Shown piece after piece: positions 1 through 64,000 of a DNA stretch of 64,000 bases. A program made the translations under genes and the position numbers. Where the stretch lies: positions 143,052 through 207,051 of the forward strand of contig JBAZHC010000003.1 of assembly GCA_041652575.1 (NCBI GenBank), in the 5' to 3' direction. Origin of the DNA: Phycisphaerae bacterium. GTDB lineage: Bacteria; Planctomycetota; Phycisphaerae; Sedimentisphaerales; UBA12454. The notes under the pieces are model-generated. The model made no database searches. It was not told where the DNA came from and saw only the letters and a program-made list of their open reading frames with translations. Within the stretch, counting starts at the first letter, position 1, and every line of letters starts with the position of its first letter.

Positions 1-1
1 T

Positions 2-94
2 TCGGAAGAGATGCGTCTGCCTATGACGCCGCTGGATGACTCGCAGAAAGAAACGCTGCGTAAACTGCTTAAAGATTACGGCCTGAACGCCTAA
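2..94 (+). CDS. 3' end of a gene that starts upstream of the window; possibly a DapA/NAL-family lyase C-terminus
   Basis: Frame 2 is open from the window edge to TAA at 92-94 (SEEMRLPMTPLDDSQKETLRKLLKDYGLNA*). Only 30 aa are visible. The tail resembles DapA-family C-termini, but that is weak evidence. Confidence 0.3.
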   Translation, partial: SEEMRLPMTPLDDSQKETLRKLLKDYGLNA

Positions 95-146
95 AATAAA
101 TTTCACTATAAAAATACTCAAAGGAAACAGTTTAAAGGAGAGTCTG

Positions 147-3100
147 ATGAAACGAATCCTGTTTTCCATAGTGTGTATTTCTATTGTTTCCGCTGCCTTT
201 GCCGAACCAAATGTACCGGATATGAACACTCAATTAATCCAGGCTGCAAAAAAAGGCGACCTTGCGGCCGTACAAAATCTGCTGGATAGCGGTGCCGATG
301 TAAACGCCAAAAGAAACATCGATGGTGTTACAGCCCTTATATGGGCGGCATTGAACGGGCGTACGGAAGTCGTTAAACTTCTTTTGGAAAAAGGCGCTGA
401 TGTTAATGCCGTATCCGACAGCGGCCTGACCGCCCTGGATGCGGCAAAAACTCAGGGCCATACTGACATTGTGCAAATACTAAAAAGACCAAACATGGCT
501 ATTCCTGTCACAAAAAATGTATCGGACTCGAACACTGAAAATTCTGCTCTGTACAAAGCGACCTATGAAGGCAATCTTGAAGAGGTTAAATCGCTTATTT
601 CCAATGGCGCCGATGTCAATGCCAGATGGCCGAAGCGATTTGATTCTTCGCCGCTGCACTTTACTGTCAGTAAAGGGCATGAAAATATGCGCACATTGTT
701 CGAAATTTCCGGGTTCAAGGCCGATGAGATAAAAGATAGAACAAAAGATGTAAACTATCCCAGATTATATGCGGATATAGTCTCTTTGCTGATTGCCAAC
801 GGCGCAGATATCAATGCGAAAGATTCTTTCGGCTGGATGCCTCTGCATACCGCAGCCCAATTCGGCTATTCAGATATGGTAAAACTGCTTGTTGCCAAAG
901 GTGCAAAAATCGATGTTTTTACAGCTTCAGCGATTGGAGATATCAATGCCGTAAAAAGTTTCATAAATAAAGACCCAAACGAAATTAATTTCACAATAAA
1001 TGGCTATACTCCGCTACATGCAGCCGCACAATGCGGTCGAATGGAAGTAGTACAATATTTAATTGAGAAAGGAGCTGATATCAATGCCGGGTATCCCCAA
1101 AAACCTACGCCATTATTTAGCGCAACGACTAAAGGTAATGTTGCTATTTTAGAATTACTTGCCAGCAAAGGAGCCAAATTAGACAGTGAAGAATTTCTCC
1201 CGTTGTTTGGCGCAATATGGGCACAAAATAAAGAAGCAATTGATTTTCTCATATCTAAAGGTGCAGATGTCAATGCCAAAGACAGCCGTGGAGCTACCGC
1301 CCTGATTATGGCAGCAGATATGGGCTACTATGATATTTGCGAATGTCTAATTGCTAAGGGCGCTGATGTAAATGCAGAAGATAAAAATGGCGGAAATGTT
1401 GTAACATCTGCATATATGAAAGAACATTTGGATGTAGTCAAACTGCTGTTTGAAAAAGGAGCAGATGTCAATGAAAAATACAAAGACGGACAGACTGCGT
1501 TAATGGTAGCTTCTGAAGACGGGCACCCCGATATAGTAAAATTACTTATAGAAAAAGGCACTGATATTAATACTAAAAACAACAATGGCAAAACAGCGTT
1601 AGATATAGCAAAAGAGAAAAACCATACCGACATCGTGCAAATACTTGAAAAAGCTTTAGAGGTTGATAAATTCCCGCTTTGTAATGCTGCTAATAGAGGT
1701 AATATAGAAAAAGTCAAAGAACTTATCGCAAAAGGATATAATGTTAACGAACGAGATGACGCCAACTGGACGCCTCTTCACAGGGCTATTCAATCAGGCA
1801 ATAAAGAAATAGCAGCGATTCTTATAGCTAACGGCGCAGATGTAAATGCAGAAAATAACATCGGCGGTATTCCCATAATGCTGGCTGTCATACGAGATTA
1901 TAACGACATATTTGAGATGCTCCTCGCAAAGGGGGCACAAAGAACGATTTATGTCGCAGCCGCACAGGGAGATATTGAGGAAGTTCGGGCATTGTTGAAA
2001 AAAGACCCAAACCTGATTAATACGCCGGCTAAGAATGATGGCTGGAGTGCACTGCACTGGGCGGCATATATGGGACATTGGGATATGATTAAGTTTCTTA
2101 TTGAAAATGAAGCAGATACAAATATCCGCGCCATTAGAGAAAACAGCGGCGGCGAGGCTACTCCTTTATTCTGGGCTGTGCGTAAAGGCCGTTTGGATGC
2201 CGCAAAATTTCTCATTGACAAGGGCGCCGATGTTAAAATTAAAATAAAAGGTGGTTCAACAATCCTGCACTGCCCTGGGACCTTTGAAACTGCCAAATTG
2301 CTCGTTGACAATGGTGCTGACGTTAATGCGAAGGATGATCACGGAATGACGCCGCTGCACAGCATCGCTGACAGAGGCGGCCTTTATGTAGTGCAGAATG
2401 TTCTTTTCTGGAACAATGGCGGTAACGCAAATACATGGAAAACGGATTATGATAAATACCGTGATGCCGCGGAGAAGGTTACTGCCCAAATAGCAGCGAT
2501 GTTAATAGCCAAAGGCGCTGATGTAAATGCAAAAGATGAAAAAGGCAATACGCCGCTTTCTAATGCCAAAGCGACAAATAATAAAGCCTTAATTGAATTG
2601 CTTGAAAAATATAATACGACCGCTGCAAGCGGAGAGCTATCGGCAGAACAAACATTGGATTCATCCCTAAATATAGATTGCGGTATCTTATATTGTGCTC
2701 GCGATGAAAAAAATAATGTTTCGGATATTTTCATAGCTGACCCCAAACTGCACACAAAAATAAATCTGACTCGCGGCCGGCTTAAAACCGAAGGATGGAG
2801 TCAGCCATGGGAACCTGTAGGTTCTCCTGATGGACAAACTGTTGTGCTTCGCCAATTTAAGCGTCTTGATAATGGGAAAAAAATTGAAAACAGGATTTGG
2901 CTGCTCGATATGAAAGACCAGAGCCTGCAACAGGTGCCCGGCAATTTCGGTCGTGCAGGCGGGTTTGCATGGTCGCCGGACAGTTCTTCGTTTGCTTTTT
3001 ACAATGAAAACGAAATCACCGTCTGCGACAAAAAAACACTCAACCTTAAAACCGTGGCGACTGAAGGCGATACGTTCTGTTGGTCGCCGGATGGTCAATG

Positions 3101-4058
3101 GCTGGCTTTCACGAAAAAAAATGAGAATACTTATGCGCTGCAACTGACATCACAGAAAAATAATGAAAAAAAACAGGTAACTACCGGCCTTGATACAGAT
3201 AATATCTGTTGGTGCCCGGATTCCCAAAAGCTTGCTATTATAAAAAATAGTCAACTTTCCATAGTATTATTGAATGGTGAGATTCAAAAGCAGTATGGCC
3301 AGGCCAGCAATATCTATAGCTGGTCACATAATGGAGCATACATTGCTTATGGAACAAAAATATCTGAAAAACAAAGAAGCTTACGGATACTGTCATTGGC
3401 GGATGAACAAAAAATGCAAATCGACTTTCCCGGCGATAATTCAAACGGTATCTGGTCGCCTGAAAGCGATTTGCTCGCGTTCTGGAACATGATGGGAAGC
3501 GATACAACTTTGATGATCGTCGGACCTGATGGCAAAAATACTCAAAAAGTAGATTCACCGCATTTGTCAGGTTTTATGCCGCCTTCGTGGCTTCCTGTTC
3601 GGCAAACTAAACAGGGATATCAGGACGAAAACAAAATAAAGATCCCTGCCGTGAACGAACCCGGTTCACCCAACAGCATAACATTCAAGTCCGTCGAACC
3701 GGCTCCTAACGCCTTCGATGCGTGGTGCCTTGAAGGAATGATACCTATCGGAGACGCCAACGCAGTGTTTTGGTATGTTGTTATCCAGCCGGATGGTCAG
3801 GAGTGCGAAAGACGAGATTTCCCCAAATCGGCCGTGAACAGGTATTATAAATCGTACTTCAAGCCCGGCTCTTCAAAATGTACCCCTCGCGTTTTTTACA
3901 ATAAGTCTATAAAAGTTTGTGTTCGAGCTGACAAAGACAGCGTTGTTTTCGAACAATCAGATATTGATTTTTTTAAATTCCAATTTTTCAAAAAAAATGC
4001 CGCTGGCCAGATAGACTGGAATCCATTTAAAACAATCAACGCAGTCCTTGAGCCATAA
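147..4058 (+). CDS. Secreted giant ankyrin-repeat protein with a C-terminal PD40/TolB-like beta-propeller and an unassigned roughly 170 aa tail
   Basis: AAGGAG lies upstream of the ATG. N-terminal signal peptide is MKRILFSIVCISIVSAAFA. About two dozen ANK units follow (G-DVNA, TPLH/TALxxA, LLxxGA), up to about aa 815. Repeated WSPDG/WSPDS/WCPDS/WSPES blade motifs occur at about nt 2700-3560. Confidence 0.85.
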   Translation: MKRILFSIVCISIVSAAFAEPNVPDMNTQLIQAAKKGDLAAVQNLLDSGADVNAKRNIDGVTALIWAALNGRTEVVKLLLEKGADVNAVSDSGLTALDAAKTQGHTDIVQILKRPNMAIPVTKNVSDSNTENSALYKATYEGNLEEVKSLISNGADVNARWPKRFDSSPLHFTVSKGHENMRTLFEISGFKADEIKDRTKDVNYPRLYADIVSLLIANGADINAKDSFGWMPLHTAAQFGYSDMVKLLVAKGAKIDVFTASAIGDINAVKSFINKDPNEINFTINGYTPLHAAAQCGRMEVVQYLIEKGADINAGYPQKPTPLFSATTKGNVAILELLASKGAKLDSEEFLPLFGAIWAQNKEAIDFLISKGADVNAKDSRGATALIMAADMGYYDICECLIAKGADVNAEDKNGGNVVTSAYMKEHLDVVKLLFEKGADVNEKYKDGQTALMVASEDGHPDIVKLLIEKGTDINTKNNNGKTALDIAKEKNHTDIVQILEKALEVDKFPLCNAANRGNIEKVKELIAKGYNVNERDDANWTPLHRAIQSGNKEIAAILIANGADVNAENNIGGIPIMLAVIRDYNDIFEMLLAKGAQRTIYVAAAQGDIEEVRALLKKDPNLINTPAKNDGWSALHWAAYMGHWDMIKFLIENEADTNIRAIRENSGGEATPLFWAVRKGRLDAAKFLIDKGADVKIKIKGGSTILHCPGTFETAKLLVDNGADVNAKDDHGMTPLHSIADRGGLYVVQNVLFWNNGGNANTWKTDYDKYRDAAEKVTAQIAAMLIAKGADVNAKDEKGNTPLSNAKATNNKALIELLEKYNTTAASGELSAEQTLDSSLNIDCGILYCARDEKNNVSDIFIADPKLHTKINLTRGRLKTEGWSQPWEPVGSPDGQTVVLRQFKRLDNGKKIENRIWLLDMKDQSLQQVPGNFGRAGGFAWSPDSSSFAFYNENEITVCDKKTLNLKTVATEGDTFCWSPDGQWLAFTKKNENTYALQLTSQKNNEKKQVTTGLDTDNICWCPDSQKLAIIKNSQLSIVLLNGEIQKQYGQASNIYSWSHNGAYIAYGTKISEKQRSLRILSLADEQKMQIDFPGDNSNGIWSPESDLLAFWNMMGSDTTLMIVGPDGKNTQKVDSPHLSGFMPPSWLPVRQTKQGYQDENKIKIPAVNEPGSPNSITFKSVEPAPNAFDAWCLEGMIPIGDANAVFWYVVIQPDGQECERRDFPKSAVNRYYKSYFKPGSSKCTPRVFYNKSIKVCVRADKDSVVFEQSDIDFFKFQFFKKNAAGQIDWNPFKTINAVLEP

Positions 4059-4068
4059 AACGGAGATA

Positions 4069-5139
4069 TTATTTCGCCTTTTCCTGTTCGTAGTTTACCG
4101 CTCGAATAGGATAAGGAATTATTATTCCTTCTTTGGCATATCTCTCATGCAGTCTCTTCACGAATTCGTGCTTAATTATATACTGGTTCACAAACTCGCT
4201 GGTCCTGAGGATTACTGTAAAGTTTACACTGAAATCGGCGAATGTATGATACCTGATAAACGGCTGGAAATCCGGAACCCCTCCGGCGACTTCCTTCATT
4301 ACTTCTTTGCCGACTTCGCAGGTAACGGCCTCGACTTTCTTTAAATCGCTGTCATAATGCACGCCAACATTTACCAATACCGCCATTTCCTTGTCCGGCA
4401 TACAATAGTTTGTAGCGATGGCCTTGGTCAATCTCTCGTTTGGAATCAGAATCACGTTGTTGGGCAGCGTTCTTATCTTGGTCGCACGCCACGTAATATC
4501 GATGACATATCCTTCTTCACCTGTATCCAGCTTGACGTAGTCGCCGACTCTGATTTGCCTGCTCATAGTAATATAAAAACCTGCAAAGACGTTCCCGAGC
4601 GTATCCTGAAGGGCTAAAGCTACTGCTAAGCCGCCTACGCCCAAAGTGGCGAGAATCGGCGTTATGGAATAACCAAGTGTATCTATGATAATCAGAATTC
4701 CAACCGCGAAAATCGCAACGCGGGCGATGTTTTCGGTCAGTGAGGTCATAGGCATAACCGATTCGAACTTATTCGAATACGCCTTTATCACTGCCGTTGA
4801 TAAGCTAATCGTTACCAGGATTACAGAAAAAATACCCAGCGACAGAAGAATCTTGCCGGCAATATGAACCACATTCTCCGGCAGATGCGAAAATTCCATC
4901 GCAATATAAATACCCAGCATTAGAAACCATATTATGAACGGACCTTTTACAGAGGAAATTACCGCGCCGTTGATTTTCAGTTTGGATTTCATCGACCATC
5001 GCACAAACCGTGAGAACAGGACCCCTCGGATGAGATATCCGATTATAAGAGTTACAAGCACAATTGCCGCGGGTATCGCTATTTCGAAAAGAAATTGTCT
5101 CAGATGGTTATCTGCCTTTAAAAACGTATCACTAAACAT
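4069..5139 (-). CDS. Mechanosensitive ion channel, MscS family
   Basis: N-terminal TM helices are followed by the MscS core GGLAVALALQDTLGNVFAGFYITMSRQIRVGDYV and a beta-domain. AAGGAA lies upstream of the ATG. Confidence 0.85.
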   Translation of the reverse strand: MFSDTFLKADNHLRQFLFEIAIPAAIVLVTLIIGYLIRGVLFSRFVRWSMKSKLKINGAVISSVKGPFIIWFLMLGIYIAMEFSHLPENVVHIAGKILLSLGIFSVILVTISLSTAVIKAYSNKFESVMPMTSLTENIARVAIFAVGILIIIDTLGYSITPILATLGVGGLAVALALQDTLGNVFAGFYITMSRQIRVGDYVKLDTGEEGYVIDITWRATKIRTLPNNVILIPNERLTKAIATNYCMPDKEMAVLVNVGVHYDSDLKKVEAVTCEVGKEVMKEVAGGVPDFQPFIRYHTFADFSVNFTVILRTSEFVNQYIIKHEFVKRLHERYAKEGIIIPYPIRAVNYEQEKAK

Positions 5140-5178
5140 GGTAATTCCTTATTACAAGTTTTCTGCTGTTTTTCTGCT

Positions 5179-6279
5179 TTAGGACGATTTTGCTTCCGAA
5201 TAAATTTTCAGCAGGTCATTTATCATTGAACTTACGGAATTATTACTGCGCAGATAATTCTGGGCGGCAGAGGCTGTCGATTGGGCCAAAGCCCTGTCGT
5301 CGAGAAGTTTGCCAAGCGATGAATAAATACTTAACTCATCGCTGCCGTCAAATAAAACAGCGGCAGAACTATCCTGCAGAAACTCCTCAACATTATTTTT
5401 GTCGGCAGCTATCGCAAGTCCCGCACCGGCGGCTTCAATCACCGCAGGGTCGAATTCGCTCAAACGGCAGGAATGAATGAATATATCACAACCGCGAAAA
5501 ACGGCACGTAAAGGCCTGATTAACGGCGTAATGCTGACCGTCTGAACAAGACCTGTCGATTTTACAAAAGCACGAATTCGGCCTTCGGCCCGCCCCTGCC
5601 CCATAAAAATCACAACAAACTCGTAGCCGTCGACTGACAAGTGCCTGATTGCACCGAGCAGCGGTTCGTAATCACTGAATTTATCGAAGGGGCCGAGAAC
5701 TATCATGCTCGGCAATCTTTCAGGTTTTGAGAAACAGACGCATCTCTCATCGGCGAATGTACCGATATTCACCTGTGATATTTTTTCTCGCGGAAGACCA
5801 CTTTGTTCCAACCGTCCGGCAACACGGCCTGACGGAACAATAATCCGCTCAAAACCTTTTTTTATAATCATTTTCGCAGGAAAACCTATATGGCAGGAAT
5901 TTATGGTAATTACAGCCGGTATATCAAAATGTTCGGCAAGCCATTTGGCAAGCAATACCTTCGACGTGCCGTAACAGTGAATTATGTCAGGCTTGATTTT
6001 TTCAATACGCTCAATCAGTCTCCTGCGGTTCTGCATAAAAAACAATGGAAATCTCAGCGCCGGATGCTCGACTACCCCGACACCGGGAAAAAGAAAAGAT
6101 TCAATATCACTGGCAGGCGGAACAACTATCGCGGAAATTATGCCCTGAGCTTCAAAACCAAAAAGCAAATGCCGAACTGACGAACAATACTGTCTGATAG
6201 TATTGATATCGGAAATTATCAACGGACGAATAGTTCCGGCTTCGCTTTGGCTTTCTGTTATTGTTTCGTTTTGCAGCAT
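5179..6279 (-). CDS. Glycosyltransferase, GT-B fold (GT4/GT1-like)
   Basis: Rossmann-like halves and a C-terminal nucleotide-sugar region (IFIHSCRLSEFDPAVIEAAGAGLAIAA). The start is 4 nt after the panB stop (TGATTTATG), which suggests an operon. Confidence 0.6.
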   Translation of the reverse strand: MLQNETITESQSEAGTIRPLIISDINTIRQYCSSVRHLLFGFEAQGIISAIVVPPASDIESFLFPGVGVVEHPALRFPLFFMQNRRRLIERIEKIKPDIIHCYGTSKVLLAKWLAEHFDIPAVITINSCHIGFPAKMIIKKGFERIIVPSGRVAGRLEQSGLPREKISQVNIGTFADERCVCFSKPERLPSMIVLGPFDKFSDYEPLLGAIRHLSVDGYEFVVIFMGQGRAEGRIRAFVKSTGLVQTVSITPLIRPLRAVFRGCDIFIHSCRLSEFDPAVIEAAGAGLAIAADKNNVEEFLQDSSAAVLFDGSDELSIYSSLGKLLDDRALAQSTASAAQNYLRSNNSVSSMINDLLKIYSEAKSS

Positions 6280-6282
6280 AAA

Positions 6283-7110
6283 TCAGCTTATCATCTTTTC
6301 AAGTTTTTCGTATTCGCCGCTTTTCATATGGTAACTGTGTGAATCGTCGGGGAAAACGCCCTGCTTAATCTGCCTGTCATACAGAGCAATCGCTTCGATA
6401 GTTGCTTTGCCGATATCCGCAAAACTTTTTGAAAACTTCGGCATCGTCCCGTCTTTAAGATTCAAAATATCCGGCAGAACCAGAACCTGTCCGTCGCAGT
6501 CCGGCCCTGAACCGCAGCTTATCACCGGAATCGGCAGTTTCTCTGTAATTATTTTCGCCGCCTCTCTGGCGGTACCTTCCAGCAAAAGCATTAAAGCTCC
6601 TGTTTGATACATCTGCTCGGCAAGTGCGATAATTCCCGCAGCCACCTCGGCTGTCGTACCCTCCGCCTTATAACTGCCCGTCTGCGGCCTTATGCCGAGA
6701 TGAGGCATAACAGCAATACCGGCATCGACGACGGCCTTAATCGTATCGAGATGAGCCTGGACTATCTCGATTTTTACGATATCGGCGCCGCATTCCTGAA
6801 CAAATCTCTTGGCATTTTTTACCGTTTCAGCAGTGCCTGTTTTACAGCCCTCGAAAGGCATATCCGCTACCAGCAGCAAATCCGGTGCGGCACGTCTGAT
6901 TCCGGCGGTTATAGCCGCCATAAAATCCATCGTTACCGGCAAAGTGCTGTCAAAACCGAGTATAAATTGCGATGCTGAATCACCTGCCAGCAGAACATCT
7001 ACGCCTGCAGCGGCGACAAGCTTTGCGCTGGTATAGTCATAACAGCTTACCGCGGAAAACTTCAGCCCTTGCGCTTTGGCCTTACATAATGTCGAAATGG
7101 TTATCTTCAT
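6283..7110 (-). CDS. panB: 3-methyl-2-oxobutanoate hydroxymethyltransferase
   Basis: MKITISTLCKAKAQGLKFSAVSCYDYTSAKL...LLAGDSASQ...VADMPF is a typical PanB sequence. I moved the start to the internal ATG at 7110, because the 29 aa extension in the ORF track has no PanB counterpart. Confidence 0.88.
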   Translation of the reverse strand: MKITISTLCKAKAQGLKFSAVSCYDYTSAKLVAAAGVDVLLAGDSASQFILGFDSTLPVTMDFMAAITAGIRRAAPDLLLVADMPFEGCKTGTAETVKNAKRFVQECGADIVKIEIVQAHLDTIKAVVDAGIAVMPHLGIRPQTGSYKAEGTTAEVAAGIIALAEQMYQTGALMLLLEGTAREAAKIITEKLPIPVISCGSGPDCDGQVLVLPDILNLKDGTMPKFSKSFADIGKATIEAIALYDRQIKQGVFPDDSHSYHMKSGEYEKLEKMIS

Positions 7111-7382
7111 ATATACACTTTTACATAATAGGTTTAGATAACTTAAGGATATGTAAGAAAAAGGCTGTTGGCAAGCAGATTTTATAGGTCCATACACGCA
7201 TTCAGCAAACTATCCGGATAAAAAAGTGAATTATGCCAAAAAATTACAAAAATTACTTGATTTAACCAAGCAGATAGTCATAATTCCCTAAATAATTTTG
7301 GGATATCAAACCGAACCTTAATGTTCGGCATACATGAGCTTTTCATCACCCTCCTCCGAAGCCAGGCTCTTTTTATTGGGGT

Positions 7383-7451
7383 CTGGCTTTCTTGATAAAA
7401 TCAATTGACAAAATAGACAATACGGGAGACTTGGACGAAATCCTATTTGAG
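7383..7451. repeat. Copy A of a roughly 69 bp intergenic direct repeat
   Basis: CTGGCTTTCTTGATAAAATCAATTGACAAAATAGACAATACGGGAGACTTGGACGAAATCCTATTTGAG aligns without gaps to 8502-8570, with about 9 mismatches by hand count. Confidence 0.8.
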
Positions 7452-7514
7452 AGATTTAATCGGCACAATGCGGCACATTGACTTTGTTAAGTCTTTAATA
7501 TATAATATATTTAT

Positions 7515-7841
7515 ATGAAAAAAGTAATAAAAGTCATAATTTTTATGTTTTTGATTTGTGGTTTTCTTTTCGGAAATACCTCATCCGTACCACAATATTC
7601 TAACCATTCAAATCCATCTTATATATATACGCCGCAATCTGATGGGACTCTACCTGTAATACTGACATCAAAGAATCGACACGATAACCATTTCGACAGA
7701 TACCGCCTCGCCGACATTTCGACCGTTAATTTTATCGGCAAAGTATCTCTTAAATTGCTGTGGTATTCTGATAATGATAGCGGCTGCAATAATCAGTGCC
7801 GGAAAAGTCTCTTTTACCAAGACTGTCTGCTTCAAATTTAA
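7515..7841 (+). CDS. Hypothetical small secreted protein
   Basis: The ORF has a signal-like N-terminus (MKKVIKVIIFMFLICGFLFG). I saw no clear RBS and no recognisable domain. The context is AT-rich. Confidence 0.35.
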   Translation: MKKVIKVIIFMFLICGFLFGNTSSVPQYSNHSNPSYIYTPQSDGTLPVILTSKNRHDNHFDRYRLADISTVNFIGKVSLKLLWYSDNDSGCNNQCRKSLFYQDCLLQI

Positions 7842-7961
7842 TCACTCCATTTTTTCTAAAACACAGTTATATGCTAAAATCGTCCCTTAGGGCAATACTC
7901 TGCTCCGGGCGGCGAATTATTAAAATGCGTCTGACTAAAATAGAAATATGGAGTGAAATAT

Positions 7962-8411
7962 ATGAAAAACTCATTTGAATATATCGAAAAATTAATTAAT
8001 GAAAATAATGTCGAAAAAGCACTCGATATACTTAACCACAATCCCGACAGGTCTATATGGTTTCAAAATGCCCGTGCGGTTTGTCTGATGCGATTGAATT
8101 CTCCCGGAAATGCCGTAAAAACTCTTACGTCCATCGTATATCCCAACAGTTTCGTGATGATAAATCCCGATGCGCCGGACAAAATCAAACTAAACATGGC
8201 CGAAGCAATGCTGCTGACAGGGAATGTGGCTGGAGCCGTTAAATTAATAGAAAACAGTCCACAGGATTGTCCATTGCGAAATAAACTCGAAACAGCCATT
8301 AAAAAATGGAAGCTGTCATTGCCTTTCTGGTCTCGTTTAGCGATTACATTATTTGGGACATTACCCTACGATAGACCTATTGCTGTTGAACGTCCCTATG
8401 GAGTCATTTAA
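7962..8411 (+). CDS. Hypothetical protein, helical/TPR-like
   Basis: GGAG sits 8 nt upstream of the ATG at 7962; the ORF track starts at a GTG at 7953. The composition is helical-repeat-like (EKALDILNHNP...ARAVCLMRLN). No family was recognised. Confidence 0.5.
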   Translation: MKNSFEYIEKLINENNVEKALDILNHNPDRSIWFQNARAVCLMRLNSPGNAVKTLTSIVYPNSFVMINPDAPDKIKLNMAEAMLLTGNVAGAVKLIENSPQDCPLRNKLETAIKKWKLSLPFWSRLAITLFGTLPYDRPIAVERPYGVI

Positions 8412-8501
8412 GGCTATATAGCAATACAATCATTCTTAACAATTAAGGGCAGCTCTAATAATTGCTTTTGAGCAGAAGAGCATAGGTTCTCTGTTTGAAG
8501 C

Positions 8502-8570
8502 CTGGATTTCTCGATAAAATAAATTGACAAAATATACAATACAGGAGACTGGGGCGAAATCCCATTTTAG
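8502..8570. repeat. Copy B of the roughly 69 bp intergenic direct repeat
   Basis: CTGGATTTCTCGATAAAATAAATTGACAAAATATACAATACAGGAGACTGGGGCGAAATCCCATTTTAG is in the same orientation as copy A. Copy A has an in-frame TAG where the ORF track would read through copy B, so the repeat is not conserved as coding sequence. Confidence 0.8.
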
Positions 8571-8601
8571 CTTCAAAACAAAGAAACTTTCGCTTTTTTT
8601 T

Positions 8602-8642
8602 AACAATATTGTAATTTATTGCTTTTTGACTACAATTTCGTA
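8602..8642 (+). promoter_or_regulatory. Pair of palindromic sites (AACAATATTGTA, TACAATTTCGTA) just upstream of the activator gene; candidate autoregulatory operator
   Basis: The sites are at 8602-8613 and 8631-8642, with 29 bp between their starts. They match the (T/A)ACA-N4-(T/C)GTA motif seen upstream of the four sigma-54 promoters. Confidence 0.45.
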
Positions 8643-8679
8643 TGCTATATTTGTATGTTATAGTCAAAGAGAAAAAAAT

Positions 8680-10209
8680 ATGGCAGTCAAACTATCAAAG
8701 GAAGTACAGTTGTTAGGCGATATGGCCAGGGCCTTTGCCGAGTCCCTCGACCTTGAGTTTACACTCAAGGCCATCCTGAAATCTCTCGATACACACGTCA
8801 AACTGCAAAGAGGAACGATTACCCTGCTTGACCCCGGAACGGAAACGATAAATATAAAAGTGGCGCACGGCCTGAGTGAAGAATCTAAACAATTAGGCAG
8901 TTATAAAATCGGTGAAGGCGTTACGGGTACTGTTGTTCAAACCGGCAAAGAAATTGTCGTGCCGGACATTTCAAAAGACAACAGATTTCTTCACAAAACT
9001 CATTCCAGAAGTCAGGCACATGGCAAACAAATCGCCTTTTACTGTGTGCCGATAAAACTCGAAGGCAGAACAATCGGAACTCTCAGTGTCGACAGACAGG
9101 TTCAAAAAGACGATGACGTGGAAGCAAATCTGAATCTCCTGAATGTCATAGCGACAATGGTCGCACAAGCGGTAAAACTCAATAAACTTGTCGAATCCGA
9201 CCGAAGACAGCTTTCAGAAGAAAACCTGCGGCTGAGACAGGAATTAAAAACACACTTCAATATAGACAATATGGTCGGCACAAGCAACGCGATGAAACAA
9301 ATTTACCGCCTTATCGAACAGGTCGCCGACAGCAACGCTACCGTCCTGATTCGCGGAGAAAGCGGAACCGGCAAAGACCTCGTCGCTCACGCAATCCATT
9401 ATAACAGTAACAGGGCAAGTAAGCCTTTCGTAAAGGTAAACTGCACCGCCCTGCCGGAAACACTGCTCGAAAGCGAACTGTTCGGCCATGAAAAAGGCTC
9501 TTTTACAGGGGCAACCGAAAGAAAGGCCGGCAGATTCGAAAGAGCAAACGGCGGTACAATATTCCTCGATGAAATAGGCGATTTTTCCATAAATCTGCAG
9601 GTTAAATTGCTCAGGGTTATTCAATTCAGAGAGTTTGAACGAGTCGGCGGAACCGAAACTATAAAGGCAAATGTACGCATTATCGTTGCTACAAATAAAA
9701 ATCTCGAAGAACAAATTAAGGAAAAACTCTTCAGAGAGGACCTCTATTACAGGATAAACGTTTTTCCAATTTATCTGCCGCCGCTTAGAGAACGAAAAGA
9801 CGATATCATGCTCCTGGCCGATTATTTCCTTGAACAATTCACGAAAGAAAATAACAAAAGAATCACACGCATCTCAACGCCGGCAATCGAAATGCTTACA
9901 AGTTATCACTGGCCGGGGAATATAAGGGAACTTGAAAACTGCATGGAAAGAGCTGTCCTTTTGTGCAATGAAGATGTCATACGTTCCGAACATCTGCCGC
10001 CATCGCTGCAAATGATTAAGAAAAGCGAAACCGCCTCGGGCCGTTCACTTATAGAGATCATAGAAAACAAAGAAAAAGAACTTATCATCGACTCTCTCAA
10101 AAAATACAACGGACAGCAAAGAAGAGCGGCAAAAGAACTGGGACTGACGGAACGAATCCTCGGATACAAAATCAAAAAATACGGGATATTCCCTAAATTG
10201 CTCTCTTAA
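8680..10209 (+). CDS. Sigma-54-dependent transcriptional activator with NifA-like architecture (GAF, AAA+, Fis-type HTH; no receiver domain)
   Basis: A GAF region ([28 protein letters not shown]) is followed by Walker A GESGTGKD, the GAFTGA-type loop [15 protein letters not shown], and a C-terminal HTH ([24 protein letters not shown]). I moved the start to the ATG at 8680, because the 52 aa upstream extension is low-complexity and crosses repeat copy B. Confidence 0.9.
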
Positions 10210-10212
10210 AAA

Positions 10213-10254
10213 TACAAAATTGTAGTGCAAAAATTCTACTTCTACATTATTGTA
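10213..10254 (+). promoter_or_regulatory. Candidate enhancer (UAS): two perfect TACA-N4-TGTA palindromes 30 bp apart
   Basis: TACAAAATTGTA is at 10213-10224 and TACATTATTGTA at 10243-10254. They lie 134 and 104 bp upstream of the -24 element at 10347. Confidence 0.55.
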
Positions 10255-10346
10255 TTCCAGCACAGCTAAGCCAACTAAAGTTTCTCCACATCGCAACACA
10301 TTGCAAAACAAGCACTTAAGATTAAATTGAAAATTATTGCATTCTT

Positions 10347-10362
10347 TGGCACGAAGATTGCT
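10347..10362 (+). promoter_or_regulatory. Sigma-54 (-24/-12) promoter
   Basis: TGGCAC-GAAGA-TTGCT matches the TGGCAC-N5-TTGC(A/T) consensus. It lies 63 nt upstream of the porin ATG. Confidence 0.8.
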
Positions 10363-10424
10363 TTATGTAAAACGTTAATTGTTTGTTTTTTTATTAACCG
10401 CATTTTTTTAATGGAGACAGAGAA

Positions 10425-11186
10425 ATGAAAAAGTTAGTACTATTGCTGGCATTGTTAGTAGCCTCTTCAGCTGTGTTGGCGGAAGGTGAAGACAAGATTG
10501 GATTTACTATTGGCAGTGACTTCTTCAGCAAGTATGTATGGCGTGGACAATTGCTTAATGACGACTTTGTTTTTCAACCGAGCATCGGCGCCAGTTACAA
10601 GGGATTTACAGCAAGTATCTGGGGCAATGTTGACACAACAAACTATCATGGCGATAGCGGTGAATTTACCGAGTATGATCTGACATTCGATTACAGCGGT
10701 AAATTCAGTGAAGACAGCAAAGTCGGCTATTCGGTAGGTTTAATACATTATCACTTCCCGAGTTTGTCCTATTCGGATACAACGGAACTTTACTGGGGAT
10801 TCAATTTTGACGTACCATTAAGTCCGACTATCAAAGTGTATCATGGCCTCGGCAACGAAAATGGAATATACGCAAACTTCGGTCTGTCGCATACATTTGA
10901 AAAGGTCCTGAAATTTAGCGATACCATTACAGGCGACCTGGCACTTGGAGCTTCTATCGGCTGGGGAAACGGTACATACAATAAAGACTATTGGGGCGTC
11001 GATGAGTCCCGGCTGAACGATTTGGCATTTACAGTCGGCATCCCTATCGATCTGGGCAATGGATGGGCCGTAAAGCCGAGCTTTAACTATGTAGTACTTG
11101 TCGATGGAAAAATTCGTGATACTGACGCATACGGCAAATCCAGTGACTATTTCTTTACGGGTATAAGCATCTCGAAATCTTTTTAA
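10425..11186 (+). CDS. Outer-membrane beta-barrel protein, TorF/Gcw_chp-like putative porin
   Basis: Signal peptide MKKLVLLLALLVASSAVLA, the family-like motif SKYVWRGQLLNDDFVFQPSIGASYKGFTASIWGNVD, alternating beta-strand pattern and a C-terminal F. Confidence 0.6.
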   Translation: MKKLVLLLALLVASSAVLAEGEDKIGFTIGSDFFSKYVWRGQLLNDDFVFQPSIGASYKGFTASIWGNVDTTNYHGDSGEFTEYDLTFDYSGKFSEDSKVGYSVGLIHYHFPSLSYSDTTELYWGFNFDVPLSPTIKVYHGLGNENGIYANFGLSHTFEKVLKFSDTITGDLALGASIGWGNGTYNKDYWGVDESRLNDLAFTVGIPIDLGNGWAVKPSFNYVVLVDGKIRDTDAYGKSSDYFFTGISISKSF

Positions 11187-11226
11187 AAGTTAAGAATCTG
11201 ATTTGTTAAATTTTAAGGAAATTAAA

Positions 11227-12579
11227 ATGAAAAAGGTAAAAATACCTTTGGTGGTGGTTGTTTGTGCCCTGATAGCGGCAATGCCGGCAATATGTATGGC
11301 CGATGAACAAGCGGCACTAACGCTTGAATCCGTCAAAGCGGAACTGCAAAACAACATTAATATCGTCTGGACCTGCGTCGCGGCGTTTCTCGTATTCTTT
11401 ATGCAGGCTGGTTTCGCCCTGGTTGAAACAGGTTTTACGCGGGCTAAAAATTCAGTTAACATCCTGATGAAAAACCTGATGGACTTTGTGATTGGCAGTC
11501 TCGCGTTTTTTCTGCTCGGATTCGGGCTGATGTTTGGCGTCTCAAACGGCTTATTCGGCACCTCTATGTTTGCAATGAACGGGACAGCACCGGGAGACAG
11601 TTGGAATTGGACGTTCCTCATTTTCCAAACTGTATTTGCCGCAACTGCCGCGACAATTGTTTCTGGCGCCATGGCGGAAAGAACAAAATTTATCAGCTAT
11701 TTAGTTTACAGTGCGGTTATTAGCATTGTTATTTATCCCATATTCGGTTCCTGGGCATGGGGCAATCTGCTGCTGACCGACAATCACAGCTGGCTGGCTA
11801 ACATGGGGTTTCATGATTTTGCCGGTTCTACTGTCGTGCATTCAATAGGCGGATGGCTTGCGTTATCTGGTGCTGTTATGCTTGGGCCGCGTCTTGGAAA
11901 ATACGGCCCGGACGGCAAACCGCGTGCTATTCTCGGTCACAGTATGCCGCTGGCAACACTGGGCGTATTTATTCTGTGGTTCGGCTGGTTCGGATTCAAC
12001 CCCGGCAGTACAACCGCGGGTAACGGTCTTGGCGGTTATATCGCGGTTACTACAAATTTAGCTGCTGCAGCGGGAGCTTTAACTGCATTAATCGCATCAT
12101 GGAAAATCATTAAAAAACCGGATATTGGAATGACACTGAACGGTGCGCTTGCCGGCCTGGTAGCAATAACCTGTCCATGTGACGGAGTTTCGCCAATGAG
12201 TGCAATTGCTATTGGCGGTGTCGCAGGAGTTTTGGTAGTTCTCAGCGTATTATTCTTTGATTATGTGCTCAAAATAGATGACCCGGTCGGTGCAGTCAGC
12301 GTTCACGCTGTAAACGGACTATGGGGAACCTTGTCATACGGCCTGTTTGCGATAAACGGCGGTCTGTTTAATGGCGGCGGTTTCAAACTTCTGGGCGTAC
12401 AGTTTATCGGAGCCGCAACTGCCTTCGTATGGGCATTCGGACTCGGTATAATACTATTCTGGATACTTCGCAACTCGGTTGGGCTTCGTACCAGTGCCGA
12501 AGAAGAACTTAAAGGTCTCGATATCGGCGAACACGGCAATGAAGCTTATGCCGGTTTCCAAGTATTCACTACAGAATAA
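11227..12579 (+). CDS. amt: Ammonium transporter (Amt family), copy 1, with signal peptide
   Basis: FFMQAGFALVETGFTRAKN, DFAGSTVVHSIGGW and WFGWFGFNPGS are Amt signatures. The start is set at the ATG at 11227, after AAGGA. Confidence 0.93.
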   Translation: MKKVKIPLVVVVCALIAAMPAICMADEQAALTLESVKAELQNNINIVWTCVAAFLVFFMQAGFALVETGFTRAKNSVNILMKNLMDFVIGSLAFFLLGFGLMFGVSNGLFGTSMFAMNGTAPGDSWNWTFLIFQTVFAATAATIVSGAMAERTKFISYLVYSAVISIVIYPIFGSWAWGNLLLTDNHSWLANMGFHDFAGSTVVHSIGGWLALSGAVMLGPRLGKYGPDGKPRAILGHSMPLATLGVFILWFGWFGFNPGSTTAGNGLGGYIAVTTNLAAAAGALTALIASWKIIKKPDIGMTLNGALAGLVAITCPCDGVSPMSAIAIGGVAGVLVVLSVLFFDYVLKIDDPVGAVSVHAVNGLWGTLSYGLFAINGGLFNGGGFKLLGVQFIGAATAFVWAFGLGIILFWILRNSVGLRTSAEEELKGLDIGEHGNEAYAGFQVFTTE

Positions 12580-12591
12580 GGAGATATAAAT

Positions 12592-12933
12592 ATGAAATTG
12601 ATAATTGCATATATTCAACCACACAAACTCAGTGATGTAAAACAAGCTCTGTACAAAGCAGAGGTTCACAAAATGAGCGTAACGAACTCACTGGGCTGCG
12701 GGCAGCAAAAAGGTTACCACGAATCGTACCGTGGGGTTGGCATCGAGGTCAATCTTTTAAAGAAGGTGCGGCTCGAAGTCGCCGTCAATGAAGGCTTCGT
12801 CGAAAAAACCGTAAAAGCCATTATAGATGGTGCAAGAACAGGACAAATAGGTGACGGTAAAATATTTATTATTGACCTGCCGGAATGTATAAGAATCCGG
12901 ACAGGTGAACGAGGAGGTGAAGCAATCGGATAA
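12592..12933 (+). CDS. glnK: P-II nitrogen regulatory protein, copy 1
   Basis: 112 aa. The T-loop is [20 protein letters not shown] and the B-loop/C-terminus is [30 protein letters not shown]. It lies immediately downstream of amt. Confidence 0.93.
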
Positions 12934-12963
12934 TATTGACCTTAACCAGTCGTCCATAGAGAA

Positions 12964-12986
12964 GGCACCACTTCCAAAATTGTGCC
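12964..12986 (+). other. Conserved 3'-UTR hairpin after glnK copy 1, with a CACTTCC loop
   Basis: GGCAC-cacttccaaaatt-GTGCC is part of a roughly 50 nt block that starts at the stop codon. The block is conserved after glnK copy 2 (14966-15016). Confidence 0.5.
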
Positions 12987-12995
12987 CTGAACTTT

Positions 12996-13022
12996 AAGGG
13001 GTCCGTAATAGCCGGGCCCCTT
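12996..13022 (+). terminator. Terminator-like GC hairpin after glnK copy 1
   Basis: AAGGGGTCC-gtaatagcc-GGGCCCCTT forms a 9 bp stem with one G-U pair. There is no clean T-tract. Confidence 0.45.
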
Positions 13023-13043
13023 GGTTCATAAATCCAAAAAATC

Positions 13044-13085
13044 TACATTTTCGTATTTCGCCAACAGTTATATTACATTATTGTA
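13044..13085 (+). promoter_or_regulatory. Candidate enhancer: TACATTTTCGTA and TACATTATTGTA, 30 bp apart
   Basis: The sites are at 13044-13055 and 13074-13085, which is 132 and 102 bp upstream of the -24 element at 13176. Confidence 0.55.
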
Positions 13086-13175
13086 ATTATCGCCAAACAC
13101 AACAAGCCGAATAAATTTTCCATAACTTATTTATAAATAAACAGTTAAAAGAATTTATACACAAAAAATAACGAT

Positions 13176-13191
13176 TGGCACAATTATTGCA
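13176..13191 (+). promoter_or_regulatory. Sigma-54 (-24/-12) promoter
   Basis: TGGCAC-AATTA-TTGCA is a perfect consensus. The 16-mer is identical to the one at 15193. Confidence 0.85.
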
Positions 13192-13294
13192 ATTAATAAT
13201 TCAATAGCTATTCATTAACATGGACGACTGCAAAAATTTGAAAAAGTTTTTGCAGAATTATTAATTTTATTAACTCAATTTTAGGACACAAAAA

Positions 13295-14596
13295 ATGACT
13301 ATGGACACAAAAGTAATGGTAGACACGATGTGGGTTCTGATAACCGCGTTTCTCGTTTTCTTTATGAACCTTGGCTTTGCCGCGGTGGAATCTGGATTTG
13401 CGAGAGCAAAAAACTGCGTAAATATCATGTCTAAAAATTTTGTTGTATTCGCAGTCTCCTCGCTGGGGTTCTTATTTATAGGATGGGGAATAATGTTCGG
13501 CGACGGTAACGGCTTTTTAGGATTACATGGTCTGTTCTTCGTCGGCGGTGCGGATAATTCGCCTGCAATAGGAGAGGCTTATAAGGGAGTATATTCCGCT
13601 ATATCCTGGACAGGTGTGCCGTTATGGGCAAAATTTTTCTTCCAATTGGTTTTCTGCGGCACTGCGGCAACCATCGTTTCGGGAGCGGTAGCTGAACGCA
13701 TCAAATATATAGCATTCATTTTCTTCTCTTTTGTTATGACAATGCTGATTTATCCGGTCATCGGTCACTGGGTATGGGGCGGCGGATGGCTTGCAAAAAT
13801 GGGAATGTTCGATTTTGCAGGTTCAACGGTCGTGCATAGTGTCGGCGGATGGGCGGCTTTGGCGGGCGTGATAGTGCTCGGACCGCGAATTGGAAAATAC
13901 GACAATGGTCATATTAAAGCCATACCCGGCCACAATCTTTCGTTGGCAACTATTGGAACATTCGTTTTGTGGTTCGGCTGGTTCGGATTTAATCCCGGCT
14001 CTACAATGGCCGCCGACCCCGGAGCAATCGCACACATTGCTGTAACTACCAATACGGCAGCTGCGGCAGCCATTATGAGCGCAACTATACTTTCGTGGCT
14101 ATTGATGGGCAAACCTGATTTGGGAATGACCCTTAATGGATGCCTTGCAGGGTTAGTCGCAATTACAGCTCCATGTGCATTTGTCAGCGTCGGAAGTTCC
14201 CTGGTAATAGGCCTTGTAGCAGGCGTACTGGTCGTGTTGGCTGTAATGATGTTTGACAAATTTCGGCTGGACGATCCGGTAGGCGCTTTATCAGTCCACC
14301 TTGTCAACGGCGTATTCGGAACTCTGTGCGTTGGTCTGTTCGCTCAAGACAAACTCACCGGAACCGCAACAGGCAACGGCCTGTTCTACGGCGGCGGTCT
14401 TAAACTGCTCGGAGTTCAATTTACTGCTGTGGTTTCAGTCGGCCTGTTCGTATTCATAGTTGCATTGGTAACATGGTCGATTCTGAAAGCTGTTATGGGC
14501 ATTCGCGTTTCGCGTGAAGAAGAACTGCGGGGCCTTGATATCGGCGAACATGGAAATGAAGCTTACGCAGGATTCCAGGTATTTACTACAGAATAA
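13295..14596 (+). CDS. amt: Ammonium transporter (Amt family), copy 2, no signal peptide
   Basis: It has the same signatures as copy 1. The C-terminal 25 aa are nearly identical to copy 1 (EELRGLDIGEHGNEAYAGFQVFTTE). Confidence 0.93.
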   Translation: MTMDTKVMVDTMWVLITAFLVFFMNLGFAAVESGFARAKNCVNIMSKNFVVFAVSSLGFLFIGWGIMFGDGNGFLGLHGLFFVGGADNSPAIGEAYKGVYSAISWTGVPLWAKFFFQLVFCGTAATIVSGAVAERIKYIAFIFFSFVMTMLIYPVIGHWVWGGGWLAKMGMFDFAGSTVVHSVGGWAALAGVIVLGPRIGKYDNGHIKAIPGHNLSLATIGTFVLWFGWFGFNPGSTMAADPGAIAHIAVTTNTAAAAAIMSATILSWLLMGKPDLGMTLNGCLAGLVAITAPCAFVSVGSSLVIGLVAGVLVVLAVMMFDKFRLDDPVGALSVHLVNGVFGTLCVGLFAQDKLTGTATGNGLFYGGGLKLLGVQFTAVVSVGLFVFIVALVTWSILKAVMGIRVSREEELRGLDIGEHGNEAYAGFQVFTTE

Positions 14597-14623
14597 TAAC
14601 TTAACTATAAATGGAGATATAAT

Positions 14624-14965
14624 ATGAAACTTATAATCGCATATATTCAGCCTCACAAGCTTAATGACGTAAAACAATCTCTGTTCAAAGCTGAAGTTTA
14701 TAAAGTATCCGTAACAAACTCATTAGGCTGCGGACAGCAAAAAGGCTACCACGAGTCGTATCGCGGCGTACCGATTGAAGTGAATCTTCTAAAGAAAGTG
14801 CGTCTTGAAATAGCGGTAAATGAAAACTTTGTCGATAGAACTGTAAAGGCAATCATCGACGGCGCAAGAACCGGACAAATCGGAGACGGCAAAATCTTTG
14901 TTATTGACCTGCCGGAATGTATAAGAATCCGCACCGGCGAGCGAGGCGGCGAAGCTATCGGTTAA
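14624..14965 (+). CDS. glnK: P-II nitrogen regulatory protein, copy 2
   Basis: It differs from copy 1 at 11 of 112 positions by hand count. The T-loop is [20 protein letters not shown]. Confidence 0.93.
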
Positions 14966-14995
14966 AAACTGACTTAAACAGTCGTCCGTATAAAA

Positions 14996-15016
14996 GGCAC
15001 CACTTCCTAAAGTGCC
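14996..15016 (+). other. Conserved 3'-UTR hairpin after glnK copy 2, with a CACTTCC loop
   Basis: GGCAC-cacttcctaaa-GTGCC. The stretch 14997-15008 (GCACCACTTCCT) is the exact reverse complement of 15269-15280 (AGGAAGTGGTGC), which covers the amt copy 3 RBS. Confidence 0.5.
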
Positions 15017-15025
15017 AAGAGATTA

Positions 15026-15047
15026 GGGACTCGACTCTCCGAGTCCC
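15026..15047 (+). terminator. Terminator-like hairpin after glnK copy 2
   Basis: GGGACTCG-actctc-CGAGTCCC is a perfect 8 bp stem, followed by tgattctct. Confidence 0.5.
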
Positions 15048-15072
15048 TGATTCTCTAACAATGTAGAGAAAC

Positions 15073-15114
15073 TACATAAATGTATTTTTTCTGCGTTTAA
15101 ATCACAAATATGTA
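15073..15114 (+). promoter_or_regulatory. Candidate enhancer: TACATAAATGTA and CACAAATATGTA, 30 bp apart
   Basis: The sites are at 15073-15084 and 15103-15114, which is 120 and 90 bp upstream of the -24 element at 15193. Confidence 0.5.
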
Positions 15115-15192
15115 TAAAACACAAACTCGCTAAATCTGCGACAAATCATTTAACTTTCTTCATAAGCGGCACTTAAGCGGAAATACATAAAC

Positions 15193-15208
15193 TGGCACAA
15201 TTATTGCA
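15193..15208 (+). promoter_or_regulatory. Sigma-54 (-24/-12) promoter
   Basis: TGGCAC-AATTA-TTGCA is a perfect consensus, 75 nt upstream of the ATG at 15283. Confidence 0.85.
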
Positions 15209-15282
15209 TATAACTAAAGAGTAAAATCTGGATTAATTGACTAACTAAAACATTTGCATAATTTGGAAAGGAAGTGGTGCTA

Positions 15283-16605
15283 ATGAAGGTTAGTGTATGC
15301 AAACTGATTTGCTGCGCGATTTTTTTGTCACTTACCGCAGATCTGTGTCTTGCCCAGGAAACGACAACTGTTCTCAAAGTTGACAGCGGAGATACCGCAT
15401 GGGTTCTTATGTCTGCGGCTCTCGTAATGCTGATGACACCGGGCCTGGCGTTCTTCTATGGCGGGCTTGTTAGGCGTAAAAATCACCTCAGTGTTTTAAT
15501 GCAGTGTTTCATTGCACTGGCGGCTCTTAGCATTCAATGGGTTGTGTTCGGTTACAGTCTGTCTTTTGCACCCGGCAACGGCTTTATGGGAGGCCTGCAA
15601 TGGTTCGGACTCAAAGGTGTCAGACTCGAACCTTATGCCGCTTACAGCTCGACAATTCCACACCAGGCATTTATGATTTTCCAGGCAATGTTCGCGGTCA
15701 TTACACCTGCACTTATTATTGGCGCATTTGCAGAGCGAATGAAATTCTCGGCATATCTTATTTTCATATTGTTATGGGCAACGTTTGTATATGACCCAAT
15801 CACGCACTGGGTCTGGGGCCAGGGCGGATGGCTTAGGGATATGGGCGTTCTGGATTTCGCAGGCGGAACAGTAGTTCACATAAACGCAGGCATCGCGGCT
15901 TTAGTTACCGCGTTAATGATAGGTAAAAGGTCCTGTTACGATAAATACGCCATCGCACCGCATAATCTGCCGTTCAGCGTTTTAGGAGCCGCCCTGCTTT
16001 GGTTCGGCTGGTTCGGTTTCAATGCCGGCAGCGCACTGGCTGCAAACGGTATAGCCGTAAACGCATTTGTCGTTACCAATACCGCAGGAGCCGCTGCTGC
16101 ACTGACATGGGCGTTTATCGACTGGAAACTAAACGGCAATCCGACTATGCTCGGTACGATATCAGGAGCAATCGCGGGTCTGGCGGCAATCACACCGGCG
16201 GCAGGATTTGTCGGAATAGGAGCGGCCCTGGTAATTGGTGTCGTCGCAAGCATTCTTTGCTTCATCGCCGTAAGTTTCGTAAAACGAAAATTAGGTTATG
16301 ACGATTCGCTCGACGCCTTCGGTGTGCACGGCATAAGCGGCTTCTGGGGAACATTAGCTGCGGGATTGTTCGCTTCAAAAGCCATAAACCCGGCCGGTGC
16401 CGATGGCTTGATGGCTGGAAATCCAAAACAATTTATGACTCAGCTTATCGCGGTAGCCGTGACTTTGGCTTATGCTTTTATTGGAACATACATTATTTAT
16501 AAATTAATTGATGTAGTCATCGGCGTACGGGCCACTGAGGAAAATGAAGCGATAGGACTCGACCTGACCGAGCACAACGAACGTGCTTATACTATGCTCG
16601 AATAA
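15283..16605 (+). CDS. amtB: Ammonium transporter, AmtB type, copy 3, with signal peptide
   Basis: DSGDTAWVLMSAALVMLMTPGLAFFYGG, DFAGGTVVHINAG and WFGWFGFNAGS. The start is set at the ATG at 15283, after GGAAAGGAAG; the ORF track uses the GTG at 15274. Confidence 0.92.
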   Translation: MKVSVCKLICCAIFLSLTADLCLAQETTTVLKVDSGDTAWVLMSAALVMLMTPGLAFFYGGLVRRKNHLSVLMQCFIALAALSIQWVVFGYSLSFAPGNGFMGGLQWFGLKGVRLEPYAAYSSTIPHQAFMIFQAMFAVITPALIIGAFAERMKFSAYLIFILLWATFVYDPITHWVWGQGGWLRDMGVLDFAGGTVVHINAGIAALVTALMIGKRSCYDKYAIAPHNLPFSVLGAALLWFGWFGFNAGSALAANGIAVNAFVVTNTAGAAAALTWAFIDWKLNGNPTMLGTISGAIAGLAAITPAAGFVGIGAALVIGVVASILCFIAVSFVKRKLGYDDSLDAFGVHGISGFWGTLAAGLFASKAINPAGADGLMAGNPKQFMTQLIAVAVTLAYAFIGTYIIYKLIDVVIGVRATEENEAIGLDLTEHNERAYTMLE

Positions 16606-16623
16606 AAGAAAGGGAAACCAAAT

Positions 16624-16965
16624 ATGAAACTGGTAATAGCGATAATTCAGCCTCACAGGCTCGAACAGGTAAAAGAAGAACTCTATAAAGAAGAAGTCAA
16701 TCTCATTACCGTAAGCGAAGTTTTGGGCCACGGCAGACAAAAAGGCGTTACCGAAATTTATCGCGGTATGAAAGAAACCGGCAACCTGCTGCGGAAAATC
16801 CGTATCGAAATAGCGATAAACGAAAACTACGTTGAACGGACAATAAAAGCGATTACCACCGGTGCCAAAACAGGCCAGACCGGAGACGGGAAAATCTTCG
16901 TTGTCGACCTGCCTGAATGCGTCAGAATCCGGACAGGTGAACGCGGAGGCGAAGCTATAGGCTAA
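16624..16965 (+). CDS. glnK: P-II nitrogen regulatory protein, copy 3 (divergent)
   Basis: The T-loop is GHGRQKGVTEIYRGMKETGN and the C-terminus [31 protein letters not shown]. Confidence 0.92.
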   Translation: MKLVIAIIQPHRLEQVKEELYKEEVNLITVSEVLGHGRQKGVTEIYRGMKETGNLLRKIRIEIAINENYVERTIKAITTGAKTGQTGDGKIFVVDLPECVRIRTGERGGEAIG

Positions 16966-16976
16966 AATAACGAGGC

Positions 16977-16998
16977 AAATCAACATATTTGTTGATTT
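16977..16998 (+). terminator. Weak AT-rich hairpin after glnK copy 3
   Basis: AAATCAAC-atattt-GTTGATTT forms an 8 bp stem. Confidence 0.35.
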
Positions 16999-17012
16999 AT
17001 CCGGCAGTTTGA

Positions 17013-17071
17013 AACAATTATGTAATAATTACAATTTCGTAGATTCACAGAAGAAAATCTACAATTATGTA
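17013..17071 (+). promoter_or_regulatory. Candidate enhancer: three palindromic sites upstream of the GS-III promoter
   Basis: AACAATTATGTA is at 17013-17024, TACAATTTCGTA at 17030-17041 and TACAATTATGTA at 17060-17071. The last two are 30 bp apart and lie 131 and 101 bp upstream of the -24 element at 17161. Confidence 0.55.
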
Positions 17072-17160
17072 CTTAATGATAATTTTATATTGAAATAAAA
17101 TATTTTTGTAATATCTTTAACAGCAAGGCGCTACAATAAAATATTGCCGTAAAATCTGGT

Positions 17161-17176
17161 TGGTATGATAATTGCA
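17161..17176 (+). promoter_or_regulatory. Sigma-54 (-24/-12) promoter
   Basis: TGGTAT-GATAA-TTGCA keeps the GG-N10-GC spacing. It lies 54 nt upstream of the GS-III ATG. Confidence 0.7.
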
Positions 17177-17229
17177 TATATGTAGATTACTTGGGATTAT
17201 AATATCTTTTAAAATACAGGAGTATAAAA

Positions 17230-19338
17230 ATGAGTGAAAATTTAGAACCGGTAACTGCGTTGTTCGGTAAAAATGTTTTTAACGATGGCGTAATGAGAGA
17301 ACGGCTGCCGAAAAATGTCTACAAAGAATTCAAAAAGACAATAGCCGAAGCCAGATTTCTCGATATGTCTCTGGCCAACGTGGTAGCAAATGCAATGAAA
17401 GACTGGGCAATTGAAAAAGGCGCAACACATTTCTGTCACTGGTTCCAGCCGATGACCGGCCTGACCGCCGAGAAACACGATTCGTTTATCTCGCCAACCG
17501 CCGAAGGCACTACCATTATGGAATTCAGCGGCAAGGAACTCATCCAGGGTGAACCTGACGCATCGAGTTTTCCGTCCGGCGGCCTAAGAGCAACTTTCGA
17601 GGCAAGAGGCTATACGGCATGGGATTGCACAAGCCCTGTGTTCATCAAGGAGACGGGCAAAACCGTCACTCTTTATATCCCCTGCGCATTCTGCTCATAC
17701 CACGCCGAGGCGCTTGACAAGAAGACTCCCCTGCTGCGGTCCATGGACGCTCTTAATAAACAGGCCGTTAGAGTACTAAAAGCTTTGGGAAATACCACAA
17801 CCAAAACTGTAGGCGCGACATTAGGACCGGAACAGGAATATTTCCTGATTGACAAGAAATTCTTCGAAAAAAGACTCGATATTCTGCTCACCGGACGCAC
17901 GCTGTTCGGAGCGGCTTCTCCTCGCGGACAGGAAATGAGCGACCATTACTTCGGCGCCCTGCACGAAAGAGTCGCCTCGTTTATGCACGATGTTAATATC
18001 GAACTTTGGAAACTTGGCGTATCGGCAAAAACGCAGCATAATGAAGTAGCACCGGCTCAATATGAACTGGCCCCGGTTTTCAGTACCGTCAATGTCGCTA
18101 CCGACCATAATCAGCTTGTAATGGAAACCCTGCAAAAGGTCGCATTAAGACACAATCTGGTTTGCCTGCTGCATGAAAAACCGTTCAAAGGCGTCAATGG
18201 CTCAGGAAAGCATAACAACTGGAGTATGGTAACCGACGACGGCGTTAATCTGCTCGACCCGGGCAGTACGCCACACGACAATATGGTGTTCCTCGTGATG
18301 CTTTGTGCCGTTATCAAGGCCGTAGATAAATATTCCAAACTGCTTCGTGCAACTGTCGCGACGCCTGGAAACGAGCACCGGCTCGGCGCTCACGAAGCAC
18401 CGCCGGCCATTGTGTCGATATTCCTCGGTGACCAGTTAACTGATATAATAGAACAACTGGCCGTGGGCGGAGCCAAATCCTCTAAATCCGGCGGACAATT
18501 GAAACTCGGCGTCTCTTCTCTGCCGCAGCTGCCGAAAGACAGTACCGACAGAAACAGGACTTCACCGTTCGCGTTTACAGGAAATAAATTCGAGTTCCGT
18601 ATGGTAGGTTCCAGCCAGTCAACTGCCGGCCCGATGTTTGTCCTGAATACCATTGTCGCTGATATATTAAAAGAAATCGCAGACGAGATGGAAAAGAGTT
18701 CTAATGTAAAAGTTTCTGTACAAAAGTTCCTGAGCAAAATCGCGAAAGAACACAGCAGAATTATATACAACGGCGACAACTATACTGAAGCATGGGTCAA
18801 GGAAGCCGAAAAGAGAGGCCTGCCGAATATTAAATCGACCGTAGATTCCATAAAAACCATTATGGATGACGAAAATGTAAAACTGTTCGTAAACCATAAG
18901 GTTCTCAGCAAAGCCGAACTCAAGGCAAGAACGGAAATCCTGCTTGACGCTTACGGTATGACCATTAATTTTGAAGCGAAAACAACTTTGAATATTGCAG
19001 AAAGGCAGATTCTGCCGGTCGCAATCGAATATTCCGGCAAACTTGCCAGGGCCGCCGAGCGTATCAGTAACGCGGGAAGCGACCCGGCCACTCAAAAGAA
19101 AATACTCGATAAGACCTGCGAACTGATAAGCGAACTGAATAACAGCATTGAAGCCCTGAAAAAAGCAGTTGCCGATGCAAATGATATTGACAACACGGCG
19201 AAAAAAGCGGAAGATTTCAGGGATGCCGTTATCCCTGCAATGAGCAGGGTAAGGAAAGCCGTCGATGGCCTGGAAATGATTGTAGATGCCAAAATGTGGC
19301 CTCTGCCGACTTACGCTGAAATGCTGTTTGTAAGATAA
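17230..19338 (+). CDS. glnN: Glutamine synthetase, type III
   Basis: 702 aa. The N-terminus is typical of GS-III ([27 protein letters not shown]) and the catalytic region contains [13 protein letters not shown] and [10 protein letters not shown]. Confidence 0.93.
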
Positions 19339-19370
19339 AGCTTATAAGTGCACAATTTGTTGTTAAATAA

Positions 19371-19401
19371 ATGGCCGATTTTTTTGGGGGAAATCGGCCA
19401 T
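19371..19401 (+). terminator. Strong hairpin between glnN and gltB (terminator or attenuator)
   Basis: ATGGCCGATTT-ttttggggg-AAATCGGCCAT is a perfect 11 bp stem. The downstream T-tract is poor. Confidence 0.55.
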
Positions 19402-19430
19402 TCTATGATATGATTTTATAAAGAAATAAA

Positions 19431-22400
19431 ATGACGATACTACAGAAAGATTGCGGATTATACGAAGTTAAAACCGAGCATGATGCCTGCGGTATAGGCG
19501 CCGTTGTAAATATTTCGGGCAAAGCCGACCATTCCATTATAAACTACGGCAAAGAAATCCTGATAAACCTTCACCACCGCGGAGCGGCAGGCGCCGATGA
19601 AACAACAGGCGACGGTGCAGGTATTTTATTCCAGATTCCGCACGAGTTTTTTTTTGCACAGGCTGAAAAACTCGGCATAAATCTGCCGCAGGCCGGCAAA
19701 TACGCCGTAGGAATGATTTTCTCCCCTAAAGATGACCAGCTTCGCAAGAAATGTTTTTCAATTCTCGCCCAGGCAATCGAACTGCACGGAATGAAAATTC
19801 TCGGACAGCGTATCGTACCGGTCAAGCCTGACTGTCTCGGTAAAATAGCGCTTCAGGCAGAGCCGCATGTCAGTCAGATTTTTGTAGAGACCGGCGGTTT
19901 TCAGGACGCAGAACTCGAAAGAAAACTGTTTCTGGCCCGTAAGAAAACCGAAAAACAGGTAAGAGAAAATTTCGGTGATGCGGGCAGCGATTTTTATATC
20001 TGCTCGCTGAGCGGCAGAACAATCTGCTACAAAGGTATGTTTATGGCCTGGCAGTTGTTCGCTTACTATCCCGATTTGGCGGATGAAAATCTCAAAAGCG
20101 CTCTGGCTATAGTTCATCAAAGATACAGCACGAACACATTTCCGAACTGGCGGCTCGCTCAGCCTTTCCGCTGCATCGCCCATAACGGCGAAATCAATAC
20201 TCTCAGCGGAAACAAAAATTGTATGCAGACAAGAGAATATAAAATGTCCTGCGAAAAATTCGGCGAGTATATGCCGGATGTGCTGCCGGTACTTACACCG
20301 CAGGGAAGCGACTCGGCATGTTTCGACAACGCACTTGAGCTGCTTGTGCAGGCGGGGCGCACCCTGCCGCACGCTATGATGATGATGATTCCTGAAGCCT
20401 TTGGCGCAAAATATCATATAAGCACGGACAAACGTGCATTCTACGAATATCACTCCTCGATTATGGAGCCATGGGACGGCCCTGCCGCGATGGTCTTCAC
20501 CGATGGTCAAATCATCGGCGGAACGCTTGACAGAAACGGTCTGCGGCCCTGCCGATATATCGTAACAACGGACGGCCTTGCCATTCTGGCCAGTGAAGCC
20601 GGTGTAGTGGAATTTCCACCCGAAAAAATCCAGAAGAAAGGCCGGCTTCAGCCCGGTCACATGTTCCTCGTCGATACTGTCGAAGGCCGGATAGTTACCG
20701 ACAACGAAATCAAAAGCAAAATTTCCCGGCAGACACCGTATCGGCGATGGCTCGAAGAAAACCGCATCGAACTGCGGGGACTTTTCGACAGTCCCAAACT
20801 CGTAACGAGCGATTCGGAAACCATTTTCCGGCGGTTGCGTATGTTCGGTTTTACCCGTGAGGAATTAAGAATGATTCTTACGCCTATGGCGGTCAACGGG
20901 CAGGAGCCGGTCGGCTCGATGGGCAACGATGCGGCGCTGGCCGTGCTGAGCAATAAACCAAAATTGCTGTTTAATTATTTCAAACAGCTCTTTGCGCAGG
21001 TTACTAACCCGCCGATTGACCCGCTGCGTGAAGGTCTGGTAATGAGCCTGATGGGCTTTACCGGCAGAAGACAGAATATTCTCGAAGAGACGCCGCAGCA
21101 CTGCAGACAGCTTAAACTTCCTCATCCGGTTCTGACAAACGAAGATGTCGAGCGTCTGCGTTCGGTAAAGATGAAAGATTTCAAGGTCGCCACAATATCG
21201 GCGCTTTTCGACGCACAAACAAATGACCCTGCAGGTTCCCTGCGATACGGAATCGACAGACTTGTAAGCGATGCCCAGGCAGCCATAAAAAATGGCGCCT
21301 GCCTGCTGATAATCAGCGACAGGAATTCGTCTCAAAATCTTGTACCGATTCCATCGCTGCTGGCGACCGCTGCCGTACACAATGGCCTGCTTAAAGTGGG
21401 ACTAAGAGCCGAGGCGGGTATTATCGTCGAAAGCGGCGAACCGAGAGAAGTAATGCACTTCTGTCTGCTGTGCGGATACGGGGCAAATGCGGTAAATCCT
21501 TACCTTGCCTTCGAATGTCTCTACGAATTACAAAGACAAGGCGAGCTATCGGCCAATATGGAGCCTGTTCAAATCGCTGATAATTACATCGCCGCGATTA
21601 AAAAAGGCATTCTCAAAACAATGAGCAAGATGGGAATTTCGACGCTGAGAAGTTATCATACCGCCCAGCTTTTCGAGGCGATAGGACTCAATAAAGCGTT
21701 TGTAGGCGAATTCTTCACAAATACCAGCTCACGCATTGAGGGCATAGGCCTTGAGGAAATAGCAAAAGAAACACTTCTTCGGCACGGATATGCGTTTGAG
21801 CCGAGAAAAAGCGGCCAGCTCGAACTGGATTTCGGCGGCGAATATTATTTCAGAAACTTCGGCGAAGCACATCTGTGGAATCCGACGACAGTCTCCCGTC
21901 TTCAGCATGCCGTAAAAAATAACGACCAAAAAGCTTATGACGAATACGCAAACGCGGTCAATCAGCAGGGAGAAAAACTTTGTACCCTGCGCGGCCTTTT
22001 TGAATTCAAACAGCCCCAGCCGATTCCTATCGAAGAGGTTGAGCCGGCAGAGGAAATAGTAAAAAGATTCTGCACCGGTGCTATGAGCCACGGCTCGATA
22101 AGCAAAGAAGCTCACGAGTGCATGGCGATGGCAATGAACAAAATCGGCGGTATGAGCAATACCGGCGAAGGCGGCGAAGACGAAGAAAGATATATCGAAA
22201 AGCAAGGCGAGGTTTCAAAAAACTGCGCTATAAAACAGGTCGCCAGCGGACGGTTCGGCGTAACGATAAATTATCTCTCTCACGCCAAAGAATTGCAGAT
22301 TAAAATGGCCCAGGGTGCAAAACCCGGCGAAGGCGGACAACTGCCGGGCCATAAGGTAACAGAAGAAATAGCAAAACTGCGATATTCGACTGCAGGCGTT

Positions 22401-23987
22401 ACATTGATATCGCCCCCGCCGCATCACGATATTTATTCAATCGAGGATTTGGCGCAGTTGATATACGACCTCAAGTGCAGCAATCCTGGCGTAAAGGTCT
22501 CGGTCAAGCTCGTCGCCGAAATCGGAGTAGGAACCATCGCGGCAGGCGTGGCAAAAGGCAACGCCGACGAAGTTTTAATCAGCGGCCACGATGGCGGAAC
22601 AGGCGCAAGCCCCCTCAGTTCGATAAAGCATACAGGCTCTCCATGGGAACTGGGCCTTGCAGAAACTCAACAGGTGCTGGTTCAGAACAGCCTCAGAGAC
22701 AGAATAACCGTTCAGGCTGACGGCCAGATGAAAACCGGCAGAGATATTGTTATTGGCGCGTTGTTGGGAGCTGAAAGATTCGGTTTCGGCACAGCGGCAC
22801 TGGTTACCCTGGGCTGTACACTGCTTCGCAAATGCCACGAAGGCGCCTGTACCTTCGGAATAGCGACACAGGATAAAGAATTGCGGGCAAGATTCGCCGG
22901 TAAACCTGAATACATCGAAAGATTTATGTTTTTTGTCGCCGAAGAAGCCAGACAGATTATGGCCCGGCTCGGATTCAGAAAATTCGACGATATGGTCGGA
23001 AGGGTCGATATGCTTTGCACGAAAAAGGCGATCAGCCATTACAAGGCGAAAGGTCTGGACTTTTCGGCAATATTCTACAAGCCTGACATATCGGACGGCA
23101 GAGCCATAAGAAAAATCCATCCTCAGCAGGATAAACTGGCCGACCATCTCGATTGGCAGATTCTCGAAAAAATAAAAACCGCTATCGACGGCAGACAAAA
23201 AGCGACTGTTGAAATGCCAATCCGCAATGTCAATAGGACTGTCGGTGCGATAATCAGCAACTACATCGTGAAAAAATATGGTCCTAAAGGTTTGCCCGAT
23301 GATACAATCGAATTAAATTTTACCGGCTCGGCAGGACAAAGTTTTGGAGCGTTTCTCGCACCGGGACTTACGCTTAAACTGACCGGACAGAGCAATGATT
23401 ATCTCGGAAAGAGCCTTTCAGGCGGCAGAATTATTGTCAAAACCCCTGAAAAGTCGCCTTTTATGGCCCATGAAAATATTATCGTCGGCAACACCCTGCT
23501 GTACGGTGCTACGAAAGGCCAGGCTTTCATTAACGGTATGGCGGGTGAGCGGTTTGCCGTCAGAAACAGCGGCGCGATTGCCGTCGTGGAAGGTCTCGGC
23601 GACCACGGCTGTGAATATATGACCGGCGGAACAGTTGTTGTGCTCGGGAAAACCGGCTGTAATTTCGGCGCTGGCATGAGCGGCGGTATCGCTTACGTCC
23701 TCGATGAGATGCAATTATTCGATACGCTCTGCAATCTCGATATGGTTGAGCTTGAGAGTATGCGGCTGGACGAGGATAAAGAACTTTTAAAAGAACTTAT
23801 CGAGAAACATTATAAATGGACACAAAGCAAACAGGCTCAGAGGATTTTAAATTCCTGGACTGATATGCTCGGCAGATTTGTAAAAGTTGTGCCGATTGAT
23901 TATCGAAAGGCGCTCGAAAAGATGCGCGCAGCCGAACAGCGGCATACCGAAACAACGCCTGCGACTGAAGAGGTGTTCTATGGCTGA
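19431..23987 (+). CDS. gltB: Glutamate synthase large subunit
   Basis: 1518 aa. The N-terminal amidotransferase Cys is in EHDACGIGAV. FMN/Fe-S and GXGXG domains follow (TGGTVVVLGKTGCNFGAGMSGG). Confidence 0.97.
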   Translation: MTILQKDCGLYEVKTEHDACGIGAVVNISGKADHSIINYGKEILINLHHRGAAGADETTGDGAGILFQIPHEFFFAQAEKLGINLPQAGKYAVGMIFSPKDDQLRKKCFSILAQAIELHGMKILGQRIVPVKPDCLGKIALQAEPHVSQIFVETGGFQDAELERKLFLARKKTEKQVRENFGDAGSDFYICSLSGRTICYKGMFMAWQLFAYYPDLADENLKSALAIVHQRYSTNTFPNWRLAQPFRCIAHNGEINTLSGNKNCMQTREYKMSCEKFGEYMPDVLPVLTPQGSDSACFDNALELLVQAGRTLPHAMMMMIPEAFGAKYHISTDKRAFYEYHSSIMEPWDGPAAMVFTDGQIIGGTLDRNGLRPCRYIVTTDGLAILASEAGVVEFPPEKIQKKGRLQPGHMFLVDTVEGRIVTDNEIKSKISRQTPYRRWLEENRIELRGLFDSPKLVTSDSETIFRRLRMFGFTREELRMILTPMAVNGQEPVGSMGNDAALAVLSNKPKLLFNYFKQLFAQVTNPPIDPLREGLVMSLMGFTGRRQNILEETPQHCRQLKLPHPVLTNEDVERLRSVKMKDFKVATISALFDAQTNDPAGSLRYGIDRLVSDAQAAIKNGACLLIISDRNSSQNLVPIPSLLATAAVHNGLLKVGLRAEAGIIVESGEPREVMHFCLLCGYGANAVNPYLAFECLYELQRQGELSANMEPVQIADNYIAAIKKGILKTMSKMGISTLRSYHTAQLFEAIGLNKAFVGEFFTNTSSRIEGIGLEEIAKETLLRHGYAFEPRKSGQLELDFGGEYYFRNFGEAHLWNPTTVSRLQHAVKNNDQKAYDEYANAVNQQGEKLCTLRGLFEFKQPQPIPIEEVEPAEEIVKRFCTGAMSHGSISKEAHECMAMAMNKIGGMSNTGEGGEDEERYIEKQGEVSKNCAIKQVASGRFGVTINYLSHAKELQIKMAQGAKPGEGGQLPGHKVTEEIAKLRYSTAGVTLISPPPHHDIYSIEDLAQLIYDLKCSNPGVKVSVKLVAEIGVGTIAAGVAKGNADEVLISGHDGGTGASPLSSIKHTGSPWELGLAETQQVLVQNSLRDRITVQADGQMKTGRDIVIGALLGAERFGFGTAALVTLGCTLLRKCHEGACTFGIATQDKELRARFAGKPEYIERFMFFVAEEARQIMARLGFRKFDDMVGRVDMLCTKKAISHYKAKGLDFSAIFYKPDISDGRAIRKIHPQQDKLADHLDWQILEKIKTAIDGRQKATVEMPIRNVNRTVGAIISNYIVKKYGPKGLPDDTIELNFTGSAGQSFGAFLAPGLTLKLTGQSNDYLGKSLSGGRIIVKTPEKSPFMAHENIIVGNTLLYGATKGQAFINGMAGERFAVRNSGAIAVVEGLGDHGCEYMTGGTVVVLGKTGCNFGAGMSGGIAYVLDEMQLFDTLCNLDMVELESMRLDEDKELLKELIEKHYKWTQSKQAQRILNSWTDMLGRFVKVVPIDYRKALEKMRAAEQRHTETTPATEEVFYG

Positions 23988-25401
23988 GATAAAAGGATTT
24001 GTAAAATATAAACGTAAAAAAACAGGTTACCGGCCGATTGAGCAGAGAATCCTCGATTATAAAGAGGTCGAACTTGCTCTTACGCCTGAAGATATTATGC
24101 AGCAGGCGGCAAGATGTATAGACTGCGGAATACCGTTCTGTCACGGTCTCGGCTGTCCGCTCGGAAATAATATACCCGAATTCAACGATATGATTTACAA
24201 AGGTCAGTGGCAAAAGGCCTGCGAACTTCTCCATTCGACAAATAATTTTCCGGAAATCACAGGCCGAATCTGCCCCGCACCCTGTGAAACAGCCTGTACG
24301 CTTGCGATAAACGATGAGCCTGTGTTCATAAGACACATCGAATACCAGATTGTCGAACGCGGCTTCAAAGAAGGCTGGATAAAACCGATTATCGCCAGAC
24401 AAAAAACGGGCAAAAGAATTGCGATTATCGGTTCTGGCCCTGCCGGACTTGCCGCGGCGCAGGAACTCGCAAGAGCCGGACACAATGTTGTCGTATTCGA
24501 AAAAGACGATAAAATAGGCGGCCTTTTACGATATGGCATTCCTGATTTCAAACTCGAAAAAAATATCATCGACCGCAGAATCGCTCAGCTTGCCGCTGAA
24601 GGCGTCCAGTTTCAGACCGGCGTCGAAGTCGGCAAAGACATTTCGGCTCACTACCTCAAAAAAATGTTCAATTGCATCTGCATTACGATGGGAGCAGGCG
24701 AACCGAGGGACCTTGCCGTTACAGGCAGAGGATATGAGAACGTAGTATTTGCCTGGGATTATCTTGTCGGACAGAATAAAATCTGCGCAGACGGACAAAT
24801 CGAAGGGAAAATAATCTCCGCCCGGGACAAAACTGTCGTCGTAATAGGCGGCGGCGATACCGGAAGCGATTGCGTCGGAACCGCCCGCAGACAAGGCGCC
24901 AAAAAGATTTATCAGCTTGAAATTCTGCCCAAGCCCCCGAACGTCCGACCGGAAGATACGCCCTGGCCGAACTGGCCGAGAATTATGAGAACTTCTTCCT
25001 CGCACGAAGAAGGCTGCGAAAGACTTTGGAGCGTTAAAACGACAAAAATTTCAGGTACGGATACGAGTGTCAGCGAACTGAACGGCTGCCAGGTCGAATG
25101 GATAAAAACGTCCAGAGGCTGGAACATAAAAGAGATTCAGGGCACAGAGTTCAATATAAAGACTGACCTTGTAATCCTCGCTATGGGATTTTTGCATGTA
25201 AGGCACAATGGCTTTGTCGAAAGCCTCGGACTCAAACTTGACGAAAACGGCAATATCGCCGTCAGTGATTTCCAGACAAGCGACCCTGCCGTTTTTGCCG
25301 CAGGCGACTCTGTACTCGGTGCCTCTCTGGTCGTAAAGGCCATCGACACCGGCAGAAAAGCCGCAGACAAAATTAATAAATGGCTTATGGACAACAGATA
25401 A
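23980..25401 (+). CDS. gltD: Glutamate synthase small subunit (NAD(P)H-dependent)
   Basis: MAEIKGFVKYKRKK..., the Fe-S cysteines (RCIDCGIPFCH, CPAPCETAC) and the dinucleotide motif IAIIGSGPAGLAAA. The ATG overlaps the gltB stop (ATGGCTGA). The upstream extension in the ORF track is rejected. Confidence 0.95.
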   Translation: MAEIKGFVKYKRKKTGYRPIEQRILDYKEVELALTPEDIMQQAARCIDCGIPFCHGLGCPLGNNIPEFNDMIYKGQWQKACELLHSTNNFPEITGRICPAPCETACTLAINDEPVFIRHIEYQIVERGFKEGWIKPIIARQKTGKRIAIIGSGPAGLAAAQELARAGHNVVVFEKDDKIGGLLRYGIPDFKLEKNIIDRRIAQLAAEGVQFQTGVEVGKDISAHYLKKMFNCICITMGAGEPRDLAVTGRGYENVVFAWDYLVGQNKICADGQIEGKIISARDKTVVVIGGGDTGSDCVGTARRQGAKKIYQLEILPKPPNVRPEDTPWPNWPRIMRTSSSHEEGCERLWSVKTTKISGTDTSVSELNGCQVEWIKTSRGWNIKEIQGTEFNIKTDLVILAMGFLHVRHNGFVESLGLKLDENGNIAVSDFQTSDPAVFAAGDSVLGASLVVKAIDTGRKAADKINKWLMDNR

Positions 25402-25436
25402 ATATTCTGTAAAATAGTCGAAAAACGGGAAATAAA

Positions 25437-27077
25437 ATGAGTTTAAGAACGGGCCTGGCACAAATCAATACCTCCGTTGGGGATTTTGCCGGAAATATTG
25501 ATAAAATAAAACAGATGTACGTCCGCGCAAAGGATGCGAACGTCGATTTGCTTATTTTCCCGGAATTAAGCGTTTGCGGCTATCCTCCCGAAGATTTATT
25601 GCTCAAAAAACACTTCCTCGCTGAAAACAAAAAAGCCGTCGAAAAAATCGCAAATGATTGCCCGGATATTACGATAATGACAGGGTTCGCCGAGGTCGAT
25701 GACGGACTTTGCCACAATTCGCTCGCCGTCCTGCAATCGGGAAAAATTTTAAAAGTTTACCGAAAAGCCCTGCTTCCCAATTACGGCGTCTTTGACGAAA
25801 AAAGATATTTTTCCGCCGGTTCCGAGCCGGTTGTTGTAAAAATAAATAATATATCCGTCGTTTGTACGATATGCGAGGACATCTGGGAGCTTCGCTGGCT
25901 CAAAGATTTCCTCTCTCCCGTTTCCGAGAAAAGTCTTATCGTTAATATCTCCGCTTCCCCGTTCCACGCGGGCAAAATCCATCAGAGATTAAGCCTCCTG
26001 CAGGACTGTGCAAAAATACTCAACTGCTCTGTCGCCTATTGCAACATCGTCGGCGGACAGGACGAACTCGTATTCGACGGCAGAAGCATTTTCGTTGACT
26101 CCGAAGGTAAACTTATCGCAAAAGCAAAGGCGTTTGAGGAAGATTTGCTTATCGCGGATTTGGAAGCCGGCGGGCATATAACATCCCAGTCGGTGCCGGT
26201 AAAGACTGATTATATCGAAGAGATTTATAAGGCCCTTGTGCTCGGCACAAAGGATTACATAAGAAAGAACGGTTTCAAAAAGGTTCTTATCGGCTTAAGC
26301 GGCGGAATAGATTCGGCCCTTACCGCGGTTATTGCGGTTGACGCTCTTGAGAAAGAAAATGTCATCGGCGTTACAATGCCGACAAGATTTAACGTTTCCG
26401 AAACGATAAACGACGCTGGAGTTATCGCGAAGAATCTCGGTATTGAATTTCATAACATCCCCATCGAGCCTGTGCTGGGAAGTTTCAACCAGGAACTTGC
26501 CAAAGTCTCCGGCTGGAGCGACAAAGGCCTTGCCTATGAAAATCTTCAGGCCAGAATCAGGGGCACAATCCTGATGTCGATGAGCAATCAGTTCGGCCAT
26601 CTCGTTTTGACGACAGGTAACAAAAGCGAAACGGCCGTTGGCTACTCGACTCTTTATGGCGATACCGCAGGCGGTTTTGCGGTAATAAAAGATGTGCCCA
26701 AAACAGTCGTCTATCAGTTAAGCGAATACGTAAATAAGCTGCACGGCCGGGAAATTATCCCGCAAAGCGTAATCAAGAGAATACCGACTGCCGAGCTTCG
26801 CTTCGACCAGAAAGACAGCGACTCGCTGCCTGAATATGATATTCTCGACGGAATTTTAAAGGCTTATATCGAAGAAGAAAAATCGCTGCCTGAAATTATC
26901 AGTCAGGGTTTCGACGCTCAAATGGTATTAAAGGTTATTGGAATGGTTGACAGAAATGAGTATAAACGGCGTCAGTGTCCGCCCGGCGTTAAAATCACGC
27001 CGAAAGCGTTCGGAAGAGACAGAAGAATGCCGATTACAAATCTTTATCGACAGCAGATTCCAGGAAAAAATATTTAG
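25437..27077 (+). CDS. nadE: Glutamine-dependent NAD+ synthetase (CN-hydrolase domain plus NAD synthetase domain)
   Basis: The N-terminal nitrilase-like domain contains FPELSVCGYPPEDL and CEDIW. The synthetase domain has the SGGIDS P-loop. Confidence 0.93.
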   Translation: MSLRTGLAQINTSVGDFAGNIDKIKQMYVRAKDANVDLLIFPELSVCGYPPEDLLLKKHFLAENKKAVEKIANDCPDITIMTGFAEVDDGLCHNSLAVLQSGKILKVYRKALLPNYGVFDEKRYFSAGSEPVVVKINNISVVCTICEDIWELRWLKDFLSPVSEKSLIVNISASPFHAGKIHQRLSLLQDCAKILNCSVAYCNIVGGQDELVFDGRSIFVDSEGKLIAKAKAFEEDLLIADLEAGGHITSQSVPVKTDYIEEIYKALVLGTKDYIRKNGFKKVLIGLSGGIDSALTAVIAVDALEKENVIGVTMPTRFNVSETINDAGVIAKNLGIEFHNIPIEPVLGSFNQELAKVSGWSDKGLAYENLQARIRGTILMSMSNQFGHLVLTTGNKSETAVGYSTLYGDTAGGFAVIKDVPKTVVYQLSEYVNKLHGREIIPQSVIKRIPTAELRFDQKDSDSLPEYDILDGILKAYIEEEKSLPEIISQGFDAQMVLKVIGMVDRNEYKRRQCPPGVKITPKAFGRDRRMPITNLYRQQIPGKNI

Positions 27078-27099
27078 CTGACAGCACGGATATAAAAAA

Positions 27100-30000
27100 A
27101 TGCCCAAACGTACAGATATCCATAAAATAATGATAATAGGCTCCGGCCCTATAGTTATAGGCCAGGGCTGCGAGTTCGATTATTCCGGCGCACAGGCCTG
27201 CAAGGCCCTGAGAAAAGAAGGCTATCAGGTCATTCTGGTCAACAGCAACCCTGCGACGATTATGACCGACCCGGAACTTGCCGACCGCACTTACATTGAG
27301 CCGATTACTCCGGAGATGATTGAGAAAATCATCCAGAAGGAAAAACCGGATTGCATCCTGCCGACTCTCGGAGGCCAAACCGGACTCAACACCGCTGTCG
27401 CCCTCGCCGAAAGTGGCATCCTGAAAAAGTATAACGTAAAACTTATCGGCGCAAACCTTGCGACAATTAAAAAGGCCGAAGAACGGGACAAATTCAAAAA
27501 AATAATTATCGATATCGGCCTTGAAGTACCTAAAAGCGGCTACGTACAAACGTGGGAACAGGCGCAGAAAATCGTCCAGCAAATCGGTTTCCCCGCCATT
27601 ATCCGTCCTTCTTATACTCTCGGCGGAACAGGCGGAAACATCGCGTATAACGCGGAGGAATATAAGGAGTTCATCCATTGGGGCCTGAGTTTAAGTCCAA
27701 AAAGCCAGGTTCTTGTCGAAGAATCCGTAATCGGCTGGAAAGAATACGAACTCGAAGTAATGCGAGACAGAAAAGACAATGTCGTGATTGTCTGTTCGAT
27801 AGAAAATCTCGACCCGATGGGCGTTCACACCGGCGACAGTATTACAGTTGCTCCCGCCCAGACTCTTACTGATAAAGAATACCAGACGATGCGCGATGCC
27901 GCCCTGAAAATTATCCGGGCCATCGGCGTCGAGACCGGCGGCTCGAATATTCAGTTCGCCATCAATCCGGAAAATGGCAAGATGTATGTAATTGAAATGA
28001 ACCCGCGTGTATCGAGAAGCTCCGCACTGGCTTCCAAGGCCACAGGTTTTCCGATTGCGAAAATCGCTTCCCTGCTGGCGGTCGGATATACTCTTGACGA
28101 GATACCGAACGACATAACCAAAAAGACGCCGGCCTGTTTTGAGCCGACGATTGACTACTGCGTCGTCAAATGGCCGCGGTTTACATTTGAAAAGTTCCCC
28201 GCGACAAATTCAGAGCTTACCGTCCAGATGAAAAGTGTCGGCGAAGCTATGGCTATCGGCAGAACATTCAAAGAAGCGTTTCAGAAAGCCATACGTTCTC
28301 TTGAAATAGACCGCTATTCACTCGACAGAAAACATATTGACTCGAAGATTGATAATGAACGGCTGAAACAAATCCTGCGCAAGAGCCAATGGGACAAAAT
28401 CTGGTATGTCGCCGAAGCCTTGCGAAGAAAATTCTCCATAGAGGAAATTTACAACTTCACAAAAATCGACCCATGGTTCCTGAACAATATCAGTCAAATT
28501 GTTAAGTTTGAAGACAAATTAAGCATAAAAAATCTTAAGCAGGCGAAAAAACTTGGCTTCAGCGATAAATACATCGCCTCGAAATTGAATATTCCCGAAC
28601 CGCAGCTTAGAAAACAGCGGCTCGAAGCGGGAATTTCCGCCGTTTATAAGATGGTCGATACCTGCGGCGCCGAATTCGAGGCAAATACGCCCTACCTGTA
28701 TTCTACTTATGAAGACCAGTGCGAGGCAAACCCGACGGCAAGGAAGAAAGTTATCATTCTCGGCGGCGGACCGAACAGAATCGGCCAGGGAATTGAATTC
28801 GATTACTGCTGCTGCCACGCGGCCTTTGCCTTAAAGGAAATCGGCATCGAATCCATAATGGTAAACTGCAACCCTGAAACTGTCAGTACCGATTACGACA
28901 CATCCGACAGGCTGTATTTTGAGCCTTTGACTTTTGAAGATGTAATGAACATCATCGACAAAGAAAAACCAGACGGCGTTATCGTCCAGTTCGGCGGTCA
29001 GACCCCTTTGAAACTTGCCAACGCCCTGTCGAAAGCCGGCGTAAAAATTATCGGTACAAGTCCCGACAGCATCGATGCCGCTGAAGACAGAAAGCGTTTC
29101 AATAAAATAGTTGAAAAGCTCAAACTCAATCAGCCGCCCAGCGGAACCGCGATGAATTATCAGCAGACCGTCAAAATCGCCAAAAAGCTCGGCTACCCCC
29201 TGCTTGTCAGACCATCTTTCGTTCTCGGCGGAAGAGCAATGCAAATTGTTTATGACGAAACGGAACTACAGGCCTGCGTTGAAAGAGCTATCGCGGTTTC
29301 AGAAGAGCACCCGATTCTTATTGATAAATTCCTCGACGATGCTGCCGAACTCGACGTTGATGCAATCAGCGACGGCAAAATCGTCGTCATCGGCGGAGTT
29401 ATGGAACACATCGAAGAGGCCGGCATACATTCAGGCGATAGTGCCTGTTCTCTGCCGCCGTTTTCGCTAAATCAGGATTTAATTAAGGAAATCAAACGTC
29501 AGACAAAGCTGCTCGCGCTCGAACTGAAAGTAAAAGGCCTGATGAACGTTCAATTCGCCGTAAAGGACGACAAGATTTACATACTCGAGGTCAATCCGAG
29601 AGCTTCAAGAACAATTCCATTTGTCAGCAAGGCCATCGGCGTTCCTCTCGCCAAACTTGCCGCCAAGGTAATGGCAGGCAAAACGCTCGAAGAACTCGGA
29701 TTCACAGAAGAAACGCACCGGAGTCATTTCTCCGTCAAGGAAGCTGTCTTTCCGTTCCTGAAATTCCCCGGCTGCGACACTCTGCTTGGCCCGGAGATGC
29801 TTTCTACCGGCGAGGTAATGGGGCTCAGCGACGATTTTGGTATTTCTTACGCCAAGTCGCAGATTGCTTCCGGCAATTCTCTGCCGACGAGCGGAAATAT
29901 CTTTATAAGCGTTAAAGACGCCGACAAAGCCAAAGGCGTTGAAATAGCGAAAAAGCTTCACCAGATGGGCTTTAAGCTTTTCGCCACGAAAGGCACCTGT

Positions 30001-30285
30001 ATCGAGCTGATTAAGAACAATGTGCCGTCGGAGTTCGTACTCAAAATGAATGAAGGCAGGCCGAACATCGTCGATTTGATTATAAACAATCAGGTCGCCC
30101 TGATTATAAATACGACTGTCGGCAAGCAGACTATAAAGGATTCGTTCCTGATAAGACGAACCGCTCTCGACCGCAACGTGCCTTACACCACGACAATCAG
30201 GGGCGCTTCAGCGGTTACAAGAGCGCTCGAATCGATGAAGCAGAAAAAAACCGAAGTAAAACCAATACAATTGTATTACAGATAA
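27100..30285 (+). CDS. carB: Carbamoyl-phosphate synthase large subunit
   Basis: [30 protein letters not shown], duplicated ATP-grasp halves and a C-terminal MGS-like domain. Confidence 0.97.
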
Positions 30286-30295
30286 AGGAAATAAA

Positions 30296-31411
30296 GTGAA
30301 AGGCATATTACTGCTCGAAGATGGAACATGTTTCAAAGGCTCAGGTTTTGGAGCCCAGGGCAGAAAATGCGGAGAAGTTGTATTCAATACCGCCATGAGC
30401 GGCTATCAGGAAATTCTCACAGACCCGTCTTATCACGAACAGATTATTACTATGACCTATCCTTTAATAGGTAATTACGGCACAAATTCGCTGGACGTTG
30501 AGGCCGAAAAGCTTTATCTGAGCGGCTTTATCGTAAAGGAAAATTGTTCCTTCCCGAGCAATTGGAGAAATACAATTTCGCTCGATGATTATCTTAAAAA
30601 ACATAAAGTTCCCGCAATCGAAGATATCGATACAAGAAAATTAGTTATGCTCCTCCGCCAAACAGGCTCGATGAAAGGAATTATCTGTACAGACGGCACA
30701 ACTATCAAAAATCTGAAAGACGAACTTGATAAATACCCTGGCCTTGTCAACAGAGACATCGTCAAGAACGTCTGCGTCAGGAAAAGCTATACCTGGGACA
30801 AACCAGTTGAAGACGAATTCGGAATATTACATAAAGCCGAGACGAAATATAACGTAGTCGCTTTCGATTATGGCATTAAGCAGAACATTCTTCGGCTGCT
30901 CGTCTCGCATGGCTGCAAAGTTACAGTCGTCCCGGCAAGTACGACCGCACAGGAGGTTCTTAGACTAAAACCGGATGGTGTATTTTTAAGCAACGGCCCC
31001 GGCGACCCCGGCCCTATAAGCTACGCCATTGATACGATTCATAAACTGCTCGGCAAGGTTCCCATTTTCGGAATCTGTCTCGGCCATCAGCTTCTCGGCC
31101 TGGCCCTGGGCGGAAAAAGTTATAAACTGAAATTCGGTCACCACGGCTCAAATCATCCGGTCAAAAATCTCATTACGGAAAAGATTGAAATCACCAGTCA
31201 GAACCACGGTTTTTGCATCGACCCCGATTCTCTGCTCGACAAAGATATACAGATTACGCATATGAATCTGAACGATAATACGCTCGAAGGTTTCCGCTGT
31301 AAAAAGGTGCCGGCTTTTGCCGTTCAGTATCACCCCGAAGCATCCCCCGGCCCCCACGATTCAAACTATCTGTTCGACGATTTTATCGAAATGATGGAAA
31401 AAGCAAAATAA
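30296..31411 (+). CDS. carA: Carbamoyl-phosphate synthase small (glutaminase) subunit
   Basis: GTG start after AAGGAA. The sequence contains AMSGYQEILTDPSY, and the glutaminase triad context is GICLGHQLL with HPE. Confidence 0.95.
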   Translation: MKGILLLEDGTCFKGSGFGAQGRKCGEVVFNTAMSGYQEILTDPSYHEQIITMTYPLIGNYGTNSLDVEAEKLYLSGFIVKENCSFPSNWRNTISLDDYLKKHKVPAIEDIDTRKLVMLLRQTGSMKGIICTDGTTIKNLKDELDKYPGLVNRDIVKNVCVRKSYTWDKPVEDEFGILHKAETKYNVVAFDYGIKQNILRLLVSHGCKVTVVPASTTAQEVLRLKPDGVFLSNGPGDPGPISYAIDTIHKLLGKVPIFGICLGHQLLGLALGGKSYKLKFGHHGSNHPVKNLITEKIEITSQNHGFCIDPDSLLDKDIQITHMNLNDNTLEGFRCKKVPAFAVQYHPEASPGPHDSNYLFDDFIEMMEKAK

Positions 31412-31510
31412 TCTTAGCCTTTTCAGGCCAAACAGCCTGCAGAATATTTATTTGATATTTTATTAATGCAGGATACAATATTCGTATAATAACTTTTGAA
31501 GGAGAGCGAA

Positions 31511-32575
31511 ATGAAAAAGGCCATTATTTGTGCTATATTTTTCTTCCTTGGTTTTCCTGCCTATGCAATTGATTACAACGATTTTCCGCCAGAACTCCGG
31601 CAGATGCTTGATAAAAATATCAGCAGAATTGAACCCAACCAAATATGCATAGCCGGCCGTGTAACCTTCAGCGATGGCGTAAGCATCAACAGCGGCAAAG
31701 ACCTAAAAATAAATCTTCTTAGAGGCATTGATATGCCTTTATGGGTCTATGAAGATGGCATGTTTATGATGGATAAGCCTTACAAATATGATTCTGATGC
31801 TCCATGGAAAATTTCAATCAATGCTTTTGGATACGAACCTGTTAATTCGACTATTGCGATCCCTAAAGGAAAAATATTTTATATCGAATATATCCTTGCC
31901 AAACCGCCGCCTGAAAAACTATCGACCATCACGGGAACTATCGTTAATGAAAACAATGAACCCTTGCAAGATGTTCATATCAGTCTGTCGTTCCCTAATT
32001 CCTCTCACGGAACCGGCGAAGAACCCGGTAGAGAGACAATTACAGGATCCGACGGCCGATATTTATTTGATTATCTTTCTTCCGGAGAACATAAAATTTT
32101 TATTAGCGTCATTGGTTATGCATCTAATATTGAGTTTTTCAAATTGCCCCCCGGCCGGACCATTACAAAGGATTTTAAACTCTCGAAAAATCTCAGGATT
32201 GTTATAGATTATGTTTATCAGGACAACAACTCCACTGATTTTAAAGATGCAAATCTTCAAACATTTACGATAGAATGGCCAAATGGGTGCGAAATGGATT
32301 TTTCCGAAGGCCAAACAATTAACATGGCCAATGTAACTAAGCCTGATATCTATTTAAGGCAGGAATTTGATTCATTAAAATTTGAAGTTCATTATGCCAA
32401 TGGCAAGAATGGTTTTTTCGATTTGGGGCCTCTGGACTTTGATTCTGTTGAAAACGCTCCAAAGTCGAATTACAGTTTAATAACTGTGCCCTGTGAAATC
32501 GGACATGTTTATGCCGTTCGAACATACGAAGGCAAATACGCAAAGTTTATAGTGGAAGATATTCTGCAGGAGTAA
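31511..32575 (+). CDS. Secreted hypothetical protein with a carboxypeptidase-regulatory-like (CarboxypepD_reg) domain
   Basis: GAAGGAG RBS and the ATG at 31511. Signal peptide is MKKAIICAIFFFLGFPAYA. ITGTIVNENNEPLQDVHISL...GSDGRYLFDYLSSGEHKI is typical of the beta-sandwich domain. Confidence 0.6.
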   Translation: MKKAIICAIFFFLGFPAYAIDYNDFPPELRQMLDKNISRIEPNQICIAGRVTFSDGVSINSGKDLKINLLRGIDMPLWVYEDGMFMMDKPYKYDSDAPWKISINAFGYEPVNSTIAIPKGKIFYIEYILAKPPPEKLSTITGTIVNENNEPLQDVHISLSFPNSSHGTGEEPGRETITGSDGRYLFDYLSSGEHKIFISVIGYASNIEFFKLPPGRTITKDFKLSKNLRIVIDYVYQDNNSTDFKDANLQTFTIEWPNGCEMDFSEGQTINMANVTKPDIYLRQEFDSLKFEVHYANGKNGFFDLGPLDFDSVENAPKSNYSLITVPCEIGHVYAVRTYEGKYAKFIVEDILQE

Positions 32576-32623
32576 ATATCTTCACCAAAGGCGATACTTC
32601 GATAATTTTAGTTTTTGATATTT

Positions 32624-35044
32624 TTATTGCAATTTCTCATACGGCCACATCTCGATTCCGCCGTCGAGAACTTTAACATCCTTAAAGCCATGATGTTTCA
32701 ATATAATCGCCGCCTCGTAGCCTCTTAGCGAATAATTACAAAACGCCACAATCGGTCTTTCCTTATCAAGCTCGACGAACCGTGACCGCAGCGAAGCCAG
32801 CGGAATAAATACCGAACCGTTCAGCCTCTGCTGCCTGTATTCCGACGGCGTCCTTACATCCAGCAGCACAAAATCCTTCTTGTCCTGTATCATATTCCAG
32901 ACATCCCGCGGATTTATGCCGTCCATCAGGCCGTCGAGTTTATTTCTGGCGACATTGGCCGCCGTAATAATATTGTCAATCACCGGCGCATAAGGCGGAG
33001 CATAGCACAAATCAAGATTCGAAATCTGCTCGACCGTCATCTTGCCCGCAATCGCAGTCGCCGCGACATCGATTCGCTTATCGGTATTGCCCGGGCCTAT
33101 CGCCTGTGCGCCGAGAAGTCTTCGGCTGTTTTTATCGACAACAAGTTTCATCATCACCATCGCGGCCCCCGGCACAAAATGCTCCCTGTCCGGCGCCGGA
33201 ACAAGAACCGAAACGACATCAAACCCGTCCCGTTTTGCCATAAATTCCGTCAGTCCCGTAACCGCGACGTTATAATCAAACACCTTGCACGCCACGGTCC
33301 CGAGAATCGGGCCGAACATATCGTTTCCGCCGCATATATTTGTCGCCGCAACTCTGCCCTGTTTGTTGGCAGTCGAGCCTAAAGGCACATAACTTGGCTT
33401 TTGCGTAATCATATCGATATTCTCAACGCAATCGCCCGCCGCGTAAACATCCGTATCGGATGTCTGCATTTTCGGATTAACCTTTATCGCGCCGGTCGTG
33501 CCGATTTCAAGACCCGCCTGCCGTGCCAGACTTACTTTAGGCTTATTACCTACCGCGATTATCACAAGGTCCGCAGGATACGCGCCCTTATCCGTTACTA
33601 CGCACTCGACAGTATCCGCGCCGTTAAATTTTATTACCTGCGTATCGCTTAGAACTCTCACGCCGTGCGATTCGAGCTGATTTTCAATAAGCATCGCCAA
33701 CTCCGCGTCGAGCAGCCGGAATATCTGCGGCAATTTTTCAACTATCGTTACCCTGCATCCTTTTTTAACGAGGGCTTCCGTCATTTCAATTCCGATAAGA
33801 CCGCCGCCGACAATAACGACGTCGCGTGCCTTGCCCCTGTCAAGAGCGGCTTTTATTCCCTCGGCGTCCGTAACGCCGTGCAGCGTAAAAATATTTCCGA
33901 GTTTAATTCCTTCAATCTCCGGCTTAACCGGCTCCGAACCGGTCGCAAGTACGAGTTTATCGTAATCCAGCACCGACTTGGCATTATCGACTAAATGTTT
34001 TACACGAACCTGTTTTTTCTTACGGTCGATTTCAATCGCTTCGGTCTGATTCATAAGATGAACGTTCTTAACCTGCTGGAAGAATATCGGGTCGCGCACG
34101 ACGCCCGCCGGCGAGCTCATCAGTTCGTTCTGGTCCTTGACGGTCCCGCCGATATAATAAGGCAGTCCGCAGCCCGCGTAAGATAGCAACCTGCCCTTTT
34201 CGATAATCGTTACATCAGCGTCAGGGTCGAGCCGCATAACCTTCGCCGCGACTTTCGGCCCCGCCGCCACTCCGCCAATTATCACTACCTTCATTGGCTT
34301 TTTCATCTTTGTATCTCCCGTGATTTGTTCCGCTGCCGTTTGTGCCGCAGCTTTAAGACTTATTACAATTTCCGTCCCGCCAAGATGCGATTTCTCGATA
34401 TGTACATTCCCGCCCGCCGCGTCGATTATCGCCTTTACAAAAGCAAGCCCAAGTCCCGTACCCGGCCGGGACGAGTCGCGGGCTCCTGCCGTCCTGAAAA
34501 AAGGCTGAAAAACTTTTTCATAATTCTCTTCTGAAATTCCAATCCCCGAATCGGCGATTCTTATCTCGTATGCGTCCGCGGTCTTGTCGTACAAAAGAAG
34601 CGTTTCAATCCTGCCGTTGTCAGGCGTGTATTTTATCGCGTTTGAAAGCAATGCTTCGATAGCTTCGGTTATCGCCGCTTCATTACCGGCCGACCACGCC
34701 GGCTCAGCGTCTATCTTTGCCGTAAGGGTAATATTGTGTCTGCTCGCCTGCTGGGTATAAGCGGCCGATTCTTTGCGGAGAATTGCTGAAAGCTCGACCT
34801 GTCCTTTCAACGATGCGGGGTCGTTAACGGCCCTCGATATTACAAGGAGCCTCTGCGCGGTAAGCAGAGATTCGTCGCAGCGTCCGATTGCCCGCTGCAA
34901 AAGGTCTTTCTGCTTGGCCGTAACAGGCCCGGCAAATTCGCCCAAAAGTGTCTCAAGGATTGTACTTATGGATGCAATCGGCCCTTTAAGCTGATGCGCT
35001 ACGAGAGAGGCGAACTTCAAAGGGTCTGATATGATATTCTTCAT
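32624..35044 (-). CDS. In-frame fusion of a histidine-kinase core (DHp and HATPase_c) to a CoA-disulfide reductase/NADH-oxidase-family flavoprotein with a C-terminal rhodanese domain
   Basis: Kinase part, aa 1-246: H-box VAHQLKGPIASI, N-box LLSNAIKYT, G1 DSGIGI, G2 GTGLGLAFV. Flavoprotein part, aa 247-806: VVIIGGVAAGPK, the redox Cys in SYAGCGLPYY, a second GxGxxG (VVIVGGGLIGIE) and the rhodanese Cys in VAFCNYSLRG. There is no stop codon between the two parts. An internal GGGAG-N8-ATG is at 34306. Confidence 0.8.
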   Translation of the reverse strand: MKNIISDPLKFASLVAHQLKGPIASISTILETLLGEFAGPVTAKQKDLLQRAIGRCDESLLTAQRLLVISRAVNDPASLKGQVELSAILRKESAAYTQQASRHNITLTAKIDAEPAWSAGNEAAITEAIEALLSNAIKYTPDNGRIETLLLYDKTADAYEIRIADSGIGISEENYEKVFQPFFRTAGARDSSRPGTGLGLAFVKAIIDAAGGNVHIEKSHLGGTEIVISLKAAAQTAAEQITGDTKMKKPMKVVIIGGVAAGPKVAAKVMRLDPDADVTIIEKGRLLSYAGCGLPYYIGGTVKDQNELMSSPAGVVRDPIFFQQVKNVHLMNQTEAIEIDRKKKQVRVKHLVDNAKSVLDYDKLVLATGSEPVKPEIEGIKLGNIFTLHGVTDAEGIKAALDRGKARDVVIVGGGLIGIEMTEALVKKGCRVTIVEKLPQIFRLLDAELAMLIENQLESHGVRVLSDTQVIKFNGADTVECVVTDKGAYPADLVIIAVGNKPKVSLARQAGLEIGTTGAIKVNPKMQTSDTDVYAAGDCVENIDMITQKPSYVPLGSTANKQGRVAATNICGGNDMFGPILGTVACKVFDYNVAVTGLTEFMAKRDGFDVVSVLVPAPDREHFVPGAAMVMMKLVVDKNSRRLLGAQAIGPGNTDKRIDVAATAIAGKMTVEQISNLDLCYAPPYAPVIDNIITAANVARNKLDGLMDGINPRDVWNMIQDKKDFVLLDVRTPSEYRQQRLNGSVFIPLASLRSRFVELDKERPIVAFCNYSLRGYEAAIILKHHGFKDVKVLDGGIEMWPYEKLQ

Positions 35045-35160
35045 GAAATACTATTTTACATTGTATTTATGAAATTTCAAACATGATTTTTATGTTGCCC
35101 TAATCATCGACAACTCTTTAACCCCCGGACCTTTACCCGCCTTGGCGGCAATCTCGTCTT

Positions 35161-35287
35161 GTCATTCCCGCGAAAGCGGGAATCCATAAATATTTAGCCC
35201 GCCGTTTCACGGCGGGTTCCGTCATTCCTCCGCAACCCTAAGGACTCCTGATGGAGGACACCTTATGGTGGACCTTTACGGAGGAAT
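35161..35287. repeat. REP/MITE-like cluster of palindromic units
   Basis: GTCATTCC occurs at 35161 and 35221, exactly 60 bp apart. The hairpins are ATTCCCGC-gaaa-GCGGGAAT (35164-35183), CCCGCCG-tttca-CGGCGGG (35198-35216), and ATTCCTCCG (35224-35232) paired with CGGAGGAAT (35279-35287). Confidence 0.6.
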
Positions 35288-35351
35288 CTATTAAAACGAT
35301 TAAAATTATCCTGCCATTATGCTAATAATTTCAACCCCGTTTAGATATATT

Positions 35352-35585
35352 TTAAGCATTGAGTTTATCAACTACAAGACTTAACGCGGCATCGAAATCA
35401 TTTACTATCATTGATCCGGGAATCCTCAGTGTCTTGAAACCAAGATTTTTAAGTTTGTCAGTTATTATATTATCTTTTTGTTTGGCTTTTGGAGACCGGT
35501 GGTGTTTAGTAGAATCACAAAAAATGGCCAAACGGCAATCAGGAAAATAAAAATCAGCTTCTGTGAGCAATGTTTTATCTTTCAA
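35352..35585 (-). CDS. Short restriction-endonuclease-fold protein (DUF559/Vsr-like), probably a remnant
   Basis: 77 aa. ADFYFPDCRLAIFCDSTKHH...DKLKNLGFKTLRI resembles the core of Vsr/DUF559-type nucleases. There is no N-terminal partner domain and no adjacent methyltransferase. Confidence 0.4.
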   Translation of the reverse strand: MKDKTLLTEADFYFPDCRLAIFCDSTKHHRSPKAKQKDNIITDKLKNLGFKTLRIPGSMIVNDFDAALSLVVDKLNA

Positions 35586-35682
35586 CTATTTTCCCCGTTA
35601 CCTTCGCCTTAAATATTCCACTAATCAGATGAGAAAGACTCTAAAAACGGAGTATGGCAATATTGCTCTTTTATATAAGAAT

Positions 35683-35759
35683 AGCCACAAAGGCACTAAG
35701 ACACTAAGTTTATAGAATATTAGCATTTTTTTTCTTTGTGCCTTTGAGTCTTAGTGGCT
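35683..35759. repeat. Composite inverted/direct repeat immediately upstream of the ECF sigma gene
   Basis: AGCCAC (35683) pairs with GTGGCT (35754), and CAAAGGCAC (35688) with GTGCCTTTG (35738). CACTAAG occurs twice (35694, 35702) and pairs with CTTAGTG (35750). The arms are not in nested order. Confidence 0.6.
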
Positions 35760-35772
35760 ACTATATCTCGCT

Positions 35773-36342
35773 GTGGAAATCGATTTCAACGACATTCAGG
35801 CCTGTTTAAACGGCGATAATGACGCCTATCGGCGGCTTATGCAAAGGTATGAGCCGCAAATAGTCAGGCTTATGTGGCGTTTTACCCGCGACAGAAATGA
35901 GGTTGAGCAGCTTGTTCAGGAGGCCTTTGTCGAGGCCTTTTTCAGTCTTAAAAGTTACAAAGGTCAGGGCCCATTTTTGCACTGGCTCAACAAGATTGCA
36001 ACTCGTGTCGGCTACAGGTTTTGGAAGCAGCGGGACAGGGCCGGATTATTTGTGCCGATGGATGATATGGACAATTTTGATGCTGTTGACGAGAGTAACG
36101 CAAATGAAATTGATTCCGCTCAGGCCGCTGAAGTTTTGCATTCTTTATTTAATCGGCTGCAAGCTACTGACAGGCTGATACTTACGTTGATGTACTTTGA
36201 GGAATGTTCTATCGAGGAAATCGCCAAAAGGACTGGCTGGACGAAAGCGGGAACGAAAATGCGGGCGATGCGTGCTCGCGGAAAATTGAAAAAACTTGCG
36301 GAAAAAGAAAATTTTTCGGAGAAATTCGAATGGATAAAATAA
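35773..36342 (+). CDS. RNA polymerase sigma factor, ECF (sigma-70 group 4)
   Basis: GTG start. Region 2 is YRRLMQRYEPQIVRLMWRFTRDRNEVEQLVQEAFVEAF. Region 4 is LILTLMYFEECSIEEIAKRTGWTKAGTKMRAMRARGKL. Confidence 0.85.
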   Translation: MEIDFNDIQACLNGDNDAYRRLMQRYEPQIVRLMWRFTRDRNEVEQLVQEAFVEAFFSLKSYKGQGPFLHWLNKIATRVGYRFWKQRDRAGLFVPMDDMDNFDAVDESNANEIDSAQAAEVLHSLFNRLQATDRLILTLMYFEECSIEEIAKRTGWTKAGTKMRAMRARGKLKKLAEKENFSEKFEWIK

Positions 36343-36596
36343 TAAAAATTATTGAAAAACTGGCTAAAACAGCGAGAAATGAGGCTTTGCCGCAATTTGA
36401 CGTTTCCGATGATGTTATGACACGAATAAGTCTTTTGCAGCATGAAAAAGTCGGCCTTTTGCCGCTTGAAGTATTCGCCGGGCTAACGGCTGTCGCCGCT
36501 TCGATTGTAACATTCTTTTCCATCCAGGCTTGGAACTATATAGTTAATCCGTTATTTCAACTATTCGCACCATACCAGGGAGTCTCATTATGGTAA
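36330..36596 (+). CDS. Putative anti-sigma factor (small single-pass membrane protein)
   Basis: The ATG at 36330 overlaps the sigma gene stop. 88 aa, with one TM helix (LPLEVFAGLTAVAASIVTFF). The call rests on position and topology only. Confidence 0.5.
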   Translation: MDKIIKIIEKLAKTARNEALPQFDVSDDVMTRISLLQHEKVGLLPLEVFAGLTAVAASIVTFFSIQAWNYIVNPLFQLFAPYQGVSLW

Positions 36597-37012
36597 CCGA
36601 AGAAAATAATATCGCAAAAAGCTACCGTTCCAAAAAGATAACGATATTTTTCCTGTGGGGTCTTGTAATCCTCGTATCAGGCATAATTATCGGGGCCGGC
36701 GCAACTGTTCTGATGGTGAAACAGCGAATTATATGGATAAACAAACCAAGCAAAGATGCAAACGAAATTACCCAAATGATAAGCGAAAAATACGGCCTCA
36801 GCGAGCAACAGACACAACAGGTACAACAAGTCTTCGACAAGGCTTTTCAGAAAAGAAAACAGTACGTTCAGGAACAAGACCAAAGACGCGAGACCGATAC
36901 TCAAACAATGATAACGGAAATGAACTCAATCCTGACACCGGAGCAGTTTGAAAAATGGAACAAAGATTTCCAGATTATGCAGGAAAAATTCAAAAAACGA
37001 TTCAAAAAATAA
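36590..37012 (+). CDS. Membrane-anchored Spy/CpxP-like periplasmic protein (LTxxQ-type motifs)
   Basis: The ATG overlaps the previous stop (ATGGTAA). It has an N-terminal TM anchor, LSEQQ and LTPEQ motifs, and charged helices. Confidence 0.55.
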   Translation: MVTEENNIAKSYRSKKITIFFLWGLVILVSGIIIGAGATVLMVKQRIIWINKPSKDANEITQMISEKYGLSEQQTQQVQQVFDKAFQKRKQYVQEQDQRRETDTQTMITEMNSILTPEQFEKWNKDFQIMQEKFKKRFKK

Positions 37013-37174
37013 GGTATATATTTTTAACTTGTTTAAATTGTTATACTTATAAACAAAACCCATAAGCAAGCAAAAATAGCCAAATTTTCTATGTTACCTA
37101 ACCTATCTCCTTATACACCAATATAATGTAGTCGAAAGTATAGATAGGGAATACTGTATAGTTTTGATGAAAAC

Positions 37175-39082
37175 ATGAAAAATATTTCACATAACATATT
37201 TAAAAATAAGAAGTTAGACGTAAAAGCTTTTCTCGCGGCCGGTCTAATTGCTCTTATTACATCACAAATCGGATGCAGCCCTGCCAAGTATCGCAGTGAT
37301 ATGGACAAAACCGCTGGGAAGATTATCACCGAAAAACAGCTCGAGGCGACGGGAAAAACAAGCCAATTCAGTATCGAAAGGCCAAGCGATATCCTCCGCA
37401 GAAGACTGCTTAAAGACCAGAAATTACCAACTTCGAGCAAGGCTTCTTTCGGAACGGATGCCCTGCAAAAGATAGAACACTGGCCGGAGAAAGATTATCC
37501 TGTCGCAACTAATGGCGGCAATGTCGCTGAGGTAAATGACGTTAACAATTCAATCACTATCTCGCTTTTGCAGGCATTACAAATCGGCGCCTATAACAGT
37601 TTCGATTATCAAACCCAGAAAGAGAAAGTCTTTCAGTCGGCTCTGTCTCTCGAACTGGAACGGTATGCTTTCAGAAATACATTTATCGCGCAAGTGCAAA
37701 ATCTGCTCAGTACCGATACGACCGGAAACAGAACCGTCAGCGGAACAATCACAAGCGGCAATGTCGGGGTCAGCAGGAAATTCGAATCCGGAGCGGAAGT
37801 AAGTTCGGCACTTGCAATCGACCTTGCAAACCTGCTGACACTTGGCGGAGCTTCATCGGTCGGAATCGCAGGCGAAGGCAGCATCTCGATACCGTTGTTA
37901 AGAGGGTCGGGAAGACATATAGTCAGGGAGCCGCTGACACAAGCGGAAAGAAATACGATTTATTCGATATGGAACTTCGAAAGATATAAAGAAGAATTCG
38001 CGGTAAATATCGCAAGCAAATATCTTGCGGTTCTTCAGCAGTTAGATTCGATTAAAAACAGCGAAGCGGATTATCGCAGCAGGATAGCGTCAGCGAAACG
38101 AAGCAGAAGCCTGGCAGACGCGGGAAGAATTCAGGAAATCGAAGTTGACCAGGCAGTTCAGAACGAATTAAGTTCGCGTCAAAGATGGATTACCGCAACG
38201 CAATCATATAAAAGACAGCTCGATTCATTTAAGGTTTTCCTCGGATTGCCGCCGGATGCCGCCATAGAACTTGACCCGAATGAACTTAAGGTACTGGCAT
38301 CATCGATGGAACAGATTATCCGCCGAATGAACGTACAGGAAGCAAATCTGCCCGACAGCAATCAGGTATTAATAAACGAACTTGTCGAAGTGCTCGAGCC
38401 TGATTATAAAAACGCGGGGCCATACGAAATGGAAGAAGCAACTGCGATGAAACTGGCCTTCGATAACAGGTACGACCTGAAATCAGCAGACGGTGCAGTT
38501 TACGATTCCCAAAGAGCCGTTATAGTGGCAGCAGATGCTTTGGGGGCGGAACTGACTTTTCTCGGTTCAGCCGATATCGGCTCAAGAAGGAACCGTATTG
38601 CGGATACAACTGCCGATAACAGCAGATTTGTAGCGAACAGAGGAGTGTTTTCGACGCTGCTGACACTTGACCTGCCGCTTGATAGAACGACAGAAAGCAT
38701 CGACTATCGAAACAGTCTTATCGGCCTCGAACAGTCTGTCCGAAATATACAGGCAACGGAAGATACGATAAAAACAGAAGTCAGAAACGCACTTCGCGAT
38801 TTGCTCGAAGCGCGAGAAAATATGCACATACAGGCGAAAGCCGTAAGTGTCGCTGAAAAACGAGTTAAAAGCGTCAATATGTTCCTTGACGCCGGCAGAG
38901 CCCAGATACGCGACCTTCTCGAAGCACAGGATTCTCTTCTGGCGGCACAGAACTCGCTGACTGCTGCGGTCGTTAATTACCGGACAGCGGAACTTGCAAT
39001 TCAGCGGGACACAGGCGTATTGGAAGTAGATGAAAAAGGGTTATGGAAAGAATATCAGCCCGGAGGAAACCAAAATGACTAA
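37175..39082 (+). CDS. Outer-membrane efflux protein, TolC family
   Basis: Lipoprotein-like signal (LITSQIGCSP) and duplicated OEP coiled-coil/beta-barrel halves (AQDSLLAAQNSLTAAVVNYRTAELAIQRDTG). Confidence 0.8.
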   Translation: MKNISHNIFKNKKLDVKAFLAAGLIALITSQIGCSPAKYRSDMDKTAGKIITEKQLEATGKTSQFSIERPSDILRRRLLKDQKLPTSSKASFGTDALQKIEHWPEKDYPVATNGGNVAEVNDVNNSITISLLQALQIGAYNSFDYQTQKEKVFQSALSLELERYAFRNTFIAQVQNLLSTDTTGNRTVSGTITSGNVGVSRKFESGAEVSSALAIDLANLLTLGGASSVGIAGEGSISIPLLRGSGRHIVREPLTQAERNTIYSIWNFERYKEEFAVNIASKYLAVLQQLDSIKNSEADYRSRIASAKRSRSLADAGRIQEIEVDQAVQNELSSRQRWITATQSYKRQLDSFKVFLGLPPDAAIELDPNELKVLASSMEQIIRRMNVQEANLPDSNQVLINELVEVLEPDYKNAGPYEMEEATAMKLAFDNRYDLKSADGAVYDSQRAVIVAADALGAELTFLGSADIGSRRNRIADTTADNSRFVANRGVFSTLLTLDLPLDRTTESIDYRNSLIGLEQSVRNIQATEDTIKTEVRNALRDLLEARENMHIQAKAVSVAEKRVKSVNMFLDAGRAQIRDLLEAQDSLLAAQNSLTAAVVNYRTAELAIQRDTGVLEVDEKGLWKEYQPGGNQND

Positions 39083-40856
39083 AAATAAAATATATCTCAT
39101 CGGTATCGCGGCCATTGTTTTAATAGTCGTTCTGCTATCGGCATCATTTTTAACAGGCAAAGATGCTTCCGAACAGGCCGGCCCAACATACAAGGTCCAG
39201 CACGGCCCTTTGACCATTAGTTTTGTCGAGTCCGGTACTATCAAGGCAAGAGACCAGATAATACTTAAAAACGAAGTCGAGGGCAGAACATCCATAACTT
39301 ATGTTATACCCGAAGGTGAGCGAGTTAAAAAAGGCGATTTGCTTATCGAACTCGACGTAAGCAGCCTTGAAGACGAAAAAATCGACAGGGAAATCGCAGT
39401 TCAAAACGCCGAAGCTGCATATATAAGCGCAAAAGAAAACCTGGCGGTTGTCGAGAACCAGGCAAAAAGCGATGTGGATCTGGCAACACTTACGCTTGAA
39501 TTCGCCAAACAGGACCTGGAGAAATACGTAAAAGGTGAATATCTTTCAGAACTTCTGAAAGCGAATACCGACATCACACTTGCCGAAGAAGAATTAACCA
39601 AGGCACAGGATTATCTTAACTGGTCTGAAAAGCTTTATGACGCAAACTATATTCCCGAAACGGAATTAAGCGGCGACAAACTCACAAAGAAGAAATGCGA
39701 ACTAAATGTTGAAATCGCAAGAAACAGTAAAGAGCTGCTTACCGATTACACCTATAAACGAAATCTTGCAAAACTTCAAAGCGATGTCAATCAGGCCGAT
39801 ATGGCTATGGAACGCACCGAACGCAAGGCCAACGCTGACGTAATACAGGCAAAAGCCGAACTGAAGGCAAAAGAAGCGGAATATGGGCGGCAGAAAGACA
39901 AACTCGTAAAAGTCGAAGACCAAATAAAAAAGACAAAAATTTATGCGCCTGAAGACGGATTGGTTATTTACGCGACAAGCGCAAAAAATACCGGCTGGCA
40001 CAATGCAAGCGAGCCTCTTGATGTCGGTAGAGAAGTCCAGGAAAGAGAAGAGTTGATTTACCTTCCGACGGGAAACGCATCGAATGCCGAAGTTATGATT
40101 CACGAGTTCAATCTTAAGAAAACCATGAAAGAACTGCCGGTTATTATTACGGTAGACGCACTACAGGGAAAGACCTTCTACGGGACAATAAAATCCATCG
40201 CGCCGCTGCCGGATGCCAGAAGTATGTTTATGAACCCGGATTTAAAACTTTACAATACGGTAATCTATGTAGAGGGCGAAGACCCGGCACTGAAAACAGG
40301 AATGAGCTGCCAGGCGGAAATAATCGTTAAACAATACGAAGACGCTTTTTATATTCCTCTCCAGGCAGTCACAAAAATCGGGGCCGATTACACGGTTTAC
40401 GTAAAGAACGGCAAAAAATTCGAGCCAAAACAGGTAAAAATCGGACTTGATAACAACAAGGTTATTCACATCCTCGACGGACTTAAAGCAGGCGAAACAA
40501 TCCTGCTGAATCCGCCATTGAAATCGACTTCGGGAGTATCGCAGAGCCGCAGCGTATCTGAACAAAACGGCGATGGAAATATCGATGGTATTCAGGGAAA
40601 AATATCACAAGGACTGAAAAACGCTGAAAACAATCAAAGTTCGCAGGAGCCAAATCAACCGGCAAACAGCGAAACGGCAAATATAGAGCAAATGAAAAGA
40701 CAGTTCGAGAATATGACCCCGGAAAAGCTCGAAGAAATGAAGAAAAAATTCGAGAATATGTCACCCGAAGAAAAAGAAAAGGCAATGCAGCAAATGCGGG
40801 GAGGCGGCAAAACATCAGGTTCCAGAAGACGGAACAGAAGCGAAGAAAGTCAATAA
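39075..40856 (+). CDS. Periplasmic adaptor (membrane fusion protein), HlyD/MacA family, with a low-complexity charged C-terminal tail
   Basis: GGAGG RBS. The ATG at 39075 overlaps the TolC stop (ATGACTAA). It has a TM anchor, a lipoyl motif (VKKGDLLIELD), a long coiled coil and a beta-barrel domain. Confidence 0.85.
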   Translation: MTKNKIYLIGIAAIVLIVVLLSASFLTGKDASEQAGPTYKVQHGPLTISFVESGTIKARDQIILKNEVEGRTSITYVIPEGERVKKGDLLIELDVSSLEDEKIDREIAVQNAEAAYISAKENLAVVENQAKSDVDLATLTLEFAKQDLEKYVKGEYLSELLKANTDITLAEEELTKAQDYLNWSEKLYDANYIPETELSGDKLTKKKCELNVEIARNSKELLTDYTYKRNLAKLQSDVNQADMAMERTERKANADVIQAKAELKAKEAEYGRQKDKLVKVEDQIKKTKIYAPEDGLVIYATSAKNTGWHNASEPLDVGREVQEREELIYLPTGNASNAEVMIHEFNLKKTMKELPVIITVDALQGKTFYGTIKSIAPLPDARSMFMNPDLKLYNTVIYVEGEDPALKTGMSCQAEIIVKQYEDAFYIPLQAVTKIGADYTVYVKNGKKFEPKQVKIGLDNNKVIHILDGLKAGETILLNPPLKSTSGVSQSRSVSEQNGDGNIDGIQGKISQGLKNAENNQSSQEPNQPANSETANIEQMKRQFENMTPEKLEEMKKKFENMSPEEKEKAMQQMRGGGKTSGSRRRNRSEESQ

Positions 40857-40858
40857 CG

Positions 40859-41536
40859 ATGGATATAGTAAGATTCAGCAATATCCACAAAATATATGAA
40901 ATGGGCGCTGAGCCGGTAAGGGCACTCGACGGTGTAAGTGTGGCATTTCAGAAAGGAAGTTTCTGGGCAATTATGGGGCCCAGCGGTTCAGGAAAAAGTA
41001 CAATGATGAATATACTCGGATGCCTCGACCGCCCTACTTCGGGACAGTATTTTCTTGAAAACAAAGACATAAGCACACTTAACGATGACGAATTAAGCGA
41101 TATCAGACTTAAATATATAGGTTTTGTTTTTCAAAGTTTTAACCTGATTCCACAACTGACAGTTCAGAAAAATATTGAACTGCCTCTTTACTATCTAGGA
41201 TGGGAAGCGGAAAAAAGCGCAGAAAAAGCAAAAGAACTTGCGGCAAAAGTCGGGCTTGAAACAAGGCTCAATCATCGGCCTTCGGAATTGTCCGGCGGAC
41301 AGATGCAGAGAGTAGCCGTTGCCCGTTCTTTGGCGGCAGACCCGCATATTATTCTCGCCGATGAACCGACAGGCAACCTTGACAGTCATACCGGCGACCA
41401 GATTATGGAACTTCTCACCAACCTTAATAAAGAAGGAACAACTATAATTATGGTAACACATGAGCCTGATATCGCGGCACATGCGCATAACAGATTACAT
41501 ATGAAAGACGGTTTGATAGAAAGAATCGATAACTAA
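40859..41536 (+). CDS. ABC transporter ATP-binding protein (MacB/LolD-type)
   Basis: Walker [10 protein letters not shown], signature [15 protein letters not shown] and Walker [12 protein letters not shown]. Confidence 0.93.
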
Positions 41537-42810
41537 TGCCTTTGCATCAATCAAAATTCGCCAGAAATATATGGCTCGGCATTGAAAACCTGCTGCTGCA
41601 TAAACTCCGCTCGTTTTTGACGATGCTCGGCGTTGTGTTCGGCGTCGGAAGCGTTGTAGCAATGCTTGCGGTCGGAGAGGGAGCAAGCAAGGAAGCATTG
41701 CAGCGGATTCAAAAACTCGGTAGTACCAATATAATCATAAACTCAATAAAAGCAATCGAAGACCAGTCTTCAAGCGCACAGCAATCGAGAATGAGTATGT
41801 ACGGCCTGACATATATGGACTACCAGCGAATCAGAGAGAGTTTCCCGAATGTACAGCAGGTATCTCCGGCAAAATTGATACGCAAGGATTCGCGGGTCGG
41901 TTCAAATACACTGGAACTCAGAATAGTCGGCACTACGGAGCAATGGTTCGACCTGGTGCCGCGAGAAATTCTCGCAGGCAGAGTTTTCGAGAAAAAAGAT
42001 GTAGACGATTTTTCAGCGGTAGCTGTACTGACAGAGTTCGGGGCGAGAAAATTACTGGCAACGAAAAACACCATCGGGCAATCCATTAAAATAGGCGGAG
42101 ATTCGTTCGAAGTGGTCGGAATAATTAAAACCGAATCCGGCCAGGCCGGCAATATCCAGATACCCGACCAGCAGGTAGATGCCTATATCCCTTTGAGCAC
42201 TGTACGCAAATACTACGGTGATTTATTTTTTCAAAGATCATCGGGCAGCAGAAGTCTGGAACTGGTCGAACTGCACCAGATTATCGTACAGGTTAACAGC
42301 ACGGAAAATGTAGAATCTACTGCGGCAGGAATCGAACGAATGCTGCAGAACCTCCATAAGAAAAAAGATTATACCATAAGCGTACCCCTGGCTCTATTAA
42401 AAGAGGCAGAGGCGACTAAACAAAGATTTAATATCGTGCTCGGTTCAATCGCAAGCATAAGTCTGCTTGTCGGCGGCATCGGCATTATGAATATTATGCT
42501 CGCTTCGGTTACGGAAAGAACTCGTGAAATCGGAATTCGGCGAGCTATAGGAGCCAAAAGACGGCAAATTATCATTCAATTTCTTATCGAGACCGTTGTG
42601 CTTTCAACTATCGGAGGAATTGTAGGGCTTATTATGGGAATTATCATTCCTGTTATCATTACTTACTTTGCCGGAATGCCTACCGTTATAACACTTCAAA
42701 GCATTCTCCTGCCGCTTTTTATCAGCGTCGGAATAGGCATAGTTTTCGGCTTATACCCGGCGATAAACGCGGCAAGAGTCGACCCTATCATCGCACTCAG
42801 ACACGAGTAA
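41536..42810 (+). CDS. ABC transporter permease, FtsX/MacB-type with a periplasmic domain
   Basis: MacB_PCD-like periplasmic region between TM1 and TM2, and a C-terminal FtsX domain (SVTERTREIGIRRAIGAKRRQI). Confidence 0.9.
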   Translation: MPLHQSKFARNIWLGIENLLLHKLRSFLTMLGVVFGVGSVVAMLAVGEGASKEALQRIQKLGSTNIIINSIKAIEDQSSSAQQSRMSMYGLTYMDYQRIRESFPNVQQVSPAKLIRKDSRVGSNTLELRIVGTTEQWFDLVPREILAGRVFEKKDVDDFSAVAVLTEFGARKLLATKNTIGQSIKIGGDSFEVVGIIKTESGQAGNIQIPDQQVDAYIPLSTVRKYYGDLFFQRSSGSRSLELVELHQIIVQVNSTENVESTAAGIERMLQNLHKKKDYTISVPLALLKEAEATKQRFNIVLGSIASISLLVGGIGIMNIMLASVTERTREIGIRRAIGAKRRQIIIQFLIETVVLSTIGGIVGLIMGIIIPVIITYFAGMPTVITLQSILLPLFISVGIGIVFGLYPAINAARVDPIIALRHE

Positions 42811-42850
42811 TCATTGTCTTGCGGCAATAATTGTGTTATACTAATCCGAA

Positions 42851-44548
42851 ATGGCTATCAAGGATGAAAAACTGTTTGGAACACTGCTGATACCGGTAAA
42901 GAAAGTTACCTTTCAAAAAGGTTCTCTTCAACTGACCGATTCGTCTGTATTGAAAATGTATCAGGATGAATCAATCAAAAACTCCCAAGGCTATAAAATG
43001 GAAATTCAGCCTGATGGTATTGAAATTTATTCTTCAACAGAGGCGGGGGCATATTACGCAATCCAAACCTTAAAAGACCTCGCGGCAATTTACGAAAACA
43101 AACTGCCCTGCTGTCTGATAGAGGATTGGCCCGACTTTAAAAGACGAGGCGTTTATCTGGACTGTTCGAGAGGGAAAGTGCCGAAATTAAGCACTTTAAA
43201 AGATTTAGTCGTGCGTCTGGCACATTGGAAAATAAACGAATTACAGCTCTACATCGAAAATGTCTTCATCTTTAAAAAACATCCCGATATCGGCAAAGGT
43301 GACAGCCCCTTTACAGCAAACGAAATCCTTAAGCTTCAGGACTTCTGCAAATTACATCACGTCAGGCTCACTGGCTCACTGGCAAGTTTCGGTCATCTGG
43401 AAAAAATACTCGCCCTGCCTAAATATCAGCATCTGGGCGAACTTCCGGGCTATCGCGGCCTGCCGGGCGGTACAACACTTTGCCCTATCGATACCGGCTC
43501 AATCAAACTTATCAGCGAACTTTACAGCGAATTTATTCCTCTCTTTGAGGCGGAGGATTTCAACGTCTGCTGCGATGAGACATGGGAACTTGGCGAAGGA
43601 AGAAGCAAAAAACTTGCCGGAAAAATCGGTAAAGGCCGAGTCTATCTCGATTTTCTGCTGAAAATTTACCGCCTTTGCAAAAAGCATAATAAACGAATGA
43701 ATATCTGGGCGGATATTGTTTTAAAATATCCTGAACTATTAAGTAAATTACCGAAAGACATTGTTCTGCTCAACTGGGAATACGAACAGAACGGCAAAAA
43801 TATATACAGGACAAAAGAATTGGCAAAAGCCGGTCTGCCGTTTATGGTTTGTCCTGGCACGAGCGGCTGGCTGACGCACGGCTCACGAATCCCGAATGCT
43901 ATGGCCAACATAGCCAATTTCGCCGAGCAGGGACGAAAATTCGGCGCCGAAGGAATGCTTAATACCGACTGGGGCGATAACGGACACAGAAATTTTCTCG
44001 GAGTGAGCCTGCACGGCTTCGCTCACGGTGCGGCACAAAGCTGGAACGGCAAAAAAGTAGATAACAATAAATTTACTGAAAACTTCTGCCGATATTTTTT
44101 CAAACAGAAAGATAACAAACTTGCCGGCATAATAAAAAAGCTGGGGAATAATTATAAAACCTGCGGGACCAATGTCCCGAATAGAAGCTGGCTGTATTTC
44201 GCTCTTGTTGAACCTGTAAAAAATATTAAGTCTGACAGTTATATAAACCAGATGAACGAAAAAGGACTAAAAAAAATAATTGAACAGTTTTCAAATGAGT
44301 CTATCTGGTCGAAATTGCCGAGACAAACCGGAAATTTCGAAAAAACTGCCTATGAGGAATTGAAACTTGCCGCAAGAATGGACTGTCTGGCGGCCAAACG
44401 CGTCCTGGCGATAAGAGGCGTGAAATCCGGCTTCTCGAAAAAAGATATGCAGAAAATGACAAAGGATTTTAAGAGATTATGGCTGGCTCGAAATAAACTT
44501 TCGAGATTAAATGATAATTTAAAATTATTTAAGGCAATATGCGAATAA
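42851..44548 (+). CDS. Glycoside hydrolase family 20-like beta-N-acetylhexosaminidase
   Basis: IEDWPDFKRRGVYLDCSRG...HWKINELQLY, and a catalytic-pair context NVCCDETWELG that is equivalent to the GGDE motif. Confidence 0.75.
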   Translation: MAIKDEKLFGTLLIPVKKVTFQKGSLQLTDSSVLKMYQDESIKNSQGYKMEIQPDGIEIYSSTEAGAYYAIQTLKDLAAIYENKLPCCLIEDWPDFKRRGVYLDCSRGKVPKLSTLKDLVVRLAHWKINELQLYIENVFIFKKHPDIGKGDSPFTANEILKLQDFCKLHHVRLTGSLASFGHLEKILALPKYQHLGELPGYRGLPGGTTLCPIDTGSIKLISELYSEFIPLFEAEDFNVCCDETWELGEGRSKKLAGKIGKGRVYLDFLLKIYRLCKKHNKRMNIWADIVLKYPELLSKLPKDIVLLNWEYEQNGKNIYRTKELAKAGLPFMVCPGTSGWLTHGSRIPNAMANIANFAEQGRKFGAEGMLNTDWGDNGHRNFLGVSLHGFAHGAAQSWNGKKVDNNKFTENFCRYFFKQKDNKLAGIIKKLGNNYKTCGTNVPNRSWLYFALVEPVKNIKSDSYINQMNEKGLKKIIEQFSNESIWSKLPRQTGNFEKTAYEELKLAARMDCLAAKRVLAIRGVKSGFSKKDMQKMTKDFKRLWLARNKLSRLNDNLKLFKAICE

Positions 44549-45642
44549 TCGGTCTTATGTCAGGTACGAGCGCTGATGGCGTCGATGCGGCAGTTATCGA
44601 TATTAAAAATAACAAAGTCGATTTGCTGGCGTTCGATACCTTTGTTTATTCGCCAACTCTGCGAAAAGATATTCTCGAAATGGGCGAACAGAAAATCTGC
44701 CGGCCTGCGGATATATCAAGTTTGAATTTTCTGCTCGGCGAAGTTTTTGTTGATGCCGTGATAAAGCTGTGCCGGAAAAATAAAATAAATTTAAAAACCA
44801 TTGACCTTATCGGCTCACACGGCCAAACTATTTATCACAATCCCGAGGGCAAAATTCATTCAACTTTGCAGATTGGAGAACCATCTGTAATAGCCTATAA
44901 AACCGGGAAAACAGTGGTAGCTGACTTTAGACCAAAAGATATTGCCGCGGGCGGACAAGGAGCCCCTTTAGTGCCTTTTGCCGATTATTTTCTGTTTAAA
45001 AGCAGAAAAAATCGCGCGATTCAGAATATTGGCGGCATCGCAAATGTAACTTTCCTGCCTGCAAACTGTAAACCGCGGCAGATTATCGCTTTCGATACCG
45101 GGCCGGGGAATATGATAATAGACAGGCTCGTATTTCTTTTAACCAAAGGCAGACAAAATTTCGATAAAGACGGTAAAATCGCCGCCAAAGGCAAAAATAA
45201 TACAAAATTTTTAAATCAAATGCTTAAAAATCCATATTTCCGCAGGAAGCCGCCAAAATCAACCGGCAGAGAATTGTTCGGCAGAGAATATACCGATGCG
45301 TTTTACAGAAAACTGCCGAACGAGGATATAATAACAACGGCAACGGCATTTACAGCTATAAGCATCGCGGCGGCTTATAAGAAATTTCTGCCGAAGATGC
45401 CTGAAGAGATAATACTTTGCGGAGGCGGCGCAAGAAATAAGACATTAGTTAATATGCTGCGACAGAGCATAAACAGTAAAATATTATTTACAGATGATTT
45501 CGGCATAAACAGCGACGCAAAAGAGGCTGTCTCGTTTGCCATACTGGCTTATGCGACGATTAAAGGAATCGCAAATAATATCCCCGGCGCAACGGGAGCA
45601 AAACAATCAGTGGTTTTAGGAAAGATAATACCAGCAAAATGA
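44539..45642 (+). CDS. anmK: Anhydro-N-acetylmuramic acid kinase
   Basis: MRIIGLMSGTSADGVDAA..., NIGGIANVT and FDTGPGNMIID. It overlaps the GH20 stop. Confidence 0.92.
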   Translation: MRIIGLMSGTSADGVDAAVIDIKNNKVDLLAFDTFVYSPTLRKDILEMGEQKICRPADISSLNFLLGEVFVDAVIKLCRKNKINLKTIDLIGSHGQTIYHNPEGKIHSTLQIGEPSVIAYKTGKTVVADFRPKDIAAGGQGAPLVPFADYFLFKSRKNRAIQNIGGIANVTFLPANCKPRQIIAFDTGPGNMIIDRLVFLLTKGRQNFDKDGKIAAKGKNNTKFLNQMLKNPYFRRKPPKSTGRELFGREYTDAFYRKLPNEDIITTATAFTAISIAAAYKKFLPKMPEEIILCGGGARNKTLVNMLRQSINSKILFTDDFGINSDAKEAVSFAILAYATIKGIANNIPGATGAKQSVVLGKIIPAK

Positions 45643-46538
45643 AAAAACAAAGATTACTTCCAATGACCGAAAAACGTAACCGCAAAAGCGAAAATATCGA
45701 TATATTATCGACTCTGCAAATTGTCAAACTTATAAATTCCGAAGATATGCTTATCGCACCGGCAGTTGGCAAGGAGAGTAAAAAAATTGCCGTGGCAGTC
45801 GATATGATAGTTGAACGTTTCAAAAGAAACGGCAGGCTGTTTTATGTCGGGGCAGGCACAAGCGGCAGACTGGGCGTACTGGACGCCTCGGAATGTCCGC
45901 CTACGTTCGGAGTAAGCCCGCTGCTGGTTCAGGGAATTATCGCAGGCGGCAAACGGGCACTGGTAAAAGCCGTCGAAGGCGCTGAAGACAAAATCAACGA
46001 TGGAATAAAAGCCATAAAAAAACATAGAATTTCCTCAAAAGATGTAGTTGTCGGCATCGCGGCCTGCGGATTGACGCCTTTTGTTCGAGCGGCGTTAAAA
46101 GAAGCAAAGAAAAAAGGAGCAGGAACTATTTTTGTTACCTGTGCGCCGGAGGCTGTGAAAGATATTCCTGCCCAAATAGTTATAAATCCTGTTGTCGGGC
46201 CGGAAGTCGTTACAGGCTCAACACGAATGAAAGCCGGTACCGCGACAAAACTTGTGCTTAATCTTCTCACAACGGGCGCTATGATAAAAATGGGCAAGGT
46301 GTACGGCAATTTGATGGTTGACCTGAAAGCGACAAATAATAAATTAAAAGATAGGTCGGTAAGAATTGTCTCGGAAATGACGGAACTTTCAAAATCAGGT
46401 TCTGCCAAGCTTATCAAAAAGGCAAACGGAAAAGTAAAAACAGCTATTGTAATGCACTTTTGCAATGTCGATTCAAAACAGGCTGAGGATATTCTCGACA
46501 AATGTGGGCAATCTTTGCGAAAGGCCATAGGTAAATGA
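45639..46538 (+). CDS. murQ: N-acetylmuramic acid 6-phosphate etherase
   Basis: SIS domain: RLFYVGAGTSGRLGVLDASECPPTFG and VTGSTRMKAGTATKLVLN. The start overlaps the anmK stop (ATGA). Confidence 0.92.
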   Translation: MKKQRLLPMTEKRNRKSENIDILSTLQIVKLINSEDMLIAPAVGKESKKIAVAVDMIVERFKRNGRLFYVGAGTSGRLGVLDASECPPTFGVSPLLVQGIIAGGKRALVKAVEGAEDKINDGIKAIKKHRISSKDVVVGIAACGLTPFVRAALKEAKKKGAGTIFVTCAPEAVKDIPAQIVINPVVGPEVVTGSTRMKAGTATKLVLNLLTTGAMIKMGKVYGNLMVDLKATNNKLKDRSVRIVSEMTELSKSGSAKLIKKANGKVKTAIVMHFCNVDSKQAEDILDKCGQSLRKAIGK

Positions 46539-48007
46539 GCGAAGTCGCACCGATACAACATCTGGCAGGCCATTTGGGCGGAATAGATTTAATAATAGTC
46601 GGTTTGGCGGTTCTTTTCCTCTTTGTCATTTCCTATATTTTTGGACGCAAAGAAAAAAATACAAATGATTTCTTTCTCGGTGAAAGAAAAGTTCCTTCGA
46701 TTGTAGCGTGCCTGTCTTTTGTCGCAACTGAAGTCAGCGCACTGACGATTGTCGGCGTGCCTGCAACTGCTTACAGCGAAAACTGGGAGTATCTTCAGTT
46801 CTTTGTCGGTTCGGCAGCAGCGAGAATTCTCGTAGCGTTTTTGTTTATTCCTGTTTTTTACAAATACAACTGCACAAGCATTTATGAGTTTTTAAGGCAC
46901 CGTTTCGGGCCGGAAACGCAATATGCCGGTTCGATTTTCTTTTTCATTACACGATTGATAGCGTCAGGAGTCAGATTGTACGCCGCCTGTCTGGGAATTG
47001 GCATTATCATGGGCTGGAATCTGGCGCAGGCATTATTAGTCTTTACAGTTGTGAGTATAATTTTTATCGCGTTCGGCGGAGTAAAAGCTGTTGTCTGGGC
47101 AGGAGCCTATCAAACGATTATCTTTTTCTCGGCAGGTATAGCATTATTGATATACCTTTATTTGCATATTGAAGGAGATCTATCAACCATTTGGCAAACC
47201 GCAAACCAGGCAGGCCGATTAAGCATATTCAACTTAGACTTAAATTTCAATGACCCCACAACTTTCTGGGCAGGCACCGCAAACGCCTTTTTTATCGGTT
47301 TGGCGGTTTTCGGCACAGACCAGGAACTTATGCAGCGATTGCTTACCGTTCAAACCAGAAGGAAAAGTCAAAATGCGATTTTTATGACGATAGCGGCTGC
47401 GTTTCCGATTCTCTGCATATATCTTGCAATCGGCACTTTGCTTTATGTGTTTTTTCAGCAGAATCCTAATATCCCCTCCCCGGACAAGGCCAAAGAGGTT
47501 CTTTCCTACTTTACGGCGAATTTCCTGCCTGCAGGATTAAAGGGACTGATACTTTCAGCAATCATATTAGCCAGTATCGATTCGCCGCTTAGTTCACTAT
47601 CGTCATCGTTTGTGATGGACATTTACCGGCCGCTCATCAAAAAAGCGGCATCAGAAAAACATTATTTAATAGTCTCAAGAACAGGCGTAATAGTCTTCGG
47701 TTTGATTTTAGCCGGTCTGGCTTTTGCCTGCCAGCCGGTCGAAAATATTCTGTGGTTCGCGTTCCAGATAATTTCGCTTACCGGCGGAGCTACACTGGGC
47801 GTTTTCCTATTCGGCGTTCTTACAAAAAGAAAAGGAAATATGGGCAACGTCGCTTCAATGATTATCAGCACGCTGTCTATGACAGCGCTTTTACTTTTAT
47901 CTTACAGCGGGCATATAAACCTGGCATGGAGCTGGCTGATAGTCCTGGGAACAGCGGAAACATTCTTTTTGAGTTTGATTTTCAGCAGTTCACAAAGTAC
48001 TGTCTAA
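46535..48007 (+). CDS. Sodium:solute symporter family transporter
   Basis: Multi-TM SSF pattern. The start overlaps the murQ stop (ATGA), so it belongs to the same operon. Confidence 0.8.
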   Translation: MSEVAPIQHLAGHLGGIDLIIVGLAVLFLFVISYIFGRKEKNTNDFFLGERKVPSIVACLSFVATEVSALTIVGVPATAYSENWEYLQFFVGSAAARILVAFLFIPVFYKYNCTSIYEFLRHRFGPETQYAGSIFFFITRLIASGVRLYAACLGIGIIMGWNLAQALLVFTVVSIIFIAFGGVKAVVWAGAYQTIIFFSAGIALLIYLYLHIEGDLSTIWQTANQAGRLSIFNLDLNFNDPTTFWAGTANAFFIGLAVFGTDQELMQRLLTVQTRRKSQNAIFMTIAAAFPILCIYLAIGTLLYVFFQQNPNIPSPDKAKEVLSYFTANFLPAGLKGLILSAIILASIDSPLSSLSSSFVMDIYRPLIKKAASEKHYLIVSRTGVIVFGLILAGLAFACQPVENILWFAFQIISLTGGATLGVFLFGVLTKRKGNMGNVASMIISTLSMTALLLLSYSGHINLAWSWLIVLGTAETFFLSLIFSSSQSTV

Positions 48008-48009
48008 TC

Positions 48010-49257
48010 TTATCTTCTCCGCCGGCGCTGAGGACCGTGTTTTTTGCCGCCATAAGAAAAAACTTTCTTTGTGTGCCCTGATGGGCGAGGTCTGTCTTCG
48101 GACTGCCTTTGCGGTGCGGCATGGACAGAGTAATCAAAGTCCGGACATTTTTCCATCTTGAATCTGCGGCCGATAAATTTTTCAATCTGACGAATATATT
48201 TTTCCTCATCGCGAGAAACAAATGTAATCGCGTCGCCTTTGGCTGTGGCCCGGCCGGTACGGCCGATACGATGAATATAATCCTCGGCAAATACGGGCAC
48301 ATCGAAATTTATGACGTGTGAAATTCCCTCGACGTCTATGCCGCGTGCGGCGATATCGGTCGCAACCATAACCTGGAATTTGCCGCCCTTAAAGCCATCC
48401 ATTGCCCTGCGTCGCTGGCCCTGAGTCCGGTCGGAGTGTATCGCAATTGATTTAACGCCTGCCCGCTCGAGGCAATGACTAATTCTATCTGCGCCGTGCT
48501 TGGTACGGGAAAAAACAAGTATGCTGTACATTCCGCCTTTTTGAATCATGTGCAGCAGAATATCCAGTTTCTGCTCCCTGGGGACAGGATATATATGCTG
48601 TGTAATAGTATCGATTGGGTTATGCTGCTGACCTATCTGAATTATTTTCGGATGATTCTGTATTCCGGCGGCCAGGGTCTTTACCTGTGGCGGTATTGTG
48701 GCGGAAAAAAGCAGCGTTTGACGTTTTGTCGGAACGGCGGCAATAATTCTCCGCACATCGTTGATAAATCCCATATCGAACATACGGTCGGCTTCGTCAA
48801 GAACAAGCACTTCAACGTGCCTCAGGTCGATGCTCCGCCGCTGCATATGGTCGAGAAGACGACCCGGCGTTGCAACAACAATGTCAACGCCTCTGCGAAG
48901 CGCGGTAAGCTGATTCACAATACTCACGCCGCCGTAAACGGTAAGAGTGCGCATATTCAGGAATCTGCCGTAGCCGATGATACACTGTTCGATTTGCAGC
49001 GCCAGCTCACGAGTCGGAGTAAGAATCAACGCTTTTATATTTTTGTTTTTGGACGCATGCTCGTGACTGAGCCTATTTAAAATAGGCAGTACAAAAGCGG
49101 CGGTTTTGCCTGTGCCGGTCTGGGCGCAGCCGATAATATCACTGCCTTCAATGGCGGCTGGAATAACCTGAGACTGAATTTCTGTCGGAGCCGTATAACC
49201 GGTAGCAAGAATACCGCGTACGAGCGGATCGGAAAGACCAAGTAATTTAAATGGCAT
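48010..49257 (-). CDS. rhlE: DEAD-box ATP-dependent RNA helicase, RhlE-like, with a basic C-terminal tail
   Basis: Q-motif TEIQ, AQTGTGKTAAF, DEAD (VLDEADRM), SAT and HRIGRTGRA. The start is moved to the ATG at 49257 (MPFKLLGLSDPL). Confidence 0.9.
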   Translation of the reverse strand: MPFKLLGLSDPLVRGILATGYTAPTEIQSQVIPAAIEGSDIIGCAQTGTGKTAAFVLPILNRLSHEHASKNKNIKALILTPTRELALQIEQCIIGYGRFLNMRTLTVYGGVSIVNQLTALRRGVDIVVATPGRLLDHMQRRSIDLRHVEVLVLDEADRMFDMGFINDVRRIIAAVPTKRQTLLFSATIPPQVKTLAAGIQNHPKIIQIGQQHNPIDTITQHIYPVPREQKLDILLHMIQKGGMYSILVFSRTKHGADRISHCLERAGVKSIAIHSDRTQGQRRRAMDGFKGGKFQVMVATDIAARGIDVEGISHVINFDVPVFAEDYIHRIGRTGRATAKGDAITFVSRDEEKYIRQIEKFIGRRFKMEKCPDFDYSVHAAPQRQSEDRPRPSGHTKKVFSYGGKKHGPQRRRRR

Positions 49258-49582
49258 ATTAGAAAATCCTAAAACAAGAACAGTGGGACTTACACCCGGA
49301 AAATTAAACGCAGCCAATACAAGGTCAAACGCCTTATTGGCCGCTTATATTATCAATTTATAACTTCAATGTCCAGATTATAACATCTCTTAACATTGAA
49401 AGAAGCAAAAACTTTCCCATCTCCGGTCTGGATTATAATTAACCGCTGATATGGCATTTTTAGTGCCAATTCGGGCATTTTTACTTTTGGCAGGTACAGC
49501 AATTCTAACGGATTGTTTGGTGGAAACGCTAATAACTCAGACCGCAGGCGTTTTCAACCGTTTATTTTACAAGAGGTGGAGT

Positions 49583-50923
49583 TTAATCTAAATCCTTCTT
49601 TACCGCTTCCGGGAGAAGTTTAAAAATGCCTGTTATTAAATCCTGAGCCTTTTTGGTACTGCCGGACAGTAAATAATCACGGGCTTTATCGATTTGCCCG
49701 GCCATATCGGGATTCAGCGATTTAACCATTTTCCTCAAAGAATATATCTGAGACGGAATACGGATGGAATCTTTGTCAAACTCAAAAGACTTCAATTTAC
49801 CAGCGTATTCCGCAATTGTTTCCAGCTCGCGATAACCATATCCTTCCACTCCGAACTCAGGATGCAGCACGACGTTCCTGACAGGCTCAACTGTTCCGCC
49901 TTCATTTAAATCGTTCCATGTAGCAATCTGAATAAATTTGACGTTATGTTTTAAACAATCTTCCCACGTTGCACGAAATTTATCTCCATTCCTGCGAGGT
50001 GTAATTCCGATTGCCCCGTCACTGCCCCATCCGCCGCAGCCGCGATTATCAAAACCCGGCAGAACGACACCTGATAAAAATGAAAATCTGTCGTAACTGC
50101 CAATCGCCTTTTCGGCATCTTCCCAGAAAACAGGTATCGAGTCGCAATCGCCGTGATAAGTACAGCCCCACGGCATAACCGATTCATATCCCTGAAATTC
50201 ATTAACGGTTCTGTGTTTGTGCCAGTCGTGAATAAAAACAGGTCCTGGTTTTATGGAATTAAGCACTTCATTCCATTCAGCAGAATTCAGCCATGGCTGA
50301 TTTATATCTTTCCCCGGACTGCCCCATGCAAAATTAGTCAATACCGGACGATTGTCTATTTTTAAATATGCAGGCGAACTGAACCATTCTTTTTTCAGAT
50401 ACTTAATTATTTCCTTGCCGCGAGTTATGGCATCTTTGCGACTTTTGACTCCTGTGGAAATGGGCGGAAACATTGACCGGTCTTCCCAGCATATCATCAC
50501 CTTGAAATTTAATTTCTCGGCTGCCTGCCGCATCGCAGCAAAACCAATATTGTCATAAGGATGTTCGGCAGACGGGTCGGGACCATACCAATCGGCCACA
50601 AACGCATCTATTCCCGCCAGTTTCGCAAGCAGGATATGATATTCGCATAAATCAGGGTCAGCGGAATCGTAAGGACCAATAACAGGATAATAAACTGAAG
50701 ATATGTCACGGCAATTGTTCTGCAAAATTTTATCAGGCCGGTGCCAGTATTCTTGTGGAATAGCAGGACGGTTTACCTGCCAGAATCCCCATGAACCGGA
50801 TATGTCAGGCGTTTGATACCACGACATATAATGAGCAACTATAATTGGTTTGCTTATATCGTTAGAGGCTGTCAGATTGGTGTTTAAGGAAATAAGAATC
50901 AAAAAAGCTAAAAAAAAACTCAT
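49583..50923 (-). CDS. Secreted GH99-like glycoside hydrolase (endo-alpha-mannosidase fold; family tentative), paralog 1
   Basis: Signal peptide. Motifs are VAHYMSWY, SVYYPVIGPYDSADPDLCEYHILLAKLAGIDAFVADWYG and IQIATWNDLNEGGTVEP. The ATG at 50923 overlaps the upstream stop (TAATG). Confidence 0.55.
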   Translation of the reverse strand: MSFFLAFLILISLNTNLTASNDISKPIIVAHYMSWYQTPDISGSWGFWQVNRPAIPQEYWHRPDKILQNNCRDISSVYYPVIGPYDSADPDLCEYHILLAKLAGIDAFVADWYGPDPSAEHPYDNIGFAAMRQAAEKLNFKVMICWEDRSMFPPISTGVKSRKDAITRGKEIIKYLKKEWFSSPAYLKIDNRPVLTNFAWGSPGKDINQPWLNSAEWNEVLNSIKPGPVFIHDWHKHRTVNEFQGYESVMPWGCTYHGDCDSIPVFWEDAEKAIGSYDRFSFLSGVVLPGFDNRGCGGWGSDGAIGITPRRNGDKFRATWEDCLKHNVKFIQIATWNDLNEGGTVEPVRNVVLHPEFGVEGYGYRELETIAEYAGKLKSFEFDKDSIRIPSQIYSLRKMVKSLNPDMAGQIDKARDYLLSGSTKKAQDLITGIFKLLPEAVKKDLD

Positions 50924-52836
50924 TATTCCTCGAGCCAATTTTCAGAAATTACAGCTAAATCACGAATTCCATAGCCATTTCGCCAGCTCTGACCGATTAA
51001 GACCAAATCCTTAAAATTAACTTTACCATCGTGCGAATAATCACCCGGCTGATAAGCTGTCAGTGAACCTTCTCCTGTCCAATACGTTACCGAATCGATA
51101 TCAAAGAAATTAGCCCAGAACGAGACAATTTCCCCGGCCTGTGCATACTGACCCGCCTTGATATAATCACAGGCAGTTTGCATATCAGACAATACATAAG
51201 GACTGTTTGTAATATCCCTGATTTTATAAATCCATATCGGCACATTAAAATCAGGAATCGGTGAATTGGGAAGATTTTGAAATTCTGCTGTTTTCAAAAA
51301 TGTTTTCTCAAGATATAAGTTGCCGAATTCAACTGAAGATTCGATTATCGTACCTTCAAACCAATCGTTCCACGTCGCAATCTGCACAACAGGCAGATTA
51401 TTATCAATCGCCCAATTCCATGCGGCATCATACAACTGACCATTATATCTCGGCATTAAACGGGGCCCATCGCCCCAGCCCCAGACCGCGTAATCATCAA
51501 ATCCGGGCCATACTCCGGACATATAAAAATCAGCAAGATTGTTTTTAAGAAGATATTGCCCGAACACCCTGTCGTCATACATCGTGCCGTTATTATCCAC
51601 CATATCACAGTAGCCAACGTAAGGATACAACTCAGGAGGCGCAGAATATAATTGCGGCCAATCGAACTGGCCGTTAAGAACTCCGACATGGTCCGGGTCT
51701 TTAAACCACTGACGCATTATAACAGGTCTGTTTTCCGCAGAAAATGTATTCAGCCACGTTGTAATTTCCGCAGGCAGCAGGCAACTTATTCCTTTGCCTG
51801 CGATATCATATTCATAACTGAAAAGCAAAAACAACGGCCTTGTGCCGGTAACATAATATTGTCTGCCGGAATTATTAAACAGTGCCAGCCAGTTGTTCAT
51901 ATCACCGTAAGCTCTCGCAACCGCGACCGCTCTTGTCGTGGCACCGCTATCCCATATCCAGTGAGCTTTGTCCTCATAGCAAATCACAGCCTTTAACCCG
52001 TACTGCGACATAATATCAAGATAATTGGTTATCATATTAACCGTGTTCATATCCATACTATAATAGCCCAGGTCAAATATGACTCCGCCGATGCCGGCCA
52101 TCTTTAAACTCTGGCAATGATATTCCACAAGACAAGGGTCCTTCATATCATAGTAACCAACCGAAGGATAATAAACCGACGCGATATCCGGCTTGCCATT
52201 GGCATCAAGTACGAGCGGATTATGGCTGTAAGAATTCCATCCCGACCAGCTTCCGCTGTATTGCGGCGTTCTGAATCCGGTCATCTCGTGACCAAAAACA
52301 ATTTTTGGAGCCGCTGTCGTCAAAGCGGTTGGTTTCCAGTAGCCCGGCCCTTCTTTGACATGTATCTTATCGAAAATAAATCCGCTGCCGATGCTGCCGT
52401 AAAGCCTGATTCGAATCCAGTAATATTCTGCGTTCGTTATATTATTCTGCGCAGCCAGAGTCGCAACGCTTTCGAGGACCTGTGTATTTGTATCGTTTCT
52501 TTGAGATGCCCACTGAACTTCGCCAATAAGTATCTTGGAGCTGTTGAAATATAAAATCCACAGCGAATACTGCCCTGATGCTATCGAAGCGGAAGGCTTG
52601 ATTTCCACCCTGTCATTATAGTTGCGAACCCTGACAAAACAGCAATCGTACCAGTTGACTATTGTATCGCCAGAAGCGGTTTTATTCATACTTACAGTAC
52701 CATTGCCGTTTGCCGTAACCGAGGAATTCAGAGCAGGATTTAAAAGCGTAGTATTGTCGAGGTTGTCTATTATCTCAGCCTGACAGTAACCGCTGAATAA
52801 AATTAAAAACAAAAATGTTACTAATCTTTTGCCCAT
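50923..52836 (-). CDS. Secreted GH99-like glycoside hydrolase, paralog 2, with an N-terminal beta-sandwich (CBM-like) region and a C-terminal dockerin-like tail
   Basis: The ATG at 52836 is 1 nt after the upstream stop. Signal peptide is MGKRLVTFLFLILFSGYCQA. Motifs are SVYYPSVGYYDMKDPCLVEYH and VQIATWNDWFEGTIIES. The tail is PGDYSHDGKVNFKDLVLIGQSWRNGYGIRDLAVISENWLEE. Confidence 0.55.
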   Translation of the reverse strand: MGKRLVTFLFLILFSGYCQAEIIDNLDNTTLLNPALNSSVTANGNGTVSMNKTASGDTIVNWYDCCFVRVRNYNDRVEIKPSASIASGQYSLWILYFNSSKILIGEVQWASQRNDTNTQVLESVATLAAQNNITNAEYYWIRIRLYGSIGSGFIFDKIHVKEGPGYWKPTALTTAAPKIVFGHEMTGFRTPQYSGSWSGWNSYSHNPLVLDANGKPDIASVYYPSVGYYDMKDPCLVEYHCQSLKMAGIGGVIFDLGYYSMDMNTVNMITNYLDIMSQYGLKAVICYEDKAHWIWDSGATTRAVAVARAYGDMNNWLALFNNSGRQYYVTGTRPLFLLFSYEYDIAGKGISCLLPAEITTWLNTFSAENRPVIMRQWFKDPDHVGVLNGQFDWPQLYSAPPELYPYVGYCDMVDNNGTMYDDRVFGQYLLKNNLADFYMSGVWPGFDDYAVWGWGDGPRLMPRYNGQLYDAAWNWAIDNNLPVVQIATWNDWFEGTIIESSVEFGNLYLEKTFLKTAEFQNLPNSPIPDFNVPIWIYKIRDITNSPYVLSDMQTACDYIKAGQYAQAGEIVSFWANFFDIDSVTYWTGEGSLTAYQPGDYSHDGKVNFKDLVLIGQSWRNGYGIRDLAVISENWLEE

Positions 52837-52837
52837 A

Positions 52838-54079
52838 TTAAAGCTTTTCGGCAAGGGTCTTCGCCTTGCCAAAATCCTTTTCAAAAAGGGCCTTGCTTAA
52901 TTCATCAAGAATTGCCTTGTCAGATTTACTTTCTTTCCTTGCCTTGTAAAGCTTCAGCGGTATTTTCAAAACATCGTTTGGAACATTATCTTCAACACCC
53001 TTGTATTTAGCCACGTACTTTTTATTCATCTCAAGATACTTGTAACCATATTTATCGCACGGCTCAATCTGCGTACCCTCGTTCCAGTCGTTCCATGTTA
53101 TTATTTGAACGACATCGACATTATTATCAATCGACATCTGCCAGGTCAGGTCAAATCTTTTGCCGTCGTATCTCGGCGCTTTTCTTGCACCGGTTCCCCA
53201 GCCCCAAACAGGAGTATCGTCAAAGCCGGGCGTTACCCCGCCGAATACAATTTCATCTTTAATCTGCTGATTTTTTACTTTAAAGAAATCAGTATAAACA
53301 TTTTTGCAAAAATCAAGGTCGCTGCTGTTTGTCTTCGGGTCGAAACTGCCGACCCAGAAATATTTTCCACCGGCGGCTTGACCGAATTGCTGATAAGCGC
53401 CGAGGTCAAAAATCAGCTTAACAGGCGTATCTTTGAAAGCTTCCGATATCCTGAGCCATTCAGTAGGATTGAACCACTGATCCGGAACTTTCCTGAAAAC
53501 AAGAACAGGCTTTACGCCGTTAACCGTTCCATAAAAAGATTTATTCAGAAACGTTTCAGTCATCCACTGCAATTCATCCTGAGCGGCTTTAATTTCCGCC
53601 TCCCTGTCGGCAAATGTGCCCTTAGGCCAATAACCGCACCATTCCTCGAAACACATCATCAATTTCATATTATATTTTTCGAGGTACGGCAGAATTGACA
53701 TCAAACCTTCGTGGCGGTATTTATTTATCCTTCTTCCGTCCCAGTCGACGATTATGCCGTCTATCCCGCTTAACTTCATCAGCAGGAACTGATATTCGAG
53801 AATATCGGGGTCTGAAGTATCATACGGCCCTGTGAGCGGATAACTGGTTACCGCCAAATCGCGTTTGCCATCAAGAAAAATAACATTGGGGTCGTGCGGG
53901 CTTTGCTTCCAGTCCGAATTCCACATTTCCCATCTGCCGGAAAATTCCACAGTCTTGAACCATGTAACAAAATGAGCGTAAACTTCCTTTTTGCTGCCGC
54001 CGGTTTCCTGCGAAAAAACACAACTAAAGCAGAAAATCAAACAGGCAAAAACTACCAGAAGTTTTCTTTTCAATTCCAT
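52838..54079 (-). CDS. Secreted GH99-like glycoside hydrolase, paralog 3
   Basis: Signal peptide. Motifs are VYAHFVTWF, TSYPLTGPYDTSDPDILEYQFLLMKLSGIDGIIVDWDG and VQIITWNDWNEGTQIEP. Confidence 0.55.
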   Translation of the reverse strand: MELKRKLLVVFACLIFCFSCVFSQETGGSKKEVYAHFVTWFKTVEFSGRWEMWNSDWKQSPHDPNVIFLDGKRDLAVTSYPLTGPYDTSDPDILEYQFLLMKLSGIDGIIVDWDGRRINKYRHEGLMSILPYLEKYNMKLMMCFEEWCGYWPKGTFADREAEIKAAQDELQWMTETFLNKSFYGTVNGVKPVLVFRKVPDQWFNPTEWLRISEAFKDTPVKLIFDLGAYQQFGQAAGGKYFWVGSFDPKTNSSDLDFCKNVYTDFFKVKNQQIKDEIVFGGVTPGFDDTPVWGWGTGARKAPRYDGKRFDLTWQMSIDNNVDVVQIITWNDWNEGTQIEPCDKYGYKYLEMNKKYVAKYKGVEDNVPNDVLKIPLKLYKARKESKSDKAILDELSKALFEKDFGKAKTLAEKL

Positions 54080-54082
54080 TTA

Positions 54083-55222
54083 TTAATCGCTTTCATTACC
54101 GGGCCCGGTAACTGGACAACTCAATAGATAATTAATTAAATCATCGACTTTACAGGTTGCAAGTCCTACATATTTATCGGCTGCCCCGTAATATACAAAT
54201 AACTTATTATCAATAATAACTTTGCCGCACGGAAATACCACACCGCCGCCAGAGTAGCAGCCCTGCGTCTCATAATCCGTTTCAGGCTGTAAAATCCAGT
54301 CCCTTGTCCTGTATTTTACCTTTGTCGGGTCTTCCAAATCAAGCAGTATGGCCCCAAGACGGTAATATTTGTCTTTTCCGACCGCGTGATATATCGTAAG
54401 CCAGCCGGCATCAGTTCGTATCGGCGGCGTATTACCTCCTATTTTCAATTCCCACGGAAATGTCGCCTTCGCCAGTAATTTGCTCTTTTTAAAAGCCAGC
54501 ATATCATCGGCAGATGAAATCCATATCGCCGGGTAGTCAGTGCCGTATTCTTTTCCGCACCACTCCATCGGCCTGTGAAGCATATAAAATTTTCCGCCGA
54601 TTTTTTCCGGGAACAGGACAACATCTCTGTCATCCATCATCGGGTCAGTGAGCCGGCCTGCTCTTATAAAATTTTTAAAATCTTTTGTTATCAGCAAATG
54701 CGATGTCGTGTGATTTTCTCTGACACAAAGCGGAAACTCATCCGAACAATCCGGGCTTTTATAACATTTGCCGTCATTGAGCCAGTATTCGCCCGGCGGA
54801 AAAACTCTTGTCGCATAGGTTATATAATAGAACTGTCCCATCTTCACTATTCGAGGGTCTTCCATACATCCGCCGTCGAGGCCATCGGCACTGGGTGAAA
54901 TCACCGGTTTATCGAAACGATGAAAATTATATCCATCCCTGCTGACAGCCAATCCAAAACGCACAACATGTCTGGAGTCGTTTCCTGCTGCACGATACAG
55001 CAAGTTGACAACGCCTGATTGCCTGTCATACCATGCGCCGGGATTGGTCGTAACAAAGCTTTCCCACTGATTGGCAGGATTCGGCGAAATAACAGGATTG
55101 CCTTCGAAACGCTGCAGTTTGACCGAAGCTCTGCGGCTTTTAATGTTCACATAAGCCAAATCCGACTTTACCTTTCCACTGCTCGTCCCTGCATTGTTGG
55201 TTGTTTCTTTAAAAATACTCAT
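54083..55222 (-). CDS. GH130-family glycosidase / beta-mannoside phosphorylase-like protein
   Basis: FEGNPVISP...TTNPGAWY...LYRAAG...RFGLAVSRDGYNF...CMEDPRIV...YYITYA is the five-bladed GH130 pattern. There is no signal peptide. Confidence 0.75.
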   Translation of the reverse strand: MSIFKETTNNAGTSSGKVKSDLAYVNIKSRRASVKLQRFEGNPVISPNPANQWESFVTTNPGAWYDRQSGVVNLLYRAAGNDSRHVVRFGLAVSRDGYNFHRFDKPVISPSADGLDGGCMEDPRIVKMGQFYYITYATRVFPPGEYWLNDGKCYKSPDCSDEFPLCVRENHTTSHLLITKDFKNFIRAGRLTDPMMDDRDVVLFPEKIGGKFYMLHRPMEWCGKEYGTDYPAIWISSADDMLAFKKSKLLAKATFPWELKIGGNTPPIRTDAGWLTIYHAVGKDKYYRLGAILLDLEDPTKVKYRTRDWILQPETDYETQGCYSGGGVVFPCGKVIIDNKLFVYYGAADKYVGLATCKVDDLINYLLSCPVTGPGNESD

Positions 55223-55240
55223 TCTAAACCTTTTAAATTG

Positions 55241-57037
55241 TTATTCTTTCTCGAGTTTCCTGAACCAGTTAAAATGCAGGAACACCGACGTTACGAACGT
55301 TACAGCGATCGTAATAAACATAGATTTATAATCCTTAATAATCAAATATATCGATATGAGCGGCATTGAAAGCTGCCAGATAATTCCGACGGTAATATTC
55401 ACCATATCACGTTTGAAATCCTTGTTTTTTTCAAAGGACGGATTATCTTTCAGAACCATCTGATGCACAGGTTTCCAAAAGCCCCACGGCCGAACATCCG
55501 AATAAAACTTCTTCAGCGTTTCATCATCTTCCGGTTTTGTAAGCAGACTCACCGCAATGGAAGCGATACCGCTTGCAAGCAGAATAAACGGAAAACTGTT
55601 AATTGCAGTAAGTTTCGGAAATGCCATTGGGAACACAAGCGATGCGACGACTCCGGCGGCCATTCCCGCAAAATAACCAAAACCGTTGAGCCGCCACCAG
55701 TACCATTTCAGGACATTAGGCGCAAGATATCCGCCATATAATCCCGCGACCAGCCACATAGTAACCGAGCCGATGGATTTGGCCATATATCCGAAGAGAA
55801 TTCCCACGGTGACAACAAGAATCGTACATATATAACTTACATAAACATATTTTTTCTCATTGGCATCAGGATTTATATAACGTTTATAAATATCTATAAC
55901 AATATATGCTGTACCGGCGTTAACCGTGGAATCGAAAGTGCTCATAAACGCCGCAAGCAGCCCGGCAAGCATCAGTCCCACAATGCCGACCGGCAAAAAG
56001 TTATTAACGATGTAAGGCAGTATCTGTTCAAAATCAACATTGCTGCCCATCGCGTTCAACTGAGGAGTATAATATACGAGAGCAAGTACCGTAACACCTG
56101 TTATGAGCATATAGCGGGGTATAAACTGAGTAATCGAAACAAACCAGCTCATAAGAGCGGCTTCACGCGGACTCTTGGTTGACAGAACCCGCTGCATATC
56201 ATAATTAGGACACGGCCCTGCCATACTGGCTAAAATTCCCTTAAATAAAATCATCATAAAGAAAATCCCAAAAAGGCCGAAGCCGTCCTCAGCCATTTTG
56301 CCGTTCAAACTATCCACAAGGCCGGACCAGTCAATATGCAGGTTCCAGCCAAACCCGAGATTGTGCCAATCTGCCGGTACAGCAGCAGTAATCTGAGCCG
56401 CTGTAGTCCTGTTCATCGCTATAAATGCGACTATGAACGAAGTAACAACCATTATGACATATTTCAGCGCATCGGTCAGAACCACACTGTACATACCGCC
56501 TGTTATTACATACACCGTCGTAATAGCCATAATAATCACGGCATAAGTATTAGGAGATAAATGCCACGGCATGAATATGGCGGCAAACTTACCCACGCCT
56601 TTAAAATCATAACCGATGAAACCGACAACAGAAACCAGCGCGAAAAACACAACACTGAGATGTGATAATCTCGCGCCAGAATCGTTTCCGAATCTTGTAT
56701 TTATCCACGCAGCTCCCGTTAAAACGTTCGACCTTCTTAACCAGATGGAAAGATATACCATTCCGAATATCTGATTAAACGTCGGCCAAATCCACGGTAT
56801 CCAGGCGCTTTTTAAACCATAAGCAAACAACAGATACACCAGCCACATCGTGCCGGTGATATCGAACATACTCGATGAATTGGATATGCCCAGCAGATAC
56901 CATGGTATTCGATTGCCCGCGAGAAAATACGAACCGACATTCTTTGATGCAAGTTTGGAAAAAAGGAAACCGACTACTACAACTACTACTATATAAATGC
57001 CTATAATTACAATATCAACGGTATGTAAATTCATCAA
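55241..57037 (-). CDS. Sodium:solute symporter family transporter
   Basis: 598 aa, multi-TM SSF pattern. It lies directly upstream of the GH130 gene. Confidence 0.8.
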   Translation of the reverse strand: MMNLHTVDIVIIGIYIVVVVVVGFLFSKLASKNVGSYFLAGNRIPWYLLGISNSSSMFDITGTMWLVYLLFAYGLKSAWIPWIWPTFNQIFGMVYLSIWLRRSNVLTGAAWINTRFGNDSGARLSHLSVVFFALVSVVGFIGYDFKGVGKFAAIFMPWHLSPNTYAVIIMAITTVYVITGGMYSVVLTDALKYVIMVVTSFIVAFIAMNRTTAAQITAAVPADWHNLGFGWNLHIDWSGLVDSLNGKMAEDGFGLFGIFFMMILFKGILASMAGPCPNYDMQRVLSTKSPREAALMSWFVSITQFIPRYMLITGVTVLALVYYTPQLNAMGSNVDFEQILPYIVNNFLPVGIVGLMLAGLLAAFMSTFDSTVNAGTAYIVIDIYKRYINPDANEKKYVYVSYICTILVVTVGILFGYMAKSIGSVTMWLVAGLYGGYLAPNVLKWYWWRLNGFGYFAGMAAGVVASLVFPMAFPKLTAINSFPFILLASGIASIAVSLLTKPEDDETLKKFYSDVRPWGFWKPVHQMVLKDNPSFEKNKDFKRDMVNITVGIIWQLSMPLISIYLIIKDYKSMFITIAVTFVTSVFLHFNWFRKLEKE

Positions 57038-57077
57038 CGATTCATCCTAAAGAATTAAATAGTCGGTCTTAAAAATT

Positions 57078-57935
57078 TCACTTGTCTTTTTTGGCCCAGA
57101 AGCAATTATACACCCAAAGTATATCGTTTTTGCCATCTTCTGTTGCAGCTCTAAACACTCTAAAAGGATATGGTGTTTTAGTTTTTTCATAAGATGCGAA
57201 AAGTTTACTAAGTTCTATCGACCAGCTTCTTTGCATAGCATGGCCGTCGGCAAATGCAAAACAACTTCTGCTCGAACGTGAATGTCTGACTGTAATAGGG
57301 TCGGCGCTTATAGTCATGTCGGTTTTATTGATATCAGGCATCCAGGAATCCATATTATAATTCCGCGGGTCAGTTTCTTCTACCATTACATATTTTTCAC
57401 TCGGTCTTCTTATCTGCACCAAATTTGTCAGGCTGTCCCATGCTTTGGCATACGTACTGCTCTTTGGGATAAATGTTTGTTCACCGTTCATAGTATCCGG
57501 TATGGAATAACTCCTAAAGTGGCCGCTTTTATCGTCGCTACAATGGAATACATTTAGGTCTGATGCGTAGGAAAACAGTTTGCCTCTTTTTATGCCTTCC
57601 TTTTCCTGCTCAATTGTAGGCTTAACATTATCCTTTATTGTTTTGCCGGTGACAGGATCGGTCGGAGCCCATACCCAGGCATATCTGGAGTAGTTTACTC
57701 GTAATACATCTCCCTCGTCATCACTTCTATAGTTCAATGCACATACCAGTCTGCCGTCATTTGCCATAGCATAAGCATACCAGGCCGTGCCGAGTTGTTT
57801 AAGATTATTCTCGCACATAATGGTTCTGCCCATCTCCCTGGCCTTGTTCAATGATGGCAGCAGCATCGCAAGCAGCAAGGCGATGATGGAAACAACCACC
57901 AAAAGCTCAACAAGAGTGAAACCATTTTTCTTCAT
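57078..57935 (-). CDS. Pseudopilin-like protein: prepilin-type N-terminal cleavage/methylation domain with a DUF1559/HX9DG-like C-terminus
   Basis: GGAG RBS and the ATG at 57935. The N-terminus is [21 protein letters not shown], followed by [18 protein letters not shown] and a C-terminal [10 protein letters not shown]. Confidence 0.8.
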
Positions 57936-58025
57936 TTTTAACACTCCAAGCTTAACAAATTCCATTTCTTAATATCCGGTGTGGAACAGACCGCCTGGCC
58001 GGTTCCACACCAGTTTTATCCAGTC

Positions 58026-59930
58026 TCAATACTTTTCATTAAGCCAGTTGCCGGATATATCTTTCAAATCCAGCATATCATACTCATTCATCCACGACTC
58101 GCCTATAAAAGCTACATCCTGGAAATTCACAATACAATCTTCATAATAATCTCCCGGCATAACATCTGTGCCGCAATTCATCGCCACCCTGACATCATCA
58201 ATTGTCGCGGATTTGCCGTTGCCGTTTATCCAGAAGATAACCCTGAACTGCTTATAACCGCTCCAGCCGGTAATATTAGCGATATTAACCTTGAATGTAT
58301 TCGGCCCTGTAATATTCTGAATAACATCTACATAACTCCAGGCGCCTCCCTGTTCCTGAACGCCAACATCGAGCCATCCGTCGGTATCTACGCCGGTAAC
58401 CGTGACAGTAAGTTCAGGATAGACCGCCAAATTAACCAAAAGCGTTTCAGACTCAACTTTGCCATAGCTTGCGTATGGATTATCTTCGGTAAGAATCGCA
58501 GTAGTACCGGGTATGTCCGTCCAATAAGCATCAAGCTCCGTCCATCCGGTTCTAATAGGGTCAAAGTGGTCTTCCCAGAAAATCGGGTCAGGTCTTGAGG
58601 CAAGCTGACTGTTACGAACTTCAATCGTATTGAATGTCGTACTGTCGCCGCCGCCTCCGTTATCCAGCCAAATATTAATCTGGAAAGTTTTAACGCCGCT
58701 CCAGCCCATTAAACCTTTAATGTCAATACGGTTTTCCGAAGGCACTCCCATATAACTTACCGCATCAGCATAAGAGCCGGCGCCGCCTACTTCCTGAATT
58801 TGAACTGTATACAAACAGCCGGATTCGACATCTGTTGTTTTAATATGTAATTCGTCATAAAAATTAACATCAAGCGTTATAACTTCCGAATTGGTAACGC
58901 CCCACCATTCTCCGGGATTCGGATTAATAGTTACAACCGCATTAGGTCCGGCGGTATCAGTCCAGTAACAGGTCGGTTCAATCCAGGTAGTTTTGATAGG
59001 GTTAAAATCTTCAACCCAGCCCGCCTGTCCCCGCAGTGATTTTCTTATCTGCAGTAAATCGAACGTAACCGATTTGCTTTCGCCATCAATCCATATATTG
59101 ATAATAAAGGATTTTACCCCGCTCCAGCCCATAAGTTTGGCTATATCGACGACCTGTGTGCCGGCCTGACCAACATAGCTGACTGCATTGGCATAAGCAT
59201 TTGAGCCGCCTACTTCCTGAATTTGAACTGTATAAAGAGCGCCGCTTTCAACTTCGGTGGACGCAATAACAAGTTCATTATATTCATTGACATCGACAGT
59301 GATTACCTCTGATCCTGCATCGCCATAACTGTTTACAGGATCACTTTCAGTAAGCCTTGCCGTTGAGCCTGTTAAATCTGTCCATGTAGCACTCGGCTGA
59401 GACCATGTTGATTTGATAGGGTCGAAATGTTCTGTCCATCCTTCTGAAGCTGCCGCTTCTCTTAACTGAAGAAGACCGAATGTTACAGATTTGGTTTCTC
59501 CGTCAATCCATATATTTACCACAAATGATTTTGTTCCGCTCCATCCCATAAGCGCAGCAATATTAACTATCTGTGTGCCGGGAGTACCGACATAACTGAC
59601 CGCATTGGCATAAGCACCACCTTCGACAGCTTCCTGAATCTGAATTGTATACAACGCGCCGGCTTCCACATCGGTTGAAGTGATAACGAGTTCACTGTAA
59701 ACGCTTACATCAGCAGTAATAGTTTCTGATGTAGCGACACCGTAACTGTTTACCGGGTCGTTTTCAGTTAGTGTTGCAGTCGGCCCCGCCAAATCGGTCC
59801 AGTATGCACTGACCTCATTCCATGTTGTCTTGACAGGATCGAAATTCTCTTCCCACACAACTGCCGCTTTTGCGCCACAGGCGAAAATCATAACCATTGC
59901 TGTTATAATTAAAATCAAAAATCTTTTCAT
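58026..59930 (-). CDS. Secreted protein made of four tandem roughly 143 aa modules (CBM-like, unassigned) plus a dockerin-like C-terminal tail
   Basis: Signal peptide. Four units share W-E-x-F-D-P-[IV]-K-T-x-W...YWTD...LYT[IV]QIQE...AVSYVG...LMGWSG.K.F..NIW.DG. The tail is PGDYYEDCIVNFQDVAFIGESWMNEYDMLDLKDISGNWLNEKY. Confidence 0.75.
   Translation of the reverse strand: MKRFLILIITAMVMIFACGAKAAVVWEENFDPVKTTWNEVSAYWTDLAGPTATLTENDPVNSYGVATSETITADVSVYSELVITSTDVEAGALYTIQIQEAVEGGAYANAVSYVGTPGTQIVNIAALMGWSGTKSFVVNIWIDGETKSVTFGLLQLREAAASEGWTEHFDPIKSTWSQPSATWTDLTGSTARLTESDPVNSYGDAGSEVITVDVNEYNELVIASTEVESGALYTVQIQEVGGSNAYANAVSYVGQAGTQVVDIAKLMGWSGVKSFIINIWIDGESKSVTFDLLQIRKSLRGQAGWVEDFNPIKTTWIEPTCYWTDTAGPNAVVTINPNPGEWWGVTNSEVITLDVNFYDELHIKTTDVESGCLYTVQIQEVGGAGSYADAVSYMGVPSENRIDIKGLMGWSGVKTFQINIWLDNGGGGDSTTFNTIEVRNSQLASRPDPIFWEDHFDPIRTGWTELDAYWTDIPGTTAILTEDNPYASYGKVESETLLVNLAVYPELTVTVTGVDTDGWLDVGVQEQGGAWSYVDVIQNITGPNTFKVNIANITGWSGYKQFRVIFWINGNGKSATIDDVRVAMNCGTDVMPGDYYEDCIVNFQDVAFIGESWMNEYDMLDLKDISGNWLNEKY
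58170..59861 (-). repeat. Four-fold tandem coding repeat, period about 420-430 bp
   Basis: Repeats are visible at the DNA level. For example, CCGCCTACTTCCTGAATTTGAACTGTATA recurs near 58790 and 59210, with a diverged copy near 59630. Confidence 0.8.
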
Positions 59931-60002
59931 ATTTTCACTCCTGCTCTCTGCTCATAAATAATATTTCTTGATATATTTATGGCAAACTAAGCTTTCAGAT
60001 AA

Positions 60003-60791
60003 TTATACCATTTTCTTCCTTAAAAGTAACGCACCAAGCCCGACAAAAACAAGTGTTATTGGCTCCGGAATAACGGCAGTAATTGTGGTTCTTCCGCTAT
60101 CATAGCTATAAATGAAGCTTCCGATACCGTCATAAGCGGTTACATCGCCATAGGTTGTAACATCAGTAATTTCACCATTAAGAATCAATGAGCCGCCTGT
60201 AATATCAATTGAGCCGTTATCAGACATAACAAGTCCCCCGCCGCCGGTTACGTCAATAGTGCCGTCATCCAGTTGAATATGGCCTACGCCGTTACCGTTA
60301 GTACCGCTATAACCGCCTGCTACTGCCAACAGCCATGATATATTAACTGTTCCGCCATTCATCAAAAGTGTACCATCTCCCTGTGAACCGTCTGTGTCTC
60401 CGCCGCACATCAAAAGAGTTGTATTAACTATACCGGAGTCAACCTGTAATATGCCCTTCTGGTCGGTTCCCCACTGGCCTACAAACAGATGGTCTGAGAC
60501 CTGAAGCGTACCGCCATTGACAGTCACTTTTGAGCCAGTTGGCGTTGTATCGCATATATGCAGCCAGTTGGCATATCCCGTCTCGCCTGTATTTAGAATC
60601 GGCCCTGTTGTATCATATGTGCCGACAACAACATCATCGCCGCTTGTAGGATATGCTGTCCAATTTCCTGTATCAACCCATAGACGATTGGTAGCATCGT
60701 TAGTCCACCACAACCACTGCCCAAACGACACGTTCGCCACTATGACAACAATTATCAGGGATGTTAAAAAACCATTTTTTTTCAATAACAT
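60003..60791 (-). CDS. PEP-CTERM sorting-domain protein with a glycine-rich beta-helix-like passenger
   Basis: Signal peptide and repetitive GGT[VI]N/DGTIDVTGGG segments. The C-terminus is VIPEPITLVFVGLGALLLRKKMV (PEP motif, TM helix, basic tail). Confidence 0.8.
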   Translation of the reverse strand: MLLKKNGFLTSLIIVVIVANVSFGQWLWWTNDATNRLWVDTGNWTAYPTSGDDVVVGTYDTTGPILNTGETGYANWLHICDTTPTGSKVTVNGGTLQVSDHLFVGQWGTDQKGILQVDSGIVNTTLLMCGGDTDGSQGDGTLLMNGGTVNISWLLAVAGGYSGTNGNGVGHIQLDDGTIDVTGGGGLVMSDNGSIDITGGSLILNGEITDVTTYGDVTAYDGIGSFIYSYDSGRTTITAVIPEPITLVFVGLGALLLRKKMV

Positions 60792-61095
60792 AATCCTTCT
60801 CCTTTACAAATTAAGTTACATATTTAATACATCCATAACATTTTGCTGTTTTTTAAGTGCACTTCTTACACAGCATCTATGATACCATAATACAGGGCAT
60901 TCTATATCCATTCAAAGCCAATATACGGATTTTTTTAGCCAAATTACGACAGGCCTAAAAAATAATTTATTGTTTGTATGTCATTCATATACAATTAGTT
61001 ACAAAAACACACATTGCAATATTCATTATAAAATTTACCATTTTTTCAATGCAATTCTGGACATTTATATGCCAAGTCCGGATAATATATACTGT

Positions 61096-62253
61096 ATGAA
61101 AAAACTGCCGCGAATAATTCTAATGGTCGAACCTTTAGGCGAGTATCTCCAGGGACTACTAAGGGGTATTGCGCAATATTCAAACTCAAACGGGCCATGG
61201 GTTTTTTACAGGGAGCCCGGCAAACACGAAGGTACACTGCCTCAGCTTAATCCCGAAGAAGCTGACGGCGTCATCGCCAAAATTGCCAACACTGCCGGTG
61301 CGAGAAAAAAACTTCCCCGGACAGTTCCGGTAATTCTTATCGGATATAGAGAAATTATTCCTGAGATGCCTCAGATTTTCGGCGACACTGAAGCTATCGG
61401 CAAAGTCGCCGCCGAGTATTTCCTCAATAAGGGATTCAGAAATTTCGCTTTTTGCGGCTTCGATGAGTTTCACTGGTCGCGGGAAAGAGGCAAAAGTTTC
61501 AAATTGTTTTTAGAAAACAAAGGATACAAAGTTCATTTATACAGAAATCTGAAAGGAGCTATGCGCAAGTCCTGGCAGCTCGAACAGCAGGACCTCGCTA
61601 AATGGCTCAGGACTTTGCCGAAACCTGTGGCTATTCTGGCATGTAATGACGACCGCGGACAGCATCTTATAAGCGCATGCAAACTCGGCAAAATGCGAAT
61701 TCCTGACGAGATTTCAGTCCTCGGAGTTGATAACGACAAATTTGTATGCTCGTTAACTTACCCGCCGCTTTCGAGTATAGCTCTTGGTACAGAACGGGCA
61801 GGTTATGAAGCCGCGCAGCTTTTGGCAAAAATGATGCAAATGAAAAAATTCATTAATTCGAGCATTATGGTCAGGCCTACCCATGTTATAACAAGACAAT
61901 CTACCGATATCATCGCGGCAGAAGATACGCTGCTTTCCGAAGCTATAAATTACATCCAGAAACATTCAAATATGGATATCTCCGTTGATGATGTAGCCGG
62001 CGAGGTAATGGTATCAAGAAGAAGTCTCGAAAGAAAGTTTCGCAGGCAGTTGAACAAATCCATTTATGATGAAATCCGGCGTATAAGAGTAAACAGAATT
62101 ATCTCAATGCTGCTCGAGACCGACCTGACAATAGCACAAATCGGCCTTGCCATGGGTTTTAAAGATATCACACACACAGGCAGGTATTTTAAGGAAGAAA
62201 CCGGCCTTTCGCCGCTGGCTTACAGAAGAAAATTTATTAACCAATCACTTTAA
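61096..62253 (+). CDS. XylR-type regulator: periplasmic-binding-protein-like sugar-sensor domain fused to an AraC-family HTH
   Basis: The start is moved to the ATG at 61096 (MKKLPRIILMVEP). The LacI/PBP-like core contains ILACNDDRG and ISVLGVDND. The C-terminal AraC HTH is IAQIGLAMGFKDITHTGRYFKEETGLSPLAYRR. Confidence 0.8.
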   Translation: MKKLPRIILMVEPLGEYLQGLLRGIAQYSNSNGPWVFYREPGKHEGTLPQLNPEEADGVIAKIANTAGARKKLPRTVPVILIGYREIIPEMPQIFGDTEAIGKVAAEYFLNKGFRNFAFCGFDEFHWSRERGKSFKLFLENKGYKVHLYRNLKGAMRKSWQLEQQDLAKWLRTLPKPVAILACNDDRGQHLISACKLGKMRIPDEISVLGVDNDKFVCSLTYPPLSSIALGTERAGYEAAQLLAKMMQMKKFINSSIMVRPTHVITRQSTDIIAAEDTLLSEAINYIQKHSNMDISVDDVAGEVMVSRRSLERKFRRQLNKSIYDEIRRIRVNRIISMLLETDLTIAQIGLAMGFKDITHTGRYFKEETGLSPLAYRRKFINQSL

Positions 62254-62278
62254 CAAATGTATTTTCAGCCGTGCCGTT

Positions 62279-64000
62279 TCAAGCATCAATAAACAATTGG
62301 GATTTTTTCTGGAATCGCAGTTCCATTCTGTCGATTCGAATCCTGTCGCCAAAGCCAAGCGGAATAAGCTCATTTTTTGAAAGTGTAAAATCATTAACAA
62401 AAACATTTGTCAATTCCGTTAAGTTCTCCAGATAGAAACCCTCATCAAGATATAAAATAGCGGCATGTACCGGCTCAAGCCCCCTGTCGGTAAAGCTCAA
62501 AGAACAATCTGGTTTTGAGCCAATCGTGGCAATACGATAAATCAAGCAATAACTTTCACAGCCCTGCTTATCATCGGATCCGAGATTGTTCAGCCGTTCC
62601 AATGTTACTGAATTCAGTTCAGCCTTTGACGCTGTCTTCCACAGTTCGCCTGACAGCTCACTGATAATTTCTTTGTAAGGAGCGTCTTTCAGCCAATCCC
62701 TGAGACGATTTACACATTTAATCGACAAATTAAGCACACCGGCCAATTTCAGTTTTTGACCACTGCCGGTGATTTTCCTGCCCTTTGAATCTACCGTCTT
62801 TTCATCCAGCAAAGTTCCGTTGTCTGAATCGTTATCTTTGACCAATAAGCCTCTTTCATTCAAATCGATATAACAGTGCGCATCGCCGGTAATTTTACAT
62901 GATTGTTTATTATTTTCTTCGCCGCTTGGAAGCAGTCTTGCAACAATATCGTTCTTTCTTGCCCGGCCGATTGTTACAGACGGCTTTGCAATAAGAACAA
63001 CATTGAGCAGTTTATCCTTTGCTTCTATAAACAGGCTGGCAGTATCTGTTTGCGAGCCTCTGCCGGGGTGTATAACCCTTTTGGCAGACGAGTTGTAACT
63101 TGCGGCCGCTGCCAGAGAATCAGTCAATTGCTTACTGCGGCCAGGGTCCGAAACAAGCTTGAGTTCCTTGTAATCAGGATTCAAATTACTATATCCCTTC
63201 ATAAGGTCGTTGGCCGTGCGGACCCTGTCAAACTTTATGAGATTTTCAATATTATTCCTCACGGAATTGCCCATATATTTGGCGTTATCGGAAACACTGC
63301 CGAAATCAATCAACTTCTCCGCCTGAATCAAAACATTATGAAACTCTTTTGTATTTTCAAAAACCGGCAGAATAAAGTCCGACCAGAAGGCATGCCATTT
63401 ATCTTTTTTTCGAAGAGCTATACTGAATCGAATTAATTTTTCACCTGCCTTCGATGGTTCAACCGGAATACATTCATGTCCCGATGCACACGGGTCAAGA
63501 CGACTGCAGCACCACAAATAAGTATTTTTCAAAAGATTCCCTGAAATTTCCGTTTTCACTTCATCAAAAACGTCATCGCTCAAGTTCTGAATTTGCAGTT
63601 CGATAATCCCGCAAAAACCTTCCATATAAAAATGATTGGTATTTATAGACAGAACCAAACCATGAGAAGTACCTTTGGGCTTATCCTGCAAATCGCCCGG
63701 CTGAACGGGGCTGAAAGATTGTATTACTTTTTCAAATAGTTCCTTTGCTCTATCCGCGGTAATACCGAGCCTTTCCCGCAAAGCGGACAGTTTAGAGGCT
63801 TCATCGGGCGGAATATCGCCGTCTTTTATCGCTACTTTCATTTTTTCAAGAAAGATGGATTCCTTCTGCTCGGGCGTTAAAGAGAAACCGGCTTTTTGCG
63901 GGTTCGCAATTTCAATCTCCGGCTGTATGCTATCCTCAATAGAGACACTGTCCGCCTCAGCCCGCTGATTCAAATCATAGCCGCAGTTTTCGCAAAACTT
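62279..64000 (-). CDS. Zinc-ribbon / double-FHA-domain protein; the 5' end lies outside the window
   Basis: The frame stays open to the window edge (KFCENCGYDLNQRAE, a CxxC zinc-ribbon knuckle). The first FHA-like region is VTIGRARKNDIV...ITGDAHCYI...VKDNDSDNGTLLD. A second FHA-like region lies near the C-terminus. Confidence 0.65.
   Translation of the reverse strand, partial: KFCENCGYDLNQRAEADSVSIEDSIQPEIEIANPQKAGFSLTPEQKESIFLEKMKVAIKDGDIPPDEASKLSALRERLGITADRAKELFEKVIQSFSPVQPGDLQDKPKGTSHGLVLSINTNHFYMEGFCGIIELQIQNLSDDVFDEVKTEISGNLLKNTYLWCCSRLDPCASGHECIPVEPSKAGEKLIRFSIALRKKDKWHAFWSDFILPVFENTKEFHNVLIQAEKLIDFGSVSDNAKYMGNSVRNNIENLIKFDRVRTANDLMKGYSNLNPDYKELKLVSDPGRSKQLTDSLAAAASYNSSAKRVIHPGRGSQTDTASLFIEAKDKLLNVVLIAKPSVTIGRARKNDIVARLLPSGEENNKQSCKITGDAHCYIDLNERGLLVKDNDSDNGTLLDEKTVDSKGRKITGSGQKLKLAGVLNLSIKCVNRLRDWLKDAPYKEIISELSGELWKTASKAELNSVTLERLNNLGSDDKQGCESYCLIYRIATIGSKPDCSLSFTDRGLEPVHAAILYLDEGFYLENLTELTNVFVNDFTLSKNELIPLGFGDRIRIDRMELRFQKKSQLFIDA

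Follow-up and report, generated by a model that had tools for sequence, protein, structure and literature searches.

How might a block of ammonium transport and assimilation genes be controlled through paired palindromes that precede its sigma-54 promoters, and which protein would read them? The question is raised by a 64-kb stretch of a Phycisphaerae genome, the whole of which was analysed and is referred to here as the window. An initial annotation of this DNA proposed a sigma-54 nitrogen regulon in which phased palindrome pairs form the enhancer of the adjacent activator; this overall reading, a prediction from sequence, survived every test run. With a probability of roughly 0.8, we propose that TACA-N4-TGTA is the UAS of a sigma-54 nitrogen-assimilation regulon and that its likeliest reader is the adjacent GAF-AAA+-HTH protein, the assignment of the binder resting on position, synteny and analogy. 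The motif appears to be previously undescribed.

Genes, promoters and paired sites of the block

The genes of the block are all encoded on the same strand:

8680..10209, + strand: one-component sigma-54 activator, 509 aa (Pfam GAF, Sigma54_activat and HTH_8)
10425..11186, + strand: outer-membrane beta-barrel protein ("porin"; signal peptide, predicted fold)
11203..12579, + strand: ammonium transporter 1 (Pfam, 6e-125)
12592..12933, + strand: GlnK/P-II 1 (Pfam)
13295..14596, + strand: ammonium transporter 2 (Pfam)
14624..14965, + strand: GlnK/P-II 2 (Pfam)
15274..16605, + strand: ammonium transporter 3 (Pfam)
16624..16965, + strand: GlnK/P-II 3 (Pfam)
17230..19338, + strand: glutamine synthetase type III, glnN (Pfam GSIII_N, Gln-synt_C and Gln-synt_C-ter)
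19431..31411, + strand: gltB, gltD, glutamine-dependent NAD synthase, carB and carA (Pfam; gaps of 11-93 bp)

The "porin" has no Pfam match; its AF2 model is a confident beta-barrel (pLDDT 88.7) that Foldseek matched to OmpG, PcoB, Tsx and FapF, and some of its homologs are tagged PF09694/TIGR02001. The start codon of ammonium transporter 1 is uncertain, the ORF being read from TTG and the Pfam domain from residue 55. No separate module was found for the gltB-gltD-NAD synthase-carB-carA genes, which are possibly co-transcribed from promoter 4 (below). Neither nifH nor other nif genes were found in the 64-kb window by Pfam and tblastn, the two 3' ORFs at 60970-62253 and 62279-63973 having been searched by nifH tblastn only.

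The four -24/-12 promoters named previously were all found again:

10347..10362, + strand: sigma-54 promoter 1, TGGCACGAAGATTGCT, serving the barrel-amt-glnK unit
13176..13191, + strand: sigma-54 promoter 2, TGGCACAATTATTGCA
15193..15208, + strand: sigma-54 promoter 3, TGGCACAATTATTGCA, the same 16-mer as promoter 2, as had been pointed out
17161..17176, + strand: sigma-54 promoter 4, TGGTATGATAATTGCA

The exact sequence TGGCAC-N5-TTGC occurs at 10347, 13176 and 15193 and nowhere else in the window; these three and one TGGTAT variant are the only such matches in 64 kb. GG and GC lie 10 bp apart in TGGCAC-N5-TTGCW, 5' of a gene, and the -24/-12 elements are kept 5' of orthologous genes in related loci, the counterpart of promoter 4 in loci L002 and L040 being TGGTACAGTTATTGCA.

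Upstream of these promoters and of the activator gene lie the palindromes:

8602..8613: distal site of the activator-gene pair, AACAATATTGTA; its 3' half and the next base read TTGTAA (-35-like)
8631..8642: proximal site of the activator-gene pair, TACAATTTCGTA; its first six bases read TACAAT (-10-like)
10213..10224: enhancer 1, distal site, TACAAAATTGTA
10243..10254: enhancer 1, proximal site, TACATTATTGTA; TGG 104 bp downstream
13044..13055: enhancer 2, distal site, TACATTTTCGTA
13074..13085: enhancer 2, proximal site, TACATTATTGTA; TGG 102 bp downstream
15073..15084: enhancer 3, distal site, TACATAAATGTA
15103..15114: enhancer 3, proximal site, CACAAATATGTA; TGG 90 bp downstream, one turn shorter
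17013..17024: extra third site, AACAATTATGTA, 17 bp 5' of the enhancer 4 distal site
17030..17041: enhancer 4, distal site, TACAATTTCGTA
17060..17071: enhancer 4, proximal site, TACAATTATGTA; TGG 101 bp downstream

WACA-N4-YGTA starts at 8602, 8631, 10213, 10243, 13044, 13074, 15073, 17013, 17030 and 17060, and the wider consensus of the palindrome is cTACA-wwww-TGTAg. The five pairs described earlier are thus all in place, with one correction: site 15103 (CACAAATATGTA) starts with CACA and therefore does not fit the W stated for position 1. The 30-bp spacing claimed for the four enhancer pairs is exact in all four, and the claimed distances from proximal site to TGG hold as well; the shorter distance of enhancer 3 is shared by 23 other modules in related loci. 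The site at 17013, missing from the earlier list, is kept in L002 and L040. No further pair was detected anywhere in the 64-kb window. The half-site centres of ACA-N4-TGT lie ~7-8 bp apart, tighter than in typical Fis-type HTH dimers, and recognition may partly depend on the outer C/G positions.

Between enhancer and promoter, this family of upstream regions has a third conserved dyad, TAAS-N17-STTA:

10294..10318: mid element 1, degenerate, CAAC-N17-CTTA
13123..13147: mid element 2, TAAC-N17-GTTA, 49 bp after the proximal-site start
15151..15175: mid element 3, TAAC-N17-CTTA, 48 bp after the proximal-site start
17109..17133: mid element 4, degenerate, TAAT-N17-GCTA, overlapping TGTAATATCTTTAACA (17107-17122), a stretch unchanged in L002 and L040

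Conservation in related genomes and metagenomes

The intergenic regions concerned are AT-rich and the N4 spacer consists of A/T only, as would be expected if the palindromes were chance products of such DNA or remnants of repeat elements. However, the window holds 21 strand-hits of WACA-N4-YGTA where 5.2 +/- 2.4 are expected, a count reached in 0 of 100 shuffled windows, and outside 8.6-17.1 kb just 6 single hits occur, which is chance level. To follow the motif further, 80 related genome loci at species level (1.2 Mb) were surveyed. The ACA-N4-TGT core is present there in 461 copies against ~350 estimated from base composition, and the excess is confined to 30-bp pairs before promoters and to a 29-bp pair directly before the activator gene. 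Enrichment in unrelated AT-rich DNA, which would have spoken against the initial annotation, was not seen: the core has a density of 0.36/kb in other AT-rich DNA (composition estimate ~0.34/kb), whereas it reaches 13.9/kb in the zones of the pairs. Position and core are conserved, the flanks and the 18-bp spacer are not, and the design persists at protein identities as low as 50% and in DNA of 32-70% GC. A chance origin was rejected on the shuffles and the comparison of densities in AT-rich DNA, and the probability that we leave to chance or repeats is negligible.

The conserved unit is a module composed of a 30-bp pair and a TGGYAY-N5-TTGC promoter, of which 80 were found in 52 species; at least one module is present in 52 of the 80 loci, which bears out the expected conservation at a fixed distance before orthologous porin, amt and GS genes. 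About 120 core copies sit between 85 and 140 bp before TGGYAY-N5-TTGC, their distribution peaking at 102/132 and 91/121. Among the pairs with 28-32 bp spacing, 100 of 147 are followed at the fixed distance by a strong -24/-12 element, and the spacing is exactly 30 bp in 61 of 84 enhancer pairs. Measured from the proximal site to the promoter, the distances form two peaks, at 89-94 (n=23) and 99-105 (n=57) with none at 95-98, and proceed in steps of ~11 bp, namely ~91, ~102 and rarely ~113, so the enhancer keeps one helix face relative to the promoter. In position, pairing and phasing, ~80-150 bp upstream, the sites fit putative activator binding sites.

In 84 genome-locus cases, the first gene after the module encodes the barrel protein (36), Amt (22), GS-III (8) or GS-I (~7). 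Scanning metagenomes with the composite pattern returned at least 120 loci; among the matches listed, the downstream genes include amt (26), barrel (15), glnK/B (13), GS-III (10), GS-I (6) and glnD (~10), the GC content spans 32-70%, and a full-length ortholog of the GAF-type activator is encoded at 23 of the loci. The synteny of the activator with barrel-amt-glnK is conserved in either orientation, and amt-glnK synteny is found in 56 of the 80 loci. The suggested arrangement of activator, operator and regulon in one block is not found everywhere: glnA, glnD and glnB carry the module in relatives and metagenomes.

The activator and the pair before its gene

The candidate reader has, as claimed, no receiver domain: Pfam recognizes only a single GAF domain (residues 24-165), Sigma54_activat (PF00158, 4.7e-74) and HTH_8 (8e-9), the latter of the Fis type. 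Its domains are those of a bacterial enhancer-binding protein, with an AAA+ domain bearing Walker A/B and a GAFTGA-type loop followed by a C-terminal HTH, and the AAA+ motifs are intact (Walker A GESGTGK, FLDEIGD and the GSFTGA loop, a variant listed as functional; PMC4641369). It was confirmed by tblastn to be encoded by the sole sigma-54 activator gene of the window.

The NifA architecture attributed to the protein is borne out by its closest PDB entry at full length, A. vinelandii NifA (9qq6_C, E 3e-117), which aligns end to end, and the NCBIfam nifA equivalog model TIGR01817 is passed marginally, in two stretches (536.7 bits, cutoff 528.85); the scores for TIGR01818 (NtrC; 349.8 bits, cutoff 558.6) and for the FhlA model (347.9 bits, cutoff 830) fall below their cutoffs. 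The protein might accordingly be a true nif-specific NifA with nif targets elsewhere, the amt and GS promoters being served by, for example, NtrC. Orthologs or paralogs of 43-55% identity indeed adjoin nifH in two distant relatives (L045 and L194), where nifH is preceded by the same kind of module; the description "NifA-like without nif" is therefore true of this window but not of the protein clade as a whole. Against a nif-specific role stand the amt-glnK synteny, the 64 kb with neither a second activator gene nor a nif gene, and the upstream regions themselves. These have no NtrC-type site before any promoter of the window, in line with the claim that the palindrome differs from that site: TGCACC-N5-GGTGCA at 3 mismatches gave 7 matches in the window (16.8 expected), of which six lie within called ORFs by their coordinates and the seventh, at 35269, is in unrelated DNA further downstream. 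Nor do they have a positioned NifA UAS, TGT-N10-ACA being not enriched in the window (9 copies, 10 expected) and showing no preferred position in its 10 copies among the 84 upstream regions. We consider nif-specificity very unlikely; since the nifH promoters of relatives bear the same kind of pair, control of nif and of assimilation would in any case not be mutually exclusive.

The fifth pair, 8602/8631, is present upstream of the activator gene as annotated and differs from the four enhancer pairs in its 29-bp spacing. Embedded in its two sites is one further feature:

8609..8636, + strand: candidate sigma-70-type promoter of the activator gene, TTGTAA-16-TACAAT

This candidate scores 9/12 matches in a sigma-70 consensus scan, although that consensus may not suit Phycisphaerae. 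The pair is kept in 33 of 37 orthologous loci of at least 71% identity. The -35-like and -10-like hexamers are also conserved among orthologs; TACAAT is found in 20 of 35 proximal sites 5' of the activator gene versus 13 of 84 enhancer proximal sites, although the sequences share ancestry and Fisher p-values for the two hexamers therefore overstate their independence. The pair is not followed by a GG-N10-GC element. Judged by its spacing, the missing -24/-12 element and the sigma-70-like hexamers inside it, the fifth pair is not an enhancer. Because these hexamers lie within both sites, occupancy should repress the activator gene, which suggests autorepression through its own pair. The close orthologs L008 and L012 have the activator-gene pair, yet no nitrogen genes within 10 kb.

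What links sites and protein is most likely direct recognition, to judge from the synteny, the motif on the activator's own promoter and the absence of another activator gene in the window. The motif variant also hints at co-variation with the HTH variant, in three genomes and ~10 sites only: orthologs with the helix ...RI(L/I)GYK... have invariant ACA/TGT, and in those with ...ER(L/I)MG(L/I)R... the sites read cCTAC-N6-GTAGg and are less strict at the inner bases. The palindromes could instead serve another, unlinked transcription factor, for instance a global nitrogen repressor or co-activator, with the activator binding elsewhere or acting from solution; the second dyad, TAAS-N17-STTA, means that more than one protein probably docks in these regions, and the half-sites stand unusually close together for a Fis-type HTH. 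We hold this to be improbable, if less so than nif-specificity, as a position around -120/-150, pairing and helical phasing to -24/-12 are hallmarks of an activator UAS, the column profile contains no other conserved dyad in the UAS zone, the motif is on the activator's own promoter, its variants appear to go with those of the HTH, and an activator ortholog is present on the 23 contigs that were found, among the metagenome matches listed, by DNA pattern alone.

Proposed mechanism and known systems

With the adjacent protein as the reader, two HTH dimers would fill the paired sites 30 bp (~three helical turns) apart, centred at ~-150 and ~-120 from the start site by arithmetic from the TGG distances. 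Low nitrogen, sensed at the GAF domain probably through 2-oxoglutarate and/or GlnK/P-II by analogy with NifA and Nlh1, would free the AAA+ domains, and the bound dimers would nucleate an ATPase ring. The AT-rich intervening DNA with TAAS-N17-STTA would loop or bend, so that the ring contacts E-sigma54 closed complexes at TGGCAC-N5-TTGC, and ATP hydrolysis would open the four promoters, those of barrel-amt-glnK, of the other two amt-glnK units and of glnN (perhaps together with gltBD-nadE-carBA). Occupancy of its own pair would repress the activator gene, a behaviour known from NtrC at glnLp and glnAp1. Functionally, a one-component sensor would substitute for NtrBC.

A close functional parallel is offered by NtrC (NRI) at E. 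coli glnAp2. There, too, nitrogen-assimilation genes (GS, amt-glnK) are served by a sigma-54 promoter, and two strong dyad sites ~three helical turns apart, ~100-140 bp upstream, nucleate the ATPase oligomer; NtrC also represses the sigma-70 promoters overlapped by its sites (glnAp1, glnLp). In contrast to NtrC, the activator of the window has a GAF sensor instead of a receiver domain and NtrB, and its putative sites are TACA-N4-TGTA instead of TGCACC-N5-GGTGCA. It differs from proteobacterial NifA in its apparent targets (barrel protein, amt-glnK and GS-III, not nif), in a recognition helix unlike TPRQIAYRIQ and in the lack of a NifL-like neighbour, and the C-X11-C-X19-C-X4-C cysteine motif was not seen in its sequence.

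At the level of the GAF domain, though not of the whole protein, the best solved match is Aquifex aeolicus Nlh1 (4g3k_A, residues 5-181, E 8e-29; 104 bits versus 69 bits to the NifA GAF), and the protein likewise has the one-component layout of an Nlh1-type GAF joined to AAA+ by a coiled-coil linker. To our knowledge, no regulon or DNA site of Nlh1 has been reported, and Batchelor et al. 2013 is reportedly the source cited for its speculated role in nitrogen assimilation. One paper describes Nlh1 as a one-component GAF activator of a non-diazotroph "speculated" to control nitrogen assimilation, not fixation (PMC9866876). The association of outer-membrane or lipoprotein genes with amt resembles the EbpA-RpoN system of Leptospira, although EbpA is FhlA-like with two GAF domains and the activator of the window has one. 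The primary study of EbpA-RpoN is said to be Hu et al. 2017. According to a further paper, EbpA is a GAF-type sigma-54 activator that experimentally activates amtB and two lipoprotein genes and is needed under nitrogen limitation (PMC12655853). Geobacter GnfM, which acts on nitrogen genes as a master sigma-54 activator and whose two sites were footprinted at -131 to -91, also represses where its sites overlap a promoter, but belongs to a GnfK-GnfM regulatory cascade (PMC2995071). Beside these systems, the paired-site design described here is conserved in dozens of species and would represent a nitrogen regulon in which the job of NtrC is done by a one-component activator.

Palindrome pairs and sigma-54 promoters of the window

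The initial annotation placed four -24/-12 (sigma-54) promoters at 10347, 13176, 15193 and 17161, upstream of the porin-amt-glnK unit, two further amt-glnK units and the GS-III gene (glnN), respectively. Each was described as preceded by a pair of (T/A)ACA-N4-(T/C)GTA palindromes, with a fifth pair (8602/8631) in front of the gene of a 509-aa sigma-54 activator (8680-10209, + strand). Sequence reading and pattern searches bear out every coordinate of these sites, pairs and promoters. The exact sequence TGGCAC-N5-TTGC occurs in the whole window at 10347, 13176 and 15193 only, and the promoter at 17161 reads TGGTATGATAATTGCA. The 30-bp spacing is true of all four enhancer pairs, with proximal sites 104, 102, 90 and 101 bp from the TGG of the promoter, and the pair upstream of the activator gene is spaced by 29 bp. 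The proposed first base, T or A, holds at the listed sites except 15103, which reads CACAAATATGTA, and an additional palindrome, absent from the original list, is present at 17013.

The pattern WACA-N4-YGTA yields 21 strand-hits in the 64 kb against 5.2 +/- 2.4 expected from 100 dinucleotide-preserving shuffles of the window, none of which reaches 21; ten loci fall within 8602-17071, and the remaining six hits are singletons at chance level. A search for pairs over the full 64-kb window returned just the five noted pairs and an overlap with a terminator-like hairpin (16975-17000), which produced a spurious 'site' at 16982.

As initially proposed, the activator consists of GAF, Sigma54_activat and HTH_8 domains (Pfam) and is the only sigma-54 activator found in the 64 kb; Pfam also identifies three Amt/P-II pairs, GS-III and GltB in the window. 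The first gene of the promoter 1 unit (10425-11186), initially listed as a porin, encodes a 253-aa protein without a Pfam hit, for which structure prediction gives a beta-barrel with good confidence (pLDDT 88.7) and similarity to OmpG, PcoB, Tsx and FapF; PF09694/TIGR02001 is present on some of its homologs, and Anaerohalosphaera lusitana also encodes a homolog. Downstream of the fourth promoter, glnN, gltB, gltD, glutamine-dependent nadE, carB and carA (17230-31411) share one strand and lie head to tail, separated by 11-93 bp. This stretch could be a 14-kb operon making and using glutamine, driven by the fourth sigma-54 promoter, and the gltB-gltD-carB linkage is found again in two related loci (L014 and L030).

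Hairpins that are GC-rich or perfect and have no clear T-run follow each glnK (12985-13020, 15015-15050 and 16975-17000) and are probably terminators that separate the units. The predicted 5' leader of the second amt contains a further hairpin, with a 12-bp stem (13228-13255; CTGCAAAAATTT GAAA AAGTTTTTGCAG), downstream of promoter 2 and ahead of the start codon; it matches no Rfam family, and an Rfam scan of 8-20 kb with E up to 0.1 returned no RNA family. Two other genes of the window encode unusual proteins: a 1303-aa product (147-4058) with a very long ankyrin-repeat array, unusual in a bacterium, followed by a beta-propeller-like region, and an 806-aa fusion (32624-35044, - strand) of HATPase_c, a pyridine-nucleotide disulphide oxidoreductase and a C-terminal rhodanese, an uncommon architecture.

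Conservation and geometry of the enhancer module

For comparison, a scan of one genome per species yielded 80 loci with a gene for a relative of the activator (92-50% identity), taken with 10-kb flanks and amounting to 1.2 Mb; motif scans covered the 64-kb window, these loci and, by a composite pattern, metagenomes. Synteny is evident in 56 of the 80 loci, in which barrel-amt-glnK follows the activator gene or, in the group with 50-55% identity, is divergent from it, often with further amt-glnK units, GS-III and gltB. The ACA-N4-TGT core is present in 461 copies against approximately 350 estimated from base composition, and all of the excess falls within 85-140 bp ahead of TGGYAY-N5-TTGC, where it peaks sharply at 102/132 and 91/121 bp. 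The reverse search, for near-consensus sites 28-32 bp apart, identified 147 pairs. A strong -24/-12 element follows at the fixed distance in 100 of them; the others are mostly the pair immediately upstream of the activator gene, which 33 of 37 close orthologs retain. The pair zones contain 13.9 copies of the core per kb, whereas 145 kb of AT-rich DNA elsewhere, with at most 36% GC, has 0.36/kb, near the ~0.34/kb estimated from composition. Complete modules, 80 in total, are found in 52 of the 80 loci. Since the palindrome is thus neither similarly dense in unrelated AT-rich DNA nor lost upstream of orthologous amt/glnN genes, the observation is confirmed and its original interpretation is supported.

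The glnN cassette of the window (16966-17245), from its third site through the -12 element, aligns with segments of two related loci (L002:18880-19200 and L040:16205-16525), with 81% mean column identity in the three-way alignment, and the similarity stops just past the promoter. In both of these loci, where the activators are 90% identical, the aligned cassette fronts a 470-aa GS-I (glnA), so, as read from the alignment, the GS isoform is swapped behind a conserved control region.

The site logo is c-T-A-C-A-w-w-w-w-T-G-T-A-g, and the 18-bp spacer and the flanks of the sites are unconserved. Among 84 modules, the spacing within the pair is 30 bp in 61, 29 bp in 15 and 31 bp in 8. The distance from the proximal site to TGG is bimodal, with 89-94 bp (n=23) and 99-105 bp (n=57), none at 95-98 bp and a few at 108 and 114 bp; these steps are close to a turn of the helix, in line with a need for the bound activator to face the promoter.

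A third conserved element, missing from the initial annotation, is a TAA(G/C)-N17-(G/C)TTA dyad between the enhancer and the promoter, detected in 36/84 modules compared with 53/1463 (3.6%) control AT-rich windows. Its distance from the start of the proximal site is 49-51 bp, 33 of 37 occurrences have a spacer of exactly 17 bp, and in both the 91 and 102 classes its position tracks the enhancer rather than the -24 element. All four promoters of the window have a copy:

Copies of the mid dyad between enhancer and promoter
13123-13147, perfect copy
15151-15175, perfect copy
10294-10318, degenerate copy
17109-17133, degenerate copy

Two more copies (37025-37049 and 37192-37216) flank the start of an outer-membrane efflux gene at ~37.1 kb. 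The strict core of an E. coli-type IHF site, CAA-N4-TTR, is found in just 16/84 modules, though at a fixed offset, so that such a site is not established and TAAS-N17-STTA describes the element better. Its binder may be a second regulator or a homodimeric bender of the IHF/HU type, and the dyad points to a further architectural or regulatory protein.

The activator as candidate binder and its own promoter

With a probability of roughly 0.8, judged from sequence, the adjacent activator is the best candidate binder of the palindromes, because the sites are phased pairs at the usual position of an activator UAS, its own promoter bears the same motif, its gene is syntenic with the targets in two different orientations, and its ATPase and sigma-54-contact (GSFTGA) motifs are intact. 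The metagenome contigs argue for the same assignment, since at least 23 of the 120 listed, although short and recovered by the DNA pattern alone, encode an ortholog of the activator. A further argument is a hint of co-variation between the motif and the recognition helix: the sites associated with …RI(L/I)GYK(I/V)K… proteins have an invariant ACA/TGT, whereas those of …ER(L/I)MG(L/I)R… proteins (loci L042, L043 and L045) read cCTAC-N6-GTAGg, in which the inner bases vary and the outer C/G is strong.

Nearly all orthologs with 71% identity or more retain the 29-bp-spaced pair, 33-60 bp upstream of the start codon of the activator gene. A sigma-54 promoter for this gene was rejected, as the stretch from the pair to the ATG contains no GG-N10-GC (best score 13/18). 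The 3' half of the distal site, TTGTA(A/G), and the start of the proximal site, TACAAT, form a putative sigma-70-like -35/-10 promoter with a 16-bp spacer, which a consensus scan also lists. TACAAT is present in 20/35 proximal sites upstream of the activator gene vs 13/84 enhancer sites, and TTGT in 30/35 vs 37/84, a contrast for which p-values are inflated by the shared ancestry of the sequences; the -35/-10-like hexamers are specific to this pair. In the simplest reading, occupied sites would occlude the activator's own promoter, resulting in negative autoregulation. A NifL-like conserved partner gene upstream of the activator was rejected: neither Pfam nor NCBIfam matches the ORFs at 7515-7841 and 7953-8411, which are not conserved beside orthologs.

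Extent of the regulon and comparison with known systems

The first gene after the module in the genome loci encodes the barrel (36), Amt (22), GS-III (8) or the 470-aa GS-I (about 7). The composite pattern site-N-site-N-promoter matched at least 120 metagenome stretches, and the genes downstream, among the matches listed, include amt (at least 26), barrel (at least 15), glnK/glnB (at least 13), GS-III (at least 10) and GS-I (at least 6). The gene of the P-II uridylyltransferase, glnD (Pfam GlnD_UR_UTase), comes right after a full module in about ten of the matches listed (contigs L100, L107, L121, L141 and others), and glnB/glnK is the first gene after the module in at least 13 contigs; the module is therefore in use well beyond amt and GS genes. 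Single cases among the matches listed are an OmpL-like porin, an SBP_bac_5 binding protein, a tetrapyrrole methylase and a nirB-like reductase; a phenol-hydroxylase match is probably unrelated. The signature is recognisable in DNA of very different organisms, with 32-70% GC.

In a Spirochaetes genome bin (L045:9977-21030), an activator with 55% identity is encoded directly upstream of nifH and is followed by CCTACCTAAAAGTAAG and CCTACTTTTAGGTAGG, 30 bp apart, the proximal site being 104 bp from TGGCACGATCCTTGC. The first gene of the operon after this promoter is nifH by sequence, and the sizes and order of the subsequent ORFs fit a putative nifI1-I2-D-K-E-N-B. Another locus (L194:1647-5300) comprises glnB, an activator with 43% identity and nifH, with a similar site pair. 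Both nifH promoters are of the sigma-54 type with a 30-bp-spaced dyad pair of the same kind (cCTAC-N6-GTAGg in L045), so in genomes with nif genes the clade serves nif promoters as well.

A wider joint reading, tentative and with somewhat less than even odds, is that a clade of NifA-like one-component GAF activators is the general nitrogen regulator of many non-proteobacterial lineages, nif included, from which proteobacterial NifA is derived. The clade may comprise the Phycisphaerae proteins, the Aquifex Nlh1 type, relatives in other candidate phyla and possibly EbpA of spirochaetes. Its members may share a single enhancer module (two TAC-N6-GTA dyads spaced by 30 bp, TAAS-N17-STTA and -24/-12) and use it to drive ammonium uptake, GS/GOGAT and P-II/GlnD, as well as any nifH operon present. 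The proteobacterial nif-specific NifA, with TGT-N10-ACA and under NtrBC, would be a later specialisation of the ancestral regulator. If this reading is true, 'nifA' calls (TIGR01817) in metagenome-assembled genomes are no sign of diazotrophy. The window activator narrowly passes the NCBIfam equivalog TIGR01817 'nifA' (536.7 bits vs a cutoff of 528.85), and database records of some relatives are already titled 'nif-specific transcriptional activator NifA'; the model is likely to produce false nifA calls in genome bins of Planctomycetota and, by naming an assimilation regulator NifA, can mislead the inference of diazotrophy from metagenomes. The window and the 80 loci provide a testable model with an activator, a 12-14-bp operator, a core regulon, an operator for autoregulation and fixed geometry between enhancer and promoter.

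Functionally, the system resembles the NtrC enhancer of glnAp2, and the negative autoregulation proposed here has a parallel in that by NtrC at glnLp. The activator, however, lacks a receiver domain and scores below the ntrC cutoff; the palindromes are not NtrC sites, as initially claimed, no NtrC-type site precedes the promoters, and such sites are fewer than chance in the window. The initial description of NifA architecture without nif genes is also true of the window: the activator aligns end to end with A. vinelandii NifA, and no nif gene was found, two 3'-end ORFs being covered by nifH tblastn alone. Two defining features of NifA, nif targets in the window and the TGT-N10-ACA UAS, are lacking; the latter motif occurs at chance level and unpositioned, and its copy at 17107 is inside the mid element of the glnN promoter. 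The GAF domain is closest to that of Aquifex Nlh1, which PMC9866876 presents as a 'NifA-like homolog' of a non-diazotroph with a speculated role in the control of nitrogen assimilation. Among activators studied by experiment, the nearest analogue is EbpA of Leptospira, which has two GAF domains and is required for amtB and two lipoprotein genes (PMC12655853). The Desulfovibrio sigma-54 regulome (PMC4641369) does not describe a regulator of this type, and a 2025 survey of sigma-54 regulons contains little on nitrogen assimilation in Planctomycetota; nitrogen control in Planctomycetota, including Phycisphaerae, is essentially uncharted. No published account of the motif or of a Phycisphaerae nitrogen regulon was found, and the operator is apparently undescribed, unless the sites of EbpA, Nlh1 or Geobacter GnfM have the same motif. 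The system, in which an activator UAS precedes a sigma-54 promoter, is of an ordinary type, here in a phylum that has been little studied and with unusually clean geometry, a putative embedded autoregulatory promoter and an extra dyad.

Follow-up and report, generated by a model that had tools for sequence, protein, structure and literature searches.

A histidine kinase core fused to a persulfide reductase-type flavoenzyme is conserved across several bacterial phyla

We analysed a stretch of DNA from a Phycisphaerae bacterium (64,000 nucleotides; hereafter the window) in which a gene on the reverse strand, at 32624..35044, encodes a kinase core, a linker and an Npsr-type reductase with a rhodanese domain. 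All features described below lie on that strand. The gene is a single ORF of 806 aa with an ATG start and one stop codon, at its end. Its product is identical to NCBI entry MFA5292108.1, which is labelled 'FAD-dependent oxidoreductase [Phycisphaerae bacterium]'. Pfam places HisKA at residues 10-70, HATPase_c at 121-232, Pyr_redox_2 at 251-544, Pyr_redox_dim at 585-688 and Rhodanese at 712-800, in agreement with an earlier note on this DNA that had described one ORF with a kinase followed by a reductase. The kinase core (aa 1-232) and the reductase with its rhodanese domain (aa 251-800) are separated by a flexible linker at aa 233-250 (34295..34348), which is rich in Ala and Gln here and has AF2 pLDDT values below 50 at residues 236-247. 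Across the fused family the linker is variable in sequence and always short (15-24 aa). Both modules were confidently predicted in the AF2 monomer (pTM 0.61), with no confident interface between them. Upstream of the gene, a consensus scan gave a sigma-70-like match (TTGAAA-16-TAAAAT; 35053..35080) that ends 8 nt before the start codon. Such sites show no excess over shuffled expectation, and our confidence in this promoter is low; if used, it would give a leaderless or nearly leaderless mRNA. A riboswitch or other known RNA in the hairpin-rich 5' region was considered and rejected, as Rfam hits in 34900-35900 were only at chance level and none in the whole 64 kb reached the gathering score.

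A database search for the same domain order, as the earlier note had proposed, recovered 157 non-redundant full-length fusions from independent assemblies, which share 48-86% identity. They come from Planctomycetota (including anammox Brocadiia), Krumholzibacteriota, Hydrogenedentota, Verrucomicrobiota/Lentisphaerae and Thermodesulfobacteriota, and about 63 genomes at species level, drawn from five or more phyla, carry the fusion intact. The pattern of conservation across the 157 sequences indicates purifying selection on both halves. No description of a fusion of a kinase, a pyridine-nucleotide-disulfide oxidoreductase (PNDOR) and a rhodanese was found in the open-access literature, and over 150 database entries whose sole label is 'FAD-dependent oxidoreductase' conceal what appears to be a signalling protein.

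The kinase half begins with a DHp helical hairpin at aa 8-74 (34823..35023; helix 1, residues 8-34; helix 2, residues 43-74), which was recognised from AF2 secondary structure, alignment to CpxA (4BIW) and a weak Pfam HisKA match. The latter (PF00512) scores 21.6 bits in the window protein, under the gathering score of 26.9, and a precomputed match is present in some of its relatives. Within the H-box, AHQLKGP, the phospho-acceptor His17 (cat) is followed at position H+1 by a non-canonical Gln18 (cag; both codons, 34991..34996). The CA (HATPase_c) domain at aa 82-232 (34349..34801; Pfam 1.2e-22) carries N135..KYTP in the N box, D165-S-G-x-G169 in G1, F182/R184 in the F box and G195xG197xG199L in G2; N135, D165/G167/G169, F182 and G195/G197/G199 are conserved in all 157 fused sequences. 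CpxA 4BIW is the best solved kinase match (E 3e-18), and NCBIfam similarity extends to the PnpS, PhoR and WalK cores. No TM segment was detected, the highest 19-residue Kyte-Doolittle mean being 1.5 and located on Rossmann strands. Likewise, no fused member has an N-terminal sensor, with 16-20 residues ahead of the His (16 in the window protein). The core is thus soluble, TM-free and sensor-less with intact N, G1, F and G2 boxes, as the earlier note had it, but the H-box, which had also been called intact, is not. His17 is kept in 156 of 156 fused sequences and H+1 is Gln in every one of them, whereas 120 of the 131 closest non-family kinases (92%) have Glu or Asp there. Position H+4 is Gly21 in the window protein and Ser (89), Gly (44), Glu (10), Ala (10) or Thr (2) across the family, against Thr or Asn in 115 of the 131. 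In canonical kinases the acidic residue at H+1 acts as the general base that autophosphorylation is held to require, and Thr or Asn at H+4 is associated with phosphatase activity (PMC8292422). With Gln in place of the general base and H+4 without Thr or Asn, autophosphorylation or phosphatase activity could therefore be weak. The invariant His-Gln H-box offers a natural test of the acidic-H+1 rule.

In its DHp hairpin, its phospho-His followed by x-x-x-x-Pro and its CA domain with N, G1, F and G2 boxes, the fused core resembles canonical HisKA kinases such as CpxA (4BIW), EnvZ, HK853, PhoR and WalK. It differs from them in having no TM segment, HAMP, PAS, GAF or helix N-terminal to the DHp domain, with extra domains only C-terminal to CA, as well as in its H+1 Gln, its Ser, Gly or Ala at H+4 and, for the window protein, its sub-threshold HisKA score.

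The second half contains an FAD- and NADH-dependent pyridine-nucleotide-disulfide oxidoreductase of Npsr/CoADR type at aa 251-700 (32945..34294; Pyr_redox_2 1.6e-66, Pyr_redox_dim and Pyr_redox). Its fold is of class I, with dinucleotide motifs for both FAD and NAD(P)H, and it includes a dimerisation domain. Its redox-active Cys292 (tgc; 34169..34171), in SYAGCGLPY, aligns with the active-site Cys of AfNpsr (6PFZ) and BaCoADR-RHD (3ICR) and is conserved in 157 of 157 fused sequences. The C-terminal rhodanese domain at aa 705-800 (32645..32932; Pfam 1.6e-17) aligns to the rhodanese tails of the same two structures. Its active-site Cys769 (tgt; 32738..32740), in FCNYSLRG, opens a C-X5-R loop (CNYSLR, R774) and aligns to AfNpsr Cys519 (PMC7969121). 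Direct reading of these motifs bears out that both dinucleotide motifs, the redox Cys and the rhodanese Cys are intact in the window protein. Across the family Cys769 is kept in 133 of 157 members and replaced by Gly or Ser in 24 (15%), including all six Brocadiia members examined; a persulfide relay through the rhodanese thus cannot be the universal input.

The earlier note had assigned this half to a persulfide-reductase-like enzyme of the CoADR/Nox family. The first part of that assignment is well supported by the match to 6PFZ (phmmer E 5e-150; Foldseek target-normalised TM 0.95, 44% identity). We rejected the name CoA-disulfide reductase, since the protein falls below both curated NCBIfam equivalog cut-offs (TIGR03385, 435.2 vs 578.8; NF007123, 394.5 vs 458). 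AfNpsr reduces persulfides and polysulfide with NADH, but not CoA disulfide (PMC7969121). Judged by sequence, the reductase half is nearer to an NADH-dependent persulfide reductase than to a CoA-disulfide reductase. It is complete and probably still catalytic in NADH-dependent persulfide/polysulfide reduction, and it presumably binds CoA. Mean pairwise identity in the fused family is 65% for the reductase vs 46-50% for the kinase, which argues for a working enzyme rather than a relic. With the Npsr, CoADR-RHD and CoA-persulfide reductases of A. fulgidus (6PFZ), S. loihica (3NTA), B. anthracis (3ICR) and E. faecalis (8A56), the protein shares the full fold over residues 251-800, both dinucleotide motifs, an acidic residue (E436) after the NADH Rossmann strand, a single redox Cys in S-x-x-x-C-G-L-P-Y, a G-x-V-R lid loop and the rhodanese Cys-X5-Arg loop. 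In contrast, the solved and characterised enzymes all lack a kinase module, the rhodanese Cys is missing from part of the fused family, and the window protein scores as a CoADR only below cut-off.

The earlier note had also called the kinase an orphan without a nearby response regulator. This is true of the window for the partner family, as no receiver of that family was detected in it by HMM, and the loci most closely related to it (L008-L011, L016) likewise have none within 10 kb. Elsewhere it does not stand. A specific family of single-domain, CheY-like receivers (HMM E 1e-42 to 1e-48), with all phospho-acceptor residues present, is encoded within 10 kb of the fusion in 13 of 67 fused loci and directly adjacent to or overlapping it in nine. 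No member was detected near 15 kinase-less loci. Operon-like pairs of receiver and fusion occur in five loci from Brocadiia and Phycisphaerales (L029, L059, L063, L065, L070). A second kinase adjoins the receiver in three loci, which makes the partner assignment ambiguous there: the L063 operon consists of a GAF-kinase, the receiver and the fusion, and the second kinases of L032 and L048 have canonical SHELK(T/S)P H-boxes. The kinases that flank this receiver elsewhere have AH[N/Q]L[KR][AS]P H-boxes, and most of the 6TM-GAF kinases among them carry Asn or Gln at H+1. They are 29% identical to the fused core (DHp 28%), compared with 26.5% (DHp 22%) for the 131 top generic kinases among 1.8 billion proteins.

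In several lineages the receiver is the last gene of an operon for an NAD-linked [NiFe] hydrogenase. Such hoxF-U-Y-H-W-receiver operons adjoin the fusion in L003, L019, L036, L057 and L148, and hypD adjoins it in L018. No description of a receiver gene closing hox operons was found in the open-access literature. We also ran the reciprocal search with the hox-type receiver subset (A3), the broad receiver alignment (A2) being too diverse for scanning. The fusion was beside only one of 80 metagenomic hox-type receiver loci (L148), where the usual neighbour was a 6TM-GAF kinase or no kinase, and this tempers the claim that the hox-type receiver is the partner. A conserved operon around the fusion gene was considered and rejected; the receiver aside, neighbours vary by lineage, and the third gene of the Brocadiia operons may be beta-lactamase-like, Pyr_redox_2 or Ddl-like.

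The earlier note had proposed that thiol or persulfide redox state is coupled to phosphotransfer. With 157 conserved fusions and selection acting on both halves, this is the best-supported reading, and we infer the identity of the signal, the direction of information flow and the output. We consider it somewhat better than an even bet that the protein is a cytoplasmic two-component kinase that uses a whole enzyme as its input module and signals sulfane-sulfur/NADH redox state to a CheY-like regulator. NADH supply and the availability of sulfane sulfur would set the redox or occupancy state of the flavoenzyme dimer, the relevant states being oxidised or reduced FAD and Cys292 as a thiol or as a mixed disulfide or persulfide with CoA. 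That state would alter the access of the tethered CA domains to the DHp histidine, or the engagement of DHp with its partner, and the output would be the phosphorylation level of a dedicated single-domain receiver. Since the enzyme is tethered after CA and its state would set phosphorylation, the input would reach the catalytic domain from its C-terminal side, as it does in CheA, rather than by way of an N-terminal helix. Both the invariant H+1 Gln and the small H+4 residue are shared with the receiver-flanking 6TM-GAF kinases and may mark a subfamily with an altered balance of kinase and phosphatase activities. Because the receiver closes hydrogenase operons in several lineages, the likely physiological role would be to report whether sulfur reduction can take up the NADH or the NAD-linked [NiFe] hydrogenase has to do so, and the system possibly sets the balance between hydrogen evolution and sulfur reduction.

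Signals are generally held to reach histidine kinases by way of N-terminal sensor domains and a helical spine. Should the enzyme prove to be the sensor, this large cross-phylum family, with a complete redox enzyme after the catalytic domain and no N-terminal input, would add both a new way for signals to enter and a new class of sensor, the pyridine-nucleotide-disulfide oxidoreductase. It would provide a testable link of sulfane-sulfur/NADH status to two-component signalling, with ties to NAD-linked hydrogenase operons, in poorly studied anaerobes such as anammox bacteria, Sedimentisphaerales, Krumholzibacteriota and Hydrogenedentota. A more specific proposal, which we regard as rather unlikely, is that of a 'trigger-enzyme kinase', in which the catalytic state of a working NADH:persulfide reductase directly gates phosphotransfer from the His-Gln DHp. 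The CheY-like recipient would act at the post-translational level, either on the NAD-linked [NiFe] hydrogenase or together with it. Anaerobic Planctomycetota, anammox bacteria and neighbouring phyla would thereby have a protein-level switch that sends NADH to H2 evolution or to sulfur reduction. If true, bacteria would possess a counterpart to the archaeal SurR sulfur response, assembled from two-component parts, in which a histidine kinase takes its input from the C-terminal side.

Parts of this arrangement have parallels. In CheA, the regulatory P5 domain is also C-terminal to the ATP-binding domain and the partner is a single-domain receiver, CheY; however, its phospho-His is on a separate HPt rather than a DHp, P5 binds receptors and CheW and is not itself an enzyme, and there is no sequence relationship beyond the CA fold. 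There are also enzyme-as-sensor systems, in which a redox enzyme or enzyme homologue informs a signalling module of substrate or redox state. One is the regulatory [NiFe] hydrogenase HoxBC of Cupriavidus/Ralstonia, which works with the kinase HoxJ and the regulator HoxA and likewise concerns hydrogenase control, but HoxBC and HoxJ are separate proteins joined via a PAS domain. Another, PutA, is a flavoenzyme-regulator, or 'trigger enzyme', in which FAD reduction is coupled to DNA or membrane binding and not to phosphotransfer. Neither HoxBC-HoxJ nor PutA involves a PNDOR persulfide reductase. Two-component kinases that answer sulfide, sulfane sulfur or sulfur oxyanions include NreB, which senses through a [2Fe-2S]-PAS domain (PMC13478379, PMC9918477), DosS, which uses heme (PMC9062744), and TtrS/ThsS, which have periplasmic sensors (PMC5408782, PMC11293645). 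These have N-terminal PAS, GAF or periplasmic binding domains, and none has a fused catalytic flavoenzyme.

Information could also flow the other way, which we think unlikely. The kinase module would then be a regulatory appendage and the reductase the output, switched on or off when the module binds ATP or when His17 is phosphorylated, whether by the module itself or with phosphate passed back from the receiver. The better conservation of the reductase half, with all catalytic residues intact, fits this arrangement, as does a fused core without a recognisable input domain. Phosphate could be fed by the separate 6TM-GAF sensor kinases that serve the receiver family elsewhere, and the order of genes in L063 is compatible with such a route. 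However, given a flexible tether and low-confidence packing, no allosteric path suggests itself here either, reductases of the same clade that stand alone function without a kinase module, and we know of no precedent for DHp/CA modules that control a fused enzyme.

Similarly doubtful is a kinase-dead half that serves as a redox-gated phosphatase or as a docking scaffold for the receiver, while another kinase supplies the phosphate. The model is DrBphP of Deinococcus radiodurans, a HisKA-type protein without an acidic H+1 that has a stand-alone receiver (DrRR) encoded alongside it and a cofactor-bearing domain that sets its output. DrBphP is a light-activated phosphatase acting with this single-domain receiver, and the D529H variant of Agp1, which loses the acidic general base, is inactive (PMC8292422). 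The Gln at H+1 throughout the fused family agrees with such a loss, and other kinases are at hand in the 6TM-GAF proteins that commonly neighbour the receiver and in the canonical kinases of L032 and L048. Yet an invariant His with all four ATP-binding boxes would be unexpected in a pure phosphatase or scaffold, and H+4 lacks the phosphatase-associated Thr or Asn. The amide at H+1 of most receiver-flanking 6TM-GAF kinases makes it look like a subfamily trait, compatible with the fusion being the sole kinase, and some active kinases, such as PhoQ, are non-acidic there. DrBphP also differs in its H+1 His and H+4 Glu and in its N-terminal, helix-linked sensor, whereas the fusion has H+1 Gln and an enzyme cofactor domain after CA; behaviour as a phosphatase only is established for the former (PMC8292422) and a possibility for the latter.

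In the reductase tree, fused forms are basal and kinase-less reductases (L072-L087) are nested inside the fused clade, so the kinase-less forms represent secondary losses of the kinase. No kinase remnant or split kinase gene was found beside these reductases, even at E 10. The kinase part is broken in two loci (L044, L067), and a stand-alone kinase core of 239 aa with the AHQ motif also exists (P0125). At the junction in the window protein, GGGAG (34319-34315) precedes by 8 nt an in-frame ATG (34306-34304, Met247), just as the earlier note had reported, and the two form a possible internal translation start (34304..34319). The pattern GGAG-N6-7-ATG-AAA-AAG is conserved at the nucleotide level, within an otherwise variable linker, in each of the seven loci of this clade that were checked (the window and six relatives at 71-86% identity), and separate translation of the reductase from the internal ATG is possible there. 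That the frame is instead an artefact or a very recent accident (a lost stop, as the earlier note had suggested, a frameshift or a chimeric assembly), with separate kinase and reductase made in the cell, could draw on this site, on the free-standing halves and on the broken kinases, but it is refuted as the origin of the fusion, and is extremely improbable overall, given an uninterrupted frame and a stop-free linker of constrained length across several phyla and down to 48% identity, similar GC and GC3 in the two halves, the nesting of reductase-only forms, and a Met247 present in only 69 of 157 members. In one further locus (P0127), a 239 aa core is followed, after a 52 nt gap, by a gene of more than 430 aa, and this could be a split version of the same protein.

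The 806 aa ORF at 32624-35044 on the reverse (-) strand carries a single, terminal stop, and its product has the same sequence as NCBI MFA5292108.1, a protein of a Phycisphaerae MAG. Pfam places in it, in order, HisKA (aa 10-70; weak, at 21.6 bits and below the gathering score of 26.9), HATPase_c (aa 121-232), Pyr_redox_2 (aa 251-544), Pyr_redox_dim (aa 585-688) and Rhodanese (aa 712-800) domains. In an AlphaFold2 monomer (mean pLDDT 82.9, pTM 0.61) the helices of the dimerisation/phosphotransfer hairpin (DHp) span residues 8-34 and 43-74, the ATP-binding (CA) domain spans 82-232, and the reductase and rhodanese modules follow a disordered linker at 236-247 (pLDDT <50); the model contains no confident kinase-reductase contact. 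The phospho-acceptor is His17. Only 16 residues precede it, and a hydrophobicity scan of the protein revealed no segment compatible with a TM helix.

The best solved match to residues 251-800 is the NADH-dependent persulfide reductase (Npsr) of Archaeoglobus fulgidus, 6PFZ (phmmer, E 5e-150). Foldseek aligned the reductase half to this structure with a target-normalised TM of 0.95 and 44% identity, and the runners-up were B. anthracis CoADR-RHD, S. loihica Npsr and E. faecalis CoA-persulfide reductase. The fusion protein did not reach the NCBIfam equivalog cut-offs for CoA-disulfide reductase. The A. fulgidus enzyme uses NADH to reduce persulfides and polysulfide but does not reduce CoA disulfide, and its rhodanese Cys519 lies where the CoA pocket opens (PMC7969121). 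In our alignment, Cys519 corresponds to Cys769 of the fusion. The kinase half is a HisKA-like core, with CpxA as its best solved match (E 3e-18).

Conservation was counted over 157 non-redundant fused sequences. His17 is present in 156/156, and the N, G1, F and G2 box residues and the reductase Cys292 in 157/157. The linker measures 15-24 residues, and mostly 16-20 residues stand ahead of the His. On average, pairs of members share 65% identity in the reductase, 56% in the rhodanese and 46-50% in the kinase part, which is broken at two loci (L044 and L067). In 24 of the 157 proteins, Gly or Ser stands in place of the catalytic rhodanese Cys (L059, L065, L066, L069, L070, L079, L027, L030, L041 and L058, among other loci), and each of the six Brocadiia (anammox) members that were examined is one of these 24. 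The 24 still conserve the loop Arg and Cys292, and the rhodanese domain appears to have been kept in a non-catalytic form. Since the rhodanese Cys can be lost while Cys292 is invariant, the common denominator of the family is the FAD/Cys292 centre and not the rhodanese relay.

Clustering of all ORFs neighbouring the fusion yielded a single recurrent partner, a single-domain CheY-like receiver. Using a family HMM (E 1e-42 to 1e-48), we found it within 10 kb of the fusion in 13 of 67 non-redundant fused loci, at 0 of 15 kinase-less loci, and not in the window. The statement in the earlier note that no response regulator is nearby thus holds for the window and fails for some orthologues, the receiver adjoining the fusion at nine loci. 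At L029, L059, L063, L065 and L070 it is the upstream gene, encoded on the strand of the fusion and either 4-40 bp away or overlapping; at L025, L036, L042 and L057 it lies just downstream. The DD pair, phospho-acceptor Asp, Ser/Thr and Lys-Pro are all kept in these receivers. Two subtypes were distinguished. In Brocadiia and Phycisphaerales the fusion is paired with an operonic subtype; the other, a hox-type receiver, has 124 aa. The hox-type receiver is the final gene of a hoxF-hoxU-hoxY-hoxH-hoxW-receiver operon, which encodes an NAD-linked [NiFe] hydrogenase together with the protease for its maturation and which adjoins the fusion in L003, L019, L036, L057 and L148. Elsewhere, NuoF-like genes and the receiver follow the fusion (a Krumholzibacteriota locus), the receiver follows a molybdopterin oxidoreductase (L042), or hypD follows the fusion (a Kuenenia MAG).

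A reciprocal test with the hox-type receiver as query covered 80 metagenomic loci (L090-L169). In nearly all of them the receiver gene comes last in a hoxFUYHW operon (e.g. L092, L097, L105, L118 and L153), and only at L148 does the fusion sit next to it. A membrane kinase of 6TM PilS-like, GAF, HisKA, HATPase_c layout lies beside the receiver at about 15 of the 80 loci, and the remainder have no kinase within reach. Most of these 6TM-GAF kinases carry an AH[N/Q]L[KR][AS]P H-box, with Asn or Gln directly after the His (H+1). Not having been chosen by similarity to the fused core, they nevertheless share 29% identity with fused cores (DHp 28%), against 26.5% (DHp 22%) for the top 131 generic kinases and 24% (DHp 20%) for unrelated neighbour kinases. 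Because they are closer than either of these groups, the fused core appears to lie in, or next to, a kinase lineage that serves the receiver family, but with a different input. This kinship moderately supports the receiver as the fusion's partner. The assignment is ambiguous at L063, L032 and L048 because a second kinase lies by the receiver. At L063 (8972-13177), a GAF-kinase (449 aa, H-box AHCIKN), a receiver (131 aa) and the fusion are encoded on one strand with 2-10 nt gaps, a candidate two-kinase, one-receiver branch point.

The H-box of the fused core is distinctive. H+1 is Gln in 156/156 fused members, and ~98% have Ser, Gly, Ala or Glu at H+4. An exhaustive search of 1.84 billion representatives supplied the 131 closest kinases outside the family; of these, 92% have Glu/Asp at H+1 and 88% have Thr/Asn at H+4. 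Identity to the kinase core exceeds 40% in only ~10 representatives, almost all of them fused proteins or fusion fragments; by sequence identity the core is therefore a distinct lineage. Autophosphorylation uses an acidic H+1 residue as its general base, the Agp1 D529H variant is inactive, DrBphP, without an acidic H+1 residue, is a phosphatase on a single-domain receiver, and Thr/Asn at H+4 governs phosphatase activity (PMC8292422). The kinase module could accordingly be kinase-dead and serve as a phosphatase or scaffold, in the manner of DrBphP, a reading that we consider unlikely. The His and all ATP-binding boxes are strictly conserved, which argues that phosphoryl chemistry is retained in the fused core, while its kinase/phosphatase balance cannot be predicted from the sequence.

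We lean towards the fusion being an enzyme-as-sensor kinase, and we infer its signal, direction of flow and output as follows. NADH and sulfane sulfur would set the redox and ligand state of the Npsr dimer. This state would govern either how far the tethered CA domains can get at the DHp or how DHp and receiver engage, which would in turn set phosphorylation of the CheY-like protein. Judging from gene context, the controlled outcome may be NADH disposal through Hox H2 evolution or sulfur reduction. Flow in the opposite direction, with the kinase module regulating the enzyme, seems improbable to us. The known sulfur-responsive kinases NreB, DosS, TtrS and ThsS sense through PAS, heme or periplasmic domains; the kinase favoured here would instead be a two-component kinase whose input is new both in class and in topology. 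In the open-access full-text literature we found no description of the kinase-PNDOR-rhodanese architecture (PNDOR, pyridine-nucleotide-disulfide oxidoreductase) or of a receiver gene closing hox operons, and fusions to an oxidoreductase or a rhodanese go unmentioned in a 2026 preprint on HisKA diversity.

When 5.8 billion proteins were searched, at least 120 clusters matched the fusion at 99-100% coverage and 55-86% identity, all ~800-825 aa and named only "FAD-dependent oxidoreductase" or "sulfur reductase-like enzyme". Scanning one genome per GTDB species gave 583 relatives. Among the best 80 of these, the intact three-module ORF occurs in ~63 non-redundant genomes, labelled Phycisphaerae/Sedimentisphaerales, Brocadiia (including a Kuenenia MAG), Krumholzibacteriota, Hydrogenedentota, Verrucomicrobiota, Victivallales/Lentisphaerae and Thermodesulfobacteriota. 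In a neighbour-joining reductase tree without support values, rooted on the A. fulgidus enzyme, a kinase-less reductase-rhodanese clade (L072-L087) is nested within the fused clade and Brocadiia fusions are basal; a search of these kinase-less loci found no kinase remnant. On these comparisons the fusion is old, widespread and under selection. Because of its spread, its conservation over 157 sequences from multiple phyla and the nesting of the kinase-less forms, we reject both the recent stop-codon loss proposed in the earlier note and an assembly artefact, which was also raised there and is exceedingly improbable. The fusion gene forms a local GC peak (32500-35000, 0.51-0.52; flanks 0.38-0.49, window 0.446), and in the reductase tree the window's Sedimentisphaerales clade has members labelled Krumholzibacteriota and Fibrobacteraceae as its sisters. 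Taken jointly, the two features hint at horizontal transfer.

The ribosome-binding-site-like motif noticed earlier at the junction is present (GGGAG at 34319-34315, 8 nt before the ATG at 34306). Met247 occurs in 69/157 family members, so internal initiation is not a family trait. Within the window's clade, GGAG-spacer-ATG is kept in 7/7 loci checked (the window and six relatives) in an otherwise variable linker, and a separate 62 kDa reductase may also be produced there. Coding constraint on Gly-Asp could equally explain this conservation.

Upstream of the fusion, the intergenic stretch 35120-35290 contains three short GC-rich hairpins (e.g. CCCGCCGTGAAACGGCGGG and CCCGCTTTCGCGGG), a 15 nt direct repeat, GTCATTCC(C/T)(G/C)CG(A/C)AA, with a spacing of 60 nt, and an exact 10 nt repeat, GGACCTTTAC, in copies 143 nt apart; it matched no Rfam family (best E 0.065). 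The 77 aa ORF directly upstream (35352-35585, -) aligns with DUF559/MTES_1575 endonuclease-like domains over their C-terminal part alone (positions 37-96 of a 96-position profile) and is probably a truncated gene remnant. In L006 and L007, two other loci, a phage-integrase gene holds the equivalent position. A 27 nt imperfect inverted repeat (35682-35760; 78% complementary, with a loop of 25 nt) immediately precedes a divergent ECF sigma-factor gene (35773-36342), which is followed by small ORFs and a TolC-like/HlyD-like/MacB-type ABC efflux cluster (37175-42810). On the other side, a housekeeping block (19431-31411, +), unrelated to fusion contexts in other lineages, starts with a 1518 aa ORF and continues with a GltD-like Fer4_20 and Pyr_redox_2 protein, a glutamine-dependent NAD synthetase (CN_hydrolase and NAD_synthase) and ORFs that, from reading their translation, resemble the large and small subunits of carbamoyl-phosphate synthase (carAB).

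Free-standing kinase cores of 238-239 aa also exist (proteins P0125, P0127, P0143 and P0153), ending exactly where the fusion's linker starts. Three of the four share the AHQ H-box of the fusion, and P0153 has AHH. P0125 is encoded at L088 466-1185 and L089 148-867, followed by a convergent prepilin peptidase gene. A gene of >430 aa starts 52 nt beyond P0127 and could encode a split reductase.

Follow-up and report, generated by a model that had tools for sequence, protein, structure and literature searches.

GH99 endo-mannosidases are secreted (β/α)8 enzymes of mannoside-type loci. Catalysis relies on a pair of glutamates, of which one (E333 in Bx, E329 in Bt) serves as general base and deprotonates O2, and the other (E336 in Bx, E332 in Bt) serves as general acid (PMC6001782). 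They release a 1,3-linked disaccharide, and their α-mannan loci also carry GH92, GH76 and GH125. In GH130, an experimentally tested rule reads specificity from the residue pair at the +1 subsite (positions 103 and 150 of UhgbMP): an E/R pair marks β-1,3-mannoside phosphorylases (meta-nodes C5 and UC7), while β-1,2 specificity is tied to a lysine and β-1,4 specificity to a tyrosine (PMC7660257). Bacteroidota PULs combine co-localised and co-oriented binding proteins, endo-enzymes, an importer and intracellular finishing enzymes with a SusC/SusD pair and a sugar-sensing regulator of the hybrid two-component or ECF sigma type. In the mannobiose pathway of Bacteroides fragilis, a symporter, an epimerase and a Y/R-type GH130 mannosylglucose phosphorylase handle β-1,4-mannan products. 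A further family relevant here, DUF1559, is very large and paralogous, with 68 copies in Planctopirus limnophila (PMC10632474).

The locus described here lies in a window of 64,000 nucleotides from a Phycisphaerae bacterium, the window being the whole stretch of DNA that was analysed. It comprises eight minus-strand ORFs and one divergent plus-strand ORF, with the following features.

49583-50938, minus strand: G1, GH99-like secreted enzyme (ORF of 451 aa)
50923-52884, minus strand: G2, GH99-like secreted enzyme (ORF of 653 aa)
52838-54079, minus strand: G3, GH99-like exported enzyme (ORF of 413 aa)
54083-55222, minus strand: cytoplasmic GH130 glycoside phosphorylase (ORF of 379 aa; PF04041)
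55241-57037, minus strand: SSS (sodium:solute symporter) importer (ORF of 598 aa; PF00474, TIGR00813)
57078-57965, minus strand: DUF1559 pseudopilin-like protein, prepilin-type (295 aa; N_methyl and DUF1559)
58026-59930, minus strand: four-module CBM-like secreted protein with dockerin-like tail (634 aa)
59448-59861, minus strand: module 1 of that protein, CBM-like β-sandwich
59031-59444, minus strand: module 2, CBM-like β-sandwich
58590-59024, minus strand: module 3, CBM-like β-sandwich
58158-58583, minus strand: module 4, CBM-like β-sandwich
58026-58157, minus strand: its tail, similar to dockerin-type tails
60003-60791, minus strand: PEP-CTERM-like small secreted protein, Gly/Thr-rich (262 aa)
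60970-62253, plus strand: XylR-type regulator, divergent (ORF of 427 aa; Peripla_BP_3 and HTH_18)

Each of the nine genes in the original prediction is present where it was placed, and the hydrolase genes are as tightly packed as described, with overlaps or gaps of 1–3 nt; farther upstream in the minus-strand array the gaps widen to 18–72 nt. The likely start of G1 is the ATG at 50923. Judged by orthologue lengths, G2 likely starts at 52836, 16 codons downstream of the listed TTG, and the regulator likely starts at 61096, 42 codons downstream of its listed TTG; the orthologues of the latter measure 383 aa, are 81–87% identical and occupy the same divergent position. 'Planctomycetes bacterium GWF2_41_51', a related member of the Phycisphaerae, has the identical nine genes in identical order at 60–88% protein identity, a synteny that cannot be chance. 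The complete gene order is kept at locus L001; loci L008 and L010 retain eight or seven genes.

The arrangement is that of a PUL in its co-oriented binding proteins, endo-enzymes, importer, finishing enzyme and sugar sensor. Unlike Bacteroidota PULs, it has no match to a TonB-dependent receptor or to SusD in a family-model search of the nine gene products. Inner-membrane uptake here belongs to an SSS symporter, the place of the Bacteroidota surface components is taken by dockerin-like tails, a PEP-CTERM-like protein and a DUF1559 pilin-like protein, and the regulator is of the XylR type, a periplasmic-binding-protein-like sugar-sensor domain (PF13377, 123.8 bits) fused to an AraC-type HTH (PF12833, 70.6 bits), with five close paralogs at other cassettes of the same genome. 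The initial description of a PUL-like glycan-utilisation operon that lacks a SusC/SusD pair and is read divergently from a XylR/AraC sugar-sensing regulator thus holds, given its GH99-like, SSS, GH130 and XylR-type content. With the B. fragilis pathway the locus shares the sequence of a cation-coupled symporter for a β-mannoside disaccharide and a cytoplasmic GH130, whereas that pathway lacks a GH99-like enzyme, processes β-1,4 products and uses a Y/R-type GH130. The reading that we favour, and that we consider probable though well short of certain, is a catabolic, SusC/SusD-free operon for a mannose-containing glycan that yields a small β-mannoside.

All three paralogs exceed the 33-bit cut-off of Glyco_hydro_99 (PF16317), the HMM check proposed along with the original prediction, at 50–59 bits (G1 50.1, G2 58.6 over residues 207-518, G3 59.2), scores that are low and are accompanied by matches to the GH71 and WbsX models. 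A profile of the GH99-like family aligns over its full length with the GH99 structure 4acy (E = 3.7e-26), and the best 36 Foldseek matches of the G3 AF2 model (pLDDT 94) are all GH99 enzymes with the (β/α)8 fold (E about 1e-17, TM-score 0.57–0.75). By these profile and model comparisons GH99 is the nearest solved family to G1–G3. The two families also have in common secretion, a mannoside-type locus and the general-acid glutamate within a shared N-x-W-x-E-G-T-x-I-E-P motif. In contrast, the GH99-like proteins are only 17–19% identical to GH99 structures (Foldseek), some of their orthologues are cytoplasmic, and FNEWHEG in GH99 corresponds to WND[WL]xEG (WNDLNEG in G1), so that the acid glutamate is kept (E334 in G3) and the base glutamate is replaced by aspartate (D331). 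Both residues are invariant, the aspartate occupying the base position in 25 of 25 aligned family members. The paralogs therefore cannot be upheld as canonical GH99 enzymes; at this identity and with this exchange, endo-α-1,2-mannanase activity is not to be assumed, and the exchange makes even an α-mannosidase-type mechanism uncertain. A literature search found no characterised enzyme of this D/E-type family, and we treat G1–G3 as a family separate from GH99 and as predicted glycosidases.

G1 has a hydrophobic, signal-like N-terminus and a helical C-terminal extension; its sole orthologue found is at L001 (75% identity), and it is missing from L008 and L010. G2 begins with a domain of about 170 aa without family assignment and ends in a dockerin-like tail (GDYSHDGKVNFKDL...W), with orthologues at L001, L008, L010 and L003. 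Signal peptides and cellular locations were read here from N-termini by eye and by hydrophobicity.

The GH130 protein (PF04041, 162 bits) has a hydrophilic N-terminus without a signal peptide. In the PDB it matches Teth514_1788 best (9fj8, E = 1.6e-53), and its closest solved structures are the β-1,2-mannoside phosphorylases Teth514_1788 and Teth514_1789 (subfamily GH130_6), relative to which it carries an additional stretch of about 35 residues inserted near positions 140–175. The catalytic Asp (D122), the phosphate-binding R217 and H279, and the equivalents of R59 and D304 are conserved. Family match, catalytic Asp, phosphate Arg/His and the lack of a signal peptide are the features by which GH130 phosphorylases are recognised (PMC4599007, PMC7660257), and of the two options first offered for this enzyme, phosphorolysis or hydrolysis, they speak for a cytoplasmic phosphorylase and leave the hydrolase without matching features. 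The +1-subsite pair is E121/R199, with Arg in a DDRD sequence where four solved β-1,2 enzymes have NKD, so the E/K signature of GH130_4 and GH130_6 is absent; the NF052550 model gives 210 bits, short of its cut-off of 450. In its residue signatures (E/R pair, catalytic Asp, phosphate Arg/His, no signal peptide) the protein is like U7 (meta-node UC7) and zobellia_231 (meta-node C5), while its nearest solved structures are β-1,2 enzymes. GH130 is predicted to be a β-1,3-mannoside phosphorylase, an assignment by a two-residue rule validated on few enzymes and made for a protein whose best overall matches are β-1,2 enzymes. Release of a 1,3-linked disaccharide, as by GH99 endo-mannosidases, would be consistent with a downstream phosphorylase on a 1,3-linked mannoside. 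The E/R pair argues against yeast α-mannan, N-glycan cores and β-1,4-mannan as main substrate.

The GH99-like/GH130 pairing is kept across several bacterial phyla, and G3 is the paralog retained beside GH130. A GH130 neighbour is found in 6 of 6 genome loci with at least 44% identity to G3, versus 2 of 74 loci at about 30%, and in 4 of 5 metagenome contigs examined with a G3-type gene; one G3 orthologue (P0041) is solitary, with no GH130 nearby. All 12 of the GH130 genes adjoining G3-type genes (Planctomycetota, Clostridia and other MAGs) encode the E/R pair, so that the GH99-like family has a constant E/R-type partner where GH99 in α-mannan loci has GH92, GH76 and GH125. The Firmicute-type operon runs in the order LacI, ABC importer, lipoprotein GH99-like enzyme, GH130, G3-like enzyme and CBM4_9 lipoprotein. 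The G3 signal peptide is present in 6/6 SSS-linked loci and absent in 4/4 ABC-linked loci, which suggests that G3 is probably an oligosaccharide trimmer feeding the SSS transporter. On this pattern, trimming of oligosaccharides to a small SSS-imported product is a more probable role for G3 than extracellular polymer attack. Of the proposed extracellular cleavage by the paralogs, secretion of the GH99-like enzymes stands, and polymer attack by G3 is made less probable by its cytoplasmic orthologues in ABC-importer operons.

Could the target instead be a glucan or heteroglycan, with these GH99/GH71-superfamily enzymes acting as GH71 α-1,3-glucanases and GH130 handling Man-β-1,3-Glc or another side unit? 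Such a target is unlikely, although characterised E/R-type GH130 enzymes do accept Man-β-1,3-Glc (PMC7660257). G1 passes the Pfam GH71 model (PF03659, 41.1 bits versus a cut-off of 34; G3 stays below it at 28.3 bits and G2 has no match), GH71 structures form the second-best fold class for the G3 model, and two other GH99-like paralogs in the genome adjoin a GH31 α-glucosidase-family enzyme. GH71, too, pairs Asp with Glu in the corresponding motif, which would suit a glucanase reading. What weighs more is that likeness to GH99 is clearly stronger than likeness to GH71, both for the family profile (E = 3.7e-26 versus 1.3e-5 for the GH71 structure 9fnf) and by Foldseek (TM-score 0.6–0.75 versus about 0.5), and that the strict cross-phylum partner of G3-type genes encodes a mannoside phosphorylase rather than a glucosidase.

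A classical α-mannan or N-glycan locus is quite unlikely. The paralogs would then be true GH99 endo-α-1,2-mannanases releasing α-Man/Glc-1,3-Man, and GH130 would remove β-1,2 caps or cut the β-1,4 Man-GlcNAc core. Enzymes of GH99 and GH130 both act in yeast-mannan breakdown by Bacteroides, which lends this scheme some appeal, as do the Pfam GH99 matches of all three paralogs, GH99 as the nearest solved fold and β-1,2-mannoside phosphorylases as the best PDB matches of GH130. The GH130 enzyme of the Bacteroides breakdown is documented (PMC4599007). Set against this are the general-base Asp in all GH99-like members at 17–19% identity, and a GH130 pair that has Arg rather than the β-1,2 Lys and Glu rather than the β-1,4 Tyr. 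A family search of the locus proteins also found none of GH92, GH76, GH125, GH38 and GH18/85, which are normal in α-mannan and N-glycan loci. Together, the E/R pair of GH130 and the base Asp of the GH99-like proteins point away from the classical mannan or N-glycan target first proposed; the target of the operon is probably something other than classical mannans.

The four tandem modules noted in the large secreted protein are confirmed, with a mutual identity of 34–67%, and its AF2 model is all-β (pLDDT 95). A Pfam search returned no family for the module, and its top Foldseek matches are CBM86, 61, 27, 28, 6, 29 and 16 together with a mannanase binding module. The module family is rare, with 277 representatives in a set of 1.84e9 proteins, and 11 of the top 150 representative proteins fuse it to GH99-like catalytic domains. 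A CBM-like β-sandwich fold and fusion to CAZyme domains are what would be expected of a CBM, and the suggested binding function is retained as a model-based prediction, in line with the fold and with the GH99-like fusions elsewhere.

The prepilin N-terminus and DGH C-terminus reported for the pseudopilin-like protein are both recovered, in a match to PF07963 (N_methyl, 32.4 bits) and an ADGH motif near the C-terminus; PF07596 (DUF1559) scores 26.1 bits and TIGR02532 28 bits, and the genome has one prepilin peptidase gene (Peptidase_A24). The prepilin cleavage/N-methylation motif and hydrophobic α1 helix are shared with T2SS pseudopilins, type IV minor pilins and planctomycete DUF1559 proteins. 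In contrast to pseudopilins, this protein sits in a CAZyme operon without adjoining secretion or pilus machinery, a family search of the operon proteins having found no ATPase, platform or secretin gene, and its PDB matches cover the pilin N-terminal helix only. The C-terminal domain is 51–58% identical to syntenic orthologues and at most 37% identical, or unalignable, to same-genome paralogs, and on these comparisons appears specific to this locus. A named T2SS pseudopilin (GspG, GspH or GspI) was rejected: GspG gives 28 bits where its cut-off is 88.85, all other pilin models also stay below cut-off, and no secretion machinery lies alongside. In the genome as a whole, the T2SS-E ATPase family has 13 matches.

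The PEP-CTERM-like protein, which has syntenic orthologues in L001, L008 and L010, ends in VIPEPITLVFVGLGALLLRKKMV, and the VIPEP sequence, hydrophobic stretch and RKK behind its original designation are visible, but PF07589 stays below its cut-off (14.9–17.7 versus 20.7 bits). Genome-wide there are about 64 PEP-CTERM-like C-termini and a single exosortase gene. For the dockerin-like tails, Dockerin_1 gives a sub-threshold 12 bits with G2 and no match with the four-module protein, and a genome search found no cohesin; comparable tails on other proteins of this genome score above the Dockerin_1 threshold. Of the 20 DUF1559-type genes, nine have a PEP-CTERM gene within 3 kb (a mean of 2.0 and at most 7 in 1000 trials of random placement), and nine have a dockerin-tailed gene within that distance (random mean 1.3). 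Two further cassettes of the same trio in the genome carry GH31, GH99-like, PL and GH88 enzymes. As such, pseudopilin-like, PEP-CTERM-like and dockerin-tailed proteins are a recurrent trio of CAZyme clusters in this genome. Of the proposal that the first two serve capture or uptake, their standing as recurrent CAZyme accessories is borne out, and the role of the pseudopilin-like protein is one that we infer.

An association of PEP-CTERM systems with EPS loci is common, and G3 passes the Pfam WbsX model (PF14307) at 39.5 bits over a partial region (residues 262-351), with G1 and G2 below the cut-off. Surface-glycan biosynthesis or remodelling, with WbsX-like transferases, GH130 in the synthetic direction and PEP-CTERM/exosortase tied to exopolysaccharide, is nonetheless most improbable, even with the weak GDP-mannose transferase activity of some GH130 β-1,2 and β-1,3 phosphorylases (PMC12814180): G1–G3 have signal peptides where nucleotide-sugar transferases are cytoplasmic, the locus has a XylR-type sugar sensor and an importer, the Firmicute versions are LacI and ABC-uptake operons with surface lipoprotein enzymes, the CBM-like module is fused to a catalytic domain, and a family search of the locus proteins found no polymerase, flippase or nucleotide-sugar genes. 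A WbsX-like glycosyltransferase identity, the outcome named at the outset as refuting the glycosidase reading, is not supported, the match being partial and confined to G3, the N-termini signal-like and the operon catabolic in context, with importer and sugar sensor.

The SSS importer of the original prediction is corroborated by PF00474 (117.8 bits over model positions 1-406) and TIGR00813 (128.5 bits), with no equivalog threshold reached in a family-model search. SSS–GH130 adjacency recurs three times in this genome, via SSS paralogs. The known substrates of SSS transporters are chiefly monosaccharides and other small solutes, and import of a disaccharide is assumed here.

For the catabolic operon that we favour, we infer enzymatic specificities, locations, the order of steps and the part played by the pilin-like protein as follows. 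The four-module CBM-like protein and G2, each with a dockerin-like tail, would hold the polymer on the cell surface, where G2 would cut it and G1 may contribute further endo-activity. In the periplasm G3 would trim the resulting oligosaccharides to a small unit that is probably a disaccharide and that the SSS symporter would bring in. Cytoplasmic GH130 would convert this unit with phosphate to α-mannose-1-phosphate and a hexose, the linkage most probably being Man-β-1,3-Man or Man-β-1,3-Glc, and the XylR-type regulator would sense a product sugar. The DUF1559 pseudopilin-like and PEP-CTERM-like proteins may be substrate-specific surface accessories of the cassette.

The roles of substrate and enzymes need revising from the mannan reading first given to this locus. 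A wider proposal can be put forward only tentatively, being rather doubtful as a whole: that D/E-type GH99-like proteins may be a hydrolase family whose G3 branch releases Man-β-1,3-Man or Man-β-1,3-Glc from a microbial or fungal glycan and is paired with E/R-type GH130 as a cross-phylum pathway, that the 140-aa module may be a CBM family for the same glycan, and that DUF1559, PEP-CTERM and dockerin-tailed proteins of Planctomycetota may replace SusC/SusD in capture and transfer. If true, the 140-aa module would define a new CBM family with specificity for the glycan attacked by the GH99-like enzymes, and the GH99-like/E/R-GH130 pairing would give the first physiological context for β-1,3-mannoside phosphorylases.

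The nine-gene array of the original prediction, at 49583–62253 of the window, is real: eight co-oriented minus-strand open reading frames and one divergent plus-strand frame lie where it had placed them, with supporting family matches and synteny in related MAGs. In a Pfam/NCBIfam scan, the three GH99-like paralogs G1, G2 and G3 (451, 653 and 413 aa), which share 34–35% identity, match Glyco_hydro_99 at 50–59 bits against a cut-off of 33, with weaker matches to GH71 and WbsX. The same scan identifies the GH130 protein (162 bits), the SSS transporter (118 bits), a protein with a prepilin N-methylation motif and DUF1559, and a regulator combining Peripla_BP_3 with an AraC-type HTH; it assigns no family to the 634 aa and 262 aa proteins and finds no SusC or SusD at the locus. 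The host genome is 2.98 Mb and 97% complete, with the window on contig C3. All nine genes recur in unchanged order in ‘Planctomycetes bacterium GWF2_41_51’ (L001), and eight or seven of the nine are kept in two further Phycisphaerae MAGs (L008, L010), with protein identities of 54–88% across these syntenic loci. The gene order of the locus is under selection. Promoter and terminator scans of the locus gave counts equal to those of shuffled controls. Three features flank the array or its ortholog:

L001:14633–15865, same strand as the orthologous locus, which it follows: GHMP-kinase gene
Window 48010–49317: DEAD-box helicase gene, the counterpart of the GHMP-kinase position
Window 42851–48007, plus strand: operon just upstream of the locus, whose last gene (46535–48007) is an SSS-family transporter

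The GHMP kinase was dropped as a part of the system, being absent from the window. SSS symporters seem to be the usual sugar importers of this organism.

A profile of 25 members of the GH99-like family aligns over its full length with BtGH99 (E = 3.7e-26) and far more weakly with GH71 (E = 1.3e-5). The AF2 model of G3 (pLDDT 94) likewise ranks GH99 structures first, at TM-scores of 0.57–0.75 and 17–19% identity, followed by GH71. Catalysis in GH99 uses two glutamates, one of which deprotonates O2 of the −1 mannose while the other is the acid (PMC6001782). Alignment to 4acy places this pair at E329 and E332 of N-E-W-H-E-G, a motif that reads N-D-W-x-E-G in every member of the family, with D331 and E334 invariant in the 25 sequences. 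Because an invariant aspartate occupies the position of E329, a defining catalytic residue of GH99 is not conserved. The GH99 assignment of the paralogs thus stands as far as GH99 is nearest by profile and fold and gives way at the general base, where Glu is replaced by Asp. This exchange weighs against a canonical α-mannan or N-glycan locus, the reading that proximity to GH99 would otherwise favor. A GH71-like target, glucan or heteroglycan, would draw on the second place of GH71 in the fold ranking and is disfavored by the profile scores. A biosynthetic locus, with the paralogs as the WbsX-like transferases against which the original prediction had set itself, is unsupported, as a WbsX-type glycosyltransferase was rejected on the partial nature of the match, the signal peptides (called, as throughout, by eye from sequence), the catabolic context and the CBM fusions. 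We place the GH99-like proteins in a family of their own within the GH99/GH71 superfamily. The genome holds five members, three at the locus and two on contig C7. The literature searched contained no characterized GH99-like protein with Asp replacing the general-base Glu, and a search for WbsX, DUF5010 and ‘GH99-like’ returned only unrelated papers.

The GH130 protein is without a signal peptide, and its catalytic Asp (D122), its phosphate-binding R217 and H279 and its counterparts of R59 and D304 are all conserved; this residue set and the absent signal peptide are the criteria that split phosphorylases from secreted GH130 hydrolases (PMC4599007; PMC7660257). Its closest solved relatives are the β-1,2 enzymes Teth514_1788 and Teth514_1789. 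Li et al. showed, and confirmed by experiment, that a pair of +1-subsite residues sets the linkage, with E/K for β-1,2, E/R for β-1,3 and Y/R for β-1,4 (PMC7660257). The second position is N-R-N in TM1225 and D-R-D in the window protein, where E-D-P-R comes before it, which makes the window protein E/R type. A β-1,2 specificity taken from the best PDB matches was rejected on residue-by-residue alignments, which show N-K-D in all four solved β-1,2 enzymes and D-x-R-D in the subgroup of the window protein. Given its E/R pair, the two-residue rule predicts the window GH130 to be a β-1,3-mannoside enzyme. Characterized E/R enzymes take Man-β-1,3-Man and Man-β-1,3-Glc disaccharides as substrates; GH130 β-1,3-mannoside phosphorylases have been characterized in vitro only, and their natural substrate sources are tentative (PMC7660257). 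Relative to Teth514_1788, the window protein (54083–55222) and two close paralogs carry an insertion of ~35 residues (PPGEYWLNDGKCYKSPDCSDEFPLC...) at residues ~140–175 that contains several cysteines.

A one-genome-per-species scan for the GH99-like family returned 80 loci, in which GH130 tracks G3, the paralog beside GH130 in the window. A GH130 gene adjoins all six loci whose protein is at least 44% identical to G3 (three Planctomycetota MAGs, one MAG labeled Limnocylindrales and two Clostridia MAGs) but just two of the 74 with ~30% identity. On further metagenome contigs GH130 is close by in four of five (L004, L089–L091), the exception being a solitary G3 ortholog, P0041 (L088), with no GH130 near. 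The E/R pair is present in 12/12 GH130 genes beside G3-type genes, and genes for D/E GH99-like and E/R GH130 proteins co-travel in Planctomycetota, Clostridia and other lineages. A literature search for GH99 with GH130 yielded surveys and Bacteroides yeast-mannan work, and no pairing of the G3–GH130 type.

The location of G3 appears to switch with the transporter. The Firmicute-type operon comprises LacI, two ABC permeases, a solute-binding protein, a 750–790 aa lipoprotein with a C-terminal GH99-like domain, GH130, the G3-type gene and a CBM4_9 lipoprotein; here the G3-type protein starts only 6–13 residues ahead of the conserved VYAHLCTWF motif and therefore has no signal peptide. A hydrophobic leader is present on the G3-type protein in all six SSS-linked loci (window, L001, L008, L010, L004 and L011). 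The simplest reading is that G3 would take oligosaccharides, not polymer, as its substrate, acting after import where it accompanies an oligosaccharide-taking ABC system and before import, in the periplasm, where it accompanies a small-product SSS symporter. Once imported by the symporter, this small product would serve as substrate for GH130. GH99 enzymes yield a 1,3-linked disaccharide (PMC6001782), and G3 releasing Man-β-1,3-Man or Man-β-1,3-Glc would fit an E/R phosphorylase. In the MAG labeled Limnocylindrales (L011:8504–13864), the gene immediately before the G3-like, GH130 and SSF genes encodes a type I phosphodiesterase/nucleotide pyrophosphatase, which may hint at a natural substrate with phosphodiester links.

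The 634 aa protein carries four modules of ~140 aa that are 34–67% identical, with three or four per ortholog. A sequence search of the PDB with this protein gave nothing of note, and the AF2 model of a single module (pLDDT 95) is a β-sandwich whose best PDB neighbors are CBM86, 61, 27, 28, 6, 29 and 16 and a Bacillus mannanase binding module. The module is rare: its profile, run against 1.84 billion representative proteins, retrieved only 277 members. It accompanies the GH99-like/GH130 pair and elsewhere is fused to a GH99-like catalytic domain: 11 of the 150 best module proteins carry a catalytic domain of the locus family on the same chain, and among 74 members of 240–900 aa no glycosidase domain other than GH99/GH71 recurs. 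Through these gene fusions the module is linked to whatever glycan the GH99-like enzymes attack, in support of the proposed role of the 634 aa protein in binding, with carbohydrate as its predicted ligand. The N-terminal domain of G2 does not match the module HMM. Eight of the 74 proteins scanned, P0150 and P0153 among them, are ~300 aa long with an HTH_3 domain at the N-terminus and the module at the C-terminus, and might be membrane-spanning regulators responding to the glycan of the GH99-like enzymes.

The 295 aa pilin-like protein matches pilins through its N-terminal helix only (NCBIfam and PDB sequence search). Its C-terminal domain shares 51–58% identity with syntenic orthologs; with ~20 same-genome paralogs it reaches 37% at most or fails to align, and it is thus cassette-specific. 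Genome-wide there are 27 dockerin-like tails (GDxxxDxxVNxxDxxxxxxW), including those on G2 and on the 634 aa protein, along with ~64 PEP-CTERM-like C-termini. Some of the tails exceed the Pfam Dockerin_1 cut-off, and no cohesin partner was found in the genome. Of 20 DUF1559-type genes, nine have a PEP-CTERM gene within 3 kb and nine have a dockerin-tailed gene within that distance; the corresponding means under random placement are 2.0 and 1.3, and none of 1000 trials produced nine. Elsewhere the genome has a single exosortase, a single prepilin peptidase and 13 T2SS-E ATPase family matches. In Planctopirus limnophila the 68 DUF1559 paralogs, of function not known, form the largest paralog family (PMC10632474). 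Literature searches on dockerin, PEP-CTERM and pseudopilin in Phycisphaerae found nothing relevant. Similar accessories occur in three other cassettes of the genome:

C7:49659–58482 (L006:3659–12482): second cassette laid out as the locus, with divergent LacI-type regulator, GH31, two GH99-like paralogs each with double dockerin-like tails, prepilin-type protein, PEP-CTERM protein and 1061 aa protein without family
C7:58956–65252 (L006:12956–19252): adjacent cassette with DUF1559 pilin-like gene, polysaccharide-lyase-like protein, alginate-lyase/GH88 fusion (768 aa) and HAD hydrolase
C3:258695–273466, ~52 kb past the window end: further mannoside-type cassette with a Y/R-type and an E/R-type GH130 gene, SSS paralog, regulator, two PEP-CTERM genes, two tailed proteins (one called dockerin-tailed) and DUF1559 gene, and no GH99-like gene

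The GH31 cassette on C7 suggests that the GH99-like family spans more than one substrate.

In the mechanism we propose, the CBM array would hold the polymer while G2 and G1 cut it at the surface, G3 would trim the oligosaccharides in the periplasm, and the SSS symporter would take up a small β-mannoside that cytoplasmic GH130 would convert to α-Man1P and a hexose by phosphorolysis, with induction under the XylR-type regulator. That the locus is catabolic, acts on a mannoside and divides its work broadly in this way is probable; the specific β-1,3 disaccharide step, read from residue patterns, is plausible but tentative. The locus shares the logic of polysaccharide utilization loci, a kind already known. 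The literature searched held neither the D/E GH99-like family nor its fixed cross-phylum partnership with E/R GH130, and neither the rare CBM-like module nor the accessory set of pilin-like protein, PEP-CTERM protein and dockerin tail. The gene set offers a cheap and concrete way to a novel enzyme specificity, a novel family of binding modules and the identity of the target glycan. As a clear case of a CAZyme operon that includes a DUF1559 pilin-like protein and a PEP-CTERM protein, the locus would, once its substrate is defined, also open the role of DUF1559 to testing.
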